DNA from: Eledone cirrhosa | Taxonomy: Eukaryota | DNA length: 64,000 nucleotides | Direction: 5' to 3' | NCBI GenBank assembly: GCA_964016885.1 | Contig: OZ024740.1 | Span: 368,156,001-368,220,000 of the forward strand | Shown here: positions 1 to 64,000 of the stretch, in pieces | Layout of the letters: each line of letters starts with the position of its first letter | Numbering within the stretch: the stretch's first letter is position 1 | Notes under the pieces: generated by a model | Databases searched by the model: none | The model's input: the letters and a program-made list of their open reading frames with translations, nothing else | What the model was told of the DNA's origin: nothing | Program-made: the position numbers and the translations under genes

Positions 1-38
1 TATATATATATATATATATATATACATACATACATATA

Positions 39-79
<41 letters not shown>

Positions 80-240
80 TAGGATAAATCGTTAAATGTA
101 ATCCGATATGAGTCTGTGAAAACTACTCATCATGGACAGTTTAAGCGTACGGTGCCATGTGACTCAGCAAGAGATTTACGTTGGAGACGATTTCATGACT
201 TCGCTTATATTCCTATGTAAATATATCTTGAAGTAATAAA

Positions 241-488
241 AAAGGGAAAAATATCATGGTCAACACTACAAACAAGGATATTTATTTGTATTTTTAAGTT
301 TACCGTTACGTATATATGTTATATTTCTTAATAGTTTCTGATGAAATAAATGAAGTTATATGTATTGTAAATTGAATTATACTGTCTCCAGTATTTAGCA
401 ATTTATAGACAACTCTATCATGGAAACAATTGTAAGACAGTAAATAAATATCCTTGTTTGTAGTGTTGACCATGATATTCTTCACTTT
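241..488. mobile_element. Short fold-back element (Penelope pseudo-LTR-like) ending in (TA)n
   Basis: 241-287 is the reverse complement of ~441-488 (atatcatggtcaacactacaaacaaggatatttattt). Contains a hammerhead motif. Confidence 0.6.
334..438 (+). ncRNA. Type I hammerhead ribozyme motif with long stem II
   Basis: gttt-CTGATGA(338-344), ~78-nt imperfect hairpin, then GAA-acaattgt-A-agac. Palindromic stem III, GUA triplet, 4-bp stem I with one G-U pair. Confidence 0.6.
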
Positions 489-520
489 ATATATATATAT
501 ATATATATATATCTATCTAT

Positions 521-715
521 CTAAGGCGGGTAAAATTCCCGAGATCCATGGACGAGTTCTCTCCAGCGGTCTCTGTCCCTCATTATCGCTGCCATGTCCT
601 GCGTCTCCAACAGACCAGTGTCTGTCCTTAGGGCATCAACATATGTTAACCTTGGTCTTCCTCTTCCAGTGTGTCCATGTAGGGGCTCCCAAAGGAGCAC
701 GGAGTGCAATGTCAA
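521..715 (-). mobile_element. 3' fragment of an RTE-type LINE
   Basis: LLWEPLHGHTGRGRPRLTYVDAL...MRDRDRWRELV is the typical C-terminus of RTE-clade ORFs (GRP..W/Y.D, DR..WR), followed by a simple-repeat tail. Confidence 0.75.
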
Positions 716-796
716 CTCTGGATGTATATATATATATATAATATATATTTATAAAATATACTATATATATATATATAATATATATTTATAAAATAT

Positions 797-1675
797 ACTA
801 GCAGTGGTACCCAGCGTTGCACGGGATGAGGTATTTTGGAACGCAGGGCGCTAACAGACCTAATCCTGAAAAAACTCCATACCTGGACAATATATAAAGA
901 CAATAAACCGAATACTCTGATGAATGTATAATCTTTAAGATTTTCCTCAATCAAGTAGGAAAAAAGCAGGTTTTCACTTAAGAAAATGAATTATTTTTTA
1001 TGTGCATAATATGCCTTGAAATTTCGTGAAAATCGGCTATAAGTAACGCCTCCTAAAAAGCTGAAAAAATGAAGTTGTTCACCTAATGCGGGCCCTAAGC
1101 CATAAAAGTTGGGTTTTCTTTGCTCACGGTATGAAGAAGAGACTGATTAAAGCATAGTTACAATTTCAAGGAAATCAGTCTGGCGTAACGACTCAAATAA
1201 TCCCTAAAAACCTGTAAAAACGCAGTTTTTTAAATGCGTGCCCTAAGGGATCAAAAAGTTGAATTGTTTATGTCCATAACACTCCCTGAAACATAAATAA
1301 TACACATGTAAAGTTTGAAAAAAGTCGGTTAGGTACTCTCGAGTTTTAGGGATTCAAAGTCACAGACACACACACAGACAAACATCCTCAGGGAAGTGAC
1401 GTAATGTAGACAGTCAGACATACGGACAGATATTATAAGGGCGCGACGTTATATGTATGTATCTATCTAAAAGGTGAAAGACTAAGAATTATAGAGAGAG
1501 ATGGCTAAATCGACTAATATGGTCCCTAGGGCATTGAACATTTGTAATTTACTATTCTCAGAACGCTGCGTGAAACATAAGTATTACATGTGTAAAGTTT
1601 GAAAACAGTCGGTGTTGTAGTTCTCGAGTTTTAGGGATTCAAACTCACACACACACACATACATCCTCAGTTTTA
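797..1675 (+). mobile_element. Non-autonomous Helitron/Helentron-like element (Lep1/DINE-like ends), copy 1
   Basis: Starts ACTAGCagtggtacccagcgttgcacggg (terminal hairpin) and ends ...aagtttgaaaacagtcggt...(CA)n catcctcagtttta(TA)n. The 3' module is also present at ~1300-1390. Confidence 0.55.
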
Positions 1676-1696
1676 TATATATATATATATATATAT

Positions 1697-2123
1697 ACTA
1701 GCAGTGGTACCCGGCGTTGCACGGGATAATGTATTGTGAAATATATAATCGCCTTAACTAAGCTTAGTATTGCCACAACCACGGCTGGCAAAGAAGTAAG
1801 AGTCTGGTAAGTAAGCAACACTGTGGCTTAAAACGTGAGGAAGAAGTTGTGTGCACTTACCAACTGTTTAGGGAATGAGTGTGAGATTTGTCTTAACCGG
1901 AGGCAGCAGACAGCCAGAGATACAGACATATATTATAAGGGCGCGACGTTATATGTATGTATCTATCTAAAACGAGAAAGACTAAGAATTTGACATTTTT
2001 TTCTCAGAACACACCCGGAAACATAAGTATTACATGTGTAATGTTTGAAAACAGTCGGTTGTGTGCTTCTCGAGAGTTAGGGATTTACACTCACACACAC
2101 ACTGACAGAAATCCTCAGTTTTA
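1697..2123 (+). mobile_element. Non-autonomous Helitron/Helentron-like element, copy 2 (tandem)
   Basis: Same 5' 30-mer and 3' end as 797-1675. 1930-1990 duplicates 1430-1490; the interior differs. Confidence 0.55.
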
Positions 2124-2134
2124 TATATATACAT

Positions 2135-2316
2135 AATTGTTTCTACTTTTGGTACAAGGCCAGCAATTATTCCAGTGTATTACTGGTACTTTATTTTATC
2201 GACCCCGTAAGGATGAAAGGCAAAGTTAACCTTGGCGGGATTTGAACTCAGAATGGCAAGGGCCGTAACTCTATGCGTCAAAGCATGGCGTCCGACCCTC
2301 TACCGATACTACCAAT
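2135..2316 (-). mobile_element. tRNA-derived SINE (family S1)
   Basis: A box tggcagtatcgg-like, B box gagttcaaatcc, central gcctttcatccttacggggtcgataaaa domain, tail agtagaaacaatt. About 12 copies in the window. Confidence 0.85.
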
Positions 2317-3080
2317 ATAATATATGTAGTGGAGTGTTGAACTGAACATACGTGTTTCTATTGCTCTCTACCAAGTCAGTAGCAAGCTATACAGCTTTAA
2401 AGCCTATCTGACCGAGCATATATATTTATATATATTTGTAACCACGTGCTTTTCCTACCAACTCGTAAGTAAGTACGTTTTCTTAACTACAGATTATTAT
2501 ATCCACCCGTTTTCTCTTCATATCTTCAAAGAACCAAATAACCAAACACTTTTAACAACCTCAAACAACCAAATAACCACATCTCACATCCATAAAGGAG
2601 AATACATATCTATATATACGCTACTTTGATATCTTCAAATAACCAAAGGTTCACTCCCATAAGGAAAAAGTATATAGAAATACACGTGCTTTCCCTACAA
2701 ATTCGCTAGTACGTTTCCTAACTTCAAATTATTCCTAACTTCAAATTACTACATACACAAATTATTACATACACTGGATAACTTCAAACTAACCAAATAA
2801 GCTAAAACTATTAACATCCTCAAAAAACCAAACTCACATCCATAAGAGAGAATATATATATATATATATATATAGTTTTAAGGATACTATTTATGGTTAT
2901 GTATGTAATAAAACCTTTTATGGTTATATATTTTTTATACAAACCCTAAATAGTGAACGATAGTCATTAATTACTATCTTATTACCAGTAAGATAAATAG
3001 CTCAATGTAATAACATCGGTTGTTTTACAGAGCAGTTATATAGAGATTACAATAATCAAAGTTCAGTTTAAATCATTTAT

Positions 3081-3136
3081 TTGCTTACAATTGTTTCCTC
3101 CAAACCGAAAACCGAGGTTTGGATTCTTCGGAGCAA
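3081..3136 (-). ncRNA. Hammerhead motif, mirror copy of 4731-4779
   Basis: Reverse complement of 4731-4779 with a 7-nt duplication in stem II. Confidence 0.55.
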
Positions 3137-4730
3137 CTATTTAGTGATCTATAACATATTTGACCTCCTTTTCAACACAAGAGACATATAAAAACATATG
3201 CACATATTTATCCACAGTGGGATGACATCCATCAAAATGATATAGCTTGGCAATTTACATATAAAGGTTAAAGGATAAAGATAAAAATAAAAATAAAAAT
3301 AAAAATAAAAATGAAGCATTGGCAGTCTATGAAGATAAAGCAAGGGGAAAGTTTAGAGTAGTCAGTGTATGAAACAATCTCACGTGTAGCATGCACGCGT
3401 GTCTTATTTATACAGGATTAGAGTGCGTCAGAATGTTACTTGCAGGGTCAGGCAGTTGAAGCAGGCAATCGATATTATTATGTGGGCTGAATTATTAAAT
3501 CATTTTTTCGCATACACCTGTATGATATACAATCCCGAATGTGGAGAAACACCAAAATATCAAAAATATCAAACATATTATAAAACATATTATATCGTAG
3601 GCAAAACAGTACCACTGTCTTCGCGCACACCACCACTCACATAATCCATGAGACGCAATATATAGACCACGGGTCTATCATATAATCCACGATGGTTCGG
3701 CATATAACCAAGTTATAAACCGTATCTTGTCGATTCTTAATTAATAGATCATGTTGTTTAGTTTTGTGAGATGATACTATATTCCGGAAGTGTATGTATG
3801 ACCAAGGGGAGTTAATGCGTAAGGGGAGGTAACTAGCTATTCTTCTTAGTTAAATTTATTATCCTAAATTACATTAATGGTGTTTCAAATAAGTTCCTAT
3901 CATATGCTGTTATAACTAATTTCTAGATTATGTAACTTATCTATAGGTTACAGTGTTGTCTATTAAGAAGTACTAAAGGTGTATATATCAGGATGATTAC
4001 CTTCTATTAAGGGGTGTCATATCTGAACATTCTATAAGAAGAGTCAGACCCCCAAATCAATGTTCTTTGTAAGTGTAATTCCTCCCGCAGGACCTGGCAT
4101 GGTCCTATTATTTTATATGTGACTCCCGGTAAGCTCTTGGTCATTGTATGTCTGAATCCTTGGTAAATCTGAATATCTCCAGGGTGGTCTGGAGATCAAA
4201 TCTCTCATATAAAGACACCAGTCTGGCCATCAAGCAATAGATAAACTCTTATCTCATATATAAATTAAATTAGGTATCTTATCTACAAATTAGAGTGGAG
4301 TCTATTAATAAGTACTAAAGGAGTTCATATCATGAAGATTACAATCTGGAGATCAAATCTCCCATATAAAGTCACTCTAATTTCCAGATTGTAATCGATT
4401 GCCTGCTTCAACTGCCTGACCCTGCAAGTAACATTCTGACGCACTCTAATCCTGTATAAATAAGACACGCGTGCATGCTACACGTGAGATTGTTTCATAC
4501 ACTGACTACTCTAAACTTTCCTCTTGCTTTATCTTCATAGACTGCCAATGCTTCATTTTTATTTTTATTTTTATTTTTATTTTTATCTTTATCCTTTAAC
4601 CTTTATATGTAAATTGCCATGCTATATCATTTTGATGGATGTCATCCCACTGTGGATCAATATGTGCATATGTTTTTATATGTCTCTTGTGTTGAAAAGG
4701 AGGTCAAGTATGTTATAGATCACTAAATAG

Positions 4731-4779
4731 TTGCTCCGAAGAATCCAAACCTCGGTTTGGAGGAAACAATTGTAAGCAA
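4731..4779 (+). ncRNA. Minimal type I hammerhead motif (C4 variant)
   Basis: ttgct-CCGAAGA-a-tccaaacc-tc-ggtttgga-g-GAA-acaattgt-A-agcaa: 5-bp stem I, strong stem II, palindromic stem III, GUA triplet. Confidence 0.7.
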
Positions 4780-6427
4780 ATAAATGATTTAAACTGAACT
4801 TTGATTATTGTAATCTCTATATAACTGCTCTGTAAAACAACCGATGTTATTACATTGAGCTATTTATCTTACTGGTAATAAGATAGTAATTAATGACTAT
4901 CTTTCACTATTTAGGGTTTGTATAAAAATATATAACCATAAAAGGTTTTATTACATACATAACCATAAATAGTATCCTTAATACTATATATATATTCTCT
5001 CTTATGGATGTGAGTTTGGTTTTTTGAGGATGTTAATAGTTTTAGCTTATTTGGTTAGTTTGAAGTTATCCAGTGTATGTAATAATTTGTGTATGTAGTA
5101 ATTTGAAGTTAGGAATAATTTGAAGTTAGGAAACATACTAGCGAGTTTGTAGGGAAAGCACGTGTATTTCTATATACTTTTTCCTTATGGGAGTGAACCT
5201 TTGGTTATTTGAAGATATCAAAGTAGCGTATATATAGATATGTATTCTCCTTTATGGATGTGAGATGTGGTTATTTGGTTGTTTGAGGTTGTTAAAAGTG
5301 TTTGGTTATTTGGTTCTTTGAAGATATGAAGAGAAAACGGGTGGATATAATAATCTGTAGTTAAGAAAACGTACTTACTTACGAGTTGGTAGGAAAAGCA
5401 CGTGGTTACAAATATATATAAATATATATGTTCGGTCAGATAGGCTTTAAAGCTGTATAGCTTGCTACTGACTTGGTAGAGAGCAATAGAAACACGTATG
5501 TTCAGTTCAACAGTCCACTACATATATTATATTGGCAGTATCGGTAGAGGGTCGGACACCATGCTTTGACGCATAGAGTTACGATAATTAAATTGACCTC
5601 TTAATAAACACATGGTTTTCTCTGTCACAAACAATAAACATTAATGCGTCGTGTCTGAATGAAATTGCTGAAAAAACAGCTCAAACATTTACCACGAGGT
5701 CTGCTAAGCAGATACACAACAAACTAAAACATGTAGAAGTATCTTTCAAACTAATTCAAAACCATTTTGAAAAACTTCGATATATTTACTCCAATGGACA
5801 ATCACAACAACAGCAACATCAACAACAACAGCCAGACAATCGGGAGCCACCACTACTGAATTCAAGCATAATTAGTGAGTTACTGAATGACAGTATCCCT
5901 CAACCACTCACTCAGCCATCATTATCGCCATCACCATCACCACCACCGTCACCATCTTCTGCCACATCAACTGCTAGTACGGGACCACTTCTCACTCTCC
6001 CACCACAGTTGTTATCATCATCATCAACGTCAGCACCACTGCTTTCTTCCCCACATCACCACCATAGCCATGCCATAGTCAAAAGAACTTTTAAAAAATA
6101 TATATGGAGCTGTATGCACCCCCCCCCCCCACTACACATACTAGAAACCGCAAAATATGCCACTACTCACTACGTCAGAGGCTATTTACACGTAGCGATT
6201 CTATATTTACCCATTTACCGGGCACTAGGTGCACTAACACTGCCAGCGAACATCAAAGCACGCTGCCCGCACACATAGGTCGGACCCTCAAAATCTGCAA
6301 GATTCCCAACGAGAGAGGCTATGTCTACTGACTGACCGTCCCTTCACTCATCTTCCTGGGAAACAACCGATGAACAGAAAAGGGGCTCCATGTCAACACA
6401 CAAACCATAATAAAGCCACCGCCTGCT

Positions 6428-6605
6428 GCAGTAATGTTGCTCCAGTCTCCTCACAAAGACACGGATACAACAACAAAAACAACAAAAGAAATGCTGCTCC
6501 AGTCTTTTAACAAAGACTCTATTGCAACAACAACAAATACAACAACAAAAGTAATGCTGCTCCAGTCTTTCCACAAAAACACGATTACAACAACAACAAC
6601 AAAAG
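6428..6605. repeat. Three ~57-60-nt tandem repeats
   Basis: atgctgctccagtct...acaacaacaaaa repeated three times (MLLQS...TTTK in frame). Confidence 0.85.
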
Positions 6606-7033
6606 AGGGCATAGATACACACACCTTTGCACCACAGCTAACCAACTTTTCTGTTTACTGGCTCCCTATTACAAGCTTTCACACTCTGCCTGTAAATCAT
6701 GTGCTTGCACTGCTGATGAATTGATGTATCTATGCTTGGTTTGTTTTTTTGGATGATGCTGAGTAACGCCTTCATTCATTTCTTGCTCTCCTCTCTAAAC
6801 CTCCCTATCTATTGCACCATTTACGTGATAAACTTTTGACCTAATTTTTTAAGATGTAATTTTTCATGATGTAATTTTTTGTGACATTATATGTATCATG
6901 TATTGTGTGCCCCCCTTACTTGTCCTTCTTCCTTGTTCTGGTGACTAGGCTCGATGGACCCTGCAACCTTTGATATACTTTTGTTTAGCAAATAAAACAG
7001 TGTATTTCTAAGCACTCTTTGATTATTCCTAAA

Positions 7034-7084
<51 letters not shown>

Positions 7085-7757
7085 TCATATATGAAGCATA
7101 AGTATATATCTAAATAAGCAAAGTGGAATGTCAAACAGCAATCTCTGATCGTAGATATATCAAGAAGAAACGAAACGTAACCAGAAAATGTACCAATACG
7201 TAAATAATACACTCAGAAATCAAAGCCAACAATACACAAACACTCATTGGATAACACCATTGATTGCCAAAGTCGTAGCTAATACATTAAGTAAAACAAT
7301 GCTAATCATAGATGTATGTAAAACAAATGTATTTATACATGCAAACTGAGATGAGATCGCTGATATATAGATCCACTACTTATTGTATTGATAACGTCTT
7401 GACAGGGTGTGAGGCCATAAATATGTTAAGCTCAATGTTTCTGAATCGTAGAAATGTTAGTAAATGCCGATGTATAACTAGAAGGCATGTTGTATATTAA
7501 TAATAATGTATGTGGCACCTACTAAAAATAATATATATATTCTTATTAACACATAAACTGCTGTATTAAGATATTTGGAATAACTCTGATCTCAAATTTC
7601 TGGCATTACAAACATATTTAGACGAGAAGTAATACAATCTCTTAATCCAACTGCAGATAACTGAAAGCGAAATCAGCCTTATGTAATGGAACTAAATATA
7701 TTAAAGATTTTATTTCGGGGCATTGCAGGTTGGCAACATGAGTTTATCAAATGGAAA

Positions 7758-7758
<1 letters not shown>

Positions 7759-7810
<52 letters not shown>

Positions 7811-7852
7811 TTATTAGTAGTAGTAGTAGTAGTCGTAGTAGTAGTAGTAGTG
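7759..7852. repeat. (TAG)n microsatellite
   Basis: Visible tandem agt repeats. Confidence 0.95.
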
Positions 7853-8223
7853 TGAGATGATAAGCATAATACACACCGATAGATTCATATAAAAGCTGTA
7901 GAGGAAAATCAGATGATACTGGTGTTGACGATGACAAGGATGGTGATGACGATAATGGGATAGTGGTGATGGTGACGACGACGATGTCGATGATTTTGTT
8001 AATGAGTTGCTGTATATATATATATCCCTTCATTTAAGAGCTATGAATTAACTAATATAAATATGAAAATAGTTGGCAGATGCTCAGTAATCTAAACTAA
8101 AATGATGATTCACATCATGTCACTTTATTCACTTGGTGTACACAATTCCTAATATGTAAGTTAAAATAAAATTCTAAGGTTAAAAGTTTAAACCGTATTA
8201 AATGACAACATTCATATACTTAC

Positions 8224-8325
8224 CAGAAGTAATCCTTTATAGGCATATATTAGACCCATCCATATTGTCATATACTCACTGGCGCATGACTCTACAACAG
8301 GAATAATTTCACTGTCTCCCTTTAT
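8224..8325 (-). CDS. GABBR2: GABBR2-like exon (ECL2-TM5)
   Basis: 102-nt exon, tttag| ... |gtaagt. Encodes IKGDSEIIPVVESCASEYMTIWMGLIYAYKGLLL (ECL2 Cys and MTIWxGxxYAYKGLL motif). Confidence 0.93.
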
Positions 8326-8956
8326 CTAAATTACGAAAGGAAAACATAATAATTAACATTCATTATAAAAAATATATACTATAATTTCATAGCAATTCTC
8401 TTACTAGTAATAATACTTTTTTTTATATATTTGACATTAATACATTAGCATAATTTCCTGGACTGTGTACAGTACGTATATTATGGTTATGGAAGTATAA
8501 AATAAGAAGAGGGTATTAAAATACTATATTTTAGTAAGATTACTTACGGAGTTGTGGCTTTGACTAGATTTTGCTAAATTTTTTTTTCGATATATCGCAA
8601 CATCTTATTGAAAGGTTGTTATTATATAAGCCAGTGGTTTACATGCAGTCCCCATGGACCACAGGTGCCCATATAAATCTTTTGGGGTCCACAGAGTAAC
8701 AAATATAAATGTAGTATTATAGGTGTCCATGAACGAATTATTCTTTCAAAGAAAGATCTTAATATTGTAAGAAAAAACAAATGTTTCAATCAATTGAAAA
8801 TATAAAACAAAGACGTTACCAAATAAATTCCACAGGATGTTAATAGAAATCAGAGGAAATGATACATGGAAAAATAATAATAAACACAAACAGTATCAGT
8901 GATAAAGTGGGCTAAATTAATTCATATATTTATACACACACACACTTATATATATA

Positions 8957-8997
<41 letters not shown>

Positions 8998-9003
<6 letters not shown>

Positions 9004-9604
9004 ATAGAGGTGTAACACACAAAGTTATTATATATTGGTAAACGGAATAGAAAATGCTGACAAATTGTTCACAGTTGAAAAATGGTTTAATTAGGAATAA
9101 AAGAGTATTAGTGATTGTATGGGTTAGTATTCAGTTGTGGTTTAAAGTTTTTAAGCTTTTACCGGTTGCGCATTTCTAAATGCTTTTCAAAAATAATTTT
9201 GAGATAGAGTGTCCGTGCTGTTTGCTCTGATCTGATTAGTTTTGGGAATTCTACCTGTTTTTATGTTAAAAAAGTGGCTCCAGCGTTATTTTTGTGTTGC
9301 AAAAATGCTTGTGGTCAAAACAATTTTGATTGGTCGGTAGAGGTCATGTGAATGTAAAAAGTTGATTTTGCGCCAAGACTGTTTTTATGTAGAATTCCCA
9401 AAACTAATCAGATCAGAGCAAACAGCACGGACACTCTATCTCAAAATTATTTTTGTAAAGCATTTAGAAATGCGCAACCGGTAAAAACTTAAAAACTTAA
9501 AACCACAACTGAATACTAACCCATACAATCACTAATACTCTTTTATTCCTAATTAAACCATTTTTCAACTGTGAACAATTTGTCAGCATTTTCTATTCCG
9601 TTTA

Positions 9605-9612
<8 letters not shown>
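8998..9612. mobile_element. Fold-back element family D in (TA)n (arms 9031-9254 and 9389-9612, unpaired ~30-nt tail 8998-9030)
   Basis: Near-perfect 224-nt inverted repeat with TA runs on both sides. Contains the TTGAAAA...GCAACCGGTA hammerhead-like core. Confidence 0.8.
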
Positions 9613-9656
<44 letters not shown>

Positions 9657-9925
9657 TTAGTTAAGCAAAACAAGACAACAGATTTCACAAGGAAGTCATT
9701 ATTTAAAGGTTGTCAACATAGTTGTAGTTTAATGTAAGGAATGTAAAGAATAATGCTAATAATACTAATAATGTGCGTTTACAATTGTTTCGCTACTCCA
9801 TATAATTTTTCTGGATCAAATGATTATAGATCATTATTGATCTGGTTAAGTTGTAGATAATTAACTTTGGTAAAATTGGAGCAGTTCATCGGAACTTCAA
9901 AAGGAATATAAATTAAGGTAAAGAA

Positions 9926-9971
<46 letters not shown>

Positions 9972-10019
9972 ATATATATATGTGTGTGTGTGTTTGTGTG
10001 TGTATGTATCTTTGTATCG

Positions 10020-10050
<31 letters not shown>

Positions 10051-10160
10051 TATATGTGTGTGTGTGGAGGGGTGTATGTGTGTGTATATATAATTCCCAA
10101 ACTCCAACATATTTATATATATACATATATATGTGTGTGGGGGGGTATATATATATATAT

Positions 10161-10336
10161 AACGAAGGAAATGTGGTAAGGAACCAGGTGGACCATAACG
10201 CACCAAAATACTCAATACTTAGGGTAGTAGAGTGGGTAATAGGAACAAGTAAGACCTCGACGGCTGAGCTCAAGGTGTTTCGACTAATATTAGCCGTCGA
10301 AACGGCTTGAGCTCAGCCGTCGGGGTCTTACTTGTT

Positions 10337-10340
<4 letters not shown>
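10161..10340. mobile_element. Fold-back element family A, copy 1
   Basis: aacgaaggaaatgtggtaagg... tail plus hairpin taggaac...gttccta, bounded by (TA)n. Six copies in the window. Confidence 0.85.
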
Positions 10341-10395
<55 letters not shown>

Positions 10396-10424
10396 CCAAA
10401 CTCCAACATATATATATATATATA

Positions 10425-11122
10425 CGAATATATGACAAGCACAGTGTAGACGCCACAGTAGAAAGTATTAAGTGTACAATTTGTGGCATGAATGGAGATA
10501 CTCTATGGCGTATTACCAGTCAATGCGCATCACTAGCTCAGAAAGAATGTAGGAGACGTTACAACAATATATCAAGTATAGTCATTGGGCACTTTGTGGT
10601 AGATATGTTCTTGACAGACAGAAAAGTGGTACGAACAAAACCCTGGGGGTGTTATCGAAAATGATGTGACTTTGTGATACGGTGTGACCATGAGATTGAG
10701 CATAGAAGACCAGATATGATATGTGTATGATTGAGAAAGAAAGCAAACAGTGTTGGGTAATAAATATAGCCTGTCTAGCTGATAACACAATATGCGATAA
10801 AGAAGGAAGCAAGTTGATAGATACGACATGTTAACTTGGGAGGTTAAGCAGTTGTGGTCAATGTAAAAAGAAGTGGTAATATCAATAATAATTGGAGTTT
10901 GGGAACAGTGAGTAAACATCTTTAGAAGTAGATTAAACAAATAGGGATTGAAATACGGATGGAACCTACCGAAAAAAAAAAACAGCATTGCTTGGAACAG
11001 CTCAAATACTCCGGAGTGTATGCGAAAAATATGTAGTGATACTTCAGTTCACTGGTAGTGAACATCTAACACTAATATTTCACCAGCATTAGAAGCTGAG
11101 CGAAGAAACAATAATAATAATA
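10425..11122 (+). mobile_element. Decayed 3' fragment of an R4/Dong-type LINE
   Basis: KCTICG...CASLAQKE zinc-knuckle remnant, IEHRRPD restriction-like endonuclease remnant, (AAT)n tail. Homologous to 22400-22900. Confidence 0.75.
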
Positions 11123-11168
11123 AAGAGGTCAGAGTATTTAGATCTTACATCGGTCTATTATTTACTAA

Positions 11169-11236
<68 letters not shown>
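11169..11236. repeat. (GATA)n microsatellite
   Basis: Visible tandem repeat. Confidence 0.95.
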
Positions 11237-11237
<1 letters not shown>

Positions 11238-12116
11238 ATGGGAATTACTCGTTTAGAGTAGTAAGACCATAGTCGGCTAAGTCTTCAATATATCTTAGAG
11301 GACTAAAAATCAAATAGCCCGAATAAAAAAGGAATTTTGCGTTGATGTGTAGAATTATGTTTCTGCAGTCAAGTAAAGAGGCAAACGCTAGCCAAAGAAG
11401 TGAGGAATATAGGTCAATTAGTGGCTATAATTTGACAGCAAAGGAAACATCAGCATGTGGAAGGGAGTCACACGGACGTCACACACACACACATAAACAC
11501 ACACACACACGCACACGCACACGCACAATCTTACCCATGGTCTAATATATACATATACAACTGGTTATAGGAAAGTGATTAGATAGATATTAATGAATAG
11601 AGTATCTATAAATGAATGTATATTGATATAACAGTACAAAATAACAAAAATGATACTAACAAGAATGCCGATAATAAAGCTCTCAGTGATATGAATGTAG
11701 TGATAACCGCAAACGTAGTGGAAAATGATAGAAATATCACTGGTAAAATCATTACATAATATCAGAAGCAGTACGTAAATTTGGAGTAACACTAATTTTG
11801 TGGGAGGGGGAGTCGGCTATGACAGCGGGACATAAAGCTCAGTTGGATGCTGTGGTTACACCAAGGGAAGAAAATTAGTGGAAGGGCATGTTTGGAGGTA
11901 GATGAAATTCACTCGGGCGTCACACATACACATATACCCTACGTACAGGAACATACTTAACTACACTCAGACAAATGCATTTTAAGGATGCGCTGATATT
12001 TGGTAATAATGGAGATAGGGGGAAATCAGAGATAACAATATTAAAGGAAATATGAATAATCGTTGAGAATAATGAAGGATAACCACAAAACGTAGTTATG
12101 GTGAAAACGGTAATAA

Positions 12117-12320
12117 ATGTTTCTACTTTAGACACAAGGTCAGCAATTTGAAAGTAGATTAAATCGACCCTAATGAATTACTGGTGCTTGATTTATCGAC
12201 CTCGTAAGGATGAAAGGCAGAGCTAACCTTTGCGAGATTTGAACTAAGTACGTAAATGTACGTAACTATATCCTGCGAATAATGGTGTCCGACGCTCTAG
12301 CGATACTGCAATCCGCCACC
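12117..12320 (-). mobile_element. SINE S1 with target-site duplication
   Basis: S1 body flanked by ggtgaaaacggtaataa (12100) and ggtgaaattggtaataa (12324). Confidence 0.85.
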
Positions 12321-13646
12321 CATGGTGAAATTGGTAATAATACAAATGTTAAAGAACCGTACTAGATAATACAAAGAGCTGTAAGTAAATGTAAACAAAA
12401 GCACGAAATCTGGTAGAGCCCAGTTCGGTTAAATGGTGCACAAAACTTGACCAGCTCTAAATCTGTGACTCTCCTGCAGATCGGGAGGCGTGGTTGTCTG
12501 AGGCTGGACAGAAATCCGGAAGTCAGGGATCACTACATAAACATAGCTATTTAAGTGAGTGTACATGTGCGTGTATCTATGTGAATATGAATTCCACGAT
12601 ATGTTGAGGGAAGGTTGTGAAAAACCTGTGCTCATTTACAGTATGATCAATGCACAATTATATCGAATATCTATTCTCATACCAAATTTCTCTAACAATA
12701 TATTAAAGGATTCGAATGACCTGTTGTAAGGTTTAAACTGGGCCATGTCATGCGTTTCTCATGCGTAATCAAATCAGTGACAGGAATATCTCTTTAAATG
12801 TAACACCTCTTTCATTATCGTTGAATCATCAGTATATTTCTAGTCAATAAAAGGAAAACCTGAAAATCGTGAACTTTGAAATCCCAGGGAGTAAATCGAC
12901 AGAAAGCTTCTCGAGAAAGTGTCCGAATTTGATTTAAGTCTTATTCCATACCGTTTTAGTTGAAACATGTAAAAATATCAATAATATTATATTTGAAGAA
13001 GTATGCTAAATCATATTTTCGGTGACAAATTTTACATTCCTATAACACAACACTTTCATATTATGAGAGAAATAACCAATGCTTATAAATCTATAAATAA
13101 ATTACTAAATGTGAGCCTTATGTATAGATGTAGAAAGTAGCAGGCGTGAAACGAATTACGTTGTCTCCATCGATACAATAGTCATATCTGAAAGCTTAGT
13201 GAATCGATTATATAAGTCATTTTTCCACAACGTTTATGAAATTGCAGAAATATGTCTCCTGCGAATACTTTCATATAATTTACTATACATCTGCAATAAT
13301 TTTATTATAAGCAAGTTGTAATAATGTATATTCAAATGACATTTAATGTCAACACAAACCCACTGTTAACACCAACATATATAAACATACATGTATCACA
13401 TACAAAAACATAAACAACATACAACTATTCAAAGGCGTTCACTTAGGTAATAAATTAAGCATCAGATAAGATAATGAAATGTTATATATATATATGTGTG
13501 TGTGTCGGACGATACCAAGCACGCTAGCCGGTTTAAGTTTTTACTGTGTTCGCCTGTTAACCACGTACTTTCAGGGCAGCTTAGACTCATACGATGACTT
13601 TAGTGTTAGCGAAATGCGATAGTTGGAAACTTTGTGAATCCACAAC

Positions 13647-13688
<42 letters not shown>

Positions 13689-13690
<2 letters not shown>

Positions 13691-13902
13691 CGAAGGAAAT
13701 GTGGTAAGGAACCAGGTGGACCATAACGCACCAAAGTACTCAATACTTGAGGTAGTAGAGTGGGTAATAGGAACCAGTAAGACCCCGACAGCTGAGCTCA
13801 AGCCGTTTCGACGGCTAATTCTGTAGAAACATTTATTACCGTTTTCACCAGAATTAGCCGTCGAAACGGCTTGAGCTCAGCTGTCGGGGTCTTACTGGTT
13901 CC

Positions 13903-13904
<2 letters not shown>
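13689..13904. mobile_element. Fold-back element family A, copy 2
   Basis: Same tail and arms as 10161-10340, with a 28-nt foreign loop. Confidence 0.85.
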
Positions 13905-13932
<28 letters not shown>

Positions 13933-13936
<4 letters not shown>

Positions 13937-14208
13937 AACAATGATGAAATTAAAAATGCAACTGGAGTCTTTTAAAAAAATATAGATATTTATTAGGTTC
14001 CTTTACCGGTTACGCAGTTTTTGTGCTTTTCAAAAGTAGAATTGAGATGGAGGGTTTGTAGTTTTTCTCCGTCTAAATTCTAGTTTTAAAACTCACAAGA
14101 ACTGCGAAACCGGTAAAGGAACCAAATAAATATATATTAACAAAAAAGACTCCAGTAGCATTTTCGATTTGTTCTTTTTTCACTTTGTAAAATAAACCTC
14201 ACTTTCTA
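13933..14208. mobile_element. Fold-back element family D, diverged relative of 8998-9612
   Basis: Arms ~13933-14052 and 14067-14180. Tail resembles that of 8998-9030. Core TTGAAAA-gca..tgc-GAAACCGGTA reconstructed from the two arms. Confidence 0.7.
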
Positions 14209-14243
14209 ATATATATATCAGAACTCCGACGGCTATATATATA

Positions 14244-14432
14244 TAGGAAAAGCGTCAGGAGCCCTATAATTGAGCTGCGGCCGTTTCGACAGCTAGGTCT
14301 GAACGCTGTCGAAACGACCGGAGCTCAGCCGTCGGAGTTCTAAATCTTTTCCTATTACCCTCTCTACTACCGAAAGTATCAAGTACACTGGTGCGTTATA
14401 GTGCACCTGGTTCCTTACCACACTTCCTTCTT
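14244..14432. mobile_element. Fold-back element family A, diverged copy 3
   Basis: cgtttcgacagc...gctgtcgaaacg hairpin plus tail ...ggttccttaccacacttccttc, opposite orientation to copy 2. Confidence 0.75.
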
Positions 14433-14936
14433 TATATATATATGTATTTATCTATCTATCTAGCTGTATATATACATCCATATATGCAGTACGTACACAC
14501 TCACACACACACACATACGTACACTCACGCACGTTGACCCGCTAACATGCACACACATAAAACTAAGAATGTACAAAAACATAGATGTAATGACATATAT
14601 ATAAAAACACATACAAACACACATATATATATATATACATGCACGCGCGCGTACATACGGAGGCGTTCGTGTACATATACAGAAAGTATACACACGTAAA
14701 GACGCTCAGACACATAGATACAGGTTGTAAAAACACCCTTGTGAATGAGTGAGTGCAAATATAAAAAATATAAAACTGGCTGCTAAATAACAGAAAATAT
14801 CTGGAGTGGAAAACGCAAGTAACTTGTGTAATCAAGTAGTACAGAAAATAGGGAAGTAAAAGGTGGAGAGTGAAGATATTAGGTAAGTGAATCGGAGAGT
14901 AAAGTGGGGGCGATGGTTTAGTGGTGGATGTGAAGT

Positions 14937-15225
14937 AAAAAAAAAAAAAAAATAAAAAATAAAAAATAAAAAAAAAATAAAAAATAAATAAATAAATAAA
15001 AAAAAAATAAAAATAAAAAAAAAAATAAAAAAAAAAATAAAAATAAAAAAAAAATTAAAAATAAAAATAAAAATAAAAATAAAAATAAAAATAAAAATAA
15101 AAATAAAAATAAAAATAAAAATAAAAATAAAAATAAAAATAAAAATAAAAATAAAAATAAAAATAAAAATAAAAATAAAAATAAAAATAAAAATAAAAAT
15201 AAAAATAAAAATAAAAATAAAATTA
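14937..15225. repeat. (AAAAT)n microsatellite
   Basis: Visible tandem repeat. Confidence 0.95.
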
Positions 15226-15339
15226 ATAATAAGATTAAAATTGAAAGTAAATCAGAAAAGGTAGTCTTAAAGAGAATAATTTGAGTGGAGAATAAGAGCT
15301 TATGGAGGATAAGTATCTGAAAATGTGTTAAGTTTATAA

Positions 15340-15890
15340 GAGCTGGAAAGCAGGTGTGATTTCATGTGTGGGCAACTGGTGAACATTTCTGTCTTTGTGT
15401 TTACGCAGGTCTTTGGTGATTTAAGTTTTGCAAAATCCAATATTTTTCATTTATGCATAGCGTGCACTTTCTTGTTCCTTTGCATTTTCTTTAGATTGGT
15501 TCAAAATTGACCAATCCAATTTATATTGGATACCTTGGTCTTTCAAATCCCATATTCTGCTAGCCAGAGCTGTTTTAAATCTTTTTTTCTGGATGTCGAA
15601 AGGATGCGACATGTGAGTAATAACGCGTTTTGAATTTGTCTTGTCATACCCACATATCGTTCACTGGTGGCTGGTTGGTTGTTGCTGATGGTTGTCACTT
15701 TAGCCGCATATACAATGGCTTTGGTGTTGCATTTACCTTGTAATGGGCATTCACTTTTGATTCTACAGGAGCAATTTTGATGTTCTCTAGGTGATTTGTT
15801 GTTGATTATATAAGATTTAATAGGGGGACCGCAGGAGTAGCTAATTTCGACACAGTTTCTGTTAAAGATCTTATAGTATCTATGTGTTCT
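15340..15890 (-). mobile_element. Penelope-like element, GIY-YIG endonuclease fragment
   Basis: KIFNRNCVEISYSC...CSCRIKSECPLQGKC...AIVYAAKV...RYVGMT, then frameshifted FKTR..H. Cys-rich linker plus VY/YVG (GIY-YIG) motifs. Confidence 0.85.
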
Positions 15891-15900
15891 ATATATATAT

Positions 15901-16305
15901 ATTAGAATTGGTGCTCTGAAATAGCGATATATATATATGAATGTATATATAGTGTATTTACAATACACTGTATGCTTAATTAAAAGCATTTCGAAGACCT
16001 TACGCTATTGTTATAGAGTAGTGACAGTCTCACTTACTTTAAATTTTCATCAAACAGGGGAGATAAATCAGACAGAGCTCTGTTTCGTTCTGATTGGTAC
16101 TTATCAATAAAGGTGGAGTACTTGGTTTTGATAAGTACCAATCAATATGAATCAGAGCTCTGTTAGCTTTATCTCACCTGCTTGCTGAAATTTTAAATTA
16201 AGTGAGACTGTCACTACTCGAACACAATAGCGTAAGGTCTTCGAAATGCTTTTAATTAAGCATACAGTGTATTGCAAAATACACTATATATACATTCATA
16301 TATAT
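15901..16305. mobile_element. Fold-back element family B in (TA)n
   Basis: Tail 15901-15927 plus arms ~15931-16106 and 16128-16305. Further copies at 38321 and 38642. Confidence 0.8.
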
Positions 16306-17067
16306 ATATAGTAATAATAATAAATTTGATAATACATGCATGTATTTGCGAGTGAATTTATTTATATATAATAGAAAAACGGAGGGTGAATAAGGAGAAC
16401 TCGAGAGACAGACAAAGAATGAGCGAAGACTGTGATTGAGATAAATGGGGCATACATATATTATCATATACAGAGCGATTTTCTGCCAGGTAAATAGAAT
16501 TAGGGAGAGTGCACAATATAAATGAAAAATATCACGTTTACATAGATTAATTACCTCAAACAACGATTCCTTCAAATCTTATTCTGGTAAAATAATTACA
16601 GAAAACAGTATTTTTTGTTTAGTTGTTTCTTCTGGTCTCAACAGAGGAATTGGGGAATGTATTTATGAGTATGAGATATTTCATATAAACTACGGATAAC
16701 TAATAATTTACAAAATGTCCTTAATTACGAAGTGCATCTTTCAGAATATCTTATGTTACAGGAATTTTTGTGAAATTGGTAAATATATTTCTAAAATTGG
16801 CAATCTCGAAGTTAATGTAAATATCATTATATCGGTACCAACACTTAACTTATATTTTAAAGAACCTGTAAAGCTGGAAGGAAATTTGCATGTGACACAA
16901 TTTGATAGATTTACACATGTTTCCTTTGAATACATTTGTATAAATTATTTGATGATTCTCGTGATTTTCATAGAGATAAATTAAATGCTATGGCCTTCTA
17001 TTTGGGATTGAAACATGTGTAAACAAAAAAAATAATGTATTAAACCTTGGTTATGTATTTATTCATG

Positions 17068-17205
<138 letters not shown>

Positions 17206-17780
17206 GGATCCTTTGTGAGTTTGTGTATAACCTTTACAAATGGAAATACCTGTATATATACATAAGCGCGAGTATAAATCTGCATTGGCTTGTACATAAA
17301 GATCACTTATACGCACACAGAGCAAGAATGTAATAAGTAACTATCTGTAACTTTAAACAATGACCTCCTCCATAGCATCAAATATGAGAAAATAAATTTT
17401 CCGAAAAACCGTTTTTAAAGAATTGTTTTTCAATTGATTAATCTTCGGAATTTAACACATTCAGGGAAGCATATACTTTAAAAGGAACTTAAGATTGAAG
17501 GGTGATTTGTGATTAACGCTCTAGAGATTAATTTTCTTAACTACAAACGTGACGAAGCTAAGTAATTTAATCAAATATGATCTTAATTACCATGTATCAA
17601 ATATGATATGTGCCACTTATTTTTCATCAGTTAGTTTTGGTATCACTCTTTACTTCTTGTTTATCTTCTGATGAACGACTAGTGCCCGAAACATTACGAA
17701 TTTCTTCCTGCTATTTCAAGCGATAAACTAATATATTTCTTCCATGTGCTGTGGATGAGGATGATGATGTCGACAATGAT

Positions 17781-17966
17781 AATTGTTTCTACTTTTGGCA
17801 CAAGGCCAGCAATTAACCCCAGTGTATTACTGGTACTTTATTTTATCGACCCCGTAAGGATGAAAGGCAAAGTCAACCTCGGCGGGATTTGAACTCAGAT
17901 CGTAAAGGGACGTAACTATGCTAGAAAGTATGGCGTCCGACCCTCTACCAATACTGCCAATCCACC
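17781..17966 (-). mobile_element. SINE S1
   Basis: Full S1 body with similar tgtcga..atgat flanks. Confidence 0.85.
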
Positions 17967-18106
17967 GGTTGTCGATGATCAATAATGATGATGATGATGA
18001 TGATTCTGAATTTTTAGATTTTTTTTTTTTTTCTCTGGGCATCTGTTTAATCTGAGCTAACCATGATTTTATTACACTCAAGGTATCAAACGGCGACGAC
18101 GACGGC

Positions 18107-18107
<1 letters not shown>

Positions 18108-18156
<49 letters not shown>
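18108..18156. repeat. (AAT)n microsatellite
   Basis: Visible tandem repeat. Confidence 0.95.
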
Positions 18157-19466
18157 TAGGGAAGAAGACACAGATGGTGGATAGAAGGTCGAGAAATTGC
18201 TTCCATAAGTTTTGATTTTTTAACATATTTAAATCAATTGTGAAATAACAATTCTTAGTACAAATGTTGCATAAAACATCCGGCTTGAGTCCCAAAAAAT
18301 TCGGATCCATAATATATTGTTATATCGCTCAAATATTCAATTTTGTATTATACATTTTATATTCAAAAAAGAAAATGGTTATAAATGGAAGAAAACCCCC
18401 TCTGTCTACACTATATAGAACAGCCAAACAACAGCAATTTCACCAACACCAGAAACTAGATACACCACCTACCGCATCACCCCTCTGTGTACACTAAACA
18501 CAACAGCCAGATAACTGCAATTTCACCACCACCAATCTCAGCATAATAATAATAATTGCTATTATTAAACAAAATGTTTAATTCCAATATTAAGAAAAAT
18601 ATGTCAACACATATACGCGACTAACCCCATAGATTCACCGATCAAACAAAATACAGTCTATTCAACAAAACTCAGTAACGACAACGCCATCACTACAGTC
18701 ACCGCCGCCGCCGCCCATCCATCATTACTAACACTATCCCATCACCGCCGCCACCACTCCTTCATTGCTACCACCGCTATCCCCCCATTACCTTCTGTTA
18801 ACTTACGAAAGGGGAAGATGGCGGTATCACTAGACAATATTAATAAACAAGATTAATATTTAATTTTGGATCAGGAATGTTAGAGTCGAAAAGGAGGAAA
18901 ATGACAAAATGACTAAATAACTAAAGATAATTTCACCACCAACACCACCACCACTACCACGATAAAAACTCTGGTTAAGTCGACTCAAACGCTATTTCTA
19001 CTCCAACTTCAATACCATCACTACAGTACTACGACCACCACCACTGCCTCATTATCGCTACCGCCGCTATTCTCTCCCACTACCTCCTGCTAGTTGCTGC
19101 TAGCACAGCGCCGCCACCACCACCGCCACCGGGGCCTCATTATTACTACCGCCGCTATTCTCTCCCGCTACCCTCTGCTACATTGTAGAATCCCCCTAAA
19201 AGAGGAAGGCATCAAAATATATAAATAGACTGAATTGATGACCCGCTCAAAATCAGAAAAACAAAAATCAAAATCAAAGCAGCATAGCAACAACGAAAAA
19301 CGGAAAGAAAATAAAAATGAAGAGAAAAACAAACAGACGGACAGAAAAGGGAAGGGAAAATCTAAGTCAGACATTCAAACAATACATTACAATGAAACTT
19401 ATGCAGATTCTTTTTTGGGTTTTTTTTTGCCTGTTTGTTTGTTTTGTTTATTTATGTTCGTCTACA

Positions 19467-22400
19467 GCGTGATAATGCCACAAAAAAATCACGCGGAGTG
19501 ACAAAACCACCGGAGGCGAGGAATTCACCGGTGGTTATGTAACCATACATTCGCCAATCCTCGATAAGAGTGTTTAAATGTCGAACCTAAACAGTTCGAA
19601 TAACGGTGAAATGGAGACTAGAATGTCATGTGACAGACTCTCACCCAACAGGTGCTCCCTGGCTCAGCAGCAGGGACCTGGCTGTCAACCAAATACTGCT
19701 GGTGTCGGAGGAAGAAGAAGAAGGAAAGGGACCAGAACCAACTGGACGAAAGAATTGAATAGAACTGTTATGCAATGTTACCTGAAGAGTGACCCCCCAA
19801 GAAGAAAGGCTATAGGAAACGGATGCATAACATCTGGAACGAGATTGGTCTATTTAAATTAGATGAACAAAAATTGGCCGGGCAGGCTCGGGTATATAAG
19901 AACTAATGGGTGGATAAGCGAGCTGGAACTGGAGGAACTGAGCAGAGAGGTTAGCTTGGAGATGGAGGGTGGAGTATGCCAGGCAAACGAGCCAGTGGGA
20001 AATGAAGGTGAAGAGGTCGAGAGAACGGAGGAACCACCCGAAGCAGACAATGACCTGAATGATGAGATAAATAATACCTGGAACAGAGATACGGCCACTG
20101 AGGAGATGAATGCTGACGGGCTAGGACAAGATTTGATTGATATCCTAAACTTAGTGGTAGATGAATTGAACAATGATAGTGGGAGACCTATGAACCTAAG
20201 ATGTGTAGACAGGAAAAAGTTAAAAGAAACAACAGCTAAGGTAAACAAAGTCATCCCATACCTTGAGGCGAGGAACCTTCACCAGTGCAACAATATCCTC
20301 AAAGCAAAAGCAAACACTGTGAGGAAACTACTTGGTATAAAAGCGAGAGGAAACAACAGACAAGAAAGAGCAGAGCCTTGGTGGAAGAAACGACTGAGTG
20401 GTCAAATCAGGGAAATGAGAAATGACATTGGAAAGCTTGAGTCCCTACTAAAAGGGACACTAAAAAACATAAACACTAAAAATAGACTGGAAATAAAGTA
20501 CAAAACTAGGAGGAAAAAGCTAAATATTATCATAGAGGAACTGAAGCAACGCATTGTAGCAAATAGTGCAAAAATCAGGCGATACGAGAACAGAGTCAGT
20601 CAGTATAGACAGAACCGCATGTTCGACAACAACCAGAAGATGCTGTTTGGACAGCTTGAAGGGAAAGAAAGAGGCAACGACTTGATCTTTGATGCGGAAC
20701 AAACTAAAACATTATGTTAAACATAATGACCATGCAGTGTGGATTGAAACAGTACAGAAGGAGATTAGTGAACAGGCACACCAACAAACTGATTTGAGTA
20801 TCACAGTTGAAACTCTTAAGGGGCAGACCAAGAAACTAACCAACTGGAAATCACCACCAGGCCGATATGGTGTGCAAGGGTATTGGATTAAAAATATAAC
20901 ATCCCTCCACCCGAAACTGACAACCATGTTCAATGACTGCTTGATGTCAGGTGAGGTACCAGAGTGGTTGACAAAAGGTACCACAGTTCTGATAATGAAA
21001 GACCGAATCAAGGGTAATGATGTTACCAACTATAGACCTATCACATGTCTGTCCGTAATGTGGAAACTGTTGACAAGCATTATGTCTGAGGAAATCTACC
21101 ATCACCTCCACACAAACAACTTGTTACCGGACGAACATAAATGATGCTGAAAGAAGTCACGTGGTACAAAGGACCAGTTACTTATTGATAAGATGGTAAT
21201 GAAGAATTGCAAGAGGAGACACACTGGTCTTGCCATGGGATGGATAGACTACAAAAAGGCATTTGACATGGTGCCTCGTTCTTGGATCACCAAAAGCCTG
21301 GAGATCTTCAAGGTGGCAGATAACAGCAGACAGTTTTTGGGCAAAAGTATGAAGTCCTGGAAAACAGAGTTAACATCAGCTGGAGAATCCTTGGGAAGCG
21401 TGAAGATCAAGTGATTTATGTTCCAGGGAGATAGTCTGTCCCCTTTGTTGTTTGTCCTTGCCCTGATGCCCCTGGCCATTATACTGTTGAAAGTGAGAGC
21501 AGGATACAGGTTGGGAAAGGGAGGGCTTACCATCAATCACCTCCTCTTCATGGACGATTTTAAGCTCTTCGGGAAGAGTGAGAAGGAGTTGGATGTGCTT
21601 GTTGACACTGTCCGTATTTTCAGCAATGATATATGTATGCAATTTGGTATTAGTAAGTGTGGAGTCATTGTGATGAAGAGGGGTAAGTTGAGCAGAAGTA
21701 ACGGAATCCAGGTACCAACAGGTGAGATGATAAAGGAAATTGACTCTGAAGAAGGATACAAGTATTTGGGCGTTCTGGAGGCTGATGACATCAAGAACAA
21801 AAAAATGAAGGAATTTATAAGAACTGAATACCTTTGGAGAGTAAGGAGCGTATTAAAGTCACATCTGAACAGTAGGAATGCCATAAGTGCAGTAAATTCC
21901 CGAGCTGTGTATATTATTAGGTACAGTGTGGGAATTCTGAGATGGAATGTTGCTGAACAAAAAGAAATGGATAGGAAGACTAGGAAGCTATTGACTATCT
22001 ACAACATGTTCCACAAGAGGAGTGATGTCGATAGACTCTACTTAAGGAGATCTGAAGGTGGAAGAGGTCTTATCAGCACAGAGGACTGTGTTCAGATGGA
22101 TTAAAACAACCTACACAAATACGTGACTGATAGTAAGGAGCCAAAGCTCAGAACTGTAATGAAGGAGGGGACAATAGGCCAGGGGATGTCCAAGGAGGAA
22201 ATAACATCAAGGAGAAAGAGCAGCCTTCAGGAAAAATCCCTTCATAGTACCTTCTTTGAGAAAACTGAATTTAGAGATCCACAGACATGGAACTGGTTGA
22301 AAAGAGGAGACCTTAAAAAGGCTACAGAAGGAACGTTAATGGCTGCGCAGGAACAGGCCCTCAAAACGAAGTGGTTGAAACACCATATTTACAAGGAGGA

Positions 22401-22967
22401 GGCTAACCCACTGTGCAGAATCTGTGGAGAGAGAGAGGAGACTGTGGCTCACATTGTATCCGAGTGTAAACACCTAGCCCAGACTCACTATAAGGGCTGG
22501 AGACATGATGTGATGGGCAGGGTGATCCACTGGCACCTATGCAAAGTAAACAATTTACCACATTCTGAGAAGTGGTATGAGCATAAGCCAGAGACGGTGA
22601 TAGAAAACGATCAGGTGAAGGTGCTGTGGGATTTTAGGATACAGACGGACAAGAAACCTGAACACAATAGACCTGACCTGGTGGTTTTAACAAAGAAAAA
22701 AGATCGTGCCTGATTGTGCGCACTAGGGACTATCTCAAAAAGTTTCCAGTTCCAGTCAAAAAGTTTCTAGTTAAAGAAAATTGGCCCCTTCACACTTTTT
22801 GGAACGCTTCAAAAGGCATGCTTGCTGGGGACAGCAAGAACCCTCCGATACGTCATGAATATCTGAGGCTGCAGCTAGTGGCTTGATATTCATTTCAACA
22901 AACATTCCAGTTAACTAACATCAATCACTGGGACTCAAAGAGTAATAACAATAATAATAATAATAAT
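19467..22967 (+). mobile_element. Near full-length, disrupted R4/Dong-clade non-LTR retrotransposon (RT + CCHC + restriction-like endonuclease)
   Basis: Successive ORF pieces with [79 protein letters not shown]. (AAT)n tail. Several stops and frameshifts, and an internal deletion near 22715. 5' boundary approximate. Confidence 0.93.
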
Positions 22968-24315
22968 GTTTTCTTTATTAACCACAAGGGTTTACATAAA
23001 GTAGACATTAAGGACAGTACAGGACAATACAGGACGGTACAAGTGGGCATTTCTGCGTGTAAAAATTATAGAGGATGTACTAAAACAACAAAGAAAAATT
23101 CCCTAATACGGGGGAGACTTCCGAGGGACATTTGTGGAGAAAGCCCATTAAAAGACCACAGTGACCCTGACAACCAGGGCAAGTGCCCTCTCCCAGTTTT
23201 CCACCTTTACTTTACAGACACATATTTAGAGTAGGCCCATTCACTCGGGCTGTACTTGCTTCTCTCACCCATCTTTCAACAAAATGCTGGGAAGAGAGTA
23301 CTTCCCTCTCTACCCTGATTTTCCTTTTCAAATGAAATTTGAAAAAGTTAATCAGGGATTCACCGAAGAGGTAAGTGCTCGTCTTCAGCCCTTTCAAACG
23401 TGTCCAACATACTATCTCTTTCGCCATGGCCACCAGACAGATAAAAACTGCCTGCCCTTCCCGGCTAAAGGAAGAGGGCGGGGTAATCCTCACGATGGAC
23501 TCAGATGATAGCCGGTGTTCGACATAAACAGCAGGTGTTCGACATAAACAGCAGGTGTTCGACATAAACCCACAAGTCAGCAATCCTCGGACACTGGACG
23601 AGTGCGTGCAGGACGGATTCGTCGCCCTGCGCGCATCTCGGACATTCCCGGCTGACGGCACCTCCATGCCTGTAGAGTTTATCCGGAACTGGCAAAGCTC
23701 CCCGGTATCACTGCCAGGCCAGGGATTTCTGGAAGTTGTCCATAGGCCCCGGCCCGAAAGTCCTTCCGAAGATATTGGCTAGGTGATTTTCGTCTACGCC
23801 TAGAGTTTCTCCAAGTACGTCATCGCTCTTCCCCTCCACTAATCCTCTATAGAACGCCAAGGTGGAGTTTCCACCGATCACATTGCCCGATTGGTCGAGG
23901 GCTGTGACCGCCTGAAAACATTCCAGTCTCCAAGCGCTCCCTCTCGGTCTTCGCTTGACCCAGGACTGAAGCTCCGTCAAGGAGACGAGCTGGGGAAAGA
24001 CGTGTCTAGCAAACGGCGACCACACCTGATCACCGTCGAGGAAGAGGTGTAGATGTCGTAGCCTGAGGGCGTGTCTGCGCATCATCAGCCACGGCATGCC
24101 CATCCCTCCACGTAGCGGGTGTTGACAGCAGATGGACCTCCTGACCATCGGAGCGCGTCCCTTCCACAAAAAGCGAAAGAGCAAACGCTCCAGCGCAGTC
24201 AGGCGGGGATTAGGACAAGGTACGAAGGTCAGGCGGTAGTGTAGATGATGGACGCGATGTACGCGTTAACCACCTCCGCTCGACCTTTCAGGGATAGCTT
24301 TCTCTCGGCCCATTT

Positions 24316-25065
24316 CTAGGTGCGAGAAGCCACCCTGCTCGTCACCTCGCCCCAGTTTTTGTCCGTCTGGAGGTCCGGACCGAACCAGACCCCTAGCAAT
24401 TTAACCGGTCCGTCCGTCCAGCGCCCGACGAGGCTATTGGACGGCATGGACCTGCCTCTCCAGGTGCCGAGCTGCAGGCCCACTGATTTTTCCTGGTTGA
24501 TTATTGCTCTTGTCACCGCTTCGTATTCCCTTAGTGTAGTGCCGATCGCCTCGATGCGTTTGGCGTTCGACACCACTACTGTGACATCGTCCGCATATGC
24601 TGACCCGGATCTTCCGCATCCTAGTTCGCGCGGGACCACCCTCAACGTCTCCAGTTTGTGCAGTAATGGCTCGAGAGTCAATCTGTACAAGAGGGACGAG
24701 AGGGGACATCCTTGGCGGACCGAGCGCATGATGTTGAACGGTTCCGAAAGGTGACCGTTCACTCTCACCACAGAGCAGATGTCGCTGTGCATGGCAGCGA
24801 TCCAGTCTCTGAAGACGGGCCCAAAGCCAGCCGCCCTCAGAACTGCCGCTAGATAACGATGGTCGACCCTATCGAAAGCTTTCGACTGATCTAAATTGAT
24901 CAAGGACCCACCCGTGCTAGGTTCCCTAGCTACCCTCTCTACGATGTATCGCATGAGGTGAAGGTTGTCGTGGATGGATCTGTCGGGAATGGCGCATGTC
25001 TGTGCCTCTCCCACCAGACCACCAACGACAAGCGTCAACCTCTTTGCTAGCACCTTGGCCAACAT
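24316..25065 (-). pseudogene. Tx1 ORF2 reverse transcriptase domain
   Basis: 249-aa ORF with AFDRV, QGCPLS, YADD. Confidence 0.9.
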
Positions 25066-25998
25066 CTTGAACTCTGTGTTTATCAGATTTATGGGCCTGA
25101 AATTATCTATGTTATCCCCCTATTTCGGATCCTTTCTCAGCAGCGCCACCGCTCCTCGGCTCAAAGTGCCGGGAATTCTCAGGTTCTGTTGCCAGTTGCA
25201 GTAGACGGCCGCCAAGAGGCCTCCGAACAAGTCTGGCATTTGTACGTAAAGTTCATAGGGCAGACCATACAAACCAGGCGATTTACCCCTTGTGCAGCCA
25301 GTCATTGCCTCCCGGACTTCAGCGGCTGTTATCGGCTTTTCGCAAAACTCCGCCTCAGTGGCTGAGAGCTGCGGCAACCCGTCGAGGTAGACACTAAAGT
25401 ACATCACTCGATCCGGCCCGCCGCTGCCACCGAACAGTTGAGCGAAGTGTCGCTGAAAAGCTTCACACATTTGCCCGGAATCGAGTAGCATGCGCCCGTC
25501 GTGGTCCCCCAAAGACCGGATCGTGGCTTTGTTGCCACGACGCGCCTCCGCCACTCAGGCCCATTGAACGGCTTTCGTCCCTTCGTGTCTGAGAGCACGC
25601 ACCCTAGCTCTGACAATGCAGCCTTCGTGCTTTGCATTGAAGAATTGGTCAAGGGCCAATTTCGCCGCAAGTACGTCGGTCGCGATGCCTTTGCAAACCG
25701 CCTCGTCTAATTTTCTAACTAATTCTCTCTCTGCTCTATTTTTCTCTATTGCTAAAGCCTTACTAAACCTAATGGACTCTATTCTAATTGCTCTTTTCAG
25801 AGCTAACCACCACTTGTTGTTGACGATGTCCCCCGTCAATGCCCGCTCAACTAGTTCGCTAATCCGGTCTCTGTAGGCCTTGCACGCTGGTAAGGACGAG
25901 TTTAGCTTCCAGTAGCCGGGTCCTCGTCTATGAAGCCTATATAAGTTAAGCACACAGATCACAAATTGGTGGTCCGTGTAGCTGAATATCTTGAATTG

Positions 25999-26682
25999 TT
26001 AACAACCTATGCTAGACCTATCTATTTTCCTACAAAATACTCTATCTAGATATGATCTGGATGACCCTATACGATTTGTCCAAGTCCACATTGGTACATT
26101 CGGGAAATTCAATCGGTACCTGTCAGACAGTTCAAAACGCCTGAGCAGGTTGGTGAGACTCTTGCACCCTCCTCCCCTATCCACTAATCCCACACAGTCC
26201 CAGCGTGCATCTAAGATCCCGTTCCAGTCGCCCACTAACACTAAAGAGCGGGACGTTCCAAGAAAGGTCTCCAGACGCCGGAAGAAATCAGGCCGCCCTG
26301 CTCCTGTCGGGGCATAGACGGCCACTAACCTGAAAGCTTGGGCGTCTCCGCTGGTCACGTCCAGCACCACCAACTTACCTTCTGGGTCCAGGAAGATGGC
26401 CCGTATGGCAAGATCCAAACCTCTCCGAAAAAGCACAGCAACTCCACCTCCCGATCCCGGACGGCTGGGAGATGCGTACACATCGTAGCCCTCGAAGATC
26501 GGTGCGAAGGCCCGTGCTTCGGAGATTCTAGTTTCGCTGATGGCCACTACATCTATATTTAATGACCTGAGGTCGTTGAGCAGGTGGCCCTGCTTCCATG
26601 GCGACACCAAGCCACGCGCATTTAAGCTGCCTATCCTGAGGAGGTCATGTTGAAATGGAGTGGAAAAGTTGGGAAAGACCAC
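25999..26682 (-). pseudogene. Tx1 ORF2 apurinic-like endonuclease domain
   Basis: 227-aa ORF with APE motifs, interrupted by a stop before the final SDH-like motif (YTDH). Confidence 0.9.
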
Positions 26683-28843
26683 TTACCTTACTTCTCGTAG
26701 AGGAAGGACGGTTTTTCCATCCTTTTCATTGCTTGTGGCCTCCTCAAGAAGGATGTCCTTATAAATCCTCCTGGAGAGTGCTTGTCGGATGTCTTTGGGG
26801 AATTTTTGTTTTAGTGTCATGTACGTTTTCTGTGTGATGCGAGTGATTTGTATGTGTGGAGGTGGTGTGAATTTTTGGGTTGTTGTGTAGTCTTTTTCTG
26901 TGATGCTGGTGTTGTGTTTGATGTAGTGTAATAATTGCTTGTTGTTCAAATTTAATGCTGTATAGTGTGTATCGTTTTGGTTGTTTTGTTTTGTTCGCGT
27001 TTGTTGTGGGCTTGTTTCTGTTTCGCATTTTGGTGACTTTTGTGGTGTAGGTGATGGTGGTGTTGGGGTTAATGATGGTGATGGTGCTGGTGTTTGGGGT
27101 GATGGGGTTGGTGATGCTGGTGTGGATGGTGGCATATCTGTCCTAACTTTTTTGTTTGTTAATTTATTTGTTTCTTTCTGTATTTTGTTTTTGGAGGGGG
27201 AAGGAAGAGATTTTTTCTTTTTTGGTTTCTTTTTTTCTTTTTTCCTGATACCGTTTCCCACTCCTCGTCGTCACAATCTGTCTCCAGCTGTGATAGGCCG
27301 GGGAGTGGAAAATCCTCCACAGGCGTTAGTTTTGGTTGTGGCGTGGTGGATGGTGGTAGGCGCTGGTGTTAGTTCTGAAGCGTTGGGTGGTGGTGGTGTT
27401 GGTTTTGCTACTGTTGCTGGGGTTGTTGCTGTTATAGTTGCTTCTGTTGTTGCTGCTACAGTTGTTGCTGCCATCTCTGCTACTGGTTGTGTTGATGTTT
27501 GTGTCACTGGGGTGGGTAGGAGAGGTGGCCTCATCCTTTTAGCCTGAGGGCAGAAATACTTTAGGTGTGTTCCTGCACCACAAACGACACACCTAGGCCT
27601 TCTGCCCTCGACAATTCCGGTGAGGTGGCTGCCGTCAGTGAGGTCTATACCTCTGGGATCTCCTCAATGCTTTTTTGGTCGGCTTGGATCAGGAGCTCCA
27701 TCCCAGATCCGGACCAGTTCTCCTGCTTTTCTTTTGCTATTGCTATTATCTTTGTGTTGGCTTCGATGCCGGCGAAGACAGCCGCTATTAGCCAGGGAAT
27801 TTCGATGGCCAGTGGAACGTGGGTCACCCTGATCTTTACGAGTCTCTGGCCACAATAGCTTGGCACGAGTGTGAAGTCGGTACTTCTTAATGGGGCCACG
27901 GAGTGTTCTCTAGCCTCCTCTGGTGTTTCAAAGAACACGTCCACGGTTCCATAATTCTGCCCACGTCTGATGCGGGTTTTTCTTTCCCACACATGTCCGA
28001 AAGCTTTTTGCATTTGGGACTCGGATGCCCGTTCCACTCGGCGCGATTTTACATTAATTGTTCGGTACGACACGGTGCATAGGCGCCGATGCTCCATTTT
28101 ATTAGGTGTGTGTGTGGGGGGGGGGGGGTAAGGCTGACCCTGTACCCATCTTTCTTTACCATTTTGTTGGCATTTTCTAATTCCTCCTGAGTTACCGTAA
28201 ATGCTTCGCACTGTTTTGCTACTCTGGCAAACCTCAGGGTGGTTTTTTTAATGTCATTGTTGCTGTTGTTGTTATCGTTATTTTAGTTATTATTAATTTT
28301 AGTTTCAGTTGTGGTGGTGGTGACGTCAGTGGTGTTGGGTGTTGAAGAGTCCATTTTGGTTGAAAACATTTGGACATCACGAGTTGATTTATTTTTTCCT
28401 TTTGTTTCTGTTGTCGCAGTGGTGGTGGGGGTGGTGGTGGTGGTGGCGGCTTTAACACCTGCAGTCATTGGTAATGGCGGGAAATGAATGTCTACCTGAG
28501 ACAAATTTAAAATATTGCTACTGCTTACATGTTTTGTGTTGGCAAACGTAATAATATTTACAATGGTGGTGTCGGTGTGAGGTGTTAGTTTGTGAGGAAG
28601 GCTATCAGCTGCTTGGTGCATAGGTGAATTAGCCATTTTTTTTCAAAGAAATTTTTGAAATTCATAAAAGTTTAAATTTTGGGCACAAGGCCCCAATCTT
28701 TTTGGGTGTCCTTATCGGAAAACAATGTATGCGCGCTTATAAACAGTTAACAATAAAATTTTCCATAAATGGCAATTTTTAACAAACGAAAACAACAAAC
28801 CTTTGCGGAGCTCACGATGATACGATTTACTACGTAGGTCGCC

Positions 28844-28908
<65 letters not shown>

Positions 28909-28928
28909 GAAGAAGAAGAAGAAGAAGA
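28844..28928. repeat. (AAT)n then (GAA)n microsatellite
   Basis: Visible tandem repeats abutting the Tx1 5' end. Confidence 0.95.
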
Positions 28929-29350
28929 TAAGGTGGTAGAGGGGAAGGTGAGGAGAAAAGGGAGGAAGAAGAAGAAAAATATGAGGAGGAGGACCAGGAG
29001 GATGGGGGAGAACGGAAATTATATAAAAGTGATAATGAATGAATTAGTCATACCTCGGGCCATTTTTTCTATCTATTCTCGTAGTATAATAAGATATGAT
29101 TATCTCATAACAATGAAACACCTCATCTTTCACGATAATTACAATGTCCTTCAGTCATGTAACGTAGTAGAATGTGATGGAATATAGCGTAAATATACAT
29201 TACGAATTCATAATTGGGAGCGCATCATATTGCCTGAAAGCATTTGAGTGTGAAACTTTAAAAGAAATTTGCATGTAGAGATTTCATATACTGATCAATT
29301 CCCAAAGTTTTATTTCTGGTTTAGAAAACAAGTCAATTGATAATGAAAAA

Positions 29351-29409
<59 letters not shown>

Positions 29410-30211
29410 CCACAACAAATTAGCAAACGATACTCGAGGACACCGTTTCACCGAGCGGATGTTCAGCCCGTAAATGGCTGCGGTGAGACCGTAAGTGTAT
29501 ATGAGCTGACAAGATTCATTACGATAGACGGCGAAATGTCGCTATAAGTGTAACAACTCAAATTAGACTAATGTTGGGTTAACAATGTTCGTTTGAATTA
29601 GTTCAAACATAATTGGAATTCTATAAGAATCCAGCTTCTATAGCCAATAGCAAAGGCGAAAGGATATTCAGTCTTGACATACACTAATAAGTGAGAAACA
29701 TTCATCGTCGATTACTTCTCTTTGTTTTTGTCGGAGCTGGGTATGTGAAGTTAGTCACTACCTTACATTTATAGCAAAAGACCTTCAAAATGTTTTTAAA
29801 TAATCATGCAGTATATTATTAGATATACAATACGTACATTCATATATATATATAATTGTAGACACATGGCCATTTCGGCAGACCTACCAATGAACAGTCA
29901 TTGTTAACTTAAACGAACCTTAAAAATCAGTAGTGTCGCCCCCCCCCCCCCTGTGTCTCTTCATGCACTTAGCTTGCATCTTTTCTGCCTTTGTTACTCT
30001 AAATATAGTTTTTTTTAAATTCTCTTTTCTTTAATTCCATCAACCAACGACCTCCCCCCCATCCCAATCACCACCCTCTTCTACCACCAGAAAAGGTATA
30101 AATACCACCATATTACTTGGACAATCGGCTTCCTGGAGATATCTCCCGAATGAAACAGTTCTAGTCCTGTAGAAGCCATTTCTATATTAAATATATATAT
30201 ATATATATATG

Positions 30212-30287
<76 letters not shown>

Positions 30288-30705
30288 CCTGTGTGTCTGT
30301 ATGTGTGTGTGTATGTCTGAATAGGTGAGTGTGTTCTATATATATTAACGAAATTGTTTTCTATTTTGGACTTCTTGTTTGTTTGGACATCGATGTCAAG
30401 GATCACTTTATTTCCTGTTTTCCATTTCAAAAACATCTGCCCCATTAATCCCACGCCATGTAGATATTTCTTTACAATTTCCTTTGCTGTTTCATATAAA
30501 AGTGTTCATTCATTTTCGTTTGCTCGCTTCTGACACGTCAATTATCATTAATACTGATTTTTAAATCGTATACACGATTCTTCTATTTCTAAAGGCTATT
30601 ACAACCCTCATATACACTATTCTTAAATATCTATTTATTGATTCAGCTTGCTTGATTGACCAAACAAAAACTGTATACTGGTTAATTCTCCTTATTTACC
30701 ATATA

Positions 30706-31100
30706 CAGGGTGGATTGGCAGTATCGGTAGATGGACGGGCGCCATGCTTTGACCTATAGAGTTACGGCCCTTGCCATTCTGTGTTCAAATCCTGTCGAGG
30801 TTAACTTTGCCTTTCATCCTTACGGGGTCGATGAAATAAGGTACCAGAAATGCACTGGGTAATTGCTGACCCTGTGCCAAAAATAGAAACAATTAGTTAC
30901 CATAAAGATAGGGCGGTGAATTGGCAGTATCGGTAGAGGGTCGGACGCCATGCTTTGACGCATAGAGTTACGGTCCTTGCCATTCTGAGTTCAAATCCCG
31001 CCGAGGTTAACTTTGCCTTTCATCCTTACGGGGTCGATAAAATAAAGTACCAGTAATTTACTGGGTGACTGTTGGCCTTGTGCCAATAGTAGAAACAATT
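30706..31100 (+). mobile_element. Head-to-tail dimer of SINE S1 (30706-30893, 30908-31100)
   Basis: Two full S1 bodies. ttatttaccatata-like motif before, between and after them. Confidence 0.88.
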
Positions 31101-31758
31101 ATTTACCATATAGATATAACAGAATATGATAACTTATAACATTCAAGTATATTCCATTGTTTTGAGAAAAAACCAAGAACATTATTTACTTGATAAAATA
31201 ATTGTTTTATCTCATAGCATCTCATCTGTCGTCCGTATTCAACATCCTTCTGAATAACATCCAAACAGTGAGATAGAAACTGAAAATAATGATCGTAACA
31301 CTTTTGTAAAAAAAATAAAAGAAGAAAATAAAATCACTTTTGCTGCATTTCCATTAAGCATAAGAGTTTTTGATTGAACACAAATTCCCTTTTAGATTTA
31401 TCAAAACGCTTTCTCAAATAATGCTCAGAGAAAATCATTTTGACTTAAATTCAACAATGACAAATAACATTTACTCAATGGAAATATGTCAAATACAGGC
31501 AATGGACGTTACAAGGAATGCTGAGATAATGTTATGAATGCGGTGTGATGAAATAAGTCAGGTTTCGCAATCTAACCATAATATGAATGTCCTGTTTGAA
31601 TGCACTACACGGGAAAGAAGAATGATAATTTTTCTATGTGCGAATCAAACATTTTTTTAAAGGAGTGTCACATACATTGCACGAAATCTAGATCAATTTC
31701 TGCATCGAATTCAGTTAATATACCCAGTGATAAAAACAATGACTGAAACCGGATAAAT

Positions 31759-31863
31759 AATTGTTTCTGCTTTTGGCACAAGGCCAGCAATTATCCCAGT
31801 GTATTACTGGTACTTTATTTTATCGACCTCGATGTTACGAATGAAAGGCAAAATTAACCTCGA
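31759..31863 (-). mobile_element. SINE S1 3' fragment
   Basis: aattgtttctgcttttggcacaaggccagc...gaaaggcaaa. Confidence 0.8.
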
Positions 31864-32288
31864 TGTTACAAGTGCACGAGTACACGTTTGACTGTACACA
31901 AGATAAGAAGAGATGAGCGGTGGTACTGATGTGAATTGCTGGGAATGTCTAGCATCTATCAGCAAAAAATGCTTGTCATACCGTGTACACATTTGAGCTT
32001 TCAGATTTCAACCCATTACAATAGTATTCCATTCACATCCATGATCTCTCTTCCCTTGTACACCGCATGTCTTCCAGAAAAGACGGATTCATCTCCACAT
32101 TAAAATAACTGTCGTCACTTACTTCCTACGTCACAATGTAACATTTTATTTAGCCCACTACATACTATCACACTGTAAAATGTTAGTGCGCTAGTGCCAA
32201 AATAAATTCACCCATAATAATATATTTGGGCTGGTGCCAGTAAAACTATATGCCAGTAAAACTATAAAAGGACCCAGTAAAACTATGT

Positions 32289-32432
32289 TTGGCGTTAGGA
32301 GTGACATCCAGCCGTTGAAACCACGCAAAAAATAATATATGTGCAGACATTTCTGACATCAGAACATGATATCACCTTTAAATCAAAGAAACCTGGAAAA
32401 TAAACGCAAATTATGATGATGATGATGATGAT
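32289..32432 (+). mobile_element. Fragment of a second SINE-like family with (GAT)n tail
   Basis: ttggcgttaggagtgacatccagccgttgaaacc resembles the ggcgttaggaagggcatccagc motif of mollusc SINEs (from memory). Ends in atgatgatg. Confidence 0.5.
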
Positions 32433-32922
32433 ATGTAGGATGATGATAAATATTTTCAGTAAACCGATTCAGCATACAACGATTTATTTAATAATGGACC
32501 GAATGCATTTTAGATGAAGGTAATATATTTATTACTTTAGATTTCAAATTTACGCCTAGTCAAACATTTCCTTCTCTTTGCTGAGTGTTGTTAGAGGTAA
32601 AATTGTGCAAATATGCATGTTTCATCGCATTTGTACAGTCCGTAATAACAAGAAAGAAAAAAAAAAAGAAAATATGATAGAAACCAAAAACTGCAGGGAG
32701 CCTGGTTTACATACAAAAAATTTACAAAACAACATAGATTAAATATAACGTTTCTGGTTGAATTTGTATCAAAGGAAACCAATCCGATACACATACACTC
32801 ATAGACATAGAAACACATAGATATTCACTGAATGATGGCGTTCATTAGAATGAATACTGAATCCCACTGCATATTCTCTATCAAGGTATAACAGACGCAC
32901 ATTTGTATAGAAAATTCCAGAG

Positions 32923-32955
<33 letters not shown>

Positions 32956-33043
32956 CTGTTCGTTGTTTCCTTGAATTATACACACGTAAACACAAACACA
33001 GAAACACACACACACATATATACATATATATATGTATATATAT

Positions 33044-33216
<173 letters not shown>

Positions 33217-33226
33217 TATATATATA

Positions 33227-33296
<70 letters not shown>

Positions 33297-33720
33297 TTTA
33301 ATTTCGCGGGTTTCGTAGGACAATTCAAATAAATCCAGGTGACTCATGGCACAGAATTATTCCTTTAAAAATAGCAGTAAAGTAACTCTGAAATAGTAAA
33401 AAAGGACTTGATAATATATATAGTCTAATATATATTGTGCCGGAAAAGATTACAATGTAATGTTTACTTTTACTTTTTTTCTGAGTGTTTGAATCAGACT
33501 TGGTGACAATACCGACTAGTATTAACAAAATGATACATCTTAATAACGACAAAATAGACGCAATTTGAAAAAAAACAAAACAACAACAGAATAGTGAACT
33601 TGTTAAAATAATGCGATATTACGAGTTTATCATATTTATTTTAACAAAAATCACTAAAAAACATTAACATTGTGAATATTCAAGTACACAAATAAATACA
33701 AAATGAGTGCAAATACTTAC

Positions 33721-33843
33721 CGAATGTGATAATTCTTTACTTGCAATGTGGAAAGGATCCATGCCCCACCACGTACCTAACATTACACCGTCGACAACCA
33801 ATAGAACACCGACGATCAGGAATAATTTATAATCTTTTATAAC
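33721..33843 (-). CDS. GABBR2: GABBR2-like exon (TM4)
   Basis: 123-nt exon, caatag| ... |gtaagt, with a poly-T tract upstream. Encodes VIKDYKLFLIVGVLLVVDGVMLGTWWGMDPFHIASKELSHS. Confidence 0.93.
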
Positions 33844-33938
33844 CTATTGTATGTTAAAAAAAAAAAAAATAGGATAATAATTATTGCATGTATATATGTA
33901 TGTGTATATGTACATATATACAAACACATATATATTTG

Positions 33939-33975
<37 letters not shown>

Positions 33976-34715
33976 AATATATATAGTAGACAGACAGACA
34001 GATATATAGATATATAGATAGATAGATAGATAGTTAAGTAAATCGACAGGCAATTACATAAATAGATCATAATTTAAAGTGTTCAGGAATATATGAGTGT
34101 ATTCATTCAGTTTCATGCGTAGTTTTTGTCAAATTCGCTTGACACATCAGGCACCCAGCGTGAAAGGTACTGTACAACAAACTCGTCGCATTTTAATTTC
34201 TACCAATACGGCTAACATGACGGTTTCACTGGGTCTCGCGAGAATATCATGTGCTATGTGACGGTGGATGAGGACCATTCTGAAGGTAGCATTCAAAACG
34301 TGATTTGATTAGCGACTAAGTGTGTGGAGAAAAAAGGTGTCTAGTTTGCACCAGCCTCCAGTCCGATGCAATGCATGTGTTTGTGTTTGTGTAGGTATGT
34401 ATCTATACAACTGTACACGAGAAGAGATATATACCCCCTCAACAGACTAAACGTATTTTATCTTGGGAAGTAACAATTTCATTTATAGCTTCTAAATAGA
34501 GAAAAGGATTTTACGGATTTGTTTAAAGTACTTCGTAGATATTTTGATTATATTTCTTAAAAGTAATTCCCGATAAATAGAAATTCACTCCATTTTTCAC
34601 CATTTTTCTAATCTGATAAACATGCGAATCTCCAGTGTAACAAGACTCACTAAATAATATTAAACTGCTCTTCGGGATTGAATAGTCTTTTCTCGCAGCC
34701 GTCCCCCATTTACGG

Positions 34716-34783
<68 letters not shown>

Positions 34784-34784
<1 letters not shown>

Positions 34785-37250
34785 TATCACAGAAACGAGC
34801 AAGGATTTGCTGCCAGATTAATTATCTTAAACACTGTCTGAAGAACGATTTAATCCCCAACATCATCAGAAATATCCGGCTCCGCCGAGCCCTCAGTTCA
34901 TCGGGATTCATTAAACGTGTGCATCACACCTGCTTAAAAAATTCACACGTAATTTATACCACCAGCTCCACCTACACACACAACCAATTTCACAACAGAT
35001 GATTTTACTAAGAATAACACTCGATAGTCTGCTCTATACTACTACAGCGCTATCGACCAGTGCTACCATGCCCGGGTCCATTTTGAGAAAGAACGTCTCA
35101 AACATAAATTCGACTGGACCCTTAAAGAACAGACTAAAGCCAATAATAGCGTTACACGTGATAACAGCACTCCTCTCTAGCAGACAACCTCTAACACTAT
35201 TGGAGTCGGGCTTCAACATGTTCAACGCCAGAAACACGACAACAGCAACCCCACCGACTCTATGAACAGCTCCACTCTTGACCCGCAGAATGATGACAAC
35301 CTAAAACTCGTCACAGATCTAACTGGGTCTCTTTCCAACGATGAAATGCAATTCTTCCGTCGGGAACCCAAGTTTATCTTGACGTAGTAACTCGATGACA
35401 GACTCAAATTCGCCATCGAGGACAATTTCTACAGAGCCGCCTACAAGCTAAAGTGGCTGCCTTTCACTGAGACTACCACAATGAACTCAAGATTCCCCAC
35501 TTTCAATCGCGACAACTTACTACACCCTCCATCCGCCAACCGTGATCTAGAGACTAAACTCTAACGGTTAAAACTTACCATTACTAACATCATACAAAAC
35601 ACACACATACTCACCACAAACTCTCCAGATCACAACTCGCTACCCTAAGCAGCCTTAGAACAAAGAAACTTGTATACCTCCCGTCGGACAAGGGAGAAGA
35701 GATTTATGTTATTACCAGAGAAGCCTACAACAGACTAGCCTTCCAGCATCTGAAGGACGACAATATCTAATTGGAAATCACTAGCATTACACCCACTCTG
35801 ATATAGAACTGGATCGACACTGCCTGGACAAAATTCTGCGACCGACGAAGGCTCCCTAACTGATTCCGGTACCATTACATAACGAGGAACAGTAGGCTGC
35901 GCAACTTATACCACTTGATCAAAACCCACAAAGAAGGACCTGACCTGGAAGATGGACCCATTGTCCCCAGTGTTGAAGGACCATCTTATAAAATCTCTTG
36001 GCTACCGACCAGTTCGCATGATGTCATCCATCGACTCAACCAACTTGAAATTGACACTCTCAAATCCAACAGATACGCCTAGATCTAGTATTCGCTACAC
36101 ATCGGCAACAGCACTTTCGGCAGTGGACATACTCACTGAATGTGGAGGTTTCAGCGAGCTGGATTATTTTGGGCTCACCACCATCGACATCCAACAGCTC
36201 CTATCCATCATTGTAAACAACTCATTTTCCAACTTCCTTGGACAAACATGGATTACCCATGGGATCCAGCCACTCGGGTTTACTGGCCATTACGTATGAG
36301 AAGAGATGTGAATGCCGAGATCTTTCTGCACTAGATATGTGGATAATATACTCACCCTCACACCCACCAAGGAGAATGCCACAAGATTTTCGAATATTTC
36401 AACATGCTGAATATAACATGAAGTTCAACATCTAACATCCCACCGACTCCCGGTCCCACACTGTACTTGATTTCAGACTGAACATCTCTGATAGTGGTGA
36501 CATCTACACCGGTTTCTACTGCAAAGCAGCCAGCAAGGACCTGTTTGTGCATTAGAAAACTGCCCTCCCCAACAGATCTAAAAGACGGTACATTTTCAAC
36601 GAAATGGCTCGCATACGCAACCGATGCAGCAACGCTGCTAATGGAGCCACCCATATCAGACGATTCCACAAGGTAGTAGAGATTAACGGCTACCTAACTT
36701 CCTTCACCACCCCACGATAAACCCAGACCCAGCGACCGGACCAACACAAACAACAGTTGCTTCTTCAAGATCTCACATCACAGTGAGGTAACCATCAACG
36801 CCATACGCAAAGCCATCAGGAGAGGGCCTCAATATCCAACTAGCTCACTCTGGACCTTCCCTGCGAAGATGCCTCTCCACAAGGCACCCCCCCTCCAACG
36901 AGGATAACGGATACACCCTAGGCAATTGCCATATCTGCAACACTAATAGTTGCCTATGTACCTACGTAGTATACAGGATAGCATGTAACAAATGTTATCT
37001 ACTTTACATAGGCAGCACTATTCGACTGTTACATCTCCGTATTAAAGAGCATGTTAACACCAACTTCTCTTACTTCCGCAAACACACCATCAAATGCAGA
37101 AACCTGGAAAACATTACCACCACAATGTTAACTACTATAGGCACGCTGAGAGTTAAGGAAGCCCTCTTAATCAAGCAATTAAAACCTAGGATCAAATATC
37201 GAATGGAAAGAAGTGTACCAGAATGGCTGTATTCTAACATCCCAGTGGTC
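34784..37250 (+). mobile_element. Decayed Penelope-like retroelement (RT + GIY-YIG)
   Basis: Fragments in shifting frames: INYLKHCLKNDLIP, YLPSDKG, LYHLIKTHK, HGLPMGS, RYVD, then CHICNTNSC and VVYRIACNKC..YIGSTIRLLHLRIKEH. Begins right after (TA)n(GA)n. Confidence 0.85.
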
Positions 37251-37784
37251 AGTTTCATTCTTTCTGTCAAATTAAATCTATGTCCTCACTCGACAAACAC
37301 ACTTAGACTCACACAAACACACACACACATATCACACATTTTTTCCCTTTTTATTATATACATATTCGCACACTCCCTTCACTAGATAAATGTATATTCA
37401 TGCACACACATACAAACATCCCACTAAGCACACTTACATTCATGCACACACATTCATATATCAGAAACTTTTCCACAAACATTTCACAACGCTCACGTTC
37501 GAAATTATAACGTCTTTTCATTTCATTTAACTTGAGTATGTTTTCCAAACAAGTCATTACCGATCGATCTTTTAAGTCTATCCAAGAGATACTCCTTTGA
37601 TAATTGGTATTTAAATCCGAAAATATTTGGTATTATTAAATTTGTTAATGTGAGATTATTTTGTTGTTTTAGCAATTTAATTTTCTTTCTAGTGCATTGT
37701 ATGGTTTCCAAACTATTAACATTTGCGTTTACGGTTCAAAAATGCTTCAAGCAAATTACAGCACTCTGATACACACATACATAT

Positions 37785-37816
<32 letters not shown>

Positions 37817-37967
37817 ACACACATACACACATATATATATATATTTATATTTATATATATATAAACAATGTGTTGATTATCATTCAACAAAGTTAATTTT
37901 ATAACAGATTTGAAGCACTCTACATAATTTATCTGAAGTATTATTAATATTAACAAGTTTAATAAAT

Positions 37968-38207
37968 GTAAAATATATATACCATATTTATTATATTATA
38001 CGTATTTCATGGACACACAGTTTTAGTATTCTTTCATCAGTTAGCGACCTTATACTATTAAGTCTACGCTAAGGTATGTCTATATCTTAACGCCAAATAT
38101 TATGTTTTATCTGATGAAAGCACACTAAAATGTTGTGTCCTTGAAATACGTATAATAAAATAAATATGGTATTATAAAGATATTTTCCATTTATTTATAT
38201 TATTAAT

Positions 38208-38208
<1 letters not shown>
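37968..38208. mobile_element. Fold-back element (arms ~37968-38040 and 38111-38188) ending in (TA)n
   Basis: Diverged inverted repeat; both arms contain CTGATGA...GAAATACGTAT. Confidence 0.7.
38105..38160 (+). ncRNA. Minimal type I hammerhead motif
   Basis: ttttat-CTGATGA-aag..ctt-GAA-atacgtat-A-ataaaa: 6-bp stem I, palindromic stem III, AUA triplet. Confidence 0.7.
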
Positions 38209-38294
<86 letters not shown>

Positions 38295-38320
38295 ACTCAC
38301 ACACACATATATATATATAT

Positions 38321-38791
38321 ATTAGAATTGGTGCTCTGTAATAGCGATGTATATATATGGATGTATATATATAGTGTATTTGGTAATACACTGTATTCTT
38401 AATTAAGGCATTTTGAAGACCTTGCGCTATTGTTTTAAAATAGAGACTATGTCACTTAATTATTTTTTCAACAAACAAAGGGAGATAAGCTGACATATCT
38501 CTGTTTCATACTGTTGGTATTCCTCAGAGCTTAGCACACCCTTTGTTTGTTGAAAATTATGAATGTTGGATTCTTATAGAATTCCAGTAATACTCAGGAA
38601 CTGATTATACAGAGCGGTTGCCGGTCCAGCAAAGATTGAAAATTAGAATTGGTGCTCTGAAATAGCGATGTATATATGGATGTATATATAGTGTATTTGG
38701 TAATACATTGTATGCTCAATTAAAAGCATGTTGAAGACCTTACGCTATAGTTATAAAGTAGTGACTTTGTCACTTAATTCTTTTTTCAACA
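38321..38791. mobile_element. Family B, two tandem partial copies
   Basis: attagaattggtgctctg... at 38321 and 38642, homologous to 15901. Confidence 0.8.
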
Positions 38792-39730
38792 AATATGTAA
38801 GTAAACGGTAAACAGAAATATCAACACAATCGGTACAGTATATGTAAGGTATATATTAGGTTAACGCTTGATATAGCAGGAAGAGGGTCTTAATTTTTTC
38901 GGACGTTAGTCCTTCATAAGAAGAAATAATGAGAAATAAAATAGATTAAGGGGACGGGCGGGATGGAATTGGAAAAAATGTATTTAGATAAAAATAATAG
39001 GTCCATTCATGTTAATCATGGGGCAATTAGCTTGAAAGGCAATATGTTTTTCGTGAGTCTTTATTGTATCCATGATGTTTCACATAAAACCATTCAATAA
39101 AATATTCAAATATCTAAAGCTCCACTTTGCATTATATGTATGTGTTTGTTTAAGATACATATTTTCGAAAATCACCACAAATTAACCTTTAGTTTGTCGT
39201 CTCATTTTTTCATTCATTTTCTTCCCACTTTCAAGAGTTTATGCATTAAACGAATTATAACTGCAATCCCAATCTTAGCCACTTAAGACATTCATCAGGA
39301 CATAATTAAATGTAAAAGTTTCACCCGTGGAATTTTCTCATCAAATAATCATCGGTAATAGCGACATTAAATTACATATTACTTAGCTTATATAAACATG
39401 TGTACAGGATTGAATTTATTAGAATTCGTTTTTCCATAAAATTCCGCATACACTCGAATCTCAAAAGTTTCAAAACTACGTATGCACAACTGCCAATATT
39501 ATTGGATATTATGTTCTTAAATGATATTCAACCTCGATTTGTTATATGTGGGTGTTGGAAGGAGAGTTGGTGAGTATTTCTGTATTATTCACAATAAATG
39601 TTTCATTTGAGCGAGGCAAATAAGCGTTAATGACAAAATTTTCGAAAGTTCGTTAATATAATAAAAGGTATTAAACCTCTTATTGCATACTTTCCTGTCA
39701 TTTTCTCAATGTTACATATATATATATATA

Positions 39731-41031
39731 TAGGAACAAGTATGACCCCGACGGCAGAGCTCAAGCCGTTTCGACGGCTATTTCTGGACTAAATAAGAAT
39801 TTTTAGCCAGGTAAATAAATAGCCGAACTTCTCAGGGGTATTTCATTATATGGGAAGATATAATTGTCAAGAGGATTGGTCAAAAATGTGTTGTAAAGAC
39901 AGATAAATCTATCATGACATTTGGTGGGAGGTAGGGGTGGCTGAACTTGTCAGTAGAACAAAGAGGGAGTGGAGGAAACCCAGTCAAGCGTTGAAAGTGA
40001 AATCTATACAGCAGATTCTAAGGATTATTTAATAGGTCTAAAAAAGTGTACTGGCGAAAAAAGGCGAGGGGGAGTTGAAAGAATAGGTAAATCAGTACCC
40101 CCCCCCCCTAATTTTAAGATAGAATTGGCCGATTACGCTTTTTATAGCAGATTTGTTAGACCCCAGTAATTTTTTTTCTTTCTGGTTGCTGCTCCATTTC
40201 TATGGTTTCTAAATTTCTTAGTGGTATTTTTGAATTAATATTTTTGTATTAGTATTTTTGTATTAATATTTTGTTTTAGTATTTTTGTAGTAGTATTTTA
40301 GTATTTTCGTTTTCAACTTATTAACCTGTCATTGTAAGATAGAATTGGCCTATTACTAACTATCTATAGCAGCGGTGTTAGACCCCCTGTAAAGCCGGCT
40401 TTATAAATTTCTTTCACTACGATCTCGTATTTAGTATTTTTCCCATTCTCCACCTATTAAACTTTTCTATAGCTTAGCAATACCAATGAGAAATTTGGTG
40501 ATTGTAGAAATGGAGTAGTAACCAGAAATTGTTATTATATATTTATTTCCTTATTTTTATGTTTTTTTTTTGTTTTCTACTCCCTATCGATTTACCTATT
40601 CTTTCAACTCCCCCTCCCCCTCCTCTTTTCCAGTACACTTTTTCCTTTTATACACTATCCTTAGAATCTGCTGTATAGATTTCACTTTCACCGCTTCACT
40701 GGGTTTCCCCGACTCCCTCTTTGTTCTACCGGCAAGTACAGTCACCCCTACCTCCCACCAAATGCCTTGATAGATTTATCTGTTTTTACAACACATCTTT
40801 GACCATTCCTCTTGACAATTACTATCTTCCCATATAAGGAAATACCGCCTGAGAAGTTCGGCTACGTATTTACAAGGCTAAAAATTATTATTTAGTCCTG
40901 AAATAGCCGTCGAAACGGCTTGAGCTCTGCCGTCGCAGTTATACTTGTTCCTATTACCCACTCAACTACTCTAAGTATTGAGTACTTTGGTGCGTTATGG
41001 TCCATCTGGTTCCTTACCACAACTCCTTCGC
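39731..41031. mobile_element. Fold-back element family A, longest copy
   Basis: Diverged arms ~39731-40097 and ~40580-40953, tail 40954-41031, (TA)n on both sides. Confidence 0.85.
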
Positions 41032-41037
41032 TATATG

Positions 41038-41097
<60 letters not shown>

Positions 41098-41109
41098 TAT
41101 ATATATGTA

Positions 41110-41187
<78 letters not shown>

Positions 41188-41227
41188 TGTGTGTCTATGT
41201 GTGTGTGTGTATATATATATATATAAA

Positions 41228-41342
41228 GGCGTTTGGCTGAGTGGTTAGAGAATTGGATTCGTAATCGTGAGGTTGTGAGTTCGATTCCTGGACCGGGCAA
41301 TGAGGTATGTCCTTGAGCAAGAGACTTTATTTCACGTTGCTT
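41228..41342 (+). mobile_element. tRNA-headed SINE (second family), truncated
   Basis: tggctgagtggtt A box and gagttcgattcc B box, followed by a tgtccttgagcaagagactttatttcac core. Confidence 0.75.
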
Positions 41343-41440
41343 CTTCTACCTGGAGTTGCGACCGATAGTTAGTATTAGCAATTGGAAAGACCAATGGAAA
41401 TATTGTTTGCTCGGTCCGATTTAACGAAAGTTGATCGTTC

Positions 41441-41479
<39 letters not shown>

Positions 41480-41487
<8 letters not shown>

Positions 41488-42251
41488 ATATTTGGGGAGG
41501 GTCATATTTGCGTAATATTGCCAGAATTAATAACAGAACACACTCACTGTTTGGTTGGTTTTCGCTTCTCGCTGTCTTTTATATATATATATCTGCGATC
41601 TAACTTACTCGGTCCTCAATGTTGCCATTGACTGACCGGCGGTCAAAAATAATACAGATACAATATAGACACAAACACATATATATAGTTTACATAATTT
41701 ACATAAATCTTTCGTTGCACATCTGCAACATCGTCAGTGGTGTTATATTCATTGTCACGACACTATACACACTAGTCACACATCACACTATACACACACG
41801 CAAACGCATGCGCAAAGAAGACAAAATAAAATAAGATAAACAAACAAGCAAATAAATAAATAAATATATAGACAGACTGAACAAAAAAAAAATGGCGTAG
41901 ACATACAACACAACAGGAGGAACAATGAATATAACACCACTGACGATGTTGCAGATGTGCAACGAAAGATTTATGTAAATTATGTAAACTATATATATGT
42001 GTTTGTGTCTATATTGTATCTGTATTATTTTTGACCGCCGGTCAGTCAATGGCAACATTGAGGACCGAGTAAGTTAGATCGCAGATATATATATATAAAA
42101 GACAGCGAGAAGCGAAAGCCAACCAAACAGTGAGTGTGTTCTGTTATTAATTCTGGCAATATTACGCAAATATGACCCTCCCCAAATATAACAATATCTG
42201 TTTCGACACACGATTTCATATAAAAAACCTCGCAAAACTAATTCATCGCCG

Positions 42252-42252
<1 letters not shown>
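41480..42252. mobile_element. Fold-back element (arms ~41480-41755 and 41922-42197, tail to 42252)
   Basis: ~275-nt nearly identical inverted arms (mirrored ORFs 41619-41834 and 41783-42058), bounded by (TA)n. Confidence 0.88.
41935..41978 (+). ncRNA. Hammerhead motif (mirror on minus strand ~41700-41742)
   Basis: CTGACGA-t-gttgca-gatg-tgcaac-GAAAGATTTA. Perfect 6-bp stem II; stem I weak. Confidence 0.55.
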
Positions 42253-42290
<38 letters not shown>

Positions 42291-42504
42291 TTTTCCCGGA
42301 CTGACCACTGTAGACTTTCGTGGCGTCATTTCCAATACACGTATATTTACTTGCTAATATCATACAAATACTTCAGTTGGTCACCGAGTGGACGAAACTT
42401 AAATTAATAGAATATAGTGAAGAAAGCCGCCACAGTGCACTATCACATCCAGATAATTATTAAGAGAAGCACACATAAGCGTATATCTTTATATACATAC
42501 AAAG

Positions 42505-42549
<45 letters not shown>

Positions 42550-42553
42550 CGTG

Positions 42554-42584
<31 letters not shown>

Positions 42585-42592
42585 GTGTGTAT

Positions 42593-42877
42593 CTTGAAAC
42601 TAGTACAGCGTTCCTTTGTCAGTTTTGAACAAACGAGCAACGATGGTTGCTAGACACTACGGCTTAATACGGGTTGTTTGTTTACAAACAAACCAAAGCA
42701 TTATAATAAATGTTTGGTGAATCCATACGTACATATATATATGTGTGCATGTATATATATATATATACATACATACTACTGTACGTCTGTATACATATAT
42801 GTATGTACGTGTACATACTTATATTTAAGTAACAGCCGTACTAAGAGTGGGAAATGAAATTTCGTTTCATTATTTCC

Positions 42878-42880
<3 letters not shown>
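42593..42880 (+). mobile_element. Family C partial copy
   Basis: Starts cttgaaactagtaca; homologous to 44650-44960. Confidence 0.8.
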
Positions 42881-42930
<50 letters not shown>

Positions 42931-42934
<4 letters not shown>

Positions 42935-43058
42935 CGTTTCGTTTCGCTTTTTCTACCCGCCGAAATGCGATTCTTGCTGAATTTATATATATATATATAT
43001 ATATAAATTCAGCAAGAATCGCATTTCGGCGGGTAGAAAAAGCGAAACGAAACGTAAA
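42931..43058. repeat. 128-nt near-perfect palindrome centred on (AT)10
   Basis: 54-nt arms 42931-42984 and 43005-43058 with one mismatch. Confidence 0.92.
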
Positions 43059-43275
43059 TCAGAGTTATGCTGGCAAGCGCTCAATAGTTAAAAAACCAGA
43101 GCTAAGCAATAAGTCAAAACGCCATACAAACTGAAAAAGTGGTCAAGAAGGCATTAACCACCTAATAAACAAATCAATCTAAACAGGTCAAACAAAATAA
43201 ATGATAAAAACAGACCTGGACCCATTTAAATTGATGGTAAAATCCAAATGTAGGGTCTATGACACCTAATTCAAT

Positions 43276-43460
43276 AATTGTTTCTACTTTAGGCACAAGG
43301 CCAGCAATTACCAAGTGCTTTACTGGTACTTTATTTTATCGACCCCGTAAGGATGAAAGGCAAAGTTTACCTAGGCGGGATTTGAACACAGAATGGAAAG
43401 GGCCATAATTCTATGCGACAAAGCATGGCGTCCGACCCTCTACCGATACTGCGAATCCTG
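43276..43460 (-). mobile_element. SINE S1
   Basis: Full S1 body. Confidence 0.85.
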
Positions 43461-43500
43461 CCTGCTTAAAACTATAAGCTTTTGATATAATGATCGAACA

Positions 43501-44351
<851 letters not shown>

Positions 44352-44626
44352 TATATATATATATATATATAAACGGACAAAATGAAACGAAATTTCATTT
44401 CCCACTCTTAGTACGGCTGTTACTTAAATATAAGTATGTATACGTACATACATTTATGTATACAGACGTACAGTAGTATGTATATATATATACATACATG
44501 CACACATATATATATGTACGTATGGATTCACCAAACATTTATTATAATGCTCGGTGTGATTGTAAACAAACATCCCGTATGGAAAGTATATACTTTCGGA
44601 CATTCAACTATCTGGCAGGAAGGTAT

Positions 44627-44669
44627 ACGTTGCTGACGATAGCTAACAAGCTTGAAACTAGTACAACGT
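44627..44669 (+). ncRNA. Minimal type I hammerhead ribozyme motif, tandem copy 1
   Basis: acgttg-CTGACGA-t-agct-aaca-agct-t-GAA-actagt-A-caacgt: 6-bp stem I extendable by aagg/cctt, palindromic stem III, GUA triplet. Confidence 0.8.
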
Positions 44670-44810
44670 TCCTTTGTAAGTGTTGAACAAACGAGCAACG
44701 GTGGTTGCTAGACACTACGGCTTAATACGGGATATTTCTTTACAAACACACCGAGCATTATAATAAATGTTTGGTGAATCCATACGTACATATATATATA
44801 TGTGTACATC

Positions 44811-44851
<41 letters not shown>

Positions 44852-45085
44852 TACTGTACGTCTGTATACATATATGTATGTACGTATACATACTTATATT
44901 TAAGTAACAGCCGTACTAAGAGTGGGAAATTAAATTTCGTTTCATTTTTTCACTTTTTCCGTTTACCGTTTTCAGTAGCACCCAGCCGATTAACCCACTC
45001 GATATGCACATTGGGCTACTCAGCTGTTAATATGCATAAGAAAAGTATATACTTTCGGACGTTCAACTATCTGGCAGGAAGGTAT

Positions 45086-45128
45086 ACGTTGCTGACGATA
45101 GCTAACAAGCTTGAAACTAGTACAACGT
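45086..45128 (+). ncRNA. Minimal type I hammerhead ribozyme motif, tandem copy 2
   Basis: Identical to 44627-44669, 459 nt downstream. Confidence 0.8.
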
Positions 45129-45340
45129 TCCTTTGTAAGTGTTGAACAAACGACTAACGGTGGTTGCTACACACTACGGCTTAATACGGAATGTTTGTTT
45201 ACAAACAAACCAAAGCATTATAATAAATGTTTGGTGAATCCATACGTACATATATATATGTGTGGCTGTATGTATACATATATATATATACACATACTAC
45301 GGTTCGTCTGTATACATATATGTATGTACGTATACATACT

Positions 45341-45374
<34 letters not shown>

Positions 45375-45377
45375 AAT

Positions 45378-45465
<88 letters not shown>

Positions 45466-45612
45466 ATAATAATAAATTTGAAGACTAAAATGCAAAGAGG
45501 GCTCGATAAGGATAAATATATATCAAATATATAGGAACCGTAGAGGAAATATTTATTATATATACATACTAAGGTTCGTCTGTATACATATATGTATGTA
45601 CGTATACATACT

Positions 45613-45688
<76 letters not shown>

Positions 45689-45699
45689 TACACACACAT

Positions 45700-45748
<49 letters not shown>

Positions 45749-45851
45749 GTATATATATATATACATATATATTTGTGTGTGTGTGTATAAATGTGTGCGT
45801 GTGTGTATGAATGTATATAAATATATACGTTTATGTGTGCTTCTATTAATA

Positions 45852-45885
45852 ACTAGCATTAAAGCCCGGCGTTGCTCGGGGTCAG
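45852..45885 (+). mobile_element. Helitron/Helentron-like terminus
   Basis: ACTAGCattaaagcccggcgttgctcggg, same pattern as 797 and 1697. Extent of the element not determined. Confidence 0.45.
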
Positions 45886-47510
45886 TAAGTTACCAAAGTT
45901 AGGTTGCACCACCCATTTTATGGCAGCACTTTTTTGTTTGCCAGGCACTGGGTGAATGAATTGAAGACCTGGACTGCCGAAGCAGGAGCTGTGCCAGCAT
46001 TGACAATTGTAGTTTCGCCTATGGATATTATCTCTGTGCAAAGAAGTGTTGAAATTTATTGTTTCACAGTACTTGTGCAACACGCGCGTAGACGATGCCA
46101 GCCGAACAACAGAGCTGCGATGGAGTTGTTCTGCATGGTTGTCTAATGTGTGTTTTCTAAATTAAAGATAGTAGGGAGGGCTGTGATATGGGGGAGAGTT
46201 AGCTGCTCTTTCTAGCATGTTTAGTGACCTCATAGAGGACATTATTGTGTTAGTAAATGAACTGACACTTCTTTCTTCCACGTTCGTTGATAGATGTTTT
46301 AAAACAGATTTATCCCGATTTTTTTTGTTGTTGAATACATTTTTTGTTGCTTTTGAATAATTGTTGTTTCGTATGAAATGTAATAAGTTCTCTTTGTCAT
46401 TGAAGTAAATAAATATTTGACCGTTCCACACTCAAAAACAAACGTTCGTTCTCTCTCCCTCTCCCTCTTAAAGTTTAAGTGGAGTAGAGAGAGGTAATCA
46501 GATGCTATTAGAGGGGTAAGGCATCATGTATTTATTTTTTATCCATTATTTCCGTAATTGTGGGTGACTGTGCATGAAATAAATAGTCGTTTACCTAAGT
46601 TAGACATTTACAACTTTGCTATAGACGTTGAGTCGAATCGGTTTGAAATTGTGCAAATGTATAAACATGGAACATGCACACACACACACACAACAACAAT
46701 AATCTGCCTCTTATAGATAATGATTATCCGATGTGATAGTGCACCGTGCCGGCTTTCTTCGAGACAATCTAATAATTCAGGACATTCTAATAATTTAAGT
46801 TTCGTCCACTCTGTGACCAACAGAAGTATTTGAATGATATTAGCAAGTAAATCTCTGTGAAAGGGAAATTTGGATATCGATAGAAATGGCTCCACGAAAG
46901 TCTAAGTGGTCAGTCCGAGGGAAAGTGAGTGAACCTGCTGAAAGGTGGAGTAAATATTTCTAGTCTGATGGTCTTCAATTATGATATTATTTAGCCCGTT
47001 AATTCATAAATAGTAGAAGATTATATGATTTACATATATGAGAAACATAGGAGAGAATATGCAAAATAAAATGTTTCTGTGTCTAGTAGCGTTTTAAACA
47101 CAGGAGCATTACTCGGAAATTTATGATTAATTACGTACAATATCCATTAAAGACTTCAATATATATGTATGAGGAAAAGTCTATTAACCGTAAGTTGAAC
47201 CTTGAATATAACTGAAATCTCTCCTTTCTGAAATATATATTCGCCTCCACTATAGACATTTAGAGCTTCTCTAATCAAAATATGTGTATATATGTATGTA
47301 TATATATATTTAGCGCCGCTAAACTGATACGTGCATATATGTATGTGTACCTGTATGCATATGTATGTATATATGTGTATATATATATATATATGTGCAT
47401 GCTACTGTACGTCTGTATACATATATGTATGTACGTATACATGCATACTTACATTTAAGTAAGTGCCATACTAAGAGTGAGAAATGAAATTTCGTTTTCA
47501 TTTTGTTTCA

Positions 47511-47605
<95 letters not shown>

Positions 47606-48681
47606 AATCACTTCGAATTTTGTTCGATAAAACACTCTAATAATGAAAAAAATCAGAAATGTTCACCAAAAGTTTGCACGATATCAAAAGTATACCTATG
47701 CCTCATTCTAACACACGGTACTGAAGGCCAATATCCCATACATACCAAGTGACGAAATCCCGAACTATCCGGCATTTAAGCTCGTGCACTGACTTGTACC
47801 TAGGGTAAACTCCAGACTACACACCTGTGCCAACAGTTACGATTCCACCAGAAGCCAAACTGTGGACAATTGTTTCAATATCGATCAGCTCAATCTATAA
47901 TCTCAATGATACGGTTCGACTTTTCTTCTAGATCTCCACAGATATGCGAGTTGATGTGTGCAAGTACACAGCTACACTGTTGACAGAGGTCCCGGAATGA
48001 TTTAACCACTCATATATCCTCGTACTCCTTTATTTAATCTCTCTAAATTATTTTTTATTTTACTTTACCCCAATCCTTTCATGAAATTATTACTTGATAT
48101 TTTTATTCATGCATTTCTACATAAAACCTTTTAAAACTGATACGCGAGTGTGCATGCAGTATACATACATAAAATACAGACACTTTACCACAAAGTACCA
48201 TCCCATATTATTCACTTAACTATTTATTTTTAAACCCTTTAAATTTTACTTTATTTTATTTTATATCTTCTTATTCACCCAGTTACTTATACATTTAATT
48301 ATTTACTCATTTACTTCTATATAACCTTTTGATGAAATAATCCTTTACATTCTAAGTCCAATCTGTACATAGTCTTAACTAACCCTTTCTCCATTCTCTA
48401 TTCGTATGACTATTATACCCCTTCTCCTCCTATTACTCTCCTACCCACTAACTAACATACCCCACACACATTATTTCCATCCCCTGCCCCATAGCTTGTT
48501 TAGATACACTTACCATTCTCTGCCCTCCTCCCTTATACCATCTTTTTCTCTCAGCTTACTATGAACATTTTGATCGCAGCACTAAAAACGTCTAGTGCTG
48601 TGATCAAAATATTCACACATTTTGCAAACGTTCCTAAACCATTGAAAAACTCACTGTACACAAAAGCTGAAAACACTTTAA

Positions 48682-49072
48682 AGTTCTAAGAGACGGCGGG
48701 GCTGGTTCTTTCCAATGGATGTTTGAAGCAGGCTTATTCCTGCATAGTTTCACTACAATATGCTTAGCTCTAGCAATAAGAATGAAGGAGAGAAAGTCAT
48801 CTGCACACAGGTTAAGGGAAGAAGCTGAAATAGCATCTGGGAGTATAGCAGCTTATATCTAGGAGGCGGGGATTAGACCGTCATCCCTGGCAGGCTAATT
48901 AGAGGTTGTGGTAGAATATTCAGAGTGTATAAAAGTATACCAGATCAGTTGCCCTGACACAAAAGACACATGCAGTTAAGGATGTGTTTTATCTTCTGTA
49001 GTTGGTGAATTTTAGAATAAAGATTAATGTAATATTTTCATTTCTTTAATATCAAATACTCCATTAGGAACA
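48682..49072 (+). mobile_element. Possible solo LTR
   Basis: ~390-nt island richer in GC, with tataaaa (48928), aataaa (49017), an end ...ggaaCA and an imperfect inverted start agttctaa. No TSD seen. Confidence 0.3.
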
Positions 49073-50472
49073 ATCCACTATCTGTTTAATCGTGGTGATT
49101 GATGCCATACCTACTTGTAACCATATACGAACAGAAATCGATGTGATCTTCTGGCATGGATTTAATGATATAAACTCTGACATAGATATTCATAGGCAGA
49201 ACCGCACTAATAAATACATGATACTGTCGTATACATATGCACGCCCATTCACTTATATGCAAGAAAAATAAAACATAAGTTAAAGCATATGTGTAATTTC
49301 ATAATTTCATCTTGTTATTAACACATCATCATATATTTTCTTCACCCAATTTGTTAGTATATATACGAAACATATTTCATTAAATTGAAATTTATGTGCA
49401 AAATCGTTATTGTTGATATTAATCAAAGTGTTTACAAAGCAAATATTTTCAGGGTTTAGATAAATATTCTATGATGCTTAATCTCAATTAAATTCAATTC
49501 ACCCCCATTCTCCCTCCGCACCGATATGAGAACCATATGTCAACCATCCATAAATATCCATTTACTGTATCCATTTCATTGACTTTTCACACCATTTAGT
49601 AAACTGCAAACACACGCTTACACTGACACATGCATATGTATATACATATATATACACGAAGGAACACTCACATATAGCACAAATGAAGAAAGATAAGCAT
49701 GTGTATATCATCAGGGGATTTATATGCTTCACCAATATTTAATAAAGTTGTAGTATCATTTCATTAATGATTGTCAACTATTCCTATCACATTGCAAATA
49801 ATATTGAAGTATTCTCCTAAAAGCGCAAATATGTATGACTTTATCACATACTCACATGCACACACTCAACATATTTGTAAGTATATATATGTGTGTGTGT
49901 GTGTGTGTGTATGTGTGTGTATGTGCCTGTGTGTGGTGTGTGCGTGTGTGTGTCTGCGTGTGTGTGTAAACTTCTGTAGGGGCATGCATGTATAGTTGTG
50001 TGCGTAACTGTAATATATAATCATAAATTGCTTGATGCACTCCATTTAATACTGATATCATCGTTTATTTCCCATATGATTCTATTTATTTATACCTAGA
50101 TAAATAGAACTAATTTCCTTTGCAATTTACATAATAGATACAATGATTTGACCTCGTATTCGGTCACGAATCTCATGTTTGTGTGTAGACATTTTATATT
50201 AATCATGTTTTGCTTTTCATATATTACGCCTTCGACCTGTTATATTAGTATATGGAATTAATACCTGATCCATTATCAATATATAATATATGCAGTAAAA
50301 AGCATAGTAATAAATGTCGGTAATTTGGATGTTTCGAAAACTGAATGACGTTACACAGGAGAATTGTCTATGAAGTGATGAAACATGAATTAAGAACACT
50401 TAAATACGTGTGAACAATTTTAAACTGGAGTTAATGTAGGGTGTTATAATGAGAGCATAAAATAGAGATTAC

Positions 50473-50580
50473 CTTTTTATTTAACTTAATATTGGTGAAT
50501 ATAGCGTGAACCCGCCATGTTTTGCTAAACATCGCTCCAAAGGCTAATGTAAATCCAATGCTTAATACCCACGCTCGAGC
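50473..50580 (-). CDS. GABBR2: GABBR2-like exon (TM3-ICL2)
   Basis: 108-nt exon, tttcag| ... |gtaatc. Encodes [36 protein letters not shown] (FGAMFxKTWRVH signature). Not in the ORF track. Confidence 0.95.
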
Positions 50581-51043
50581 CTGAAAGCATACAGAGATAA
50601 TATACAAAGAGCATTAGAAGTACATGAATGAAAATATATATATAATAACAACATTAAAAATAATAATAATAATAATAATAATACAAAGAAAAAAAGAGAA
50701 GGAAAAAACAAAAACAAAAACGTAAAAGAAGAAGAAGAAGAAGAAGAAGAAGAAGATATCAAATTGTTTTATGGCATTTATTTAGATATAAATTCAATGG
50801 GTAATTAGAATATGATATAAAAATGTCTAAGAGAAATAAATCATACCAATCGTGGTATTTTGAAGAAACAATTAAAGTTGCATGTATTCTATTTCTGGAG
50901 TTTATCTACTTACATAGAGACAATCTAAGTTTCAAAAGTTGATAATTATTGTGGTTATAATGTACATTATGCATCGAAACTCCTGCAACATTTTAAAATA
51001 AGAATTTCTTGCTAAATGTATTCAGTGCAACAGTCTTTATATA

Positions 51044-51911
51044 CAAGGTTAAGTTAAAGATTATCCGCACGTTCGACATAACATATCTTTACGTCTTTCA
51101 CTCTGCCTTCTGCCCATGCGTGCTTGGTATTATTGTGATTATATGATCGATGTTTGGGCTTCATCACGCCGGTTTTCTTGATGTTGTTACAGTGTAAGTA
51201 TGGCTGCTATGTTAGCAGTGTGCTACAAGGAGAAACAATGAGCAGTGATCCGATGTATCTAGTCGGAATGTGTCTCAAGGCCTGAACTTGAACGCAGGCG
51301 TTTAACACAATACGAAGTATTTCCACTATTGCATAGAAGTATGTATGAGTGAGTCAAGAATTTTAAAAGTAGCCGGACATGCATGACGTACGGGAAAGGA
51401 ACAGGACGCCAGTGAAATTCGACCAATGAAGAGAAAATTCAGCAAGCTCGAGATTTTGTAATTGTGAACCGGTAGCATGTTATGTGCATATTAGTCATTG
51501 TTCTGCCTGTGTAATCATACTTGAGGAGATCGGCTTCTATAAATTATGTGCGAGATAAGTGCCAAGAGATCTTACCACAGAACACAACCGCAAACGTGCT
51601 GAGGTCTGTCAACGTTTACTTGACCACTACCAAAAAGAAGGCGAAGAAATTCTGAGCAGAATAGTTAGAGGAGATGAAATATGTGAGCCAGAATCCAAAT
51701 GATAGTGTATAGAGTGAAAACATCCTGGTGTACACTGCTAGTGTATCGTTTATATCTACACTGTAATACCAACACGAAAACTGGAGTAATCAACTTTCGA
51801 TCATTGGTAACAACTATAGTAACAACTATAAGCATGCATGAACTGAAGTCAGTGTAACAAACCTAAAGACATGTTATGGGGAAAGTGCAAATTATTTTTG
51901 ACTTACCCTCG
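51044..51911 (+). mobile_element. Internally deleted mariner DNA transposon
   Basis: Imperfect TIRs TA|caaggttaagttaaagattatccgcac and gtgcaaattatttttgacttaccctcg|TA. Transposase remnant KLCAR*VPRDLT...ILSRIVRGDE (WVPxxL and GDE motifs). Confidence 0.85.
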
Positions 51912-52799
51912 TATATATATATTTCAGTTATTTTATGTCACATACTATGCCTGCTGTAACCGGAATGAACAACATTCCTTCAACGGCTAGCTTATCAAAA
52001 GCAAAAAAACAACAACCAAAATGCAAAACATTTTTTACATTTTTAGCACCTGTCTGACGACAGCGCAAGTATTGTGTGTTAAATAGAGACATATCATTGC
52101 GTTTAAATGTGCGTGCATAGCAGGTGGTTTGTAATATAATAAACTTTTCTTGTGTCTTGATATAAATGCTCCGTCAGATACCATATACCTAATGCCTTAT
52201 GGCTACCTATGATGTGCCATTAAATTAGTATCAAAACAAGAAGATGGATCGAATTAACCCAACAGCTGATATCAAAATTATTAAATGCACATTACCAATT
52301 TTCTTCCGGATGCTTTCTATCATATTCATTAAATGATTGCAGAAACATCGGATAGCGTTTGTTTGCCACTTTTGTACATTTTTGGAAGACATTTTGTCTC
52401 TTTCAATTAATTACATGTTTCGGGAAATAAAGTCTAAAGATACTTTTCAAGAATTCCTAACTTTCGCATGAAGCTTTGAGGACAATATTGGCTTTGAAGA
52501 CAATATATATATATATTTCTTTGTGTATATATGTATGTGTGTGTATGTGTGTGTGTCTGCTTGTGTGTGTGTGTAGTATGAATTTGGCGTATGAGAAACC
52601 CGAACAACCTATATAGTTCATTCAGTTTGGATGTTTATATCGAGTATAATGTTTCAGACCTGCCAAGGATTTGAAAGTATATCCACGGATCACGCATGGT
52701 TTTGGTTTCCTGGATAACAATGCAGTTAATGTTTGATAATACTTTACTCCTCCCTCTTACTTTTTGTAGCCTATGGATATAACCGGACCTGAAATGCCA

Positions 52800-53460
52800 A
52801 CTCTCATTATGTCACGTAGATCTCCAGTCTCCCGCTAGGGGCCCATTAGCTCAAATGTTTTATACAATATATTGGTGAATGAAAGATTACTCTTTAGATT
52901 GTCGTTGTACCTAAGACATGGCCGTCCAACACTTTTATATCCACAATCAAGCTGGCTGTATAGGAGGACTTTTGGCATTCTTTTGTCACTTATTTACCGT
53001 TAGATATTTTGTCTTTAAATGTGTATTTACAGATTGCGCGAAGACACCCTTTATGAAAGACGCCCAGTTAACTAATATGTTACCTACATGGAGTCCAATA
53101 ATCTAGTCAGTACAACAGCTATATAAACATGCACTTTGGTTTTCAGTTTAATGTCTCTATGATTGCAAAAGAGACGACAGAGTTTGCCAAATGTATTTAT
53201 GGCTTCCCCTCTTCGATTAATTATGTCGTCATTATAAGATGGTTCACCTTACTGGCAAGATATTTGAAACATTTCCTATACAGGGGATTCTTCTCATCGA
53301 CTTTTATAAATATATCTGGGAACTGGCAGTTACTGCTTCACTCCTTGCATTTGTTTGGACATAGACCATGGTTTGCAGGTTACGAGTGTTTTATTGATGC
53401 TGATGTTAAGCCTGAATGCGTGTTCGCTCTAAAGTATCGAATACCATATCTGCTACTTTG
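52800..53460 (-). mobile_element. Old RTE-type LINE fragment
   Basis: Minus-strand remnants KCFKYLAS, FGKLCRLFCNHRDIKLKTKVHVYIAVVL, FHKGCLRAIC, typical of the post-RT region of RTE elements. Confidence 0.6.
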
Positions 53461-53662
53461 ATCGTCTGGGAAGCTCACTTTGGCGGAATTGGTGTAGCTC
53501 GGCCGCCTGAGATACGGCAGATGTGTATGCGAGTATGGGTGATCCTATCAATTTTCATAGGCTCAGTGAATACATAGCGAAATTTTAGATTATTTTTCAT
53601 AGTTAAAAAGAACGTTAAGCGCCCAAATTTTCAATATGTATATATATATATACATAATCACG

Positions 53663-53693
<31 letters not shown>

Positions 53694-53700
53694 GTGCGTG

Positions 53701-53767
<67 letters not shown>

Positions 53768-53837
53768 TGAGAGAGAGAGACTGACTACTACTACATATTT
53801 AACCCACCAGTGTTCTACTATTATATATATATATATA

Positions 53838-53959
53838 CAACAAAGTAAGTGTGGTAAGGAATCAGGTGGACCTTAACGCACCAGAGTACTCGACACTTAA
53901 GGAGGCAGTAGTGTGGGTAATAGGAAAAAGGAGAAGAGTCAGGGCTCTGCTGACTCTTT

Positions 53960-53963
<4 letters not shown>
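53838..53963. mobile_element. Family A partial copy 5
   Basis: gtgtggtaaggaatcaggtggaccttaacgcacc... between (TA)n runs. Confidence 0.75.
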
Positions 53964-53997
<34 letters not shown>

Positions 53998-54361
53998 CAG
54001 TTTACATATATATATACATATATATACATATACGTGTTTTGCAACGGGTCACTTTGTGGCTCAATAAAAAATTAATAATCAGAGCTATATATCATAAAAC
54101 ATGTCTATAGAATCACAAGATAAAATATATACCATTTCCTCTCCCAATTAGCACAATTAACTATATAAACAATCGAATAGACCAGGCTAAAAGAATGAGG
54201 CTTCTATGAAGAAATTTTCAACAAATAACCGAAACTAGTCCTTCGCGTCGGCCGCAACGGAATATTTATCGAATATTTCGACAGCGTAATCGCACAGATA
54301 CAGTCAACTAAACAGAATTAGGTGTAAAATAAACTAGGAGAAAATAGAATACATTTAAATA

Positions 54362-54447
54362 CCTCTACCATCGTTTCATCCGCATTTTGAGTTTTCCAAT
54401 AATTATGTAATAATTATATAAACTCGAGCCCCGGATTTATCAGGAGA
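54362..54447 (-). ncRNA. Hammerhead motif, family E minus copy (CTGATAA core, probably impaired)
   Basis: Reverse complement of the 54958-55041 motif with G8 changed to A. Confidence 0.5.
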
Positions 54448-54957
54448 TTTGCTCTTATCTAGACACTAAATTTTCCAAAGTGATCGCGCCAAGAATACAT
54501 TCAAAATGGCTAAGAATCGTGACGTAGCCGCGGTCAGGTTGGAAGGGGTGTGGTAGTTGCTTATGACTGGTGGCATTTTTGCTAGAAAGCACATCACAAT
54601 AAAGCCATATTTGTATCTCAACCTAATGGGAGATTATTACATATAAAAGTTTACATATATATATACATATATATACATATACGTGTTTTGCAACGGGTCA
54701 CTTTGTGGCACAATGAAACATTAATAAATTAAATAATCAGAGATATATATCATAAAACATGTTTATAGAATCTCCCATTAGGTTCAGATACAAATGTGGC
54801 TGTATTGTGCTGTGCTTTCTAGCAAAAATGCCACCAGTCGTAAGCAACTACCACACCCCTTCCAACCTGACAGCGGCTACGTCACGATTCTTAGCCATTT
54901 TGAATGTATTCTTGGCGCGATCACTTTGGAAAAGTTAGTGTCTAGATAAGAGCAAAT

Positions 54958-55041
54958 CTCCTGATGAATCCGGTGCTCGAGTTTATATAATTATTACATA
55001 AATATTGAAAAACTCAAAATGCGGATGAAACCATGGTAGAG
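54958..55041 (+). ncRNA. Type I hammerhead ribozyme motif, family E copy 1
   Basis: ctc-CTGATGA-atccg..gagttt..aaactc..cggat-GAA-accatggt-A-gag: intact core, perfect palindromic stem III, GUA triplet. Confidence 0.8.
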
Positions 55042-55615
55042 GTATTTAAATGTATTCTGTTTTCTCCTAGTTTATTTTACACCTAATTCTGTTTAGTTGA
55101 CTGTATCTGGGAGATTACGCTGTCGAAATATTCGATAAATATTCCGTTGCGGCCGACGCGAAGGGCTAGTTTCGGTTATTTGTTGAAGATTTCTTCATAG
55201 AAGCCTCATTCTTATAGCCTGGTCTATTCGATTTTTTATATAGTTAATTATGGTAATTGGGAGAGGAAATGGTATATATTTTATCTTGTGATTCTCTAGA
55301 CATATTTTATGATATATAGCTCTGATTATTTAATTTATTAATTTTTCATTGAGCCACAAAATGACCCGTTGAAAAACACGTATATGTATGTATATGTATA
55401 TATATATGTAAACTTTTATATGTAATAATCTCCCATTAGGTTGAGATACAAATTTGGCTGTATTGTGCTGTGCTTTCTAGCAAAAATGCCACCAGTCGTA
55501 AGCAACTACCACACCCCTTCCAACCTGACCGCGGCTACGTCACGATTCTTAGCCATTTTGAATGTATTCTTGGCGCGATCACTTTGGGAAATTTAGTGTC
55601 TAGATAAGAGCAAAT

Positions 55616-55699
55616 CTCCTGATGAATCCTGTGCTCGAGTTTATATAATGATTACATAATTATTGGAAAACTCAAAATGCGGATGAAACGATGGTAGAG
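55616..55699 (+). ncRNA. Type I hammerhead motif, family E copy 2
   Basis: 658 nt downstream of copy 1. Core intact; stem III acgatggt. Confidence 0.7.
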
Positions 55700-55967
55700 G
55701 TATTTAAATGTATTCTATTTTCTCCTAGTTTATTTTACACCTAATTCTGTTTAGTTGACTGTATCTGGGCGATTACGCTGTCGAAATATTCGATAAATAT
55801 TCCGTTGCGGCCGACGCGAATGGCTAGTTTCGGTTATTTGTTGAAGATTTCTTCATAGAAGCCTCATTCTTATAGCCTGGTCTATTCGATTTTTTATATA
55901 GTTAATTATGGTAATTGGGAGAGGAAATGGTATATATTTTATCTTGTAATTCTATAGACATGTTTTA

Positions 55968-56742
<775 letters not shown>

Positions 56743-58246
56743 TACATATATATATATGGCTGACTTGCTGGACCACCTAGAATGATGCGAATCATATAGA
56801 CGCCATCATCAAATTAGATAACAAGTTAGAATTCATATCTTTTCAGAGGACTGTATTAAACTTAAGGATCATAATTATGACTTCATCAATAAATCAAATT
56901 GCAGGCTCATAGAATCTGCCAAATCGGAATTAGGACTTATTTGTAAAGACGTAATATAACCTTTAGACAGCGTTCCTATCTTTATCCGTGGGTTAATAGC
57001 CAAATAGTTGTAGGTTGGTTTACCATACTCAAACACACTAACAATGCAAGGTTCATTCAATTTAATATAGTTGATTGTTTTTACCCCTCTATATCCAGGA
57101 GTTTATTTAATAAGGCCCATGATTTCGCTAACAATTTCAGCGATATAGATGAGTTAGACCGACTAGCAATGTCCCACAGCGGAATTCTTCATTCTTTAAT
57201 ACTGATGAAATGTGGATAAAGAAATCCACGCCCAACTACCTATTTGATGTACCGATGCGATCATTTGACATTGCTGATATATGCGATATGGTGGGCTTTT
57301 TTTCTTTTAGACACACTACGAAACTAATTCGCTGACTTCCATACGGATCTATCTCATGATGATGGCCTGGCACTATTTAGCGATAACTGTGACCATGATC
57401 TCGATACATTTAGAAAAAAAATCTAATTATTATTTTCAGTATCCTAGGCATAACAATGAATATATTTGCCAACCACACCAGTGTTAACTTCCCAGGCGTC
57501 AATTTAGACATACTTAAGAAACTTAGCTACATTCCTAAGTACTCTAGCCACCGCTACAATTTGTTTAAATCTTATGAATATCATCAGTACGAGCTTGTCC
57601 GCCATCTCTTCGAGCAAACCATCTTTGATTGAGCAGCACCCTATGTGTGTAACCTTAAAATGACGGCACACATTTTTCCATTAAATGGAATATATTAGAA
57701 AAATCTACACTATATTAACAGTAAGAAATGTTGCCGGCTATGTAACACGTAAAAGTGGAATGTACTCTCACAACTAGCTTCAGAGAAACAATGTTTAAAT
57801 ACTCGGTTTCCACTCGAACAGAAATTCATTCTGAGAAATTGGTATAGACCAGACTAACTAATTTTATATTCAAGGAATTTAATTTCTTTCAATTACTAAC
57901 TTTTCGCAAATTCCCTTCCTTTGTGGTTCTTTGATTATACCTCCTTTTCCACTATTCAAAATGTTTTGTTTATTTATAGCTAAATGAGAAATTATCTGCC
58001 CTTGAAGAACTCTCACGTATTTTCAAAGTCAACCTGTGGAGGTGGCAATTTTTTTAATTAACGGTTTAAATGAGTTGGGGATGTATAACCCAATGAAGCT
58101 AAAGTGCCTGTATATGTCACTGTTGTAACTAATTATATATATATATGATTAATATGAGTATGAGTTGGTTAATTACTGGCACATCAGCATGCTGGGTAAA
58201 GCATTCAACAAATTGTGCAGGTTTATTCCAGAGTATACTTAAAAAC

Positions 58247-58600
58247 AAGAAGTGTAAGTCAGCAGGTTAAAATTAAGTTCGTTTATTCATATTCGTTGTT
58301 ATATATATATTTCGGTGATAACCATCATGCAACAGCTATGACCTCATCAGACAGCTAGTATTTGGTTGCATTTGGGTGCTTTGAGAAAACAACACCAAAC
58401 TTCAGCACTGTGCATATCAAAAAGATGAAATAACAGAGTTAAGCTTTATTTCATCGTTTTGTTTTTCAGTTGTTTTTTTTTTTTTTTTTCAAATTCTAGC
58501 TGTCTCATGAAATCATGCTTAATATCGCAGAAATATATATAACAACAACAGTGAATATGAATAAACGAAGTTAATTTCAACTTGTTGACTTACACTTCTT
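58247..58600. mobile_element. Fold-back element (arms 58247-58358 and 58496-58600)
   Basis: Diverged inverted repeat with a hammerhead core in the left arm. Confidence 0.7.
58295..58355 (-). ncRNA. Type I hammerhead motif on the host-gene strand
   Basis: gctgt-CTGATGA-ggtcatagctgtt-gcat-gatggttatcacc-GAA-atatatatat-A-acaac. Confidence 0.6.
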
Positions 58601-58627
58601 ATTTATATATGTGTGCGTGCGCGCGCG

Positions 58628-58683
<56 letters not shown>

Positions 58684-58697
58684 GGATAAATATAGAT

Positions 58698-58728
<31 letters not shown>

Positions 58729-59162
58729 GAGGGAGATAGCGTGTTCGACTACCTTTCTATGTTACTTATATAAATATTTTGATTATAATATAACACAGAG
58801 AAGGAAATATAAACATTAATTTGGAGTCTTGGCAAATGTATTTCGTATAATATTCGATTCGAAAATTTTCACCGTTTCTTACAACATAAATCACAGTAAA
58901 ATTGATTATTTCTAAGGAGAATTTGTGAATAAAATCTTATAATATGTATTTCCTAAAATGTTCAGTATACAATCACCTTCTGTAACATTATGCAGCAAGG
59001 TGTGCAGTTAACAAACTTGTTGAAATCTTTCCAATATTTAAATTTAAAAAAAAATATATATATATAGCTTGAATTTATTGAGGTTATATGTTCAATTTAA
59101 AAACAAATTTTTTTCTGCATTATATAAAGCTTGTGATTTTATTGTTCAGCTTGACTCTCCCA

Positions 59163-59237
<75 letters not shown>

Positions 59238-59315
59238 CGTATATACACACATACAAACACACGCACACACACACACACATATATATATATAATGTACACA
59301 TATTTTTATTCTTTG

Positions 59316-59737
59316 TGGGGGCTCATGTTGTCAATACAAACGCACGCACCTCTTGGTTTCCACTTCAATTTATCATACATTTCCGTTTGGTTTGTTGGCT
59401 GGTTGGTTCGATAACCGGATGGTTATTTATATATTGTAAGAACTCTTTCGTCACACATTCTGTGGCCTCCTATGTGACTGTTTTTTTTTATTAGTTTGTG
59501 TCTCGCTTTTTTCTGTGCTACACAAAAAGCAAGATGGTGTAAGATAGAACAAAAGAGAGACACAAAATAAAAAGACAGTCACTGAGGAGGTCACAGCATG
59601 TGTGACGAAAGACCTTCGACAATATATAAAAAAAACATCTGGTTATCGAAACACCCAACCAACCAACTGGACATTGATAATAACTTGAAGTGAAACCATC
59701 AGGTATGTGTGTTTTTATTGGCAACATGATCCTCCCA
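59316..59737. mobile_element. Fold-back element (arms ~59316-59523 and 59537-59737) with hammerhead core
   Basis: Diverged inverted repeat. gtca-CTGAGGA-g-gtcaca-gcatg-tgtgac-GAAA at 59578-59620. Confidence 0.7.
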
Positions 59738-59747
59738 AATTATAACA

Positions 59748-59800
<53 letters not shown>

Positions 59801-59945
59801 AGCGCGCGCTTGTGTGTGTCTCTGTGAGTGTGTATACTCTTTGATACATATCTCATGTAAATGTAAATATGAGAAACACCAGTAAAACAAAGACAAATGA
59901 AAATATACATGACAAACTATAAATAGAGAATAAAATACAACTCAC

Positions 59946-60078
59946 GTTACACATGAATGCGAAGCTGTTATGTGATAATATTCGCCCATCTGTTCCTAGT
60001 AATAGCACGCTAATATATGTAAGTATACACCCGGTTACAATCATATTATTCATATTTGGACTGGACATCTTTATATAT
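59946..60078 (-). CDS. GABBR2: GABA-B receptor subunit 2-like GPCR, internal exon (ICL1-TM2-ECL1)
   Basis: 133-nt exon bounded by ccgcag| and |gtgag. Encodes (R)YIKMSSPNMNNMIVTGCILTYISVLLLGTDGRILSHNSFAFMCN, the IKMSSP..NN motif of GABA-B R2. Ends in phase 0, compatible with the next exon. Confidence 0.93.
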
Positions 60079-60451
60079 CTGCGGAGATACATATAAATAT
60101 AATATTAAGAATAAAAAACAAAATCATCTTAGTTTTTAAAACTGAAATATTATGCTAAATTAATATCATTAAATATAAAATGTTTAGAAATATACTGACC
60201 AGAATTGTAAAATATACTGAGTACAAAATTGATGTAATTCTGAATAACAGTTAATGCAGCTTTGGTTTTATCGTTCCTCAGTGTAAGGAAGATGAATTAA
60301 ATATGCAACAACAATCTTAGTTTTGTATATTTACCGTAGAAGTAGGAATCGTACAAAATAATCAAGACGTATTTTGGTGGAGGTTATGGAGTTTTGTCAA
60401 CAGGTTATTTTTGGCCGCATGATGCCCACAACACATCGACATTTCACGACG

Positions 60452-60521
<70 letters not shown>

Positions 60522-60522
60522 C

Positions 60523-60730
60523 AACGAAGGAAATGTGGTAAGGAACGAGATGGACAATAACGCACCAAAGTACTCAATACTTAGGGTAGTAGAGTGGTTA
60601 ATAGGAACGAGTAGGACCCCAACGGCTGAGCTCAAGCCGTTTCGACGGCTAATTCTGGAGTAAAATGATTTTAATCCAGAATTAGCCGTCGAAACGGCTT
60701 GAGCTCAGCCGTCGGGGTCCTACTCGTTCC

Positions 60731-60732
<2 letters not shown>
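60523..60732. mobile_element. Fold-back element family A, copy 6
   Basis: Tail plus hairpin with a 15-nt loop, in (TA)n. Confidence 0.85.
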
Positions 60733-60762
<30 letters not shown>

Positions 60763-60769
60763 TATATAC

Positions 60770-60848
<79 letters not shown>

Positions 60849-61284
60849 AACACACATATTTTTATACATTTGTCAACAGGTTATTGTTGGCCGCATGATG
60901 TAAGAGACTGATGCCCACAACACATCAATATTTCACGACTCTCACACACATATACAGATGTACGCAGAGACAGATAGAAGGAAAGAGCCAGTAACACAGA
61001 CATACACAGAAACAAATAAGCACATAATTATCAGACTGTTGCTAAAGCACCAATATTGAGCGAATTCAATGACACATAGCGCTTAGGCGTGTTTTTTTTT
61101 AAATTCAAGTTGCAGGAACATAAACACTGAAACATAGATACACATATACAGATACGTATGTCTGGTGGTGAGTAGAGTATATTTGGGCATTTGTCTATAT
61201 ATTCAATACAAATATATTTAGACGGATGAATGCTGCTGGTAACAGAATTCTTGAGGAAAGGTATCCCGGTATTCACTTTATATG

Positions 61285-61479
61285 AAAACATGGCGTCGTA
61301 TGTCATGCTTTGCAACATAGAGTTATGGTCCTTTATGATTTGAATTCAAATCCCACCGAGGTTAACTTTGCCTTTCATCCTTAAGGGGTCGATAAAATAA
61401 AGTAGCAGTGGCGCACTGGGGTCGATTTCATCAACTTTTCCCTCCCCAAAAATTGCTGGCCTTGTGGCTATATAAGAAA

Positions 61480-61482
<3 letters not shown>
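61285..61482 (+). mobile_element. SINE S1 (variant)
   Basis: S1 core with extra gtcgatttcatcaacttttccctcccc segment. Confidence 0.8.
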
Positions 61483-61548
<66 letters not shown>

Positions 61549-61674
61549 ATATGTATATATATGTATATATATATACACACACGCACACACATATATATAT
61601 ATTTATATATATGATACAATTCCATAAATAATAGCATTCATAAGAAAGTGCTAAACCGAAGTTATATTTAATAT

Positions 61675-61855
61675 AATTGTTTCTAATTTTGGGACAAGGT
61701 CAGCAATTTCCCAGTACATTACTGGTACTTCATTTTATCGACCCCGTAAGGATGAAAGGCAAAGTTAACGTGGGCGGGATTTGAACTCAGATCATAAAGT
61801 GGCGTAACTCTATGCTACAAAACATGCCGTCCGACTCTCTACATATACTTCCAAT
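61675..61855 (-). mobile_element. SINE S1
   Basis: Full S1 body. Confidence 0.85.
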
Positions 61856-62035
61856 CTTTAATATAATGACAAGGAAAACATGTCCCAGTAACAAGCCCCT
61901 ACTAAAAAAAAAACAACAACAAATAAACAATGGACCCTTAAATTCATACCCTGCATTGTGTAATGGTTAATGCTACCTGTGACGTTTTCGTTACTCTCCG
62001 ACAATGCATTGGATATTTTTTCACGTTATCTTTTT

Positions 62036-62226
62036 AGGTGGATTGGCAGTATCAGTAGAGGGTCGGACGCCATGCTTTCCAGCATAGAGTTACGTGCCTT
62101 TTCGGACTGAGTTCAAATAAATCCCTCGAAGGTTAACTTTGCCTTTCCTCCTTACGGGGTCGATAAGATAAATAACCTGTAATGTACTGATTAATTTCTG
62201 GTCTTGTGCCAAAAGTAGAAAGAATT
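62036..62226 (+). mobile_element. SINE S1
   Basis: Full S1 body, inverted relative to 61675-61855. Confidence 0.85.
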
Positions 62227-62388
62227 ATCTTTTTGACAGTATGCAGACAATAAAGGCCAATCAAACTTCATACTCAGTTTTATATATATATCTTTCTCCA
62301 TATAATGTAAGTACTAATACTTATAGGAATGTGGTAATAAATGAATACCGAGTGGCGACTAATGGCTAAACTATAACTAGGGGAAAAC

Positions 62389-63200
62389 CTAAATATGGAA
62401 TGTTACGCGATGCCACACACTCACAGCCCCGGCGGACAGAATGGAGTAGGCGTTCCCACGGAGGAGGGCAAGGGAGACGCGCTGGAAAAGCCACTCCAAC
62501 TCGCGAGGTTCACACCTGCGGCTAGCCAGCGCAGCGCCTATGGTGGTGAGTAGGGAGGTAGCCTTAGGGCCGAGGACACTAGAAGTCTCCACTTCCAGGG
62601 GTACAACCGCAAACCTGTCGGAGAAGGTCCTGTATTTGAGGAGTTTGGCCTCCTCAACCCGACGTGCAGCAGAAACTGGGTTAGTCGCAGACTGCACCAG
62701 TTGCGGCTGCAGAAAGTGTCGGTGCAAGTAGCATCTCAGACGAGGTGTTTGCCACCGCGGAACGGGAAGATCGTCATGCGACCTGGCCTTTTGCCGTCCC
62801 CTCCGTCCAGCCACACTGGCTCGAGCTGAGGGCAGCATGGCGTGGAAGGCGGCCGGCACTGTGGTGATAGGAAAGAGGGTGTAGGCCGAAAGAGTCCACA
62901 GTGGATCCGCAGCGACATTGGTGTGGATCGCAGAGCCGGGGGCCGAGCCTCAAGGAAACGCCGATGCGCAGGCTATTGTTGTTTAGCTGCCTACAAGTAA
63001 AGAAGGTGGCAGGGCATGGAGCAAGGCACCACTGTGGGGTTTGGAGGCCACACGAAAGCAGGTAAGGCTGTGCTGGTCGAGCTGGTGCGTGAGGCTGCCT
63101 GAAGTGCTTTCGAGGGACTTGACGTCAACAGGGGTAGAAGGAGTAGGGACGTCTACTAGGCTAAGTCCCAGCCGATCCCACGGCCCCGCATTCTCTGAAC
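62389..63200 (-). mobile_element. 3' fragment of a CRE-like non-LTR retrotransposon (restriction-like endonuclease)
   Basis: GC-rich island. LEP..DGKRPG.MTIFPFRGGKHLV-(W)DATCTDTF..AARRVEEAK..KY..VPLEVETS.VLGP..LFQRVSLALLRGNA, with frameshifts. Confidence 0.8.
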
Positions 63201-63513
63201 ACAGAGGGTTCTAAATATATTCTTCTTCTTCTTCTTTTTCTTCTTCTTCTTCTTCTCCCTTCTTCTTCTCCTCCTTCTGCTCTTACCATCTGTCCCATCT
63301 CTTACTATCTATACTCCTATCCATCTTTTTATTTATTGTCTTTGCCCTGCTATTCACCCACTTAGCGACCTTAAATGACATTTGTGCATAGAATTCCACT
63401 ATTTTCCTCTAACATTTGTATCAATCTAAGTTGGCAATCCGGATCATATATTTATATGGTATATCTATTTTTATATCTGCCCTGTTTATATACTATCAAT
63501 AAGGATTCTAACT

Positions 63514-63643
63514 TCATTGTTTCCGAAGAAGACGGTCTGATCGAACCTATATATGAGGTTTGATATTATAGAGTTATATAACTGCTATAGATCAGACAAT
63601 ATATCTATATAATCGAACCTTCGAAATGATCGTAAAACAATGA
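63514..63643 (+). ncRNA. Hammerhead motif with branched stem II (C4 variant)
   Basis: tcattgttt-CCGAAGA-[93 nt]-GAA-atgatcgt-A-aaacaatga: perfect 9-bp stem I. Partial inverted copy at ~63730-63782. Confidence 0.65.
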
Positions 63644-64000
63644 TATGAATAGGTAAAATAACTTGACTTTGTCGCTTCTATATTCCTTTGATACAGAGTC
63701 AGGTATTAGGTATTAAATTAACAACGAAAATAAAAGCGACAAAGTCAAGTTATTTTACCTATTCATATCATTGTTTTACGATTCAGCGAAACTCAGAACA
63801 TCTCTATGGATTTCACTGGATTACTCGCCATCAGATTACATTGAGTTCTATCTACGGTACGGACGCTACCACCGGAGGTAGACTGCACTGAAATATATAT
63901 ATATATATAGTAAAGAGAAAGAGAGTGAGAGAGAGTAGAGAGGTGAAAGAGAAAGATATATATATATATATACTTATATAACAACTAGAAATTGATTAAC

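Follow-up and report, generated by a model that had tools for sequence, protein, structure and literature searches.

Between two TA arrays of the Eledone cirrhosa contig OZ024740.1 lies a hairpin whose loop matches, on the opposite strand, DNA 1.7 kb away. How did a piece of nearby sequence come to lie at the center of an inverted repeat, and how general is such a capture? We analyzed the whole 64,000-nucleotide stretch around this locus (the window, whose coordinates are used below) and copies of the same repeat, family A, elsewhere in the genome. Six family A copies lie in the window; these, the parts of the focal copy and the source of its loop are as follows.

13649-13688, no strand: left (TA)n target array
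13689-13764, minus: tail of the putative Penelope-like element (3' extension, on one half only), adjoining (TA)n; long relatives run into an RT and GIY-YIG ORF on this strand
13765-13823, minus: long, tail-bearing arm, the 3' part of the pLTR; it holds the 3' half of a hammerhead-shaped motif (3' strand of helix II, GAAA, helix III and the GUC site)
13823-13850, plus: captured 28-nt patch, 24-25 nt of it beyond the arms; inverted exact copy of 12099-12126
13849-13907, plus: short, tail-less inverted arm, ending at the fixed internal end of the family before (TA)n
13906-13933, no strand: right (TA)n target array
12099-12126, plus: source of the patch, comprising the left target-site duplicate and the 3' tail of an older SINE
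12113-12321 (approximate), minus: the older tRNA-type SINE, with a 19-nt target-site duplication and ~70-79% identity to other window copies
10161-10341, minus: family A copy with no foreign sequence in its seam
14243-14433, plus: family A copy of a diverged subfamily, in opposite orientation
39730-41030, plus: long family A copy with a complete hammerhead-shaped motif; its tail-bearing half is ~0.9 kb and its inverted tail-less half ~0.4 kb
53839-53960, minus: short diverged relative of family A
60523-60733, minus: family A copy whose seam consists of A/T tracts from the arms

The match between the focal loop and 12099-12126 is exact along the reverse complement and stops at both ends, as the sequence-only reading had described. 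A whole-genome exact search (2,996 Mb) returned the 28-mer twice, as the loop and as its source; the possibility that it is a common repeat or part of the family consensus, which that reading had named as an objection to its own account, was rejected on this count. The source had been taken for a SINE tail together with its locus-specific target site, and this was correct: the target-site duplicates of the SINE (12098-12116 and 12322-12340) share 17 of their 19 positions, and at the two that differ the loop has the letters of the left-hand duplicate. The short microhomology noticed at the loop ends amounts to 1 nt at the long-arm (left) junction and 3 nt at the short-arm (right) junction. The two arms are complementary at 59 of 59 positions, which argues that the focal insertion is young and the SINE older. 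The hairpin had also been placed in an intron, and this was not borne out: an ORF scan of the window gave only transposon-derived frames and identified no host gene, a scan that short exons could escape. Reads placed on the element form family-wide pile-ups, and the focal seam is known from the assembly alone; the RAD reads that end at 13820 and 13852 were probably cut there by a restriction enzyme. We regard the focal 28-mer as a scar with no sign of function.

The hairpin itself proved real, and the family, which the earlier reading had left unnamed, can be assigned. Judged from its sequence, family A represents the 3' terminus, consisting of the pLTR and the tail, of a putative Hydra-clade Penelope-like retroelement, inserted head-to-head in (TA)n. 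In the hairpin, the final ~135 nt of the element are joined to a second, inverted copy that covers the inner 60 nt and lacks the tail; inverted, 5'-truncated copies that bear the tail at a single end are the insertion form of EN+ Penelope-like elements. Frames upstream of family A in L050, L055, L060 and L066 carry RT motifs followed by a C-terminal GIY-YIG-type core. The L066 translation has DKT in place of DKG, and the frames of L050, L055 and L060 have a CxCX5C linker and, near the end, CxxC and CxH, with CCHH absent. At the RWK position L066 reads RWM, adjoining an inversion seam, and none of the copies used retains an intact N terminus. The clade assignment rests on these motifs, read by eye against the definition in the available part of PMC8557442; a Pfam search of the L050/L055/L060/L066-type RT-endonuclease frames gave no significant match. 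The Hydra clade as described there shares with family A the DKT, the CxCX5C, the lack of CCHH, the CxxC and CxH, the C-terminal GIY-YIG, the (TA)n targets, and the 5'-truncated inverted copy with a one-ended tail. In contrast, the tail is ~75 nt here and 30-40 nt in the Hydra clade (Craig et al. 2021, PMC8557442, as far as available), and the hammerhead core here has A at position 8. The available portion of that paper describes neither a seam nor local capture for the clade. The Neptune clade was dropped against the clade definitions in the same portion, and a DNA transposon or excision footprint was rejected because the ends are asymmetric and long copies lead into an RT-endonuclease ORF. 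Remains of further Penelope-like elements, bearing GIY-YIG-type frames, also lie in the window (15546-16004, minus; 34915-37382, plus), as do two long broken LINE copies with RT and endonuclease frames (19578-22710, plus; 23215-28247, minus) and further long inverted repeats adjoining TA arrays (9029-9614, 41480-42197, 54074-55976, 56008-56737 and 63629-63782).

The pLTR has the layout of a type I hammerhead in 22 copies, with helices I to III, GAAA, GUC and a 35- to 45-nt loop II. The canonical CUGANGA core was found in none of the 22; the core is U3-A8, a variant described in PMC4209133, in 6, C3 with A8 in 14 and of other form in 2. An Rfam search of the window returned no match. Hammerhead-shaped motifs with A8 lie at L083, L085, L118, L126, L128, L022 and L048-L067, and in the window at 40845-40940. 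Short copies begin inside loop II, and the template from which they were copied would accordingly be missing the ribozyme's 5' half.

Family A hairpins have outer ends fixed in (TA)n, clustered inner ends and unique seams. Exact-arm patterns run over the whole genome counted roughly 7,900 hairpins, a lower bound composed of overlapping loop classes. Loops of 0-21 nt account for 6,607, about 84% of those counted; 874 have loops of 22-50 nt (found with longer anchors), 279 of 40-66 nt, 68 of 67-96 nt and 49 of 97-126 nt. That other family A copies have different loops had been noticed before, and it is seen across the window copies. By eye, most seams in the genome are short or patched from the arms; the long ones among the matches listed are nearly all different and consist mostly of reiterated arm pieces. 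The junctions show microhomology and patches reiterated from the break ends. At the outer end of the short arm the same 13 nt recur in 94 of 123 hairpins. Inner ends cluster as well: 14 of 28 bystander copies, not chosen for this property, stop within one 16-nt stretch; the position is in hammerhead loop II, at the word TYAGT, which we take to resemble an initiator. Many cDNA ends read GGACT followed by C, and the C may be a base added opposite the RNA cap; it is ambiguous because the other arm can also supply it.

In long copies either half can be the longer, both arrangements being present; among 145 hairpins the tail-bearing arm was longer in 7 and the tail-less arm in 6, one locus being counted twice. 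The halves were therefore likely made independently and then joined. The two arms of one hairpin belong to the same subfamily haplotype in 108 of 123 cases, where 35 would be expected at random. This concordance leaves two separate RNA molecules unproven, one RNA copied twice fitting equally well. L010, in which two diagnostic sites assign the arms to different subfamilies, hints at two RNAs per insertion; as the sole clean two-site discordance among the 123 it is not conclusive, and the idea was set aside. Asymmetry of A tracts could be scored at 6 informative loci (4 versus 2), too few to use.

We then compared the loops of other hairpins with their own neighborhoods, a check that the sequence-only reading had proposed. 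The picked set contained 60 loci with flanks of ±5 kb, chosen by eye mostly for foreign-looking loops, and with the focal copy came to 61. The picking drew on the first 50 of the 874 hairpins, 50 of the 279, 50 of the 68 and 49 of the 49, on about 76 further loci and on 30 more. For a locus to count, its longest exact match to its own flanks had to beat all 60 other loci as controls. This was the case within ±5 kb for 31 of 61 loci (about 1 expected); L151 beat the controls as well (32 with it) and was excluded as a duplication of the whole hairpin, and weaker local matches at L098, L107 and L146 bring the total to 34. The unpicked set comprised 82 distinct loci fetched by search, with flanks of ±1.5 kb, taken first in genome order or as best-scoring and weighted to long loops; 9 of these beat all controls versus 0.43 expected, or 8 without one element-derived match. 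Templated capture of neighboring sequence where the two arms meet, as suggested from the focal loop, is thus real and recurrent at family A seams and not a one-off repair scar; its family-wide count is new here. We estimate that recognizable local captures number roughly 80-100, or about 1% of copies, a rough figure scaled from 6/50, 10/50 and 9/49 hairpins and a few per cent of 22- to 39-nt loops.

Captured lengths range from 14 to 110 nt. L144 carries a 110-nt exact copy of DNA at 1.16 kb, L149 a 107-nt local match at 0.5 kb and L138, from 1.5 kb away, a 114-nt local match with a single mismatch. The 32 sources measured lie at a median of 710 nt, 18 of them below 1 kb, 9 at 1-2 kb and 5 beyond; foreign patches come mostly from 0.24-4.7 kb away. 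A search at 5-15 kb for the sources of 10 unmatched loops found none (0/10), and one of these, L146, was later matched at 1.2 kb. Captures are direct in 18 of 32 cases and inverted in 14, and all classes of side and orientation occur (11, 7, 7 and 7). Nine of the 32 sources lie within 50 nt of a TA array, against 9.1 expected, and the idea that sources are extra endonuclease cuts at other TA arrays was rejected on this equality. Capture and source differ at 29 of 1,456 nt (2.0%) and arm and arm at 34 of 1,032 (3.3%), similar divergences, which fits capture and insertion being roughly contemporaneous.

Some loops have sources elsewhere. Those of L133 and L140 are 54- to 100-nt fragments of the RT ORF of the element itself and lack a counterpart within 5 kb. 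The 32-nt loop of L159 (G000:C9:37886322) has a single exact match, on another chromosome at L194 (G000:C12:43513667), a site that looks like an old LINE relic. L115 and L116 (G000:C5, 48.54 Mb and 68.22 Mb) both carry one unit of a tandem array, with equal orientation and end points; the array (L200, G000:C7 from 29.231 Mb) has a core with 147 exact matches genome-wide, and an Rfam search of it returned no match. The insert of L134 was found only as its own inverted pair.

The best explanation, to which we give a probability of about 60%, is that the loop marks where the two halves of a head-to-head insertion were joined, its 28 bases having been templated by DNA at a distance of 1.7 kb, with polymerase-theta-type end joining as the likely mechanism. 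The element's endonuclease would cut both strands of the TA array, and RT would start from both cuts at two fixed RNA sites, giving a tail-bearing and a tail-less cDNA. Both cDNAs would usually stop at one place inside hammerhead loop II, possibly the 5' end of the RNA. Having the same sequence, the two cDNA ends could not pair and would be joined via 1- to 6-nt microhomologies, A/T tracts or short patches copied from the arms. At roughly 1% of insertions, one end would prime on DNA within about 5 kb (rarely elsewhere), copy 14-110 nt, let go and anneal to the other cDNA end. The seams favor two independently made cDNAs over self-priming.

The sequence-only reading had proposed either an RT jump or polymerase-theta-type repair. 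Its templated capture stands, and the two routes are not separated, the evidence leaning toward DNA repair over a jump of RT onto RNA. Orientation does not discriminate between them, since the strands expected from resected DNA are also those expected from the nascent RNA of a polymerase that has stalled at the break. By eye, direct microhomology of at least 2 nt occurs 9 times at the junction predicted for priming on resected DNA and 11 times at the other, and the focal 3-nt microhomology lies on the side not predicted; the idea that resection predicts the priming side was dropped for want of a pattern. Against polymerase-theta-type joining stands the reach of hundreds to thousands of bases, compared with templates mostly within 10-15 bp in the worm and L1 data available. 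Templates within tens of bases of the break are found for the arm-derived patches; the foreign subset lies at 0.24-4.7 kb.

A tentative alternative is that the element's RT makes the patch, adding a few untemplated bases on reaching the end of its RNA and then jumping to nearby nascent RNA or DNA, after which the ends are joined. The A tracts of unequal length that flank many seams would fit such jumps, as would the ORF pieces at L133 and L140, which suit a jump on the element's own RNA and to that extent speak against polymerase theta. One seam derived from a single site and two from a tandem-array unit, on other chromosomes, point the same way, and a single L1 case of co-inserted local pre-mRNA appears in the available part of PMC10191854. 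However, the reiterated short patches and internal duplications in the seams of L111, L147 and L157 fit iterative repair synthesis, and the ORF scan revealed no host gene near the focal copy. None of the captures was seen to span a splice junction in the unannotated sequence. Moreover, sources fall off within 5 kb, a shorter range than one would expect if nascent RNA from long introns served as template. We consider it rather unlikely that the telomerase-like RT of Penelope-like elements itself closes their two-ended insertions by template jumping, with nascent host RNA or host DNA up to about 5 kb away among the templates. If it does, the thousands of seams would be a direct record of RT-driven end joining and of what lay near a germ line break. 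A bacterial RT with end-joining activity has reportedly been found.

It is improbable that a perfect palindrome formed first, by self-primed fold-back, and that a cruciform later broke at its center and left the loop as a scar. Palindromes do undergo revision by breakage at the center. The concordance of the arms and the slightly lower divergence of capture from source than of arm from arm would suit this history, and inverted-junction palindromes of Penelope have been read as products of self-priming (PMC3846280, as far as available). A fold-back copy, however, cannot exceed its template, yet either arm can be longer. Breaks at the center should delete arm sequence, yet with most captures each arm still extends in full to the shared inner end. 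The gap in divergence may be explained by the CpG-rich arms and by the trimming of mismatches in local alignment.

The suggestion that the loop is a spacer taken up locally and complementary to its own intron, which would be processed to a guide RNA against neighboring sequence, is hardly credible: constant arms, a variable loop and an exact local match would suit it, but 6,607 hairpins have loops of at most 21 nt, captures are unconstrained in length (14-110 nt), side and strand, patches read on the long-arm strand are half sense and half antisense to their source, the captured pieces checked each stay at one insertion without spreading to other copies, and no host gene was identified.

The seams, likely products of polymerase-theta-type joining, can be set beside known systems, each compared through the available portions of the papers cited. 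The Poseidon element PAc in vitro resembles family A in that both strands are cut and extended and two RT start sites define the tail (PMC11167929); it belongs to a different clade (Frangieh et al. 2024). Second-strand synthesis and repair are left open in that paper, and family A seams record that step. Polymerase theta end joining likewise shows microhomology of at least 1 nt, reiterated break-end patches and snap-back patches (PMC5068794), and a few per cent of its inserts come from distant sites (van Schendel et al. 2016). About 85% of its inserts prime within 10 bp, whereas most of the identifiable foreign patches here have sources at 0.24-4.7 kb, and the joined ends are those of cDNAs. 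Somatic L1 insertions also build in nearby host sequence of <250 bp (10.1101/2024.08.27.596794, PMC10191854); their templates typically lie within 15 bp, and they arise by one-ended or twin priming, not from two equal cDNA ends (10.1101/2024.08.27.596794). Penelope elements of Adineta vaga form head-to-head inverted copies and hold captured host DNA between pLTRs, but those spacers measure 0.9-1.5 kb, lie between direct pLTRs and have no donor mapped (PMC3846280). Self-priming was proposed for them, and family A arm lengths argue against that here. A search of mostly open-access literature, main texts only, found no kilobase-range capture at Penelope-like seams, and the same literature yielded no paper joining "Penelope-like" with "polymerase theta." The available portions of PMC13282606, PMC9977147 and 10.64898/2026.07.22.740005 contain no such capture at Penelope-like seams.

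How Penelope-like elements finish insertion is stated to be open in the available parts of PMC8557442 and PMC11167929. The focal seam is best read as working like a templated insertion at a repaired break, on what would be a Hydra-clade Penelope-like insertion. With thousands of natural family A seams at one fixed position, this final stage of the cycle becomes testable. DNA as far as about 5 kb away is sampled during joining, far beyond the worm repair scars or the L1 reports in the sources available, and the seams give a natural measure of the reach of broken ends in an invertebrate germ line. Their value lies in a large natural record of an unresolved insertion step and not in a spacer system.

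Follow-up and report, generated by a model that had tools for sequence, protein, structure and literature searches.

Non-LTR retrozymes of metazoans have units of 220-245 nt in coral, 350-390 nt in mussel and 330/350 nt in axolotl, and for these families hammerhead cleavage and RNA circles have been reported (PMC7229834), whereas the family described here is known from sequence alone. According to the same source, axolotl dimers cleave well; one of nine Xenopus dimers was reported to cleave in vitro (10.64898/2026.07.22.740005). The hammerhead of the anole Penelope element is described as requiring protein and as being dispensable for insertion (PMC11167929). Insertions of Penelope-like elements (PLEs) follow a recognisable pattern: copies are partly tandem, a truncated copy is inverted, only one of the ends has the tail, and (TA)n is preferred as a target (Craig et al. 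2021, PMC8557442). In vitro, the tail corresponds to the stretch between two internal reverse-transcription starts, and cutting and extension take place on both strands of the target (Frangieh et al. 2024, PMC11167929). Mobilisation of retrozymes by Penelope elements has already been proposed (PMC7229834; PMC7761336; 10.64898/2026.07.22.740005), and these three sources treat the enzyme that moves animal retrozymes, as well as circles as its template, as open questions. The sample described by Li, Clavereau and Pollet (2026) comprises 31 vertebrates, three insects and one coral, without a mollusc (10.64898/2026.07.22.740005). Our literature search found no report of a cephalopod retrozyme, although the supplements of PMC7229834, PMC4209133 and 10.64898/2026.07.22.740005 may list one; for the giant squid genome, 235 Rfam hammerhead matches are on record (PMC6962438).

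Here, we describe a tandem hammerhead repeat in a 64-kb stretch of Eledone cirrhosa DNA, analysed as a whole and referred to as the window. Throughout this genome, the repeat unit recurs at high copy number, in tandem and inverted layout, with two fixed 3' ends, at TA targets and without a linked ORF. We conclude, with a probability of about 0.8, that the locus is an aged copy of a non-coding hammerhead family with tens of thousands of copies, likely moved by the reverse transcriptase (RT) and endonuclease of a Penelope-like element that is probably of the Neptune/Nematis type.

Two identical hammerhead motifs in direct repeat

The window contains two type I hammerhead motifs on the forward strand, at positions 44627-44669 and 45086-45128. 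Both read ACGTTG-CTGACGA-T-AGCT-AACA-AGCT-T-GAA-ACTAGT-A-CAACGT, with a 6-bp helix I (ACGTTG/CAACGT), the core CUGACGA, a U.U pair followed by a 4-bp helix II and its AACA loop, then GAA, a palindromic ACUAGU helix III and the cut-site A. This confirms what an earlier sequence-only reading had reported, namely two identical hammerheads in direct repeat with cuts predicted after 44663 and 45122, 459 nt apart. A type I descriptor matched four times in the window, at these two motifs and at two belonging to other families, and in none of 30 shuffles. When the motif was folded alone, a folding signal was absent (z -0.59). A search of the window with Rfam returned no match at the gathering score; up to an E value of 10 there were 102 matches, none of them to a hammerhead family and most of them microsatellite hairpins matching miRNA models.

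The predicted cut-to-cut monomer (44664-45122, plus strand) is 459 nt long, has 34% GC and holds no credible ORF. As previously claimed, it appears non-coding: the frames over the element are of low complexity only, and Pfam gave no match. ORFs over the element, including 44726-45145, were rejected as coding and represent microsatellite read-through. The two units had also been said to differ downstream of their identical motifs, and 15 of 287 compared sites do (~5%, microsatellite columns included). Two rare changes are common to both units, and both motifs carry a rare U-A replacing U.G in helix I, which was found in 3 of 100 dispersed copies.

From left to right, the insertion consists of a (TA)n target microsatellite (44351-44371), an inverted arm, a full unit, a partial unit and (TA)n again, here as a (TA)n/(CA)n microsatellite (45342-45460). 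The inverted arm (44372-44580, minus strand) is 209 nt long and 5'-truncated, covering unit positions ~144-352; it lacks the hammerhead and ends, tail included, at B, the distal one of two 3' ends used throughout the family. Unit 1 (44582-45040, plus strand) is a full, permuted 459-nt copy. Unit 2 (45041-45341, plus strand) is partial and stops at the proximal 3' end A, without the tail. This tail, the stretch between ends A and B, lies at 44896-44963 on the plus strand and is longer here than the 59 nt of typical copies. The insertion hence has end B at its left, with 0.5 unit and the tail, and end A at its right, with 1.7 units and no tail. The extent given in the sequence-only reading, 44582-45345, does contain the two units, of which the second is incomplete and stops at ~45341. 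That reading overlooked both the inverted arm and the fixed ends, the features most informative on the mechanism. Similarly, the spacing of 459 nt was correct but reflects an aged, microsatellite-lengthened variant of a ~430-nt unit. Among 14 dispersed monomers measured (420-459 nt, median 430) it is the longest, because of a longer TA tract and a small insertion.

Two further fragments of the family lie within 3 kb of this copy. One is a separate 5'-truncated copy (42593-42882, plus strand) that starts inside the hammerhead and ends at B into (TA)n; the other is a 3' fragment of a sister subfamily with a ~480-nt unit (47327-47512, plus strand), likewise ending at B into (TA)n. Directly left of the element, and separated from it by the left (TA)n tract, is an inverted pair of truncated pLTR ends from a Neptune/Nematis-type Penelope family (43968-44355; 89-91% to the pLTR in locus L064), both hammerheads of which have core changes and look dead. 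A near-perfect inverted pair at 42931-43060, made of an unrelated ~55-nt end facing (TA)n, probably represents the ends of another repeat family.

A large genome-wide family of non-coding units

Searching the genome with the intact-core motif as an exact pattern gave 28,745 matches (reversed control, 0), a density of ~10 per Mb, and 3,236 adjacent motif pairs 413-443 nt apart. A DNA search of the same genome (3.0 Gb) returned 1,910 candidates, and the 40 that were scored were 96-100% identical. The family occurs as dispersed insertions and as long tandem arrays of a non-coding unit of ~420-500 nt with a GC content of 0.34-0.38; cut-to-cut monomers in arrays measure 412-427 nt (80 cases), and a sister subfamily has units of 466-502 nt. 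The family loci sampled were the best BLAST matches to the window copy, and nine overlapping loci were dropped before cores, alleles, ends and monomers were counted. The core was intact in 82 of 100 dispersed copies, compared with 20 of 48 and 30 of 41 motifs in two large arrays.

Helix pairing was assessed in 21 aligned motifs (19 distinct), the core columns of which are fixed by the search pattern. In total, 94% of the helix cells were paired, compared to 32-47% in the slid controls. Among the 19 distinct rows, a single pair of helix I occurs as G.U, U.G, A-U, C-G or U-A, with helix II and the core fixed. For covariation the result was negative, as only two pairs change on both sides and 289 of 500 shuffles reach that count.

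The region upstream of any unit is either more unit or a truncation, the unit being permuted. No ORF was found joined to it, including at the 9 of 97 family loci that were hit by four Penelope proteins in tblastn and for which the coordinates were read. Given that more unit or a truncation always lies upstream and that a joined ORF is absent, the element is considered non-coding and non-autonomous. With ~29,000 intact-core motifs, the sequence-level features of this large family fit those of a non-LTR retrozyme. The class proposed from the window, a retrozyme-like unit antisense to a GABBR2 intron, is thus supported and has gained strength from the genome-wide family, while the sequence-only interpretation as a whole is partly supported.

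Paired 3' ends at TA targets

Copies of the family stop at two fixed 3' ends ~59 nt apart, either A (after ...ACATACTT) or B (after ...TTCCGTT), and inside the unit the trinucleotide TAT is found directly 3' of both sites. Out of 54 non-overlapping loci, 27 hold one-armed copies, which end at A (15), at B (10) or elsewhere (2), with 5' ends scattered over unit positions 1-377. The other 27 hold two-armed, divergent copies: 19 combine A with B, one has A twice, one has B twice and six are unclassified. The pairing of A with B in 19 of the 21 classifiable two-armed copies differs from the expectation for independent ends (p 1.1e-4). Both ends could also be called in 6 of 19 insertions from a position-ordered sample, and all six were A+B. 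The ends mostly run into (TA)n at the loci examined, a raw tendency with no background rate attached, and since they abut (TA)n, target-site duplications, which in retrozymes exceed 4 bp when present, are unreadable there.

The family thus shows tandem and inverted insertion with 5' truncation and a one-sided tail, together with a bias for microsatellite targets, and lacks an RT plus GIY-YIG ORF between pLTRs. Taken together, TA targets, variable 5' truncation, inverted arms and paired 3' ends make the insertions look Penelope-made, as far as sequence features suggest. The window locus itself is an ordinary copy of a known kind of element; it is the end pairing at the level of the family that provides useful mechanistic evidence.

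Proposed mechanism and template

We propose that source copies of two or more units would be transcribed and that neighbouring hammerheads would pair through their palindromic helix III, cut, and free monomers of ~430 nt, sometimes dimers. A host ligase would circularise these RNAs. At a (TA)n tract nicked by a Penelope protein, this protein would begin reverse transcription within the RNA, using two fixed positions 59 nt from each other, one per cut strand; both positions adjoin a short UAU that matches the target. Synthesis would proceed over a variable length, either around the circle or on a multimer left uncut, and the resulting two cDNAs would be joined head to head.

Cleavage of unit dimers is plausible only by analogy. 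The active fold of the monomer is predicted to be weak (-1.8 vs. -13.5 kcal/mol), and the double-hammerhead fold reaches -20.4 kcal/mol vs. a co-fold minimum of -32.1. The predicted circle of the window monomer has -125.6 kcal/mol (z -6.4), with a TA-rich hairpin accounting for a large part, and predicted circles of four monomers range from z -6.2 to -8.2, again partly through a TA-rich hairpin. A run search with the unit listed 24 runs: 20 had a share of 0.05, probably from microsatellite words, and the 4 others are real holders, seen as contigs only and of unknown run type. Two runs are annotated as RNA, both at 0.05, and a meaningful share of the unit was found in no RNA run.

The template was addressed by comparing units within and between insertions. 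Subfamily alleles agree within an insertion in 86% of comparisons (tandem, 168 of 196; inverted, 142 of 166), compared to 15,976 of 31,752 (50%) between insertions. Of the rare alleles, 11-14% are shared by units within an insertion and 2% by units of different insertions (divergence figures include microsatellite columns). Multi-unit insertions such as L148, L149, L150 and L152 came from 12 regions picked for having several neighbouring motifs. The young insertion L150 comprises seven monomers on two arms, six of which are letter-identical, and lies 3-5 substitutions from the nearest other insertions examined; L152 resembles this pattern. Two unit types alternate strictly in L148, L149 and L019, and L148 has inner units that are more alike and edge units that are more diverged. 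L115 mixes subfamilies.

These patterns may be footprints of rolling-circle target-primed reverse transcription, a reading to which we give somewhat less than even odds. A Neptune-type Penelope protein would copy circular retrozyme RNA from two fixed starts, one per nicked strand; monomer circles would give rise to identical units on both arms and dimer circles to ABAB arrays. Rolling-circle copying predicts the pattern seen in the sequence of L150. The L150 and L148 patterns would also be explained by uncut multimers from homogeneous arrays or by later unequal crossover. A rolling circle of a single monomer as the sole route was rejected, because the 14% allele discordance and the mixed insertion L115 indicate that a single circle is not the only template.

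Alternatively, the template could be an uncut linear multimer: a hammerhead inherited from a pLTR would rarely cut or would need protein, circles would not be involved, and tandem units would stem from tandem sources. We regard this as unlikely, yet deserving serious weight, as in the anole system RNA that has not been processed supports internal initiation, and insertion persists when the hammerhead is mutated (PMC11167929). It would also agree with the weak predicted active folds, while allele discordance and mixed-subfamily insertions fit heterogeneous templates and the homogeneous arrays that exist could supply identical units. Less easily reconciled with an idle ribozyme is that subfamilies with clear divergence in the rest of the unit have retained the core and the pairing of the helices, and that coral, mussel and axolotl repeats of the same design are reported to give circles (PMC7229834). 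Moreover, the identical units on both arms of L150 and the alternation in L148, L149 and L019 would be expected from monomer and dimer circles. If rolling-circle copying by a Penelope protein holds true, the machinery that mobilises animal retrozymes would be identified, and the inverted arm and the one-sided tail of Penelope insertions would be explained in a 430-nt system, in a recently active family.

Penelope-like elements in the genome

The genome contains 10,597 GIY-YIG candidates; 50 loci were examined out of 150 listed. Several families among these 50 encode RT, GIY-YIG and a CX4CxxC linker of the Neptune/Nematis type, this linker being the sole basis of the label. Three such families have pLTR hammerheads with a 3-4-bp helix II and a 6-nt palindromic helix III, and in two of them the U.U base is the same as in the unit. 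Several Penelope families among loci L032-L079 (e.g., L078:5643, L061) carry hammerheads with a U3-A8 core variant (UUGAUAA, UUGAAAA) and the palindrome ACCGGU, a combination that many of their copies preserve.

No pLTR homologous to the unit was found at the 50 GIY-YIG loci; L055, L071, L072 and L076 hold separate inserted copies of it. Comparison of the unit with seven Penelope 3' regions revealed no convincing similarity, the best match being 15 nt beside a microsatellite (z 3.1). The likeness of the tail to two Penelope 3' ends (TTTCG..TCAT..TTTT) was not above shuffles (z 1.3 and -0.3) and is a lead only.

The units might then be truncated pseudo-LTRs of an autonomous Penelope element, the full-length copies of which would have escaped sampling. 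The insertion hallmarks all match autonomous Penelope elements, most Penelope copies are 5'-truncated, and 50 of the 150 listed places, from 10,597 candidates, were sampled. However, copies with more sequence upstream continue into another ~430-nt unit, in some cases for tens of units, and never into an ORF, and not one of the 50 sampled loci carries the unit as its pLTR, which makes this origin improbable.

Long arrays

Two arrays contain at least 48 and at least 41 motifs and fill most of the 20 kb taken for each. Satellite-size arrays with many decayed cores were noted at L111-L114 (G000:C28:36.06 Mb, C21:33.96 Mb) and at G000:C1:51.77 and 53.36 Mb; the C21 array starts at end B. Arrays of more than 20 kb with decayed cores, along with L148, where inner units resemble each other more than edge units do, as in concerted evolution, could point to a satellite DNA amplified at the DNA level by unequal crossover or extrachromosomal DNA circles, with a fossil ribozyme and no RNA step. 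As an account of the whole family this is very unlikely, since it does not predict that dispersed copies should have 3' ends at fixed sites, 5' ends that scatter, inverted arms and TA targets. DNA-level amplification probably explains the later growth of long arrays.

Host gene and neighbouring repeats

The exons on the minus strand of the window encode a class C GPCR, two consecutive transmembrane (TM) exons matching PF00003. The best solved-structure match of one 40-aa exon was GABA-B receptor subunit 2 (E 1.2e-14; subunit 1, E 1.6e-11), so the host gene is probably GABA-B R2-like, judging from this similarity. The element lies in a 16.6-kb intron (33844-50472, minus strand) between the consecutive TM-domain exons 50473-50580 and 33721-33843. 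As the host exons are on the minus strand, the plus-strand hammerheads are antisense to the gene, and the host pre-mRNA contains only the antisense of the motifs of this copy. This one intron holds three copies of the ~430-nt unit's family and three other hammerhead families. With a family of tens of thousands of copies, the position within an intron seems incidental, and the window copy is most likely a passenger. Selection for a regulatory role at this locus, with an antisense ribozyme or a circular RNA controlling the GABA-B receptor gene, is hardly credible despite the intron of a neural receptor gene and two intact motifs that both carry the rare helix I change, given ~10 intact motifs per Mb genome-wide, the other family copies and hammerhead families in the same intron, window units that have drifted 5% apart, and a ribozyme strand that is not the pre-mRNA strand.

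The inverted arm 44372-44580 together with 44725-44951 and 45184-45341 would give a fold-back of ~200 bp in the host pre-mRNA, which is a possible A-to-I editing substrate. A different hammerhead repeat at ~38330-38750 (minus strand, core 38527), with a 3-bp helix III, is on the sense strand of the GABA-B R2-like pre-mRNA. It has 1,946 candidates in the genome (top 40 at 94-96%), and its ~310-nt periodicity and its end at TA point to a second retrozyme family. Were it active, it could cleave the pre-mRNA; the fold predicted as the minimum is not the active one. Next to it, 37960-38200 holds an inverted pair of a further hammerhead-like motif (core 38111, plus strand), a related motif of which is found in L066 and L073, and 34680-37400 holds a degraded Penelope-like element, in which a GIY-YIG frame spans 36792-37385 (PF01541, E 6.7e-6). 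Elsewhere in the window, there are two long broken non-LTR retrotransposon copies with RT-like frames identified by eye (19860-22700, plus strand; 23700-28250, minus strand), and a long inverted repeat pair ~2.5 kb apart (2330-2780 and 5070-5520) with the same 99-aa frame on opposite strands.

Comparison with known systems

The hammerheads had been labelled minimal, and minimal PLE hammerheads are indeed like the window motif in being expected to need dimerisation and in the palindromic positions 15.2-16.2 and loop 3 (Cervera and de la Pena 2014, PMC4209133). The label nevertheless does not strictly apply, as the motif has a 6-bp helix I, a 4-bp helix II and a palindromic helix III, and does not have G10.1-C11.1; a helix-III-less PLE hammerhead, which would have a long helix II, was accordingly rejected as the class of the motif. 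In its sequence, the motif follows the canonical type I design of metazoans, in which helix III is palindromic and weak, as set against the minimal type of PMC4209133.

The family resembles the metazoan non-LTR retrozymes described in PMC7229834 in its non-coding tandem unit of a few hundred bases with GC <50% and one type I hammerhead per unit, in its short palindromic helix III, thousands of copies ranging from dimers to arrays, and a highly paired predicted circle. With its U.U pair below helix II, the motif is reminiscent of HHR_Amex2 of axolotl (PMC7229834). At 412-502 nt, the unit lies at or beyond the upper limit of the retrozyme range of 150-450 bp published there, and its ends show Penelope-type inverted arms, a one-sided tail and TA targets, where PMC7229834 mentions target-site duplications. 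Like the Xenopus retrozymes reported in 10.64898/2026.07.22.740005, the family has a proposed origin from, and dependence on, Penelope elements, monomers, dimers and multimers coexist, and many copies are intronic in that system as the window copy is here. The Xenopus evidence given in that source is co-occurrence and pLTR homology (24 of 57 families), whereas here it is insertion structure, with no pLTR homology found.

Regarding PLEs, the family matches the endonuclease-positive (EN+) pattern of Neptune, Nematis and Naiad in its insertion signature and in two internal starts downstream of the hammerhead, as described in PMC8557442 and PMC11167929. While EN+ Penelope elements measure 3-4 kb and have a tail of 30-40 nt, this family has no ORF, a unit of 430 nt and a tail of ~59 nt. 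The anole element is reported to start at non-homologous sites (PMC11167929), whereas here 3-5 nt that match the TA target adjoin both ends. Thanks to the paired ends at fixed sites and to young insertions of several near-identical units, the question of the mobilising enzyme and its template becomes testable in one genome, with a short RNA and intact Penelope ORFs. Altogether, the element fits the sequence-level features of non-LTR retrozymes, fails those of an autonomous Penelope and behaves like a Penelope passenger.
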